A DNA stretch of 32,937 bases, from NCBI GenBank assembly GCA_030636255.1, contig DAOVXH010000002.1, positions 1 to 32,937 on the forward strand. The letters are read 5' to 3'. The translations under genes and the position numbers were made by a program. The DNA is from Methanomassiliicoccales archaeon. GTDB taxonomy: Archaea; Thermoplasmatota; Thermoplasmata; SG8-5. Of this stretch, positions 1 through 32,937 are shown in pieces (position 1 is the first letter of the stretch; the number at the start of each line of letters is the position of its first letter). The notes below the pieces were generated by a model. That model worked only from the letters and a program-made list of their open reading frames with translations. It ran no database searches and was not told the DNA's origin.

Positions 1-905
1 TAGGTCAAGCACATAATTATCTTCTGTTCAATCAGATTTCTGGCAAGAAAAGGCAGTGCCAGTATGGTGGACTCATCTGCCCAGTGAATATCTTCAAGTA
101 TGAGCAGCAGCCCCTTTTCTGATGCATTGGACTCGAGTATCTCATGTATCCGATTCTGAACCTTCAATCTCTCCACTTCAAGATTTATGTTCTCAAGGGA
201 ACGTTTGACTCGATATTTTTTTTCCACCAGGCCCTCAATAATACCAATTGAGCCGGATAATGAGTCTAAATCTCCATCCCAGTCCATTAGAAGGTCAAAA
301 TAGGTTTCCTCAATATTGTTGAGGCATTTCTTTATATCCTTTTTCATATCTGGATGTTCATCCCCGGAGGTTACAACTGCCAGGTATACAAGGTCGCCGT
401 GCTCAATTGTAATCTTTGTGTTCAGGTATTCAAGCTTTCCCAGACCGCCTTTCTGTTCTTCGGCCTCTCCATCTCCAAATGAATCCTTTACAAAGTCCTG
501 AACTGCAGTTAGCATTGAACCAAGTATATCCTCGTCAATTCCCTCATCTTTTGACCTTGAAATGTGAGAAATCAAGAGACCTATCTTGCTTATCAGAAAC
601 ACTTCATCAAAATAGGCAAAATCTTCCAGGCTGAAAAGAGCATCTTCGGCAATATCGCAAAGTGCCCTTTGAAATCCCTGGTAAGGGATGCCAGCATCCT
701 GAATTGTGCACTCGCCTTTACATATGGGAATTCCTGATTCTGTAGCAATATTATCAAGATAATCCGTCAGCGTGGATTTTCCAATACCTGCCTCTCCATT
801 AATCAGAAGAATCTGGCCCTGGCTCTCAAGAGTTCTTTTGAATGCTTTATCTATTATTTCTCTTTCTGGCTTACGGCCAATCATGTCAATTTGAGGGACT
901 CTCAT
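1..905 (-). CDS. STAND-like AAA_16 / COG3899-type ATPase, 5' part (runs off the window), with an inserted longin/roadblock-like domain
   Basis: Not in the ORF track; translated by hand from ATG at 905 (MRVPQIDMIGRKPEREII...). Shows the 'IGR..E' N-terminal motif, Walker A GEAGIGKS (774-797) and Walker B LLLILEDIHWAD (~76-111). The frame is open to position 1. Confidence 0.85.
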   Translation of the reverse strand, partial: MRVPQIDMIGRKPEREIIDKAFKRTLESQGQILLINGEAGIGKSTLTDYLDNIATESGIPICKGECTIQDAGIPYQGFQRALCDIAEDALFSLEDFAYFDEVFLISKIGLLISHISRSKDEGIDEDILGSMLTAVQDFVKDSFGDGEAEEQKGGLGKLEYLNTKITIEHGDLVYLAVVTSGDEHPDMKKDIKKCLNNIEETYFDLLMDWDGDLDSLSGSIGIIEGLVEKKYRVKRSLENINLEVERLKVQNRIHEILESNASEKGLLLILEDIHWADESTILALPFLARNLIEQKIIMCLT

Positions 906-955
906 CTAACCTAATCAACATGAGCGTGATAGGAATTAATATTTTGGGTATTATC

Positions 956-1726
956 CTACCGAATCTTCCTTCTGGTGATAAGACCAAAACCTACTATCAG
1001 GATAGTTAATCCAACAAGAACAGTCAAAGCAAATATCCAGTCACTTCCGCCTTCTATGTAGAAACGGTCCTCGACAATCATGTCTCCTGCCTCAAGGTCA
1101 ATTACCCCATCGCCATTGAGATCAACTAATATTTTAGAATCATGCCATCCTGGTTCCTTGTCTGTTGCAATCCATTCAGAGGATGTTGTTGTTGTCTGCA
1201 TGGCAGGAATAGAATTGATTAACTGATGGTCTATCTCAACCTCATCTACCAGGAATCGAACCGTAACATTATTCACCATTACATTGGAGGGATTCTTAAT
1301 CTCCGCGCTTATATGGATAGGTGCCACGACAATAATTGGCTGAACCTTTTCATAGTAAAGGGTTCCAGATGTGCAATTTACATGAATGTCAAGTTCTCCT
1401 GCTTTTGACATGCCAGTTATATTGAATGAGAAGGTATAGTTTCCTGGGCTTATTGTTCCATTAACTGCCTCTGGCTCCAGTGGGGATGCGCCGGAAATAT
1501 TGGCTCCATCAACATACACCATGTAGCTCCATTCCCTGTTATCTGGGTCAATAATGGTTCCTGTATAATCTCCGCCACGGAGAGTTCCAATGACGGAAGG
1601 TCCGTTCAACTCAACACGAATACCTGTTGTATTGGTTTGTGCCAGGGCAGGAGGTATAATCTGCATTAACAGCACTGACATCAGTAGAATCGCGACAAAT
1701 GATTTTATAATATTTCTTGAACTCAT
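956..1726 (-). CDS. Secreted, C-terminally anchored Ig-fold (CARDB-like) membrane protein
   Basis: Signal-peptide-like N-terminus ending ALA-Q, CARDB-like segment 'ISAEIKN...NVTVRFLVD...GWHDSKILVD', C-terminal TM followed by RRKIR. ATG at 1726 is preferred because GGTGA lies just upstream, overlapping the aglB stop. Confidence 0.7.
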   Translation of the reverse strand: MSSRNIIKSFVAILLMSVLLMQIIPPALAQTNTTGIRVELNGPSVIGTLRGGDYTGTIIDPDNREWSYMVYVDGANISGASPLEPEAVNGTISPGNYTFSFNITGMSKAGELDIHVNCTSGTLYYEKVQPIIVVAPIHISAEIKNPSNVMVNNVTVRFLVDEVEIDHQLINSIPAMQTTTTSSEWIATDKEPGWHDSKILVDLNGDGVIDLEAGDMIVEDRFYIEGGSDWIFALTVLVGLTILIVGFGLITRRKIR

Positions 1727-1731
1727 TGCAA

Positions 1732-4700
1732 TCACCTTATCCACCTCTTCTTTCTGGCATAGTAGAATAGTCCAAGTGCAACGCTAACTGACATCACCAT
1801 GACTCCAGCATTTGTCATTTCATCACCAGCTGCAATTGTTGAAACTTCTTCACCAATAATGGTCACATTGTCTGTGTATATCTGAAGTTCTGGATATCTC
1901 AGTATTATGTATTGGGATGTTGGTGCTGAGCTGCCACTTTCAGAGTAACCTGTTATAAGCACACTTGCCTGCCTAGATGGGTTTTCTGCAATAGGCGTTA
2001 TGGTGATTGGGATATCTGAAACACCGCCAGAAGCTATGCTGAAGTTGAATAATCTTGTATTGTCGTTGAGAAGTTCTGCTCCATCAACAGCACCAAGTTC
2101 AGCCTTCCATCCATTTGCTGCTAAATCATCTAGATTTCCAATATACAGTGTGACTTTGTCATCACCATTGCCATTATTTTTGGCTGCAAATACAGAGGAT
2201 ATTACATCGTTCATGAATATAGGGGAACTTGCAAGTGGCTCTATTGCCAGGACATATGTTTGCTTGATATCCACATTGATAATCTCACTTGATGAAACGG
2301 TTGGGTCATTCTTTGACACTACCGCCAGATTAATTGCGTTTTGGGAAATCTTAGCGCCTTCTGGAATTGTCGCAGTAATGGAGGCAGTGCTATCCTGGCC
2401 TGCATCAATAGTTACTTCATACTTGTTAAGTTCAAATATCCAATCAGGATTTCCTCCTGTAGCACTGATTGTGTAGGTATCTTGTATATTTCCAAGATTA
2501 CTTATATCAAATTTGTAGGTCACAGTAGAATTGTCTGGCGTCTCCTTCAATTGGCCTATGTCATAGGTTAAATCAACGTTTCGGTCCTCAACCATTGACA
2601 TTGCCAGATTCATTTGATTGCCACTATCGACTATTTCAAAGGTCTTGCTGACATTATAACGAATTGAGACACCATCAACCTTGGCATTTACTGAACTGGA
2701 CACTGCGTAATTTCCTGCAGGCAACCATATTTCATAGAAACCATTCTCATCGGTAGATGTTGGGATTAGGCTTATGTTTGACTGGAATAGGAGTTCAGTA
2801 ATTCCATACTGGTTAAGGCCATAGTAGGCAGTTCCGAATATTCTATATCCCTTTTCCATATCAAAATCTACATTTATTGAATCCAAATCAACTATTAGTA
2901 AATCCAGATAGGTGTTGTGAGAGAACTGGTCATGGATATGTACTGTGTAAACATTTGGTTTCAAGGCAATTTCATAATGGCCAAGTGAATCAGTAATTGT
3001 TGTGAATTCCTCCTCAAGTGAATAGAACACTATTTCAACGCCTGCTGCACCGTTTGATAGGTTACCAGAAATAACCGTGTAATGGTCTTCTCGCTCCAGA
3101 AAAATTGATAGAGAAGAACTGGTATTAGCATTCATGGATTCGTTTGCATAGTAATGGTATGCCTTCATATCATCGCCATCATATGCCACGAAGTCAACTG
3201 CAAGGTCATATAATCCATCTAATTCCAGTACTGCCTCGAATGTTCCAACCTCATCAGTTTTCACGATTATTGAGCCATTACTGTTCTGATCATTAAAGAT
3301 TATAACTTGTGAAGGCATTGCTTCTGTGCCATACACAATATCTCCTCTAAGCACTCTTGCATCTCTGATTTCTACAGAAATGCTGCTTGAGTTTTCAGAC
3401 ACAATAACATCGTTCATACCAACAAAGATTGTACTATTATCTGCATATGATGCTTTTACCACATAGCTGCCTGGCATGATATAGAAATTTCCTGAACCAT
3501 TGTTCACATAATATCTTCTATATTCTGGACCATTCTCAAAAGTTATATTTGAATTCAGAGGGTAATCGCTAATAACAGAGATATCAAAGTTCTGTCTAAT
3601 CTTTGCGTTTAGATCAAGTTCTATTGACCTTCCATCATAAACACCAGTAGAAAATTCATAATTATCGTCTATCTGGTAAACTAGCGAATCATTATTCTGA
3701 GATATATTCTGTATGAAATAAACTGAATACTGGCCAGGACCAAGTTCTCCACTATAGTTTCCATCCCTTCCTACCTGAATCTCTTTGTAATTTGATTCAT
3801 TGGTTGTTGATTGGAATTTGAGAATTATATTCTGATTCTCGAGTGGTGTGTCATCAAGAGATAGAGTTCCAACGATTGGCAATTTTACTGGAACCATACT
3901 CTTGAATATGCCATCTGACAGTTCGTCAGCCATGAATGTACCCAGTTCAATCAGTTCAAATCCTAACTTGCTTATCATTACTTGATACTGAACATCTGGC
4001 TTTAGATTTATGGAAAAGGTTCCATTAGTATCTGTGATTGCCCCTTCAAATTCACCTGATGGTTCTTTGAAAATAACACTTGCATACTCAAGTCCAATGC
4101 CATCCCAAGAGATAGCACCCGAGACTGGTGTGCCTGCCAGAACTGTAATGTCCATATTATATGAGGCAGTAGTGAAATCCTGAGTCTTGTAGAACACATA
4201 GTTGTTAGAAGATATCTGGATGACATACTCTCCCTTTGGAATATTCACTGTATAATCACCCTGTGCATTAGAGTATACCATCATTGAATATCCATTGGCA
4301 ACTTCCTCTATGTAAATTGGCAAGCTGCCTGCAGAAGCACCATATTGATTTGATATGTGTCCATTAAGCATTGTTCCATGCTGGAGATAGATCTCAGCCC
4401 GGGCATCCCCATCAACTATCAATTTTGTGTTTACTGCATATGTTGAAGAACTAATAGTGCATTCAGAATATAGATTGTATATATCATTTTCAATCCAGGC
4501 AGAGTAATTACCAAATTCATCTGTTGTCAATATAAAGTCAGTATATCCAGTTAACCTCATTTTTCCATTTGGAACTGGTGTGTCATCAGGGAGCCTTAAT
4601 GTTCCAGATAGGTATGATGATTCGAACAATATGTAATCATTTGTATTGTTCTCTCCCGGGACAACCTCTACGCTCTGCAAATTACTGGCATATCCCTCAA

Positions 4701-7700
4701 CATAGGCCTGTGTTGTGAAGAGGCCTTGAATTATATTTTCAAATGTATAGTTGCCAAATTCATCAGTCTGGACTGAGAAATATATCTCCTCACTTGGTGA
4801 AAATAGGTTCACATTCGCGAAATCAACCGGGGTGCCATCAATAAATGTTACTGTCCCGCTCATGGAAACTGAGGGGACAATAAACTGATCTGTGTTAACT
4901 TGACCACTTGTGATTATTATACTTACGGTTGTCAAGCTGGTTCCAGCCACAGATAATGTTGCAGAATATCCGCCAGGTGGAAGTGAGCTGATATTGAAAA
5001 TCCCTCTATCATCTGATGTAGATATTATATCAAAATCAATGCTGTTATGATTCATGTGTATTTCCACATCAGGTAGTAACTGATCTGTTTCATCAGTAAA
5101 GGCTTCATCACCATCTATGTCCCAATAAGATATACCAGCAAAGTCTCCACTATTGATTATTATGTCCTGGTCAATGAGATAATCTGGCTTTCCATTATTG
5201 TCCCTATCTTCATCTTCTCTCATTGCCTGGTAGTCTTCGATATGCATTGAAGTTAAGTTCAACTCAGAACCTATAAGGCTCATTGGATCCATTGGGCCAA
5301 TGGAAGTTGTAAGAGTTATGTCACCATATGGTACAATAATAGAATAACTTCCATTCTCATCGGTAACAACTCTCTGATGAGGTATGCTGAAATCATCTGT
5401 TACTGTAATTGCGATGCCACCAAGGGGTGTACCGTCTTCCATGGTTACCTTGCCGCTTATTATGGCACCATCATAGTATTTCAACATCATTACGCCCTGA
5501 TAAAGGCTGGAACGGTCGCTAAGGTCAGAAATACCATCACCGGTCATTTGCCTTTCATATGCATCCCAGAAGTTCATTGCCTGCCATGCATCCGTGTGAT
5601 TTTGAATTTCTTCTGCTCCATATGGATTCCAGTAGGCTGTTCTGTGTTCAAGTTTGAAATGGGTCATATTCCAACCAGGCATTATTGCTTCAGTGGCCAT
5701 TGATTCAGTCAGACCTGGAATTCCTGCGTCCTCACCCCGGCCAACATCTTCTCCACTGTAGCCAATGAAACATTTGTATAGCATTGAATTGTAGAACATA
5801 TCATTATAGATAATCTTGTAGGGATTTTCTTGATCAAGTTGGACATCCATTGGTATATCATCCAAATCATATTCACCACCAAATTCTCCAATTGCCTTGA
5901 TTTCCCAGAAATCATATGGCTGATTGCCAATATCATCTATCCTGTGGTCAGAAAGTTTTGCTGGAGCATAGAAGATTCCAGTATTGTCTGCGGAGAATGG
6001 GAAAAGACGACTGTCAATTCCAAAGTATCTAATCGAGTTACCAGTAAATTCACAAAGATCATTGTAAAGGTTTACAACACCCTCTTCGTCAAGTTCATTG
6101 GTTATCAATACCCTTAGCAAGATATAACGGGCATTCTTCTCCTGAATTATATCATCTCTTGGGCCGTATATCTCAGGATGTGCTAATATGTCATCAACAT
6201 AATCTCCAGGGTTCTCAAGATAATCATTCAGAACATTAACATCAATACCATATGATTGCATCATGCTCTCAATTTCTATGTCTAAATGATTCTCTACACC
6301 CTCGTAATTTCTTCTCCAGTTTCCTTCAAGGATTCTGGCACAGAGCAATGATATGGCATCTGCCTCACTCTGGCTCATTATGAAATTACCAGCTAGTTGG
6401 TGACCTCCAAGGAAATTATCTGCAACTGTAGGGTGGTCCCCCTCATTGACTACCTCAAACCCGTAATCCCACCAGCTCAGGAACGCAGGACGTTCGGAGG
6501 CAGGGTAAATTTCAGTGTCTTGAGTGGCAAGCCAATCATAAGCAGCAGGCCAATATCTACTGTTCAGTGGCAGTGAATAACCAAATCCACCAAGGAACCA
6601 GTTTGTACCGTTTATTGGGTCATAATTGGATGGCTGCATGAATATAGGAGCAGACTCATAGATCTCAAGGTCATAATCATTCTTCACTTCGTAAGGAATA
6701 CCTGCATCAAGGCCGCCCCAGACATTTGGCATTATAACGAAGAATGCCAGGAATACAATTCCTGCTGTAAAAGTGAATCTGGTTTTCCGGATGTTCATAT
6801 AAAGAACGAAGTATCCGAATAGTAGAACAAACAGTAAGAATCCGTGGGTGGCACTTGTGAACTCCCAATCAGTATAGAATTCTGAAAGGATGTAGAACAA
6901 TGCGCCTGAGATGGGTATCAATGCGGTTAATAGATTATATGTCCTGTTTGGATTTGTCTCAGCTATAAGGTTCAGCATGTATATTCCAATAATTGCAGCA
7001 AAACCGATTACAAAGACAGGATATGCAGCATTGGATATTAGGAACAATACTAGAGACAATACAACAAGAAGTGCAGTGGAAACCAACATACCCATTTTGA
7101 ACTGTGTGGACATGTGAGCTTGTGCAGATCTTTTCATGTTGTCTGTGAACTTCTTGATATCCATTTTTGTTATGAGCAATGCAATAATCCATCCAGCAGT
7201 TATGGCAAAGGCCGGCCCTGCATTGAACATAAATCTTGCTGCTGTGACTGCCATGTAAATAGATATAGCTGTCCACAAAGTGATAAAGGTGAAATCCGAC
7301 TTCCATGATTTTGGTAGCTGGATGGCAGCCCATGCAATTCCTATGAACGACAACCAGAACGTGAACATTCCGAATGACATTGCCAGATTACTGAATGGAG
7401 GTGCCTGCGCCTCTGCAATTGTCTGATACTGTTTGTTCTGAATGAAATAACCTGCACCACTAGCCACAGTACTAACAAGTGTGTCCAGAAGTGAAGGGGT
7501 AATTACTGCAAGCAGAAGTACCGATATTAGTCCAATACCTATCATACCGGAGAAAACCAGTATCCAAGGGAGCTTTCTTGTTACTATGAGTGCAAGAGCA
7601 AAGGCAGTTGCACCCAGGAACATGTAAAATGGCGTATCGAACCAGCTTGGTACCTGAAGGGACTGGAAGTAATATGGGAACGCAATAAGCAGACCAACTC

Positions 7701-8871
7701 CAACAGCCACAAAATAGATTGCCAGAACTCCGAATGAATCAATATTACGGAATTTATTTATCAATAACTGGATGAGGAAGTAGGCAGTCATAAGAACTAT
7801 GACATATGCATAACCTTTCCATATCAGGGCAACGCCGGCAAGAGATAGGCCAGCCATAACTGCATAGAGAATTGGAACCCTATTAGTCTGAACCAAATCT
7901 TTCACGCCACTAAATATGGCATCTGGTTTGCGCCAGGTGCTAATCCATTCCTTTTGTTCCATTAATTTCAATGCCTTCAAGAAGAAGAAAAAGGTTGTAA
8001 CAATAAAGAACAGAGCCATTGCGTCGTGGTCAGCGTTTGTGAGAACACTTCTTTGAATGTGACCAGGCATAACTGCAAGCAAGAATGCTGCAATCATTCC
8101 GGTTCTCTTACCAAATGCCTCTCTGGCAAGGAAGTATGTTGGGAAGATTGTCAATGCACCCCAGAATGCTGTTGAGAATATGAACACATAGAATGTAGCC
8201 TCATACTGGCCATCTTCGAAGAATGGTGAAAGAGCCAGGCCACCAAGTGTGACTGACCAGTCATAGAGTGGGGGACGTGGGTTCCTTGTACCCAGTGGAT
8301 AATTTAGCATGTCATCCCAGAAATGATGATCCCCAGTATCGGATGCATAATCTATCACAAAGTTGTGATAATACGAGTCAGAACCACCAGATAGTATAAA
8401 CCCATCTTCAGTTGCAGGCACAACACCATAATAAGACCTGACAAATAATGCAAGACAGAATATGAAAACAAGGATTGCCATTACCTTCCAGTTCTTTCCA
8501 ATCCATGTTCTTGCGAAGGTTGTAAGTGGATTGAAGCCTGGCTTCTTTGTTTCCTTTGGAACATCTTCTTCCTTTCTATCGCGTCTTCTGCTTTGTCTGC
8601 CTGTTTGTGTGGGTGTTGTATCAACTGTTTCGTCCTTGAACTCCAAAGAATCAGACTCATCAATGTTTTCATCTTCGGTCTCAAAGGTCTCTGGTACCTC
8701 TTCAGGAATTTCTTCCTCGGGAGATACTGGCATGGGTACTACTGGTTGCTCAAGAGCTTCCGGGTCAGAGTTTTCTACTTCAATCTGTTCAGTAGGCTGC
8801 TCCGGTTCCGGTTGCGACTCTGCAATCGTTTCCTGGACATCTTCAGAACTATCTTTCTTGAGCCACTTCAT
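1732..8871 (-). CDS. aglB: Giant oligosaccharyltransferase AglB/STT3 with C-terminal carboxypeptidase-regulatory-like and Ig repeats and a C-terminal TM anchor
   Basis: STT3 motifs GSDSYYH, NADHD (DxD), TIAE (TIXE) and WWDYG; polytopic N-terminal half; repeated 'G.V...TD..G.Y' beta-sandwich units; terminal TM plus RKKRWIR. Start is ATG 8871 (GGTGA RBS) or GTG 8880. Confidence 0.93.
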   Translation of the reverse strand: MKWLKKDSSEDVQETIAESQPEPEQPTEQIEVENSDPEALEQPVVPMPVSPEEEIPEEVPETFETEDENIDESDSLEFKDETVDTTPTQTGRQSRRRDRKEEDVPKETKKPGFNPLTTFARTWIGKNWKVMAILVFIFCLALFVRSYYGVVPATEDGFILSGGSDSYYHNFVIDYASDTGDHHFWDDMLNYPLGTRNPRPPLYDWSVTLGGLALSPFFEDGQYEATFYVFIFSTAFWGALTIFPTYFLAREAFGKRTGMIAAFLLAVMPGHIQRSVLTNADHDAMALFFIVTTFFFFLKALKLMEQKEWISTWRKPDAIFSGVKDLVQTNRVPILYAVMAGLSLAGVALIWKGYAYVIVLMTAYFLIQLLINKFRNIDSFGVLAIYFVAVGVGLLIAFPYYFQSLQVPSWFDTPFYMFLGATAFALALIVTRKLPWILVFSGMIGIGLISVLLLAVITPSLLDTLVSTVASGAGYFIQNKQYQTIAEAQAPPFSNLAMSFGMFTFWLSFIGIAWAAIQLPKSWKSDFTFITLWTAISIYMAVTAARFMFNAGPAFAITAGWIIALLITKMDIKKFTDNMKRSAQAHMSTQFKMGMLVSTALLVVLSLVLFLISNAAYPVFVIGFAAIIGIYMLNLIAETNPNRTYNLLTALIPISGALFYILSEFYTDWEFTSATHGFLLFVLLFGYFVLYMNIRKTRFTFTAGIVFLAFFVIMPNVWGGLDAGIPYEVKNDYDLEIYESAPIFMQPSNYDPINGTNWFLGGFGYSLPLNSRYWPAAYDWLATQDTEIYPASERPAFLSWWDYGFEVVNEGDHPTVADNFLGGHQLAGNFIMSQSEADAISLLCARILEGNWRRNYEGVENHLDIEIESMMQSYGIDVNVLNDYLENPGDYVDDILAHPEIYGPRDDIIQEKNARYILLRVLITNELDEEGVVNLYNDLCEFTGNSIRYFGIDSRLFPFSADNTGIFYAPAKLSDHRIDDIGNQPYDFWEIKAIGEFGGEYDLDDIPMDVQLDQENPYKIIYNDMFYNSMLYKCFIGYSGEDVGRGEDAGIPGLTESMATEAIMPGWNMTHFKLEHRTAYWNPYGAEEIQNHTDAWQAMNFWDAYERQMTGDGISDLSDRSSLYQGVMMLKYYDGAIISGKVTMEDGTPLGGIAITVTDDFSIPHQRVVTDENGSYSIIVPYGDITLTTSIGPMDPMSLIGSELNLTSMHIEDYQAMREDEDRDNNGKPDYLIDQDIIINSGDFAGISYWDIDGDEAFTDETDQLLPDVEIHMNHNSIDFDIISTSDDRGIFNISSLPPGGYSATLSVAGTSLTTVSIIITSGQVNTDQFIVPSVSMSGTVTFIDGTPVDFANVNLFSPSEEIYFSVQTDEFGNYTFENIIQGLFTTQAYVEGYASNLQSVEVVPGENNTNDYILFESSYLSGTLRLPDDTPVPNGKMRLTGYTDFILTTDEFGNYSAWIENDIYNLYSECTISSSTYAVNTKLIVDGDARAEIYLQHGTMLNGHISNQYGASAGSLPIYIEEVANGYSMMVYSNAQGDYTVNIPKGEYVIQISSNNYVFYKTQDFTTASYNMDITVLAGTPVSGAISWDGIGLEYASVIFKEPSGEFEGAITDTNGTFSINLKPDVQYQVMISKLGFELIELGTFMADELSDGIFKSMVPVKLPIVGTLSLDDTPLENQNIILKFQSTTNESNYKEIQVGRDGNYSGELGPGQYSVYFIQNISQNNDSLVYQIDDNYEFSTGVYDGRSIELDLNAKIRQNFDISVISDYPLNSNITFENGPEYRRYYVNNGSGNFYIMPGSYVVKASYADNSTIFVGMNDVIVSENSSSISVEIRDARVLRGDIVYGTEAMPSQVIIFNDQNSNGSIIVKTDEVGTFEAVLELDGLYDLAVDFVAYDGDDMKAYHYYANESMNANTSSSLSIFLEREDHYTVISGNLSNGAAGVEIVFYSLEEEFTTITDSLGHYEIALKPNVYTVHIHDQFSHNTYLDLLIVDLDSINVDFDMEKGYRIFGTAYYGLNQYGITELLFQSNISLIPTSTDENGFYEIWLPAGNYAVSSSVNAKVDGVSIRYNVSKTFEIVDSGNQMNLAMSMVEDRNVDLTYDIGQLKETPDNSTVTYKFDISNLGNIQDTYTISATGGNPDWIFELNKYEVTIDAGQDSTASITATIPEGAKISQNAINLAVVSKNDPTVSSSEIINVDIKQTYVLAIEPLASSPIFMNDVISSVFAAKNNGNGDDKVTLYIGNLDDLAANGWKAELGAVDGAELLNDNTRLFNFSIASGGVSDIPITITPIAENPSRQASVLITGYSESGSSAPTSQYIILRYPELQIYTDNVTIIGEEVSTIAAGDEMTNAGVMVMSVSVALGLFYYARKKRWIR

Positions 8872-9007
8872 TCTATTCACCAGTTGTATGATTTGAGTAA
8901 CCTCCCGATAATCTGGTCTTATATATTACTTTGCATATTGTATATAGTATATTATGGGGTATAGCCAGTTATTAAATTATATTCTCTTGAATTAAAATTA
9001 AAAGAAG

Positions 9008-9082
9008 CGGACGCGGAGGGATTCGAACCCTCGATATACAGCTTAGGAGGCTGTCGCCATATCCTAGCTAGGCCACGCGCCC
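9008..9082 (-). tRNA. tRNA-Arg (anticodon CCT), no intron, CCA not encoded
   Basis: Reverse complement GGGCGCGTGGCCTAGCTAGGATATGGCGACAGC-CT-CCT-AA-GCTGTATATCGAGGGTTCGAATCCCTCCGCGTCCG folds as a cloverleaf with a TTCGAAT T-loop. Confidence 0.97.
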
Positions 9083-9119
9083 GAGATGGAACAAGAGTGA
9101 CATCGAGGCGAGGAGGAGA

Positions 9120-9258
9120 ACCATAGGTTTTCCTTCAGGCCACGAAACACATTTGTGTTTCGGTTTTGGTGCAGTACAACGAGGCCAGAGGAATACGTTA
9201 GCAATCCTCGCAGCCGCGAAATGTTCGCATTTCGATATGTTGGCGAATGCAAACTGGT
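9120..9258. ncRNA. Candidate structured RNA or DNA element with two related long hairpins, upstream of tRNA-Arg
   Basis: Perfect stems CGAAACAC/GTGTTTCG (9143-9162) and CGAAATG/CATTTCG (9217-9234), each inside a longer imperfect helix; possible closing stem ACCA/TGGT. No family recognised. Confidence 0.35.
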
Positions 9259-9290
9259 GAATTGGCACAGGGTAATAATATTTTCCCAGC

Positions 9291-12200
9291 CTACCAATCA
9301 ACAACCCAGTCAACATTAGCATTTACATGAACCCAGTAGGCATTTCCAGCAGCCATTGTGACTGAGCTGAGGTCAGTTTCATCCCTAATTAAAGATGGCT
9401 GAGTCTTATTAAATACCGAAATAATATCAACTGAACCAGGCAGCGTGGTACTCGCCAGTCTATCTGTTCCAGAAGGATAACCTACAAGATTCCATCCAAT
9501 TTTCAGATTTATTGTAGTAGATGGCTCTGAAGCACCGTAAACATACAGGGTAACATCTAAATTAGTTACATTTATCCAGAATCCCATATTGCTGTCTAGG
9601 CCGAAAGCGTCATTGAGTGAGGGTGACCTGTCCAATCCATAGGTTAGCCAGGGATTCATAAGTGTGTCATTATATGTGGCTACTCTGTCCCATTTTCCAT
9701 CAATTGAAGATAATACTGAGGTAATTGAGGTGTCTACCTGCTTCCAAGGCACAGAAACCATATTCCATCCTTGTTCCAGAGAAATAGCATATGATGGCAG
9801 GGGTGCAGAAATCCAACTATTTTCTGTTGTGAATGGCCAGTTGTCCTGATTGTTGCTTACAACACCACCAGAAGATGGAGAATCGTAGTAAAGTTCTACA
9901 AACTCACAGCCTGTGACTGAAGGCTCGGCATACTCGGATATAACCAATCCAGCAGTTTCATCCCCATTAATCCCTGAACCTGGGGTGGCGGTGATGTCAG
10001 CATCCGCACTGATCACCCAGCTAGTGGCGAGTGACCCGTCATGATTTGCACTAATCCGTTGGCAAGTACCGGATGTGAAAGGCTGGCCTGTCTGGCCATC
10101 AAGCAGGGTATTTGTGTCGTCATAGAGCTCATAGGTTTCATCTCCATTGAGAGCGGGGGCCGTCCCCTTGGAGCTGATTGGATCGGCGTTGTCAAGGTAG
10201 AGCACGTTGGAACCCAGAGTTATGCCAAAGTGAGTTTCAAAAGTGCTTTTAGTGGAGTCCCTAGCAATTATCAAATAACCGCCTGGTTCTATGCTCATGG
10301 CAGGGGGGATTGTAGTGGTCTTGGTCGAGTCATACTGCTCAATGCGATATCCTTCCAGGTCAAGTGGAACACCGCCTCCACCACCAGTTGGTATTATGAA
10401 CGGGTCATCGACGAATCCATCAATGTTTGCATCAGGAGTTGTCCAGTTGTCGAAGAAATTGCCTCCCACGGGATATCCCATGTCCCAAGTGTTGAGGCCG
10501 GCATCCTTGGTGTGGTTCGTATTGGTAAGGAAATTATTGTGGAAAATCGTATTCCAGGAGCCCTGAACGTTCATGCCCAACTCGGTTGTGAAAATTGTAT
10601 TGTTCTCAAGGGTATTATTGTCACACCCAGATGTCAGAAATATGCCATTGTAAACTCCAGTGATATTATTGTCTTCGATATTGCAGAGATCAACATTGTT
10701 CAGCTTGATGCCGCAATCGGTTGCCAGTGCTCCGCCATTGACTATCTCGAAGCCGCTGAGCTCGACGCCATTTGCAAGTATCTCGACTACAGTTCCGGAG
10801 CCGCCACCATCGATTATTACATTTCCTGCTGTTGCAGTAATTGTCACTGGCACATCAATAACAACGTTCTCGAAGTATGTGCCATCATCAACCATTATCC
10901 TGTCTCCAGAGGTGGCATTGTCGATTGCCCACTGTATCATGTGATGGTCTGTGCCCTGGTCTATATTATGTACTGGTCCAGGAGGAGCGTTCCAGCCTTC
11001 TTGAGAGGCAAAGGGTAAGTAATCCCTATTAGTGCCCCCTCCGCCGCCTGTGACCGGGGGATTACCTGAGCCCCATATGGAATCCACATACTCGGGATGA
11101 TCGATAAACGGATTTCTATTGTTTTGATTTGAATAGACAATTTCATTTCTGTGCCTGTCAATATCGTCAACTGGGTCATTAATATGCCACTCTAAGAGAG
11201 TTGAAAGTTTTCCGAATATTGACCCGGAAGTTGGTACATAATCAACAAGTTCTAGATCTAATCCCACATTATCCCATGAATCGCCGTCATACCTTGTAGC
11301 CATGTAAAACATCATTCTTGCAATATCCCCTTTAACCGCATCTCTGGGTTCCCATGAATCTGAATCAGAATAGCATTCGGTTGCTTCGGAATTTTGAACG
11401 CCTCCGTTGTCAAAGTCTAGATTACCTCTATCAGAGTTCACAGAAACATCAGACGGTCGCAAATGGTGGGCATCTGTACCCGCTGGAGGTGTCTCACTAA
11501 AATCACCGTGGGATTTTGCCCATACATGTTCTCTGTTCCAATCTGGATATACAGAAGTTTTTGGTATTGACCGTCCCGTATAAAGCAAAATAAAATTATC
11601 AGAATTGTTCGGATCTTCATCAGATTCTGGTAAAATTGTCCATAAATTGTCATAACTTTTTTCCGTATGATTCCTAATTATAATATGAAGGGCATCTTTC
11701 AAATCGTCCCCGACCTTTCCAGCCGCTGCATCATAGTATCCAGCTGGTATATCTCCGCTCTCTCCACCACCTGGAACAGAATATATATTGTCAACAAATC
11801 CATCAAAGTTATTGTCAGGGTTTGTCCAGTCAGACCAGTAATTGCCTCCGGTTGGGGAGGTGAGGTTCCAGACATTTGAACCATCATCATAGGCCTGGAC
11901 CGTGTTTATCAGAAAATTATTGTGATAAATCGTGTTATTGTGGGTCCCATTATCAGATTTCAGACCATATCCGTTCATTGTTATGTCATTCAGTGTGAAC
12001 TGGCACCAGTTGGAGTTGTTGAGGTAAATGCCATTTCCGACATTGCCATTCATTGTGTTATTGGTCACATTGCCATTGACCACATTGAAAAGCGTGACAC
12101 CAGTGTTTGTGAAGTACGGACTGCCAGAGCCCCCGCTGGCATTGGAAAAGCTGCAATGAATTATTCTGAAGTGGTCTGTGGTATTTCCGATATAAATTGC

Positions 12201-12443
12201 ATACCCAAAGCCTGCTGCTTCAATCTCAAGGTTCTCTATCACCCAGGGGGTGCCTGGGTTGCCGTCACCTGAGGAGGCATAGGCTGCGAATTGGATATTT
12301 GAATTAATTCTTATGGGGGAACTGGGAGCCAAGGGTTCTGCAGACTGGCTCTTTTCACCCGCAGTCTCTCCTGGATTGAAAGAGATAAACGCACCACTGA
12401 ATGCAATCAATACGCTGAGCCAGACAACAAAGAATCGCCTCAT
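9291..12443 (-). CDS. Secreted multidomain nuclease: NosD-like beta-helix, endonuclease I (Bsn-like), second beta-helix, lamin-tail domain, C-terminal 'GWN' repeat domain
   Basis: Signal peptide from MRRFF (ATG 12443, GAGGAG RBS); endonuclease I motifs WNREHVW, TDAHHLRP, KGDIARMMFYM and NRNPFIDHPE; parallel beta-helix 'N.I..N..GI.L' repeats; LEQGWNMVS and LKIGWNLVG repeats. Confidence 0.85.
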   Translation of the reverse strand: MRRFFVVWLSVLIAFSGAFISFNPGETAGEKSQSAEPLAPSSPIRINSNIQFAAYASSGDGNPGTPWVIENLEIEAAGFGYAIYIGNTTDHFRIIHCSFSNASGGSGSPYFTNTGVTLFNVVNGNVTNNTMNGNVGNGIYLNNSNWCQFTLNDITMNGYGLKSDNGTHNNTIYHNNFLINTVQAYDDGSNVWNLTSPTGGNYWSDWTNPDNNFDGFVDNIYSVPGGGESGDIPAGYYDAAAGKVGDDLKDALHIIIRNHTEKSYDNLWTILPESDEDPNNSDNFILLYTGRSIPKTSVYPDWNREHVWAKSHGDFSETPPAGTDAHHLRPSDVSVNSDRGNLDFDNGGVQNSEATECYSDSDSWEPRDAVKGDIARMMFYMATRYDGDSWDNVGLDLELVDYVPTSGSIFGKLSTLLEWHINDPVDDIDRHRNEIVYSNQNNRNPFIDHPEYVDSIWGSGNPPVTGGGGGTNRDYLPFASQEGWNAPPGPVHNIDQGTDHHMIQWAIDNATSGDRIMVDDGTYFENVVIDVPVTITATAGNVIIDGGGSGTVVEILANGVELSGFEIVNGGALATDCGIKLNNVDLCNIEDNNITGVYNGIFLTSGCDNNTLENNTIFTTELGMNVQGSWNTIFHNNFLTNTNHTKDAGLNTWDMGYPVGGNFFDNWTTPDANIDGFVDDPFIIPTGGGGGVPLDLEGYRIEQYDSTKTTTIPPAMSIEPGGYLIIARDSTKSTFETHFGITLGSNVLYLDNADPISSKGTAPALNGDETYELYDDTNTLLDGQTGQPFTSGTCQRISANHDGSLATSWVISADADITATPGSGINGDETAGLVISEYAEPSVTGCEFVELYYDSPSSGGVVSNNQDNWPFTTENSWISAPLPSYAISLEQGWNMVSVPWKQVDTSITSVLSSIDGKWDRVATYNDTLMNPWLTYGLDRSPSLNDAFGLDSNMGFWINVTNLDVTLYVYGASEPSTTINLKIGWNLVGYPSGTDRLASTTLPGSVDIISVFNKTQPSLIRDETDLSSVTMAAGNAYWVHVNANVDWVVDW

Positions 12444-12536
12444 ATATCTCCTCTCGGGATAGGGATAAATATGCAACCCATCTCCAATTATAGTAATGTA
12501 GCTAAAGGCATTTAGAGTTTATGCCTATACAATATA

Positions 12537-13643
12537 TTAGATTGATATGAGATCATACTTCCTGCTACCCAGCCCAATCTTCTCACCATACTCTAGTTGA
12601 TAGGTCCAGTCAAGGTCATTAGCTGCCCGGATATTGTCCAGGCCCTTTTTCACGCCTTCAACAATTCTGGAATTTGGATTTACCTTTTCCTGGTTCACCA
12701 TGTCTGCGCATGCCTGGTCCAGTGCAATAGGGTCCTTTGAAGCCAGTATTCCTATGTCCGGCACAATTGGAGCGTCACTCCATCCAACACAATCGCAGTG
12801 AGGGGTAACATTCATGACAAAACTCATGTACCCAACCTTTCCTTCCTTGCCCTTGATTGCGCCCATGCAATATTCCACCATCTTTTCCTGAAGTGACTGA
12901 GCAGAGGAGTCCCATTGTATTTTTATGGCCTTTGGAACGCATGTAATTAGGCATTCTCCGCATCCGTAGCATGTTTCCGGGTCAATGTATGCCTTACCGT
13001 CGGTGATGGTTATTGCCTCCTTAGGACACCATTTTGCGCATTTGCCACAGCCGATACAAATCTCCGGGTCAACCTTTGGATTCAAATCTGAATGCATCTG
13101 CTGTTTACCTGCCCTTGTACCAAAGCCCATTCCCAGGTTCTTGATTGCACCGCCTATTCCGCCTACCATATGGCATTTGAAATGTGATACCACCATGAGA
13201 GAATTTGCATTGACACAGGCAGAGGCCAGTGTAACTTTTTTAAAGTGATTTAAATTCACTTCCACTTCCACAGAATCCCTTCCAATCAGGCCGTCGGCAA
13301 TTATCACAGGAGCTCCGATGACACCGGGCAACCAACCGTGCTGGGTCGCAGTATTCAGATGGTCAACGGCATTTGATCGGGAGCCAAAATAAAGTGTGTT
13401 CGCATCAGTGACGAATGGATTGCCGCCTGCCTTTTTCACAGAATCCACAACTTGTTTTACATAAACGGGACTCAAAAAGGTAGTGTTTCCAGACTCCCCA
13501 AAATGGACCTTGATTGCTGTGAGGTCATTCTCAGAAATGCATTCATCAAAGCCTGCTTTCTCAAAAAGTCGATTGACCATATTCACGAGACTTTCTGAAC
13601 TCTTCTTGGCCCTGAACGGTGCAAAATAAACCTTGGATGTCAT
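12537..13643 (-). CDS. DUF362-domain iron-sulfur protein with two 4Fe-4S ferredoxin motifs
   Basis: AIKVHFGE, DANTLY.GSR, SHFKCH...GGAIKNLGMG, CIGCGKCAKWCP and CYGCGECLITC. Start probably MTSKV at 13643. Confidence 0.88.
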   Translation of the reverse strand: MTSKVYFAPFRAKKSSESLVNMVNRLFEKAGFDECISENDLTAIKVHFGESGNTTFLSPVYVKQVVDSVKKAGGNPFVTDANTLYFGSRSNAVDHLNTATQHGWLPGVIGAPVIIADGLIGRDSVEVEVNLNHFKKVTLASACVNANSLMVVSHFKCHMVGGIGGAIKNLGMGFGTRAGKQQMHSDLNPKVDPEICIGCGKCAKWCPKEAITITDGKAYIDPETCYGCGECLITCVPKAIKIQWDSSAQSLQEKMVEYCMGAIKGKEGKVGYMSFVMNVTPHCDCVGWSDAPIVPDIGILASKDPIALDQACADMVNQEKVNPNSRIVEGVKKGLDNIRAANDLDWTYQLEYGEKIGLGSRKYDLISI

Positions 13644-13728
13644 TGTATGGTAATCCTGAATGTGATATTTATTTCTGTTGTAATTCAAAGATAACAATAT
13701 CTAAATATCGTTAGTTATTGCAGGTTGT

Positions 13729-15054
13729 ATGGCACCTAGCAAGGAGAGGATTCTTGAACTGGCTACTGAGAACAAGATAGAATATATACGCCTCCAGCTA
13801 ATTGATATAATGGGCACTCCAAAGAATATTGTTATACCCACCAGAAGGCTCGAAGAGGTGCTGCATGATGGAATAGCATTTGACGGCTCATCAATTGTCG
13901 GCTATGCAACCATTCGGGAATCAGATAAGATTGCAAAGCCAATTCCAAGAACATTTGCTTTACTGCCAGATACTCTGGAGAAGAGAAAAACAGCCAAGAT
14001 AAATTGTGAGATTTACAGATCAGATGGAGAGCGGTTCCCTGGTGACCCCAAATATGTTCTGGAAAAAATGCTGGACAAGGCCGAAAAAATGGGCTTCCAA
14101 TTCAACACTGGCCCTGAATGCGAATTCTTCCTGTTCAAGAGAGAGGATGGCAAACCAACCACAATTCCAAATGATAGAGGAGGATATTTTGACTTATCGC
14201 CCCTGGACCTGGCCGAGGACGTGCGTGGAGATATTTGCGCTACATTGGACCAGATGGGATTTGAAATTTACACATCACATCACGAAGTTGCATACGGCCA
14301 GCATGAGATAAATTTCCATTATGCTGATGCATTGACCACTGCAGACCGAGTTGTTACCCTCAAATATGTGGCAAAAATAATTGCACTGAAGTATGACCTT
14401 CACGCAACTTTCATGCCAAAACCGATATACGGGGTAAATGGAACTGGAATGCACACCCACATGTCCCTGATGAACAATGGTCAGAACGCTTTCCACAATG
14501 AGAATGGGCCAGAAGGGCTCAGTGAAACAGCGACGCAGTACATTGCTGGGCTTTTGAAATACTCCAAGGAGATGGCTGCCATACTAAATTCCAAGGTCAA
14601 TTCATACAAGAGATTAGTGCCTGGCTATGAGGCCCCTACCTATATTGCCTGGTCAACAGAGAATCGTTCAGCACTTATCAGGATACCTGCAGCCAGGGGA
14701 AAGGCAACCCGGGTCGAGCTGAGAAACCCAGACCCTGCTGGAAATCCATATTTGCAGTTCGCAGTCATGCTGGCTGCCGGCCTGAAAGGAATCGAGGACA
14801 AGCTTGAAGCTCCTGAAGCCGTGCACAAGGACATTTATGGGCTGAACCAGAGAGAAAGGGAGCAACTGAAAATTGATACGCTTCCATCAAACCTGGGCCA
14901 TGCAATCTCATATATGAAAAAAAGCGAGTTCATGCTTGAGACACTGGGCCCCCACATATTTGAGAATCTGATTTACCTTCAATCAAGGGAGTGGGACGAT
15001 TATCGTACCCAGGTCACCCAGTGGGAGATTGACAAGTATTTGTGGAAGATATGA
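13729..15054 (+). CDS. glnA: Glutamine synthetase type I (GSI-alpha-like)
   Basis: FDGSS, GPECEFF, HHEVAYGQHE, FMPKPIYGVNGTGMHTH, RLVPGYEAP and RVELRNPDP. Confidence 0.95.
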   Translation: MAPSKERILELATENKIEYIRLQLIDIMGTPKNIVIPTRRLEEVLHDGIAFDGSSIVGYATIRESDKIAKPIPRTFALLPDTLEKRKTAKINCEIYRSDGERFPGDPKYVLEKMLDKAEKMGFQFNTGPECEFFLFKREDGKPTTIPNDRGGYFDLSPLDLAEDVRGDICATLDQMGFEIYTSHHEVAYGQHEINFHYADALTTADRVVTLKYVAKIIALKYDLHATFMPKPIYGVNGTGMHTHMSLMNNGQNAFHNENGPEGLSETATQYIAGLLKYSKEMAAILNSKVNSYKRLVPGYEAPTYIAWSTENRSALIRIPAARGKATRVELRNPDPAGNPYLQFAVMLAAGLKGIEDKLEAPEAVHKDIYGLNQREREQLKIDTLPSNLGHAISYMKKSEFMLETLGPHIFENLIYLQSREWDDYRTQVTQWEIDKYLWKI

Positions 15055-15134
15055 GATTATCAAACATTATAGATAGTTTTATAAATATCCTCAATATTAT
15101 CCAGTTTTCCTGATAGAATGAAAGGGGGGACTTA

Positions 15135-16496
15135 ATGTCAATCTCTGATGTAAAACAATTAATCAAGGAAAAAGAAATACGCTGGGTAGTAGTTAATTTT
15201 ATTGATATTTTCGGACATCACAGAAATATTTCTTTGCCTGCCGAGTCATTCTTATCTGGACATGCCTGGGACGGCGTAGATATTGACGGTTCCTCTGTTG
15301 GATTTGCTTCTGTGGAGAAAAGTGATATGATCCTTATTCCAGATGCAGAATCCTACTGGCTCGACCCTTTTTCAGAATCAACAGTAAAACTTCATGCCTG
15401 CATTCAAAATCATTCCGGCGAAAAAGTCGGTCCCCGGAGTGCCCTGAAAAAGATTGTCCAGGAATATGAGAAGCTGGGCCTTACACCGTATCTTTCGCCG
15501 GAAATGGAGTTCTATGTCTTCGAGAACATGGAACAGGCCATAATGGAGAATGATTTCATGGGCGCGGACATGGACTGGGGCGGAAAGAACATAATGCACA
15601 CCTTTCTGGACCATTACAGTAAATCCAGGTATCCAGTCAAGGCAAAACAGGCATATTTGTCAGCAGATGTCCATGAATCACTGAGAGATTTCAGAGACAA
15701 GCTTTCTGAAATTCTGCAAGAAGCTGGCTATCCTATCAGATATCATCATCATGAGGTTGGCAGGCGTCAGTTGGAGATTGAAACCGGTTACTTCCCGGCA
15801 ATGAAGGCTGCTGACTATATTATCAATTTCAAATACATGGCAAAGGGACTGGGTAAAGAATGGGGGCTGCTTCCGACCTTCATGCCAAAACCCTCTGCCC
15901 ATGATGCTGGCAATGGCATGCACTTCCACATTATGCTAAAAGAGGGGGAGAAAAACGCATTCTCTGATGCAAATGGAGAGCTCAATGAAACAGCAAAACA
16001 AGTTATTGCTGGACTCATGGAACATGCACCGGCACTATGCACTTTCACAAATCCCACAATTAATTCATATCGCAGATTGATTCCTGGTTTCGAGGCACCG
16101 GTGGCAATTGCCTGGAGCAGGAGCAACCGTACCGCATTAATTCGTGTGCCAGGCAGCGCCAAGGGCGATAATAACAATATTGAGATAAGAAACCCGGACA
16201 CCAGCGCCAACCCATATTTTGCAGCAACTGCGATTCTGGCAGCTGGCCTTGATGGTATCCGCAGGAAACTGGAAGCCCCGCCAGAGGCTGTTGGGAATCT
16301 ATACGAGTGCAAGGAATCTCCAATGCTTCCTACAATTCTGGACCATGCCCTGGAGGCCACTTCAAAGGACAGCGTTATACTGGATGCCATTGGAAAGGAC
16401 CTCTGGAATACCTACATGGCCGCAAAGAAGAAAGAAATATGCCAGTATAGAAAACAAATACCTATTTTCGATTTTAATCAATACTTTGGAGTTTAA
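15135..16496 (+). CDS. glnA: Second glutamine synthetase family protein (divergent GSI with a beta-type-like insertion)
   Basis: IDGSS, SPEMEFY, HHHEV, FMPKP...GNGMHFH, RLIPGFEAP, NRTALIRVP and IEIRNPD. Confidence 0.85.
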   Translation: MSISDVKQLIKEKEIRWVVVNFIDIFGHHRNISLPAESFLSGHAWDGVDIDGSSVGFASVEKSDMILIPDAESYWLDPFSESTVKLHACIQNHSGEKVGPRSALKKIVQEYEKLGLTPYLSPEMEFYVFENMEQAIMENDFMGADMDWGGKNIMHTFLDHYSKSRYPVKAKQAYLSADVHESLRDFRDKLSEILQEAGYPIRYHHHEVGRRQLEIETGYFPAMKAADYIINFKYMAKGLGKEWGLLPTFMPKPSAHDAGNGMHFHIMLKEGEKNAFSDANGELNETAKQVIAGLMEHAPALCTFTNPTINSYRRLIPGFEAPVAIAWSRSNRTALIRVPGSAKGDNNNIEIRNPDTSANPYFAATAILAAGLDGIRRKLEAPPEAVGNLYECKESPMLPTILDHALEATSKDSVILDAIGKDLWNTYMAAKKKEICQYRKQIPIFDFNQYFGV

Positions 16497-17254
16497 TCCA
16501 AATGAGTGCAATCGCCTACGTTCACAGTTTTTGTAGATTTATCATTCATCTCGATGATCAATGAGCCATTCTCATCAATGTCCTTGGCCAGGCCTTCAAA
16601 CATCTCTTTTGGACCGGCAATAATAACTCTCTGGCCTAATGTACCTGAGAGTTCCCGCCATTCATCAAGAAGCTCGTCATATTTTCCGGCAGCCAGCATA
16701 TCAATTCTATGTTTGATTTCCTGGAGAATTGTCTCTTCCAGGTTCTCAAGCTTATTCTTCTTGCCAGTTTCCTCCAGTACAGATGTTGAGACCTGGCTGA
16801 ACTCATAGCCTTCTTGAACCTTATTGTTCACATTGATTCCGATACCAATAATAGCCAGCTGCTTTCCGTCTGTATTGAGTAACTCACCAAGAATTCCACA
16901 TGCCTTTTTACCATTTATGAGAACATCATTGGGCCATTTCACACAGGCTTCAATATTATATTCATGCATTATGGCAGTTGCAACAGCACAGCCAGACATC
17001 AATGGAATAAGTCCGAACTTATTATTGTCAAAATTTTCTTCGGTTTCAAGAAGAATAGACATCCAGAGTCCGCCCTCAGGTGATTCCCAGGTTCTAGTCA
17101 TTCTTCCTTTACCTTTTGTCTGGATCTTGGAAACAACTATGGTTCCATGGCCTGCGCCTTCCTGGGCAAGTTCTCTCAATGCCTGGTTTGTGGAACCAAT
17201 TGTCTCATATCGAAATATCTTGCGGCCGAACATGAACTTGGGAATGAAATTCAC
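16493..17254 (-). CDS. birA: Biotin--[acetyl-CoA-carboxylase] ligase, monofunctional (no HTH)
   Basis: STN, QTKGKGRM.R.WESP.GGL, VKWPNDV...KK.CGIL and GIGINV. Confidence 0.95.
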   Translation of the reverse strand: MNFIPKFMFGRKIFRYETIGSTNQALRELAQEGAGHGTIVVSKIQTKGKGRMTRTWESPEGGLWMSILLETEENFDNNKFGLIPLMSGCAVATAIMHEYNIEACVKWPNDVLINGKKACGILGELLNTDGKQLAIIGIGINVNNKVQEGYEFSQVSTSVLEETGKKNKLENLEETILQEIKHRIDMLAAGKYDELLDEWRELSGTLGQRVIIAGPKEMFEGLAKDIDENGSLIIEMNDKSTKTVNVGDCTHLD

Positions 17255-17323
17255 CTATTTATTTCAGACTATTAGGTATCAGGAAATTATTCTGCTTGGA
17301 CTCCTAATAAACTGCAGAAATGT

Positions 17324-17677
17324 CTAAATTTTTACTGCCATAGCCATGCAGCCGGGTGGGGCAGATATGGTGACATACGATGCTTTTTTAGATGTCCTAT
17401 TTGCCACACTGTGTGGTACTGAACAATCATGAAAAAGCCAGCCTCCAGCTCCCAAAATCGTCTTGGAATCACCTATCTTGAACTCAATTGTCCCTTCCAA
17501 TACATATTTGAATTCCTCGCCTTCATGAATATGGGCCTTCCCCAGTGTCTTGCCAGGTTCTATTTCAATACGAACTGCTTCCAGGCCATCGCCCCTTGCA
17601 AGAAGCTCCACTATATTTCCTTTCACTAATTTACGTTCTTTATACTCGCCATGCTTACCGCTACTAAGATTACTCAT
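17324..17677 (-). CDS. Stand-alone cupin (Cupin_2) protein
   Basis: HIHEGEEFKYVLEG...L.AG...F.....PH cupin motifs; no N-terminal HTH. Confidence 0.85.
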   Translation of the reverse strand: MSNLSSGKHGEYKERKLVKGNIVELLARGDGLEAVRIEIEPGKTLGKAHIHEGEEFKYVLEGTIEFKIGDSKTILGAGGWLFHDCSVPHSVANRTSKKASYVTISAPPGCMAMAVKI

Positions 17678-17736
17678 TTTATCCCCTAGGGAATAATAGG
17701 TCGCTGGTTGTATATTAGGATTTCGCTAGGCAAGAA

Positions 17737-19182
17737 TCAAGACTGGCTGGCTGCCACAACAGCTTCAACTGCTGCCATTGCTGCTGCAATCTTTTTATTT
17801 CCGCCCTGGGTCTTCTTTTCTTCCATGTACTTGATAACCTTGTCCATGATATTATTGTTTGGAATATAGCTGGTATCATAGATTCCTCCCTTGAAGACCG
17901 GGTCGTTCATTACAACTTCATGGAATGGAATGTTTGTCTTGACACCACCTATCTGGAATTCCCAGAGAGCACGCTTCATTCTTTCTATGGCACGTGGTCT
18001 GTCCTCGGCCCAGACTATTAGCTTTGCGCCCATTGAATCATAATATGGCGGGAACTTGTACCCTTGATATATTCCAGAATCAACACGCACACCTGGACCA
18101 GATGGCTCAGCATATCTGGATATGGTTCCAGGGCATGGCATGAAATTATTTGCAGGGTCTTCGAAGTTTATACGGCATTCAATGGAGTGACCTTTGACCT
18201 TAATGTCCTCCTGCTTGTATTCCAACTCAAGTCCAGAACCTACCCGGAGCATCTCTCTGGCTAAATCTACACCAGTAATCATTTCAGTAACTGGATGCTC
18301 CACCTGAAGCCTTGTGTTCATTTCCAGGAAGTAGTATTTTCCATCCTTGTACATGAACTCGCAGGTTCCGGCATTATAATAGCCAGCAGTATTTGCTGCA
18401 AGCTTTGCCTGCTCACCCATTTCCATTCTAATCTCTTGAGAAATTGCCTGGCTTGGTGTCTCTTCAATAAGCTTCTGGTTTCTGCGCTGGACAGAGCATT
18501 CTCTGTCATAAACATGAATTAAGTTTCCATGCTTGTCACCAATAATCTGGAATTCTACATGATGAGGTTCATGGATGTACTGCTCAATGAATACTGCATC
18601 GTCGCCGAAGCTGGATTTGGCTAATCTCCTGACCTTTTCCAGTTCTTCTTCCATCACGTCAGCACTATCAACCTTGACAATACCTATTCCACCGCCTCCG
18701 GCACTGGCCTTCAGCATAATTGGGTATCCTATCTCATGGGCTATGTCCTTGGCTTTTTCATGATCGGTAATAGCCTCGGTAACACCGGCCACAACATTTA
18801 CTCCTGCCTTTATCATGCTCTTCTTGGAATCAATCTTGGAGCACATTAGCTTCATGGCATCCACTGGCGGGCCAATGAATTCTATATTATTATCGGCGCA
18901 CATCTGAGCGAATTCGAAATTTTCAGCCATGAAACCATAGCCAGGATGAATTCCATCTGCTCCTGTGTCCAATGCAGCTTCAATAATCTTTTCCTTGACA
19001 AGATAGCTCTCTGCTGAGGGAGCTGGCCCAATGTGGACCTTTTCATCGGCATATCTCACAAAAAGAGAAGTCTTATCTGCGTCTGAATAAACTGCAACGG
19101 TTGGTATTCCCAGTTCCTTGCAGGCTCTCATTATTCGAATGGCGATTTCACCGCGGTTGGCAATCAGTACTTTACTAAGCAT
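17737..19182 (-). CDS. pycA: Biotin carboxylase subunit (pyruvate carboxylase subunit A)
   Basis: KVLIANRGEIA, IHPGYGF, LKASAGGGG.G, RECSVQRRNQK, FLEMNTRLQVEHPVTE and YYDSM.AKL; 9 nt downstream of pycB. Confidence 0.92.
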   Translation of the reverse strand: MLSKVLIANRGEIAIRIMRACKELGIPTVAVYSDADKTSLFVRYADEKVHIGPAPSAESYLVKEKIIEAALDTGADGIHPGYGFMAENFEFAQMCADNNIEFIGPPVDAMKLMCSKIDSKKSMIKAGVNVVAGVTEAITDHEKAKDIAHEIGYPIMLKASAGGGGIGIVKVDSADVMEEELEKVRRLAKSSFGDDAVFIEQYIHEPHHVEFQIIGDKHGNLIHVYDRECSVQRRNQKLIEETPSQAISQEIRMEMGEQAKLAANTAGYYNAGTCEFMYKDGKYYFLEMNTRLQVEHPVTEMITGVDLAREMLRVGSGLELEYKQEDIKVKGHSIECRINFEDPANNFMPCPGTISRYAEPSGPGVRVDSGIYQGYKFPPYYDSMGAKLIVWAEDRPRAIERMKRALWEFQIGGVKTNIPFHEVVMNDPVFKGGIYDTSYIPNNNIMDKVIKYMEEKKTQGGNKKIAAAMAAVEAVVAASQS

Positions 19183-19191
19183 CTGACTCCC

Positions 19192-21027
19192 TCACTCGAT
19201 TCTCATCATTATAGCGCCGGTCTCAAGCATGTCACCCTCTGCAACGTAGAGTTCCTTGACCTCGCCTTCCCAGTCAGATTCCACATTGCTTTCCATCTTC
19301 ATGACTTCCAGGATGGCCACAACATCGCCCTTCTTCACCTTGTCGCCTACCTTGACCTGGAGCTTCCAGAGATTTCCCTGGCATCCGGTCTTTTGCATAC
19401 CAGGTGCATTTGGGTCTGGGCCAGATGATGGGCAAACTGCTGCGCCTCCACTGGCTGCTATGAATCCGCCAGTTGGCTCAACTTTAACTTCAAAGAACTC
19501 TCCATCTACCTCAACATTAAACTCTGTTGGTATTGGAGCCGGTCCTGCGACCTGCCTGGCCTCTGGAGGTTCTGTCTCGATATAAACATCTGGCAATTCT
19601 GGGAATAAACTTTTCACCATTGCTCTTGTTGCTGGGTGATCCTTGTTAAGTGGAAGTTCGTCAGATGTAAATTCTGGAATTGCCTCGCCCAGGAGGAATT
19701 TTAAGCCCACTTCTGGGAACAATGTGTATGTCATTATGTTCTCGTCAGTCATGTCAATGCTTGGTGCCTTTTCTGCTAATTCACTCTTTCTGACATCCCA
19801 CATGTTCTTGTCCACAAGGTCTGCTGGCCTGCAGTCAATGACTTCATCCTTCCAGTTAGGCCCCAATACAATTTCCATAATCTTTGGGTCTATTGGGCCT
19901 GGGGACTTGCCGTACATTCCTTTACAGTAATCAATTGTTTCTTTTGGTATCTTCTCGTATCTGCCGAAAAGAACGTTCATGACCGCCTGAACACCAACAA
20001 CCTGGCTGGTTGGAGTAACAAGCGGAGGGTATCCGAGTTCTTCACGGACCTTTGCGGTCTCATCAAGAACCAAGTAAAATTTATCTGATGCCTTTTGCAT
20101 CTCCAACTGGCTAACCAGGTTGGACAGCATTCCACCAGGTATCTGATGAACCATAACTGATGGGTCAACCTTCATGGCCTCATGACGAACAAGATGTCTG
20201 TACTTGTGCCAGATTTCCATGAAGTATTTTCTGATCTCAATAAGCTTGGCAAGGTCATAACCTGTATCATATTTTGTGCCCTGAAGTGCTGCAACAACAC
20301 TCTCTGTTGGAGCGCCACCGGTTCCACCTGATATAGGGGACATTGAAGTGTCTAATACATCAACGCCAGCTTCACATGCGGCCCAGTATGAGAGACCGGT
20401 CATTCCACTGGTATAATGGCTGTGTAAATCGATTGGTGCCTTTCCTCCGGCATCCTTGTAACCTCTGATTATTCCATCAGCATACTTTGGAGAAATCATG
20501 CCTGCCATATCCTTAATACAAACTGACTGGCAGCCCCAGCTTTCAAGCTTGAGCAGGTCATCAACATATCTCTCAATTGTGTGAACCGGACTGATTGTGT
20601 AACTTATGCAGCCCTGGGCATGTCCTCCCTCTTCGAGGACTGCCTTGATTGGAACCTCAATGTTCCTCATGTCATTGAGTGCGTCGAAGATACGGAAAAC
20701 ATCAACACCATTCTTCTTAGCCAGACCTACAAACCTGCGAACAACATCATCAGGGAAGTTCCAGTAAGCAACAATGTTCATTGCCCTCTCCAGCATCTGA
20801 GTTTTGGTGTTTGGCATTACTGCCTTCAGATCCCTCATTCTTTTCCATGGGTCTTCATTAAGGAAACGAATTGGTACATCGAACGTGGCACCACCCCAGA
20901 CCTCCATGGACCAGAAACCTATTTCGTCCATTTTCTCTGCAATCGGGAGCATGTCCTCCGTTCTCATCCTAGTCGCAAGAATCGACTGATGCGCATCTCT
21001 TAGAGTTTGATCGTGTAATTCTACCAT
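19192..21027 (-). CDS. pycB: Pyruvate carboxylase subunit B / oxaloacetate decarboxylase alpha family (carboxyltransferase plus biotinyl domain)
   Basis: LRDAHQS, EVWGGATFD, RIFDALND, IKDMAG, LHSH, HQIPGGMLSNL and LVTPTSQ; biotin-lysine motif EVMKME. Confidence 0.9.
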   Translation of the reverse strand: MVELHDQTLRDAHQSILATRMRTEDMLPIAEKMDEIGFWSMEVWGGATFDVPIRFLNEDPWKRMRDLKAVMPNTKTQMLERAMNIVAYWNFPDDVVRRFVGLAKKNGVDVFRIFDALNDMRNIEVPIKAVLEEGGHAQGCISYTISPVHTIERYVDDLLKLESWGCQSVCIKDMAGMISPKYADGIIRGYKDAGGKAPIDLHSHYTSGMTGLSYWAACEAGVDVLDTSMSPISGGTGGAPTESVVAALQGTKYDTGYDLAKLIEIRKYFMEIWHKYRHLVRHEAMKVDPSVMVHQIPGGMLSNLVSQLEMQKASDKFYLVLDETAKVREELGYPPLVTPTSQVVGVQAVMNVLFGRYEKIPKETIDYCKGMYGKSPGPIDPKIMEIVLGPNWKDEVIDCRPADLVDKNMWDVRKSELAEKAPSIDMTDENIMTYTLFPEVGLKFLLGEAIPEFTSDELPLNKDHPATRAMVKSLFPELPDVYIETEPPEARQVAGPAPIPTEFNVEVDGEFFEVKVEPTGGFIAASGGAAVCPSSGPDPNAPGMQKTGCQGNLWKLQVKVGDKVKKGDVVAILEVMKMESNVESDWEGEVKELYVAEGDMLETGAIMMRIE

Positions 21028-21136
21028 CCAGACACCTTCAAGTAAGTTGGTTGTGGCGCTGTAATAAACATATATAATTAAATGTTTCTATTATAAGGAC
21101 ATTTTAAACCATAATTGTTAGATGTAATAAAAAAAA

Positions 21137-24100
21137 TTAAAACTTCAAAGCAACCTTTTTCTTGGCAACTCTTGGAGCTTCATCTTTCTTTTCTTCGGCA
21201 GGTGGCTGAACTGGAGGTGTTGGTGGTTTTTCTTCTGGCTTGTCCTTTATTGTATCGCCATCCTCATCTACAGGTACCGGTTTCACTGCTGTTGGCTTGT
21301 CTAAATCGTCTATAATATCTTCCGAGGCAGTTTCGTCCATCTTTTCTGTATACTCGGTTCCACATCCAGTACACTTGCCGAACCTTCTTGCACAAAGAGA
21401 GTGATATTCATTGCCGCAGGAGCATCTTACTATGTCTGTACCAGCTTTTGCCTTGCCCATGCAGATATCGCACTTGGTATCTACTGTGGCCTTCAATTCT
21501 TCGAATGTTGATTCAACTGATGGTTTGGCTGCTTCAACCTTTGCTTCCATGACAAATACATGATCGCTTACCTCATCCTCGAAGACCTTGCCATCCATTA
21601 TTCTTGTGGATGATAATTTGATTATGACTGGAACATCTCCAAGTGTCTCAAATTTCATCTTCATCTTCTGGATTATTTCACCGCCGCCGCCTCTGAGAGT
21701 CTCGATTGGTTTAAAGCCACCAATGGAAATGTCTCCAATGATGTTTACTTCCACATCCTTGGCAAGGGCCTTTCCCTGATTTTTGATAACCAGGTCTGTA
21801 TCAACCCATTCTCCCTTCTGGACCTTATCTACAATTATGTCTGCTACAAGCTGTGGTCTGAAGGCATCTACTTCATTGTTTACTACCTCAATGGTCTTTT
21901 TCATTGTGGCCAGTGCCATCTGATAATCCTTATCTTTCTGGTCTTTTGCCTGGTCAAAGAGTGTCTGAGCTTCCTTCACATTGATGCCAAATTTCTTTGA
22001 ATTGGAAATGATTTTATCGGCTTCGTAGGTAAGTTCAATAAACTCTCTCTCGAAACCCTTCTCAAGGTCTATGGCATCTTTGGATTTCTCCACATGCCCA
22101 ATAGCCTCCCTGTATTTACCCTGATCAAATGCAGCCTTTGCCTTGGTCAGAAGTTCCTGACTGGCATCTATGTCAGCACCAACCTGCTTTGCATGTTCCA
22201 TTGCACGCTCTGATTGCGAATAATGGTCCTCGAAGAATGCCTTTAATTTACCCTGAATATCCTCCAAGGTGGTGTTTATCTTCTCACTGGACACTTCAAA
22301 TTTGCCAGTATCCAGGAAGGTCTTTGCCTCTGCTAGAAGTGAGCTCGAACCTGCAACATCTATGCTATACTGGCTTGCAAGGTCACTTAATTTGTAGGTT
22401 CTTGAAAGTTGTGTGGTAAGATGTGAATTGGACAGTCTCCTGGCCTCCAAAGCACCCTCCCTGGCAATTTCGGTGGCAGTCCGGTAATCATTGCCTGCCT
22501 TTGCACTTTCTGCATCAGCCAGAAGTTTTTCGGCGATTGCCACATCTGCCTTGATATTCTTGGCAGAGTTAATCTGGGCATTAAGAGTTTGGATAGCCTC
22601 CATTGTCTCACTGTAATCTTCGCTAACCTCATGAAGTTCATCCCCACTTTGGATAGCTTGTTCCAGGGCCTTGACATAATTTCCTTTCTTCATCTCATCC
22701 CTGGCCTGGGAGATTATGGCCTTTGCTTTCTTGGATACAATGCCTATGCCCTCTGCCTCTTTGAGTTTATTTTCGGCTGTGCTTATGGCCTTCTCGGCCA
22801 TCTCCTGCTGGAGGCCAACCTTCTCAAGTTCACCTTCACTCTTCATTGCCTCTGACAGGGCTGTTTTATATTCCTTATTATTGAAAGCATCGGTGGCTTT
22901 GTCCATGAGTTTTTCAGCCGCATTAACATTAATTCCTTCCAGCTTTGCCTTTTCAATTGAAACCCTGAATGCTTTTATTGTATCGGAAACATGTGCTTCT
23001 ATAGCCTTTCTGGATTCTGAAGCACTTTTAACTGCCAGGTCAATTGCCTGCTGATAGTTCGAATTGTTAAGCTCGGTGAGTGCACCCTCGAGCAATTTTT
23101 TGGACTCAGGCATACTAGCATGAAGAGTATCACCATCATTCAAGGCATCCTGGGCATTCTTGAGTTCCATGGCTGCCTTCTTGCTGAAATTTCTGATATC
23201 TTCAAGCTCAAGTTTCACCTGCTTGGCCTGCTCAACTGCTTCCTTGAAATTTTTACCACCAAAAGCACTTCTTGCTGATTCGAGCCGTTCTTCCTGTGCA
23301 GTGATTGCCAGATTCAGGTCCTTGGCATCCATCAATGTAGATTGTGTTGCTGATATCAAATTTGAAATTCCTGGTTCGATGATTGCCAGTGTATCCTTCT
23401 CCAGCTTATCTGCAAGTGGTAATGCATCTGTTTGATTTTGAGCCTTGATGTGATTGGATAGCTCATGGGCATTGCCTTCAAGATCACCAGCTTCTATCTC
23501 CAGCTCTTTCATAAGCGCAAGGCTTTCTTCAACAAAGCTGAGTTTGCTGGCTGCAGTGTAAAGGTTCAGCATAACTTCTGTTTCCTCTTTTGCCTTCTCA
23601 GCTTCCTTGAGTGCATTTTCATAATCAAATCTCTCGAACATGCCCTTTGCAGAAAGAAGGATTGCCATTGCTTCTTTTACATCGACCTTGTTCTTCTTGG
23701 CCTCTGCAAGTATTGCGGCTGCCTGATTAATTGCATCATAGGACTTCTGGTGGAAGTCAATCTGTCTTTCAGCAGAATCCTTTGCCCCCTTGCTCTCCAT
23801 GTGGGTTGTGAAGAAATCGGCCTTGGAAAATGCGGTCTTTGCTCTCTTTAATGCCTCTTTCATGTCTGAAATATCAATTCCCAGCTTCTTGGCCTCGATG
23901 GCAGCCAGTTTACCCTCGCCAAACATTCGCTCGGCTGCTACATATTGCTGGTTCTTTGCATCTGAGAGGGATTTTTCAGCATCAACCAAAACACTGGAAA
24001 AGTCCCTGTTATTCATCATATCATCGCATTTATTGCTTGTATTTTCAAGTGCCTGAACATCACAGCCCATCTTCTTTGCTACGGTTAAAGCCAAGTTAAG

Positions 24101-25879
24101 GTCAGAGACCATGGCCCTGGCCTTCTGAGATTGGCTGGTCTCAAGCATATTGAGTGCCTTGTCTGCAAGCTCGAAGGATTTGTCATAGGCATTCTTGTCA
24201 AATTCCTCTTTTGCAGAGTCCAAGAGCCCCTGAACCATATTTACATCAATATTCTCTGCATCGCATATAGCCAGTTCTGCAGAAGCAATGGTATTGGACA
24301 CATGGATTTTGATAATATCTTCAGCACGCTTGGTACTATCAGCAGAAAGCTCAATGGCCTTCTGATAATTGCCAGATTTAGTTGCATCAATAGCCTGTTT
24401 CATCATTGACTCTGGCTCTTTTAAATTTGCTCCGAGCCTGTCCCCGGCACTTATTACCAGTTCTGCAATTTCAATACATTCAGTGGCAAATGAGTAGAGG
24501 GCACTGCCCAGTTCTTCCTTTGCCTGTTTAACATATGCCTGGACAGATTCAAAATCCCTTGCCTCAAGAGATTCTTTTGCAGAAGATATGGAATTATCCA
24601 CATTGGACATCTCGGCACCAAGTTCCCGTGCAATTGTAATTTGCTCGTCAATACTTGCAATTGTGTTCTCGATGTCTTCATACTCGCCGACTATCTCGTC
24701 CACAACATCATCGCCCTTATTGGCCATCTCAAGGGCAATTGCGAAATCACCATCTTTCAGGGCATTCTTTGCATTATTTAGAAATTCCATTGCTCCACTG
24801 AGGTCTGCACCTATTTTGTTTGCTGCAATGAATTTAGATCTTGATTGTGATATTGTCCCCAGAACTCTCTGGAACTGGGCATTGTATATTTCAGATTCTA
24901 GCTCCTTCATGGCCTCAATAGAATCAAGATAATTGCCCTCTTTCAAAGCAGATTTGGCAATGCTCATTATCTCGACAGACTTGTCCACATCCGATTCTAT
25001 CCGCTCGGCTTCCTGAATCTTCAATGCATGGCCTTCAAGGGCATCGCTTATTGCACGATTAAGAGTTTTTTCTGCTTCAGACTTTGAAAGCCTGGCAGAG
25101 CTCATAGCGGCTTCAAGGTTTGCGGCGGTTATCTCATCCTCTGTACGAGTTATGAGTTCTGAAACCTTTTCAACGTCTGTATCAAGCTCCTTGGCTGTGA
25201 TTAAATAACTTTTTGCCTCATCTAGAATCTCATCTACCTGGGATGAAAGTTCTGAACCAACAGATTCCATGCATTCCTTGAGTTTCTCCAGTGACACAAA
25301 GTAATCCTGTGATTCCATGGACTTCCTTGCCTGTTCCAGCATATCTTCGCTGGCAGATACATCTTCACCCATATTTCTCGCAAGCACAACCATGGACTGG
25401 GCCTTGGAAAATGTCTCGGAAAGATGCTCCTGTGCAACCTTCTCAAGTGCACCCCAGCTCTCCTTTGCCAGGTCCATTGCAGTTCCATAATCTTTTTCTT
25501 TAAGAGCCTTTTTTGCCTCTTCTAATACCTCTAGGCCATCTCCGCAATCTGCACCTACTTCTTTTCCAAGCTCGGCAAGTTTGTCAACTGAATCAATAAT
25601 AGACTGAACACCATCTGTAAAACATTTCTGGGCAGTATCTTTTGCCTGGATTGCTTGGCTAAGCGCATCTTTGTATTCCTTATCCTGAATTGAAGCACTG
25701 GCAATAACAAGAAGCTCTTCAGCTTTTGCTATATTGATATCAGAAACCTTGGCAGATTTAATTATGCCTTCTGCTATTTGCATCTCATCTTCAGCTTGCT
25801 GGCGATTCTTCTTTTCTTCTTTTGCTTTTTCTTCCAGCTGCTTAGTGAGTTGCATGGCCTTCAGATAACTGCTTGTCAC
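21137..25879 (-). CDS. Giant alpha-helical repeat protein (~21 units of ~60 aa) with an Ig-like domain, a C4HC3 RING-like finger and a disordered tail
   Basis: Recurring 'AK..G.DV..A..LL..A..A...GDY..A...A' units over ~1340 aa; beta-rich 'LVIKNQGKALAKDV' domain; finger CDIC-x12-CSC-x4-H-x2-C-x6-CTGC. GTG start. Confidence 0.85.
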   Translation of the reverse strand: MTSSYLKAMQLTKQLEEKAKEEKKNRQQAEDEMQIAEGIIKSAKVSDINIAKAEELLVIASASIQDKEYKDALSQAIQAKDTAQKCFTDGVQSIIDSVDKLAELGKEVGADCGDGLEVLEEAKKALKEKDYGTAMDLAKESWGALEKVAQEHLSETFSKAQSMVVLARNMGEDVSASEDMLEQARKSMESQDYFVSLEKLKECMESVGSELSSQVDEILDEAKSYLITAKELDTDVEKVSELITRTEDEITAANLEAAMSSARLSKSEAEKTLNRAISDALEGHALKIQEAERIESDVDKSVEIMSIAKSALKEGNYLDSIEAMKELESEIYNAQFQRVLGTISQSRSKFIAANKIGADLSGAMEFLNNAKNALKDGDFAIALEMANKGDDVVDEIVGEYEDIENTIASIDEQITIARELGAEMSNVDNSISSAKESLEARDFESVQAYVKQAKEELGSALYSFATECIEIAELVISAGDRLGANLKEPESMMKQAIDATKSGNYQKAIELSADSTKRAEDIIKIHVSNTIASAELAICDAENIDVNMVQGLLDSAKEEFDKNAYDKSFELADKALNMLETSQSQKARAMVSDLNLALTVAKKMGCDVQALENTSNKCDDMMNNRDFSSVLVDAEKSLSDAKNQQYVAAERMFGEGKLAAIEAKKLGIDISDMKEALKRAKTAFSKADFFTTHMESKGAKDSAERQIDFHQKSYDAINQAAAILAEAKKNKVDVKEAMAILLSAKGMFERFDYENALKEAEKAKEETEVMLNLYTAASKLSFVEESLALMKELEIEAGDLEGNAHELSNHIKAQNQTDALPLADKLEKDTLAIIEPGISNLISATQSTLMDAKDLNLAITAQEERLESARSAFGGKNFKEAVEQAKQVKLELEDIRNFSKKAAMELKNAQDALNDGDTLHASMPESKKLLEGALTELNNSNYQQAIDLAVKSASESRKAIEAHVSDTIKAFRVSIEKAKLEGINVNAAEKLMDKATDAFNNKEYKTALSEAMKSEGELEKVGLQQEMAEKAISTAENKLKEAEGIGIVSKKAKAIISQARDEMKKGNYVKALEQAIQSGDELHEVSEDYSETMEAIQTLNAQINSAKNIKADVAIAEKLLADAESAKAGNDYRTATEIAREGALEARRLSNSHLTTQLSRTYKLSDLASQYSIDVAGSSSLLAEAKTFLDTGKFEVSSEKINTTLEDIQGKLKAFFEDHYSQSERAMEHAKQVGADIDASQELLTKAKAAFDQGKYREAIGHVEKSKDAIDLEKGFEREFIELTYEADKIISNSKKFGINVKEAQTLFDQAKDQKDKDYQMALATMKKTIEVVNNEVDAFRPQLVADIIVDKVQKGEWVDTDLVIKNQGKALAKDVEVNIIGDISIGGFKPIETLRGGGGEIIQKMKMKFETLGDVPVIIKLSSTRIMDGKVFEDEVSDHVFVMEAKVEAAKPSVESTFEELKATVDTKCDICMGKAKAGTDIVRCSCGNEYHSLCARRFGKCTGCGTEYTEKMDETASEDIIDDLDKPTAVKPVPVDEDGDTIKDKPEEKPPTPPVQPPAEEKKDEAPRVAKKKVALKF

Positions 25880-26070
25880 ACCTTCAACTCCATCATCGTA
25901 TTATTTAGCAGGGCACCCATCCCTTGCTAAACCTAGCCACGACTGCGTTATTCTCAACATATAAATATTAATATATATAATTATCGACTAATTACGCGTT
26001 TATATAGTATAAGCAGGGTTTTTTCCCAAATTTGCCATAGAGAGATAGCCTTTTATTTGAAAAAGGGATT

Positions 26071-26925
26071 ATGAACTTCGAAAACATGACATATACTGAG
26101 TTCCTCCTATTGCTTTTTACAAGTATTAGCATAGGTTTGGTCATTGGTCTCTACCTGTTCGGTAATTTCAAGAACATCACTATATTGGAAGCACTCAATG
26201 GATTTAAAAAGAATTTCAAATATGTGCTTGGCCTTGGGCTTATCCTACTGGCAATAGTTATAGAAAATGCAACCCATACTATTCTTGATCCATTCACTAC
26301 TGATTACACACCTCTGATATGCGCACTCAGCATGAACGGTGCAATAGTGGAAGCAGTTCAGACCTTCAGAACACCTGCCATGGACATGTTCTTCATAGTG
26401 ATTTACATTTATTTTTACATATTCATGCTTCTTTTTACACCACTTCTTTATGCTGTGCGAGACGATAAGAAACATATCAAACAATATATGCTGGCAATGC
26501 TTATTGCATATGCAATAATGATGACATTTTACTTGCTATTCCCTGTGAAAACAACAGGTCAATCCGGGCTCATCAATGCATACCCTGTGCTTTATTCAAA
26601 TCCCAATCTCCTGGAGTTCGTGCTGGCCTTTGACCCCCTTGATAATTGCTTCCCAAGCGGTCATGTCGCAGGTCCTGTGCTGACTACTATGCTTCTGTTT
26701 CCTATCAGGGATCATAAGAATTACAAAAGATTTGCCTACTTTACCCTGATAATCAGTGCACTGGTTATTATGTCGGTAATATACCTTGGAATCCACTGGG
26801 AAATTGACGTAATTGCAGGAATAGGTGTTGCATTCATTTCAGTCTGGCTGGTAAGAAATAAGAGATTTAGAGAATCACTTGATACATTTTTGATAAATAT
26901 CAAATTCAAAAGCAATAATAGATAA
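26071..26925 (+). CDS. PAP2-superfamily membrane enzyme (PAP2_3 / IPC-synthase-like phosphatase or phosphotransferase)
   Basis: Multiple TM helices; motifs YLLFPV, NCFPSGH and YLGIHWEIDVIAG. Confidence 0.88.
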   Translation: MNFENMTYTEFLLLLFTSISIGLVIGLYLFGNFKNITILEALNGFKKNFKYVLGLGLILLAIVIENATHTILDPFTTDYTPLICALSMNGAIVEAVQTFRTPAMDMFFIVIYIYFYIFMLLFTPLLYAVRDDKKHIKQYMLAMLIAYAIMMTFYLLFPVKTTGQSGLINAYPVLYSNPNLLEFVLAFDPLDNCFPSGHVAGPVLTTMLLFPIRDHKNYKRFAYFTLIISALVIMSVIYLGIHWEIDVIAGIGVAFISVWLVRNKRFRESLDTFLINIKFKSNNR

Positions 26926-26926
26926 A

Positions 26927-27808
26927 TTATGCCGGTATGATTGACACTACTGTAATCTTGAAGACCAGTGTTTTTCCAACAACCTCTTTATTGTAATCCG
27001 CTGTATATGTACCTTCACTCAGATTAACATCAGTAATAAGGAACTGCCCTATCTGGTCAATTCCAGACAACTCGCCTTCATCTTCGGAACTTAAGAGATG
27101 CTTAATTACTATCTCTCCAGTTCCATTGTTTACATTTGTATCTATGGATATCACCTTGGAATTCCAGTTACCATCAATGCTCACTATCTCCCCTACCATG
27201 GGGTTATGTTTGAGCATTATATGCTGTGATACCGGGTCAATATAGAAAACCGTCATGTTCCAGCCATAAACATTGCTTTCTACAGTTGTGCCAACTATTG
27301 GTTCCACCTGATAGATTTCCTGGAAAGCCGAGTAATTGGTTAACCAGTCATAGATTGGTACGGTCTGGGTGAGTGGCCTTGTTTCAATTAGATCCTCATT
27401 TGCATAGCCATATGCCTCTTCTGTAGGTATTGTGAGCATCCTTGTCTGATTGATGCCCATTCCTACTACTCCATTATCGAAACCCTGTATCATCTGACCT
27501 TCACCTACTGTGAAGCTCAATGGATTGAATGGAGCGGTAGAAGAAAAGGAGAGGCTTTTTGGATATAGCGTATGGTTTTCAGCAACGCTCTGGAGAGATG
27601 TATCAAATACTGTTCCATCCTCGAACATGCCTACGTAATCGACACTTATCTGGTCACCTATTTGAACGGTGAGTCCAGATTCCACTGGATCATGGGTTGT
27701 TGATAATGCACCATATGCGGCATAACCACCTGCTATCACCAGTGCTACTACAACGATGAAAGCTATTGCCATAAATTCCCATCTTTTCCAGATGCTGTCA
27801 TTTGCCAT
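26927..27808 (-). CDS. Membrane-anchored FKBP-type peptidyl-prolyl isomerase with a long flap insertion
   Basis: N-terminal TM; GD.ISVDYVG.FEDGTVFDTS, FTVGEGQMIQGFD..V.GM, IPTEEAYG and C-terminal DYNKEVVGKTLVFKI. Confidence 0.9.
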   Translation of the reverse strand: MANDSIWKRWEFMAIAFIVVVALVIAGGYAAYGALSTTHDPVESGLTVQIGDQISVDYVGMFEDGTVFDTSLQSVAENHTLYPKSLSFSSTAPFNPLSFTVGEGQMIQGFDNGVVGMGINQTRMLTIPTEEAYGYANEDLIETRPLTQTVPIYDWLTNYSAFQEIYQVEPIVGTTVESNVYGWNMTVFYIDPVSQHIMLKHNPMVGEIVSIDGNWNSKVISIDTNVNNGTGEIVIKHLLSSEDEGELSGIDQIGQFLITDVNLSEGTYTADYNKEVVGKTLVFKITVVSIIPA

Positions 27809-27861
27809 GTGTAATCCTCAAGCCTCTTATTCTTTGAATTTCCGATGAAATTCATTTGTTT

Positions 27862-28116
27862 TTAGAGATTTTTTATCATGTCGGAAACAAAGTTCTTGAG
27901 CTCATCATCATCTGGTATGGTCAATGACTTCTTGAACCTTGCACTTCCGTCTGGCAGGAAATATCCTCTAGATACGGAAATGAACTCATTCACTCCGTCA
28001 TCTGTAACTGCCTTCTTCCTGGCCACTTCCAAGAAGTTGTTTCTTCCAAAATTCTTTCTCTCTGATCCTATGGTCTCAAATTCGACACTCGCTTTTGGTG
28101 CGTAATCATCTGACAT
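27862..28116 (-). CDS. Small protein with a possible PC4/PUR-like nucleic-acid-binding fold
   Basis: 84 aa with its own TATA box and GAGGGA RBS; pattern of several beta-strands (FLEVARKK, EFISVSRGY, RFKKSLTIP) and one C-terminal helix. The fold is an inference. Confidence 0.7.
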   Translation of the reverse strand: MSDDYAPKASVEFETIGSERKNFGRNNFLEVARKKAVTDDGVNEFISVSRGYFLPDGSARFKKSLTIPDDDELKNFVSDMIKNL

Positions 28117-28179
28117 TTTTTATCCCTCATATATTTTTTTGCACCCTCGGTAGGGTTGAAGGCGGAGATTTCCTTATTT

Positions 28180-28191
28180 ATTATAAAGGTT
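28180..28191 (-). promoter_or_regulatory. BRE/TATA box (AAACCTTTATAA) for the 84-aa gene, possibly also the FKBP gene
   Basis: Consensus-like archaeal TATA ~65 nt upstream of the ATG, followed by a short leader hairpin ACCCT-ACCG-AGGGT (28143-28156). Confidence 0.55.
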
Positions 28192-28219
28192 TGTATTGGA
28201 TAACTATATTAATAGATAT

Positions 28220-29182
28220 TTATCTCTGAATTTCCTTGCCTATTAGAGCAAAGAAGGCAATAAGTGATTCCAACTGGATGCGGCTATTGCTTCCCTCAAC
28301 CATGCGGAATTCTACCTCTCCCATCTTATCCATGAGCCTGACCTTTCCCAATTCGGAGATTTCCAGCTCAAAGACGCTGCGATGCATCTGACGTATCACA
28401 TCCTCGCCAGAAAGCCCATACTCAACAAGCAGCTTGTCCAGTGAGTCCCTGGCTTCAACAAATTTGCCTTCCAGTGCCAGTTCCATCATTTTCATTATGT
28501 CCTTTGGCCGGCCGGTGGCACTTGTCTTGAACACAGTGTCAGAATCAACCTTTCCTCCAAGTGCAGAGGATACCTGAAATACATTTGTTGCCTTTCTCAG
28601 ATCGCCGCCAGCCACGTAAAGGAGGGCTTCCAGACCATCATCTGTGATTTCAATTTTTTCTGCCTTGGCAATGCGCTTTATGTATTCGATAACGTCCTTT
28701 GGAAGCAGGGGCCTGAATCTAAAAACAGCGCATCTGGACTGAATCGGGTCAATGATTTTTGAAGAATAATTGCATGATAGAACGAAACGACATGTACCGG
28801 AGTACTTTTCCATGGTCCTGCGAAGGGCGGCCTGGGCGTCCGAGGTCAGTGCATCGGCCTCGTCCAGGAAGATAATCTTGAAAGAAGTGGCACCCAGTGG
28901 AGCGGTCCTGGCAAAGTCCTTTATTGTCTTGCGAACAACATCAATACCTCTCTGGTCAGAAGCATTTAGCTCCTGAAAATTAGTGTGCCAGTCATCACCG
29001 AACATCTGCTTGGTAAGTGCAATGGCGCAGGTGGTTTTTCCGGTTCCAGCAGGTCCAGCGAACATTAGATGGGGCATATTAGTGGTGCCAACATATGCCT
29101 TCAAACGTTCAACTATCTCAGTATGACCAACAACATCTTCTAGAATTTTCGGGCGGTATTTCTCAATCCACAGTTCTTTCAT
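28220..29182 (-). CDS. rfcS: Replication factor C small subunit (no intein)
   Basis: WIEKYRP, GPAGTGKT, ELNASD.RGIDVVR, FLDEADALT.DAQ.ALRRTME and IQSRC. Confidence 0.97.
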   Translation of the reverse strand: MKELWIEKYRPKILEDVVGHTEIVERLKAYVGTTNMPHLMFAGPAGTGKTTCAIALTKQMFGDDWHTNFQELNASDQRGIDVVRKTIKDFARTAPLGATSFKIIFLDEADALTSDAQAALRRTMEKYSGTCRFVLSCNYSSKIIDPIQSRCAVFRFRPLLPKDVIEYIKRIAKAEKIEITDDGLEALLYVAGGDLRKATNVFQVSSALGGKVDSDTVFKTSATGRPKDIMKMMELALEGKFVEARDSLDKLLVEYGLSGEDVIRQMHRSVFELEISELGKVRLMDKMGEVEFRMVEGSNSRIQLESLIAFFALIGKEIQR

Positions 29183-29190
29183 GAGACCAC

Positions 29191-30990
29191 CTATTTATTG
29201 ACAACTACCTGGAACTCAGGAGTATCTCTGACCTGATCGAAGGACGGGTCAGTCTTTGCCCTTTCCCTGAACTCCTCTTCAATATCAGCCGAACGGGTAA
29301 GGAAAGGCACTACCAGCTTCAAATTACCCTTCATGGCCTCTGCTGTGGACTTGTAATACCATGCAGCGGCATTGTTCATCTCTCTCTTCACCACTTCATT
29401 GAGGGAAGCAGTACAATCGTCGTATCTACCGGCCTTGAAATGGGCCGCTCCCTTGGTCAGGTACGCATCTATATCATCACCGTCAATGGCAATAAGCTGG
29501 TCAAAGGTTGCAATAGCATCATCATATTTTTCCAGTACAAATTGCACTGAGCCCTTGTTATGCAATGCAACAGTATCGGTAGATACCAGCTCCACTGATT
29601 TTGTGAAATATTCAAGCGCCTTATCATAATCATCATTTTCGAAATAATGGTCTCCAGCATCATTGTAAAGGCCGGCATTGTCCGGGTCTGCTGCTATCTT
29701 TGTTTCCCACGGGCCCATCTGCTCAGGTTCAGCTACGGGTTCTTCCACAACAGGTTCCGGTGCCGGTTCCTCAGCGACCTCTGGAGCAGCTACTGGTTCT
29801 TCCATAACTGGCTCTGGTGCAGGCTCTTCCATAACAGGTGCTTCCTCCTGTGCTGGCTCTGCTACTTCCATAGGCACTTCCACAACTACTTCTGGAGCAG
29901 GTTCTTCTGCCACTGGTTCATCTGAACTCGATGGCTCTTCAATAACTGGTTCTGGTTCGGCTGGTGCCAGTTCAATCTCCGGCTCTTCCATTGGCACTGG
30001 TGTTGCCTCCACGGAAATATCTGGTGCTATCACTTCAGCCTCTGGTGCAGGTTCTTCTATTGCAATCTCCGCAACAGCAGGTTCTGCTCCGGCAGGCCTG
30101 AGCTCTGCCAATTTGGACTTGTAATCTTCATTGTCCGGTGCCAGACTGGTTAATTTCTGATAAATTTCAGTGGCTTCGTCACTCTTTCCCTCTGACAGGA
30201 GATGTTCTACTTTCTTTTCCAGAAGGCCTATATCATCTGGCCTCAGTTCAAGAAGCTTGTCAACAGCTGTCATATTATTGGGATTCAGTTCCAGAACCTT
30301 CTCATATACCTCTGGTTCCTTCACCAGGTAGCCCAGTCTAAGGTATGCCTCTATTGCATCCGAGGTATTGCCCTCGGCAACAAGGAGCTCAGCACGCTTT
30401 CGCCACAGCCCAGGATCCTTTGGATTCTTTTTGAGCTTGTTTGTGATGGTTTCCAGGTCTACCGGAGATAATTCATCCAGCTTATTTTTGAACTCCTGGT
30501 TATCAGGTGCTATCTCCACCATCTTTTCCAACATCTCAGCAGCATCGTCCTCTTTTTTGCTCATAATGAGAGCATCAACCTTATTCTCCATGGCCTCAAG
30601 GTTATTTTCCTCGTATTTCAGAACCTCATCAAAGCACATGACTGCATAATTCAACATTGCGCCACTCTTCATGTGGACAATACCACGACTCATCCAGGCA
30701 TCAGTATTCTTGGGATTAAGTTGGGTTGCCTTGTCAAAACATTCAACTGCCCTATCTGGTTCTCCAGTTTCAAAGAGACCATGGCCAGTTCTTGTGAAAA
30801 GTGATGAGTATTCCTCTGGATTTTCTGCAATTCCTTCTTCCCGGTAAAGATATCTATGGCCACGTCTGTATTCAGAAGCTGCCTTGTCAAGGTCACCACC
30901 TTTCAGATGGGCGTCCGCCTCGTCAAGCAGTTCCTCGATGGCTGCAACGGCCTTGCTTTTTTTATCTTTCTTACCACCAAAAATAGGCAT
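29191..30990 (-). CDS. TPR-repeat protein with a central Glu/Pro/Ala-rich linker
   Basis: TPR motifs (AVECFDKATQLNPKNTDAW, ALEYFTKSVEL, AAAWYY); C-terminal 'AKTDPSFDQVR' capping motif; 8 nt upstream of rfcS. Confidence 0.88.
   Translation of the reverse strand: MPIFGGKKDKKSKAVAAIEELLDEADAHLKGGDLDKAASEYRRGHRYLYREEGIAENPEEYSSLFTRTGHGLFETGEPDRAVECFDKATQLNPKNTDAWMSRGIVHMKSGAMLNYAVMCFDEVLKYEENNLEAMENKVDALIMSKKEDDAAEMLEKMVEIAPDNQEFKNKLDELSPVDLETITNKLKKNPKDPGLWRKRAELLVAEGNTSDAIEAYLRLGYLVKEPEVYEKVLELNPNNMTAVDKLLELRPDDIGLLEKKVEHLLSEGKSDEATEIYQKLTSLAPDNEDYKSKLAELRPAGAEPAVAEIAIEEPAPEAEVIAPDISVEATPVPMEEPEIELAPAEPEPVIEEPSSSDEPVAEEPAPEVVVEVPMEVAEPAQEEAPVMEEPAPEPVMEEPVAAPEVAEEPAPEPVVEEPVAEPEQMGPWETKIAADPDNAGLYNDAGDHYFENDDYDKALEYFTKSVELVSTDTVALHNKGSVQFVLEKYDDAIATFDQLIAIDGDDIDAYLTKGAAHFKAGRYDDCTASLNEVVKREMNNAAAWYYKSTAEAMKGNLKLVVPFLTRSADIEEEFRERAKTDPSFDQVRDTPEFQVVVNK
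29700..30100 (-). repeat. Low-complexity coding repeats (EEPAPE / PV.EEP)
   Basis: PVAEEPAPE, PVMEEPAPE, PVMEEPVAAPE, VAEEPAPE and PVVEEPVAEPE within the TPR protein. Confidence 0.75.
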
Positions 30991-31165
30991 CTCACAATCT
31001 CCGTATGTCTCTCATCAAATATACAGTCTCAGTAATTGTTTAATTGTTTATAAACCCTTCGTCAGATGAGCCATTGGACATAATATAGCCTGCCCTCACG
31101 GAATAGATTAATTTGCAAAAAATCAGGCCGCAAAGTTAATTATCCTTTGAAGTTTCGCCTTCACC

Positions 31166-31672
31166 ATGGTGGAGAGACTAATACGCAGGTCCAGGTCAAG
31201 GCTAAGAAGGCCATTGCCGCCTCCCCCGAAGGAGCCAGTGCCACATATCCCAAAAAAACCAATACTGGCCTCAACTGGAACCAGGGTTGATAGATTGTGT
31301 GCAATTTGTCTGGGAAAGCTCAGCCCTGGAGTTGCCATAACATTCTGTAATTGTGGTAAATTCTTTCATCTGGATTGTATTTCCGAGGTGAAAATCTGTC
31401 CAATATGCCAGGAGGAGATGGAATTCAGCCATATTGTGGTTGAGGAGGATGCCGCCCCCCAGGACCAGGAAATTACCGATTATGAGGAAGATATTATTGA
31501 GTTAGTGTTCCAGTGCCCCTTGTGCCAGGAATATGTTGATGAGGATGCTGCGGAGTGCAAATGCGGAGCGCAGTTTGACACGGAAGTGGAAATATACACA
31601 TGCCCAGAATGTGATGAAGAAGTCGAGCCAGATGTTTCTGCCTGTCCACATTGCAATGTTGACTTCGGATGA
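31166..31672 (+). CDS. C4HC3 RING-like finger plus double zinc-ribbon protein
   Basis: CAIC-x12-CNC-x4-H-x2-C-x6-CPIC, acidic linker, then CPLC..CKC..CPEC..CPHC. TATA-like TTAATTA ~25-30 nt before the ATG suggests a leaderless mRNA. Confidence 0.8.
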   Translation: MVERLIRRSRSRLRRPLPPPPKEPVPHIPKKPILASTGTRVDRLCAICLGKLSPGVAITFCNCGKFFHLDCISEVKICPICQEEMEFSHIVVEEDAAPQDQEITDYEEDIIELVFQCPLCQEYVDEDAAECKCGAQFDTEVEIYTCPECDEEVEPDVSACPHCNVDFG

Positions 31673-31783
31673 CTACACTGCGTGTAATCACCCTCTCGTG
31701 AATTATTGCTTTTTTATTGCCGATAGAAAAATTCATGATTTGATAGAACAAAACGTTAATACCGGAAGCTTATCCACCCTCAT

Positions 31784-32020
31784 ATGCGAGCAGATGTCCG
31801 CATTGATGCTGAAGATAAAGCTCAAATGCTGGCCAATGCCCTCCGGCCGGAAATGGAACAAGAGGTTTCCAGAACCAGAGTAGATATTAGGGCAGAAGGC
31901 AGTGAGCTAATAATCAGCATACAGGCAGAGGATGTGGTGGCCCTTAGGGCGTCCCTGAATTCCTACCTTCGGTGGACAAAGCTTGCAATTGACAGTCAAG
32001 AAGCAATTGGAGATGAATAA
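31784..32020 (+). CDS. pcc1: KEOPS complex subunit Pcc1
   Basis: ALRPE...SRT...L.I.I.A.D..ALRASLNSYLRW signature; located upstream of pfdB as in other archaea. Confidence 0.92.
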   Translation: MRADVRIDAEDKAQMLANALRPEMEQEVSRTRVDIRAEGSELIISIQAEDVVALRASLNSYLRWTKLAIDSQEAIGDE

Positions 32021-32021
32021 G

Positions 32022-32378
32022 ATGGCAGCAGATATGGATGCAGAGATGCAGAACAAGCTCATGCAATTTCAACAGGTCCAGCAACAGGTCCAGGTTATTG
32101 CCCAGCAAAAATACCAGATTGACGTTCAGGTTACAGAGATTGAAAAGACCATGGATGAACTGGACAAGGTAAAGAAAGGCGCAGAGATTTACAAGAGCGT
32201 TGGAACAATTCTCGTGAGAAATGATGACAAGGATACCTTGAAAAAGGAGCTGGAAGAGAAGAAAGAGACCCTGGAAATACGCATAAAAACCCTGACAAAA
32301 CAGGAAAAGACACTCAGGGAAATGCATCAGAACCTTCAGGAAGAGCTCACAAAGGCATTCCAGAAAGAGCAAGCATGA
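32022..32378 (+). CDS. pfdB: Prefoldin subunit beta
   Basis: QQVQQQVQVIAQQKYQ coiled coil, IYKSVGTILV hairpin and ELEEKKETLEIRIKTL.KQE. Start is ATG 32022 or 32013. Confidence 0.95.
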   Translation: MAADMDAEMQNKLMQFQQVQQQVQVIAQQKYQIDVQVTEIEKTMDELDKVKKGAEIYKSVGTILVRNDDKDTLKKELEEKKETLEIRIKTLTKQEKTLREMHQNLQEELTKAFQKEQA

Positions 32379-32937
32379 GCAAAAGTCCAGCAGAAATAAT
32401 CAGAACCGACCTTGAGAAGCAAAACAAGGTCATTTTTCTTCATTCCAATGCAGATTTGGACTCGGTTGGCAGTGCAATTGCCATCCAGTTATTTTTTGGC
32501 AATGCCAGATTATGCGCACCGGCTGGAGTATCCCATCTCGGTAAAAAATTACTGAACGATATGGACATTGATTTTTCAGAGCAGTTTGACCTTCAGGACG
32601 AGCTGCCAGTTATTGTAGATGCACATGGAGATTCCTCCCTGGGCTATGGTGGAATTGACTGGCCAGAGGCAGTAATCATTGACCATCACCGATTAATGGG
32701 TGAACTGATTGCCAAAGATTCATACCTTGACGAAACAGCAACCTCGACCTGCGAATTGATATGGGAAGTTTTAGGAAAGCCAAAGGAACTGGATGAGAAA
32801 ATAGGCATGGCATTGATGGCAGGAATTCTTGCAGATACCGGTCATTTGAGAAGAGGCTCACACAGAACACTGGCAGCTGCCTCGGAGATACTTTTAGCAT
32901 CTAATTTGTGCATGGACGACCTTGTTCAGGTATTTGA
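32375..32937 (+). CDS. DHH-family phosphoesterase, 5' part (runs off the window)
   Basis: Translated by hand from ATG 32375 (ATGA overlap with pfdB): HSNADLDSVGSA, IVDAH, IIDHH, STCELI and GILADTGH. Confidence 0.92.
   Translation, partial: MSKSPAEIIRTDLEKQNKVIFLHSNADLDSVGSAIAIQLFFGNARLCAPAGVSHLGKKLLNDMDIDFSEQFDLQDELPVIVDAHGDSSLGYGGIDWPEAVIIDHHRLMGELIAKDSYLDETATSTCELIWEVLGKPKELDEKIGMALMAGILADTGHLRRGSHRTLAAASEILLASNLCMDDLVQVF

Follow-up and report, generated by a model that had tools for sequence, protein, structure and literature searches.

The window, a 32,937-nt stretch of DNA from a Methanomassiliicoccales archaeon, begins with a gene for an AAA_16/MalT-type STAND ATPase with a TPR sensor arm (the arm being assigned from an orthologue and paralogues), and the nucleotide-binding domain of this protein carries an extra module that is predicted, with good confidence in the structural model, to have a longin fold. 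This module is one member of a large family in archaea, for which Pfam and NCBIfam have no model and which might serve as a docking platform for Ras-like small GTPases.

Only the 5' part of the STAND gene, including the longin insert, is present (3..905, minus strand; ORF and Pfam evidence), since the start of the window is also a contig end (C163, 1-32937) and the remainder of the gene is missing there, which limits the value of the window. The frame starts with an ATG at 905 and stays open at the window edge after 301 codons (301 aa); its absence from the ORF list, pointed out in the initial annotation, arises because the frame runs off the contig end and the list omits such frames. The sequence features of STAND/AAA_16 proteins are all found, namely a Walker A of the form GxxGxGK[ST], a Walker B followed by HWAD, and an AAA_16 match above the cut-off (two stretches, E 5.1e-17, 63.3 bits against 32.6). 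Walker A, read from the sequence as GEAGIGKS, comprises residues 37-44 (774..797, minus strand), and its G37, G40, G42 and K43 are invariant in 57 STAND-type family members. The Walker B strand (LLLILED, then IHWAD) and AAA_16 signature, likewise read from the sequence as LLLILEDIHWAD, occupy residues 266-277 (75..110, minus strand), and EDIHWADE is invariant in the alignment of the protein with bacterial homologues. Both motifs are about 230 residues apart, close to the roughly 220 first estimated, with an insert of about 135 residues between them.

Full-length orthologues are found in the locus L014 (982 aa, 71% identical) and in P0033 (986 aa, 63% identical). P0033 contains TPR_12 in seven stretches (E 3.8e-52) and a TPR_MalT region (E 6.9e-13), and a C-terminal repeat sensor arm is seen both there and in paralogues of the same genome as the window, in the part that lies beyond the cut gene. 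The initial annotation had expected TPR or effector domains: the TPRs are present in P0033, but the domain search of this protein detected no DNA-binding or other effector domain. Since the window gene ends at residue 301, the core domains were assessed on a 460-residue model of the 71% identical orthologue (pLDDT 87.6), which shows an NTPase domain followed by a helical and a winged-helix domain and resembles MalT (Z 16.0), Orc1/Cdc6 (15.7), NRC1 (15.2), Apaf-1 (15.1) and the STAND-TPR protein 6mfv (13.9). The STAND-type class originally proposed is thus upheld by the AAA_16 match and by the likeness of the orthologue to MalT, Orc1/Cdc6, NB-ARC proteins and Apaf-1. With AAA_16 STAND ATPases bearing TPR or SUPR arms, such as E. 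coli MalT (8bob) and the archaeal STAND-TPR protein 6mfv, the protein shares Walker A, the EDIHWAD Walker B signature, the NTPase, helical and winged-helix core and the C-terminal TPR array; P0033 differs from MalT-type relatives in its lack of a detected DNA-binding or other effector domain. The main difference concerns the P-loop domain, where strand 2 and the Walker B strand are linked by a short helix-loop-helix in MalT and 6mfv, whereas the window protein has a separate domain of about 135 extra residues at that place. The best MalT chain (8bob_C, Z 16.0) aligns over 276 residues across model residues 2..460 and, therefore, its alignment skips the insert.

The insert comprises residues about 95-232 (210..623, minus strand), as delimited by the model, fold searches, the family profile and its lack in bacterial homologues, and agrees with the discrete module of about 125 residues initially placed at 240..612. 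Six bacterial AAA_16 homologues align on both sides of it without the insert residues, and bacterial loci span query residues 4-301 in about 177 codons; judged from these alignments, the module of about 135 residues is a true insertion relative to the bacterial homologues. The AlphaFold2 model of the insert (pLDDT 84, pTM 0.76) has the order beta-beta-alpha-beta-beta-beta-alpha with extra C-terminal helices (DSSP: E3-12, E17-22, H31-49, E63-66, E69-75, E79-86, H91-107, then the C-terminal helices), and the identical order of strands and helices is found inside the 460-residue orthologue model. A five-stranded antiparallel sheet in the longin order beta-beta-alpha-beta-beta-beta-alpha-alpha is present in the model. 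All 14 Foldseek matches against the PDB at E <= 0.001 are longin or roadblock domains, and so are the best 50 of 48,161 chains in an independent VIA search. Longin matches of the latter cover residues 4..138, with synbindin (2zmv_A) at Z 12.3 over 122 aligned residues with an rmsd of 2.9, and Sec22 (3egd_C) and Fuzzy (7q3d_C) at Z 12.0 each. The strand and helix order and the longin/roadblock-like character read from the sequence in the initial annotation are therefore reproduced by AlphaFold2, Foldseek and VIA, and the ordinary helical AAA_16 insertion that it had named as the alternative is ruled out by the predicted fold and by best structural matches that are all longin or roadblock domains.

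Roadblock/LC7 domains have the order alpha-beta-beta-alpha-beta-beta-beta, with an N-terminal helix and no C-terminal helices. The insert model does not follow this order, as it begins with two strands and ends with helices, and roadblock matches cover its residues 2..110 only (Z 8-9). The Pfam model Robl_LC7 (PF03259; gathering score 23 bits) is passed by 2 of 11 paralogue modules, for example by the C156 copy with 25.5 bits, but the window copy has no match. No Pfam longin model scores above its gathering score either, Fuz_longin_1 reaching E 0.026-0.13 in 2 of 11 paralogue modules without matching the window copy; NCBIfam has no match for the module, and its profile finds only chance-level matches among PDB sequences, the best (E 0.031) being a de novo designed protein.

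The absence of GAF, PAS and profilin entries among the best 50 structural matches also bears on another reading, according to which the insert would be a ligand sensor of the wider profilin/GAF-like fold group, binding a small molecule or peptide. A pocket could be lined by the acidic and aromatic residues that are strictly conserved (DxD, F, W), and a module gene of the same genome (C37) stands in a row with a gene for V4R, a domain described as small-molecule binding in the available part of bioRxiv 10.64898/2026.10.19.760177. However, the TPR arm already provides a sensor, and this reading is considered highly improbable.

Eukaryotic and Asgard longins, including TRAPPC4/synbindin (2zmv), Sec22b (3egd/1ifq), VAMP7, the AP sigma and mu N-terminal domains, Mon1-Ccz1 (5ldd), Fuzzy (7q3d) and the Lokiarchaeota Roadblock-Longin protein 8yqg, have the same topology as the insert and match the whole 138 residues with Z 10-12.3, an rmsd of 2.6-3.2 A and 118-122 aligned residues. 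Many of these longins serve Rab, Arf or SR-beta GTPases as platforms, and the module family described here likewise travels with Ras-like GTPases. However, the insert shares only 4-15% sequence identity with them and reaches the cut-off of no Pfam longin model, its host is a Thermoplasmata-type archaeon, which is neither Asgard nor eukaryote, and the module lies inside a P-loop ATPase or on receptor tails.

The profile built from paralogues matches window nt 213-617 (E 6.9e-52) and finds 12 more copies elsewhere in this genome of about 2 Mb (E 9e-53 to 4.8e-17), far more than chance would give, so that 13 are present, 6 of them in the nucleotide-binding core of STAND proteins. In a public library, 6070 representative clusters carry the module at E <= 0.001. 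Three settings are seen, namely within STAND ATPases, at the cytoplasmic tail of membrane or surface proteins, and in small or multi-copy proteins; tail-type modules end receptor-like proteins on four contigs of the genome (C184, C72, C16, C15). Other arrangements in this genome include a Robl_LC7 gene that overlaps a GvpD/KaiC-like ATPase gene (C136), a module fused to DUF835 and TPR (C165) and the module gene in the C37 row with V4R. A locus search with the single 301-aa protein kept 80 loci, of which five archaeal ones (L014-L018) carry the insert and the others are bacterial or unclassified records matched in the AAA_16 flanks only; named relatives are Methanomassiliicoccales, Thermoplasmata or Methanobacteriota MAGs. 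A phylum-wide search with the same protein, in which seven candidates were scored per genome, gave matches at E <= 1e-30 in at least 9 of 301 genomes, a figure that measures the range only weakly. In a quick tree of the modules, all 72 STAND-embedded copies lie on one side of a well-supported branch, apart from the tail modules, and this grouping fits an origin of the STAND copies by a single insertion event. Both types of copies have in common the invariant D, D, M, A and F of the first helix and a nearly invariant W and G in a loop. In the window insert, the helix starts with DEDILGSMLTAVQDF (residues 124-138; 492..536, minus strand) and the loop is W-D-G-D (residues 209-212; 270..281, minus strand). 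The available text of the literature consulted (including PMC10936438, PMC4316618, PMC4915359, bioRxiv 10.1101/2020.10.19.343400, bioRxiv 10.64898/2026.10.19.760177, PMC7159879, PMC13734099 and PMC10933270) mentions neither STAND ATPases with an internal longin domain, nor longin expansions in Thermoplasmata, nor longins fused to receptor tails.

The genome encodes nine Ras-like GTPases, Rab/Ras-like by Pfam (Ras and Roc). This number would suggest an Asgard archaeon, an assignment that was rejected in view of the named relatives given above. Among 151 genomes of the class, 102 carry both the module and Ras (E <= 1e-15), 5 only Ras, none only the module and 44 neither. The co-occurrence with small GTPases that the initial annotation proposed to look for is, thus, complete for the 102 genomes with modules, although it should not be taken as many independent events, since the signal is carried by a few large clades in which both features are lacking. 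There is also a family whose genomes each have a single module and a single GTPase; here the genes of both stand side by side in the same direction in four of five genomes. Moreover, in five well-assembled genomes of the same order, and among the matches listed, 8 of 53 GTPase matches have a module within 500 nt (0.95 expected) and 11 of 53 have one within 1500 nt (1.93 expected). Every close pair among these matches involves a module at the end of a reading frame, that is, one of the tail type, and the STAND-type module nearest to any GTPase is 8.8 kb away.

In the genome of the window, a pair of this kind is found on C16, where the GTPase gene comes after the gene of a 440-aa membrane protein with a module tail. 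Complex prediction for this tail-type paralogue, and not for the window insert, gave a score of 0.71, against 0.12 for the best of three controls, although one of three runs scored 0.00 and few contacts were common to the runs (contact agreement at least 2%; partner pLDDT at least 63). Of solved complexes, 116 of 157 reach the mark used, as do 2 of 215 mismatched pairs; these figures are only rough here because custom alignments were used, and the score may reflect solved longin/roadblock-GTPase complexes already known to the predictor. The predicted interface holds 8 of the 17 positions of >= 80% identity (3.2 expected; p 0.004) and includes the first-helix residues equivalent to DEDILGSMLTAVQDF, as a predicted GTPase-contact surface, together with the loop equivalent to W-D-G-D. 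Between the C16 copy and the window insert, 12 of 25 interface positions are identical, against 27 of 109 elsewhere, and the interface-equivalent residues are invariant or nearly so in the 57 STAND-type members. This conservation could also reflect a structural or dimerisation constraint on the helix, which counts against GTPase docking.

Comparable arrangements are known from bacteria. As in the MglB/Roadblock-LC7 and MglA pair and in the actinobacterial conservon, a small alpha/beta platform gene stands here beside a Ras-like GTPase gene with predicted contact to its switch regions, and the GTPases are Rab/Ras-like by Pfam. In the available part of PMC4316618, the conservon is described as a sensor kinase, a roadblock protein and a small GTPase, and so it resembles the present case in bringing together a membrane sensor, a platform domain and a GTPase. 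The same source (Wuichet and Sogaard-Andersen), as far as available, describes Group 1 Rup GTPases as Ras-like proteins that lack the catalytic glutamine and whose genes neighbour those of uncharacterised membrane-linked proteins; the GTPases beside tail-type modules have Ser in place of this Gln (DIIGS), whereas the Rup systems are bacterial, with coiled-coil, OmpA-linked, c-di-GMP or kinase partners.

The surroundings of the STAND genes are different. Upstream of the window gene and co-directional with it lie a gene for a 262-aa membrane-anchored protein with a weak CARDB match (956..1744, minus strand), which ends 50 nt before the STAND start, and a gene for a 2382-aa STT3/AglB-like oligosaccharyltransferase with CarboxypepD_reg repeats (1732..8880, minus strand). 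The order of the 262-aa protein and STAND genes is kept in L014, where a protein of 1730+ aa takes the place of the 2382-aa protein (a correspondence based on position); the STT3/AglB-like gene is regarded as context and may not be part of the system. The five other STAND-type genes of the genome have PfkB kinase, AdoHcy hydrolase, AsnC-type regulator, KaiC-like ATPase, MobB and surface protein genes as neighbours, and a fixed STAND operon was discarded because no constant partner stands beside them. Neither the 32.9-kb window nor the 6 kb around each of the five archaeal STAND-insert loci L014-L018 contains a GTPase gene, and only one of the six STAND-type genes is on a contig that also has a GTPase gene, the unrelated PfkB kinase and AdoHcy hydrolase genes lying between the two. 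The placement of a regulator gene beside its GTPase gene, as with MglA and MglB, is thus found for tail-type members but not for the window gene and its orthologues. Since no examined STAND copy directly neighbours a GTPase, docking by the STAND copy of the window is something that we only infer.

Two of the six STAND-type genes (the window and C171 copies) directly follow genes for giant surface proteins, which favours a different partner for the insert. Longin and roadblock domains are typically homo- or heterodimers, and Mon1-Ccz1, MglB and Ragulator subunits pair with one another. The insert could, thus, pair with the longin tails of surface or membrane proteins and bind no GTPase, the STAND protein then being the cytoplasmic transducer of these receptors; the same module closes the cytoplasmic tails of receptor-like proteins in this genome, as described above, and dimeric entries (8yqg, 9jue) are among the fold matches. 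However, the module profile has no match in the 2382-aa and 262-aa proteins of the window, and the STAND-embedded modules form their own clade, separate from the tail modules; such pairing is judged unlikely.

The location of the insert inside the nucleotide-binding domain would also suit a built-in regulator that controls hydrolysis, exchange or oligomerisation of its own ATPase in cis, with no outside GTPase. The Roadblock/LC7 superfamily was proposed to consist of general NTPase regulators (Koonin and Aravind 2000, as cited in the available part of PMC4316618), and other pairings with P-loop ATPases occur in the genome (C136 and C165). Nevertheless, the conserved residues of the STAND copies are the same as in tail copies, which have no ATPase, and the distribution of the family follows that of Ras-like GTPases; control in cis is regarded as distinctly unlikely.

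Docking of GTPases is the preferred explanation, held tentatively and with somewhat less than even confidence, in which the module family is a GTPase docking platform and the ATP switch of STAND proteins governs the presentation of the longin. The family would dock Rab/Ras-like small GTPases, several per archaeon, through contacts of the beta1-beta2 turn, the first helix (DxD..GML.A.Q.F) and the W-x-G loop with the GTPase switch regions, and the docking surface would be retained in the STAND copies. Sensing of a ligand by the TPR arm would be followed by nucleotide exchange and oligomerisation, and this ATP-driven switch would set the presentation of the longin module, probably through clustering, whereby the STAND ATPase might recruit or regulate a small GTPase; in reverse, the ATPase could be gated by a GTPase that binds beside its nucleotide site. 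In other STAND and initiator ATPases a helix-loop-helix lines the hub, and the inserted longins would occupy its position. It is even imaginable, although rather doubtful, that longin-bearing STAND proteins are ATP-driven hubs whose oligomerisation builds multi-longin platforms switching Rab-like GTPases, with longin-tailed receptors feeding the same GTPases.

Longin and roadblock platforms and expanded sets of small GTPases are usually viewed as eukaryotic and Asgard hallmarks. The uncultured Thermoplasmata-type archaeon described here, with its genome of about 2 Mb, has 13 longin-like modules and 9 Ras-like GTPases, the modules belonging to a family that remains invisible to annotation based on Pfam or NCBIfam because neither library has a model for it. 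The coupling of the STAND insert to a GTPase or to a partner longin is what we infer from these observations; if the insert docks a GTPase, it would be a direct physical link between an ATP switch and a GTP switch, in a compact system for study. If longin-bearing STAND proteins do act as hubs, they would represent a prokaryotic counterpart, outside the Asgard archaea, of the multi-longin GEF/GAP complexes known from eukaryotes, and longin-GTPase signalling networks would not be special to the Asgard-eukaryote line.

At the left edge of the window lies the 5' part of a STAND ATPase gene on the reverse strand (3..905), a 301-aa open frame that starts with ATG at 905 and runs past the window edge; since the window starts at a contig end (C163:1-32937), the gene is truncated by the assembly. 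Its absence from the ORF track, pointed out in the initial annotation, is explained in the same way, because ORF lists that skip open-ended frames miss it. Walker A (GEAGIGKS, residues 37-44) and Walker B with the AAA_16 signature (LLLILEDIHWAD, residues 266-277) can be read from the sequence, and between them residues about 95-232 (nt 210-623) make up a longin-fold insert, which contains the stretch quoted earlier as a longin/roadblock-like module at 240-612. The Pfam AAA_16 match to the 301-aa protein is split in two (E 5.1e-17; 63.3 bits, cut-off 32.6). Moreover, six bacterial AAA_16 homologues are alignable on both flanks of the module and have no residues at its position, about 177 codons spanning query residues 4-301 in their loci, and in an AAA_16 paralogue on contig C47 of the same genome the flanking matches are only about 47 codons apart. 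Judging by these alignments, the module is an insertion in an AAA_16 ATPase.

The rest of the protein can be followed in orthologues. P0033 (986 aa), with 63% identity to the window fragment over 297 residues, carries a split AAA_16 followed by TPR_12 in seven stretches and a TPR_MalT region, and thus provides the TPRs that had been expected in the missing part of the gene. The orthologue of the archaeal locus L014 (982 aa) is 71% identical to the window protein, and its first 460 residues were modelled with a pLDDT of 87.6 and a pTM of 0.73. The elements of this model succeed one another as a strand leading into the P-loop (31-36), a helix (43-56), a strand (60-65), a short helix (76-82), a strand (94-97), the longin unit (99-227), a strand (231-234), a long helix (242-261) and the Walker B strand (266-271), after which the P-loop fold is completed and a helical domain and a winged-helix-type beta-hairpin follow. 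The closest structure is MalT (8bob_C, Z 16.0; 276 residues aligned across model positions 2..460), and other top matches are Orc1/Cdc6, the NB-ARC domains of NRC1 and ZAR1, Apaf-1 and the archaeal STAND-TPR protein 6mfv. Taken together, the model and these structural matches put the insert in the helix-loop-helix that separates strand 2 from the Walker B strand. In oligomeric STAND and initiator ATPases, an element lines the hub; by the order of elements and general knowledge, the insertion site would correspond to this hub-lining element.

The longin/roadblock-like fold proposed for the insert is borne out by structure prediction. The AlphaFold2 model, built from alignment A2 (the window module with ten paralogue modules plus 23 short proteins of the module family in full length), has a mean pLDDT of 84.0 and a pTM of 0.76 and shows two strands, a helix, three strands, a helix and further helices. 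Foldseek against the PDB returned 14 matches at E <= 0.001, all of them longin or roadblock proteins, including AP sigma and mu subunits, Mon1-Ccz1 and COPI zeta, and in VIA, an independent structural search that compares all 48,161 representative chains, longin or roadblock domains filled the 50 best entries. Eukaryotic and Lokiarchaeota longin domains match the whole insert model (residues 4..138; synbindin, Z 12.3; Sec22 and Fuzzy, both Z 12.0; VAMP7, Z 11.4; a Lokiarchaeota Roadblock-Longin protein, Z 10.2), whereas the roadblock domains of MglB, LAMTOR and Asgard Roadblock proteins match only residues 2..110 (Z about 8-9), and the modelled insert is therefore assigned a longin topology. 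The signal at the sequence level is thin: Pfam Robl_LC7 is above cut-off in two of 11 paralogue modules and not in the window's copy, Fuz_longin_1 matches two of the 11 faintly, and searches of NCBIfam and, with a profile, of PDB sequences gave no match to the module.

The module belongs to a family with several architectures. The genome (1.70 Mb, 210 contigs, 77% complete) holds 13 module frames, six of them of the STAND type (the window, C94, C45, C42, C200 and C171); the module also forms the C-terminus of two large surface proteins, each with a transmembrane helix (C184, C72), and occurs in membrane proteins of the multi-pass (C16) and zinc-ribbon (C15) types, a small zinc-ribbon protein (C156), a 582-aa DUF835-module-TPR protein (L110 on C165, 321-2066, reverse strand) and, as a divergent copy (E 4.8e-17), a 314-aa protein on C37. 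The latter opens a three-gene row (L109, 3483-5333, forward strand) that continues with genes for a V4R-domain protein and for a canonical Robl_LC7 protein; at L111 (C136, 1256-4487), another Robl_LC7 gene overlaps the start of a gene for a GvpD/KaiC-like P-loop ATPase, and both adjoin ftsZ.

A profile search of 1.84 billion representatives with the module gave 6070 clusters at E <= 0.001, of which 4203 reach E <= 1e-10. The best 150 proteins contain 170 full modules, 66 flanked by Walker motifs, 53 at a protein end and 51 otherwise placed. To the last group belong the double or triple copies of giant proteins; in P0001-P0016 (1300-2400 aa), these copies are about 500 residues apart, accompanied by CARDB and DUF5915 matches. 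In the ESM Atlas, the module's nearest neighbours are archaeal clusters without a name, from Thermoplasmatota and Methanobacteriota, and an Asgard cluster named Roadblock/LAMTOR2 follows at rank 16. The loci closest to the window protein belong to MAGs labelled Methanomassiliicoccales archaeon, Methanobacteriota archaeon and Thermoplasmata archaeon. In a maximum-likelihood tree of 181 modules, the result of a quick search only, a branch supported by an SH-aLRT of 96 separates off 75 rows, namely all 72 STAND-embedded copies and three short or different proteins; this topology fits a single insertion event followed by expansion.

Small GTPases accompany the module. Nine Ras-family GTPases (E 1e-27 to 1e-40) are encoded in the same genome, and among 151 genomes sampled from the class, 102 have the module (E <= 1e-5) and 107 a Ras-family GTPase (E <= 1e-15): 102 have both, five the GTPase only, none the module only and 44 neither. 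The suggested co-occurrence with small GTPases thus holds for every module-bearing genome of the class sample, although it rests on few independent events, because the genomes without both fall mainly in three families (f9, f13, f20). Every genome of family f11 has one module and one GTPase, and in four of five examined the GTPase gene is directly upstream, on the same strand, of a gene for a ~1350-aa surface protein with the module as its C-terminal tail (gaps of 48 nt in L107 and 19 nt in L108); in the fifth, the two genes are on different contigs. Across five well-assembled genomes of the window's own order, two of them of one genus, 8 of 53 GTPase matches lie <= 500 nt from a module match (0.95 expected under random placement) and 11 lie <= 1500 nt away (1.93 expected), every close pair involving a module at the end of its frame. 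On C16, a 296-aa GTPase gene follows the gene for the module-tailed membrane protein by about 160 nt. Six of the nine GTPases are extended at the C-terminus by a helical stretch of about 110 residues; those noted for the extension or for a change of the catalytic Gln are at C16:14458-15348 and C45:5996-6892 and on C43, C126, C40 and C63 (loci L012, L005 and L099-L103). GTPases adjoining tail-type modules carry Ser in place of the catalytic Gln of DxxGQ (DIIGS) and the C45 copy carries Arg; the Ser is compatible with a partner that would supply the catalytic residue and is no proof of one.

Complex prediction was applied to the C16 tail-type module, a paralogue of the window insert, and its neighbouring GTPase, with alignments A5 and A4 for both chains. 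The pair scored 0.71 (three runs: 0.73, 0.00 and 0.71) against 0.12 for the best of three controls, with runs agreeing in at least 2% of contacts and a partner pLDDT of at least 63. Of 157 solved complexes, 116 reached this mark, as did two of 215 mismatched pairs; these counts hold only roughly here because own alignments were used, and the pass may reflect likeness to known structures, since longin/roadblock-GTPase complexes have been solved. On the GTPase, the predicted interface takes in the strand at the N-terminus and residues 37-44 (switch I threonine plus the next strand), 59-63 and 73-82 (switch II); on the module, it takes in the beta1-beta2 turn (13-17), first helix (29-47) and loop 112-116. 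Eight of the 17 module positions at least 80% identical among 32 sequences are among the 25 interface residues of the module (3.2 expected; hypergeometric p 0.004). Between the C16 copy and the window insert, 12 of 25 predicted-interface positions and 27 of 109 others are identical, and across 57 STAND-type proteins the predicted-interface residues G, DxD, M, A, Q, F and W-x-G show no or almost no variation. Since conservation itself informs such predictors, this agreement is not entirely independent.

Nevertheless, no GTPase gene was found in the window or <= 6 kb from the five archaeal STAND-insert loci L014-L018, the STAND-type module nearest to any GTPase in the five well-assembled genomes is 8.8 kb away, and the other STAND-type genes of the genome have varied neighbours, all of which counts against a GTPase link for the window gene. 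The first-ranked alternative is that the insert pairs with the longin tails of receptors. The STAND-type copies of the window and C171 are located after genes for giant surface proteins, that of the window (1732-8880, reverse strand) encoding 2382 aa that begin like an STT3/AglB oligosaccharyltransferase (E 1.1e-20), continue with CarboxypepD_reg repeats and end in a membrane anchor; between it and the STAND gene lies a gene (956-1744, reverse strand) for a membrane-anchored protein of 262 aa that matches CARDB weakly, and this order is kept in L014. These neighbours fit a receptor link as well as chance. Regulation of the host ATPase in cis and sensing of a ligand by the insert rank second and third. 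On C200 (L007), a same-strand gene at 563-2206 (reverse strand) shares about 40 nt with the end of the STAND-insert gene; its 548-aa product weakly matches the tubulin/FtsZ GTPase domain, at 28.9 bits where the cut-off is 33. The remainder of the window (9291-32937) contains further long frames, such as 21137-25879 (1580 aa) and 9291-12476 (1061 aa), with no match to the module or GTPase profile.

Published accounts, in the portions searched, already describe single Rab-like genes in a Thermoplasmatales archaeon and Aciduliprofundum (PMC4915359) and roadblock/longin expansions and fusions in Asgard archaea (bioRxiv 10.1101/2020.10.19.343400); in those portions of the literature, no description was found of a longin domain inside a STAND ATPase or of longin expansions in Thermoplasmata. 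The favoured reading of the module family, tentative and with somewhat less than an even chance of being right, is a GTPase-docking system, in which longin modules would serve as a platform for Rab/Ras-like GTPases, acting perhaps as GAP, GEF or effector site, and STAND proteins would present this platform under the control of their ATP switch.
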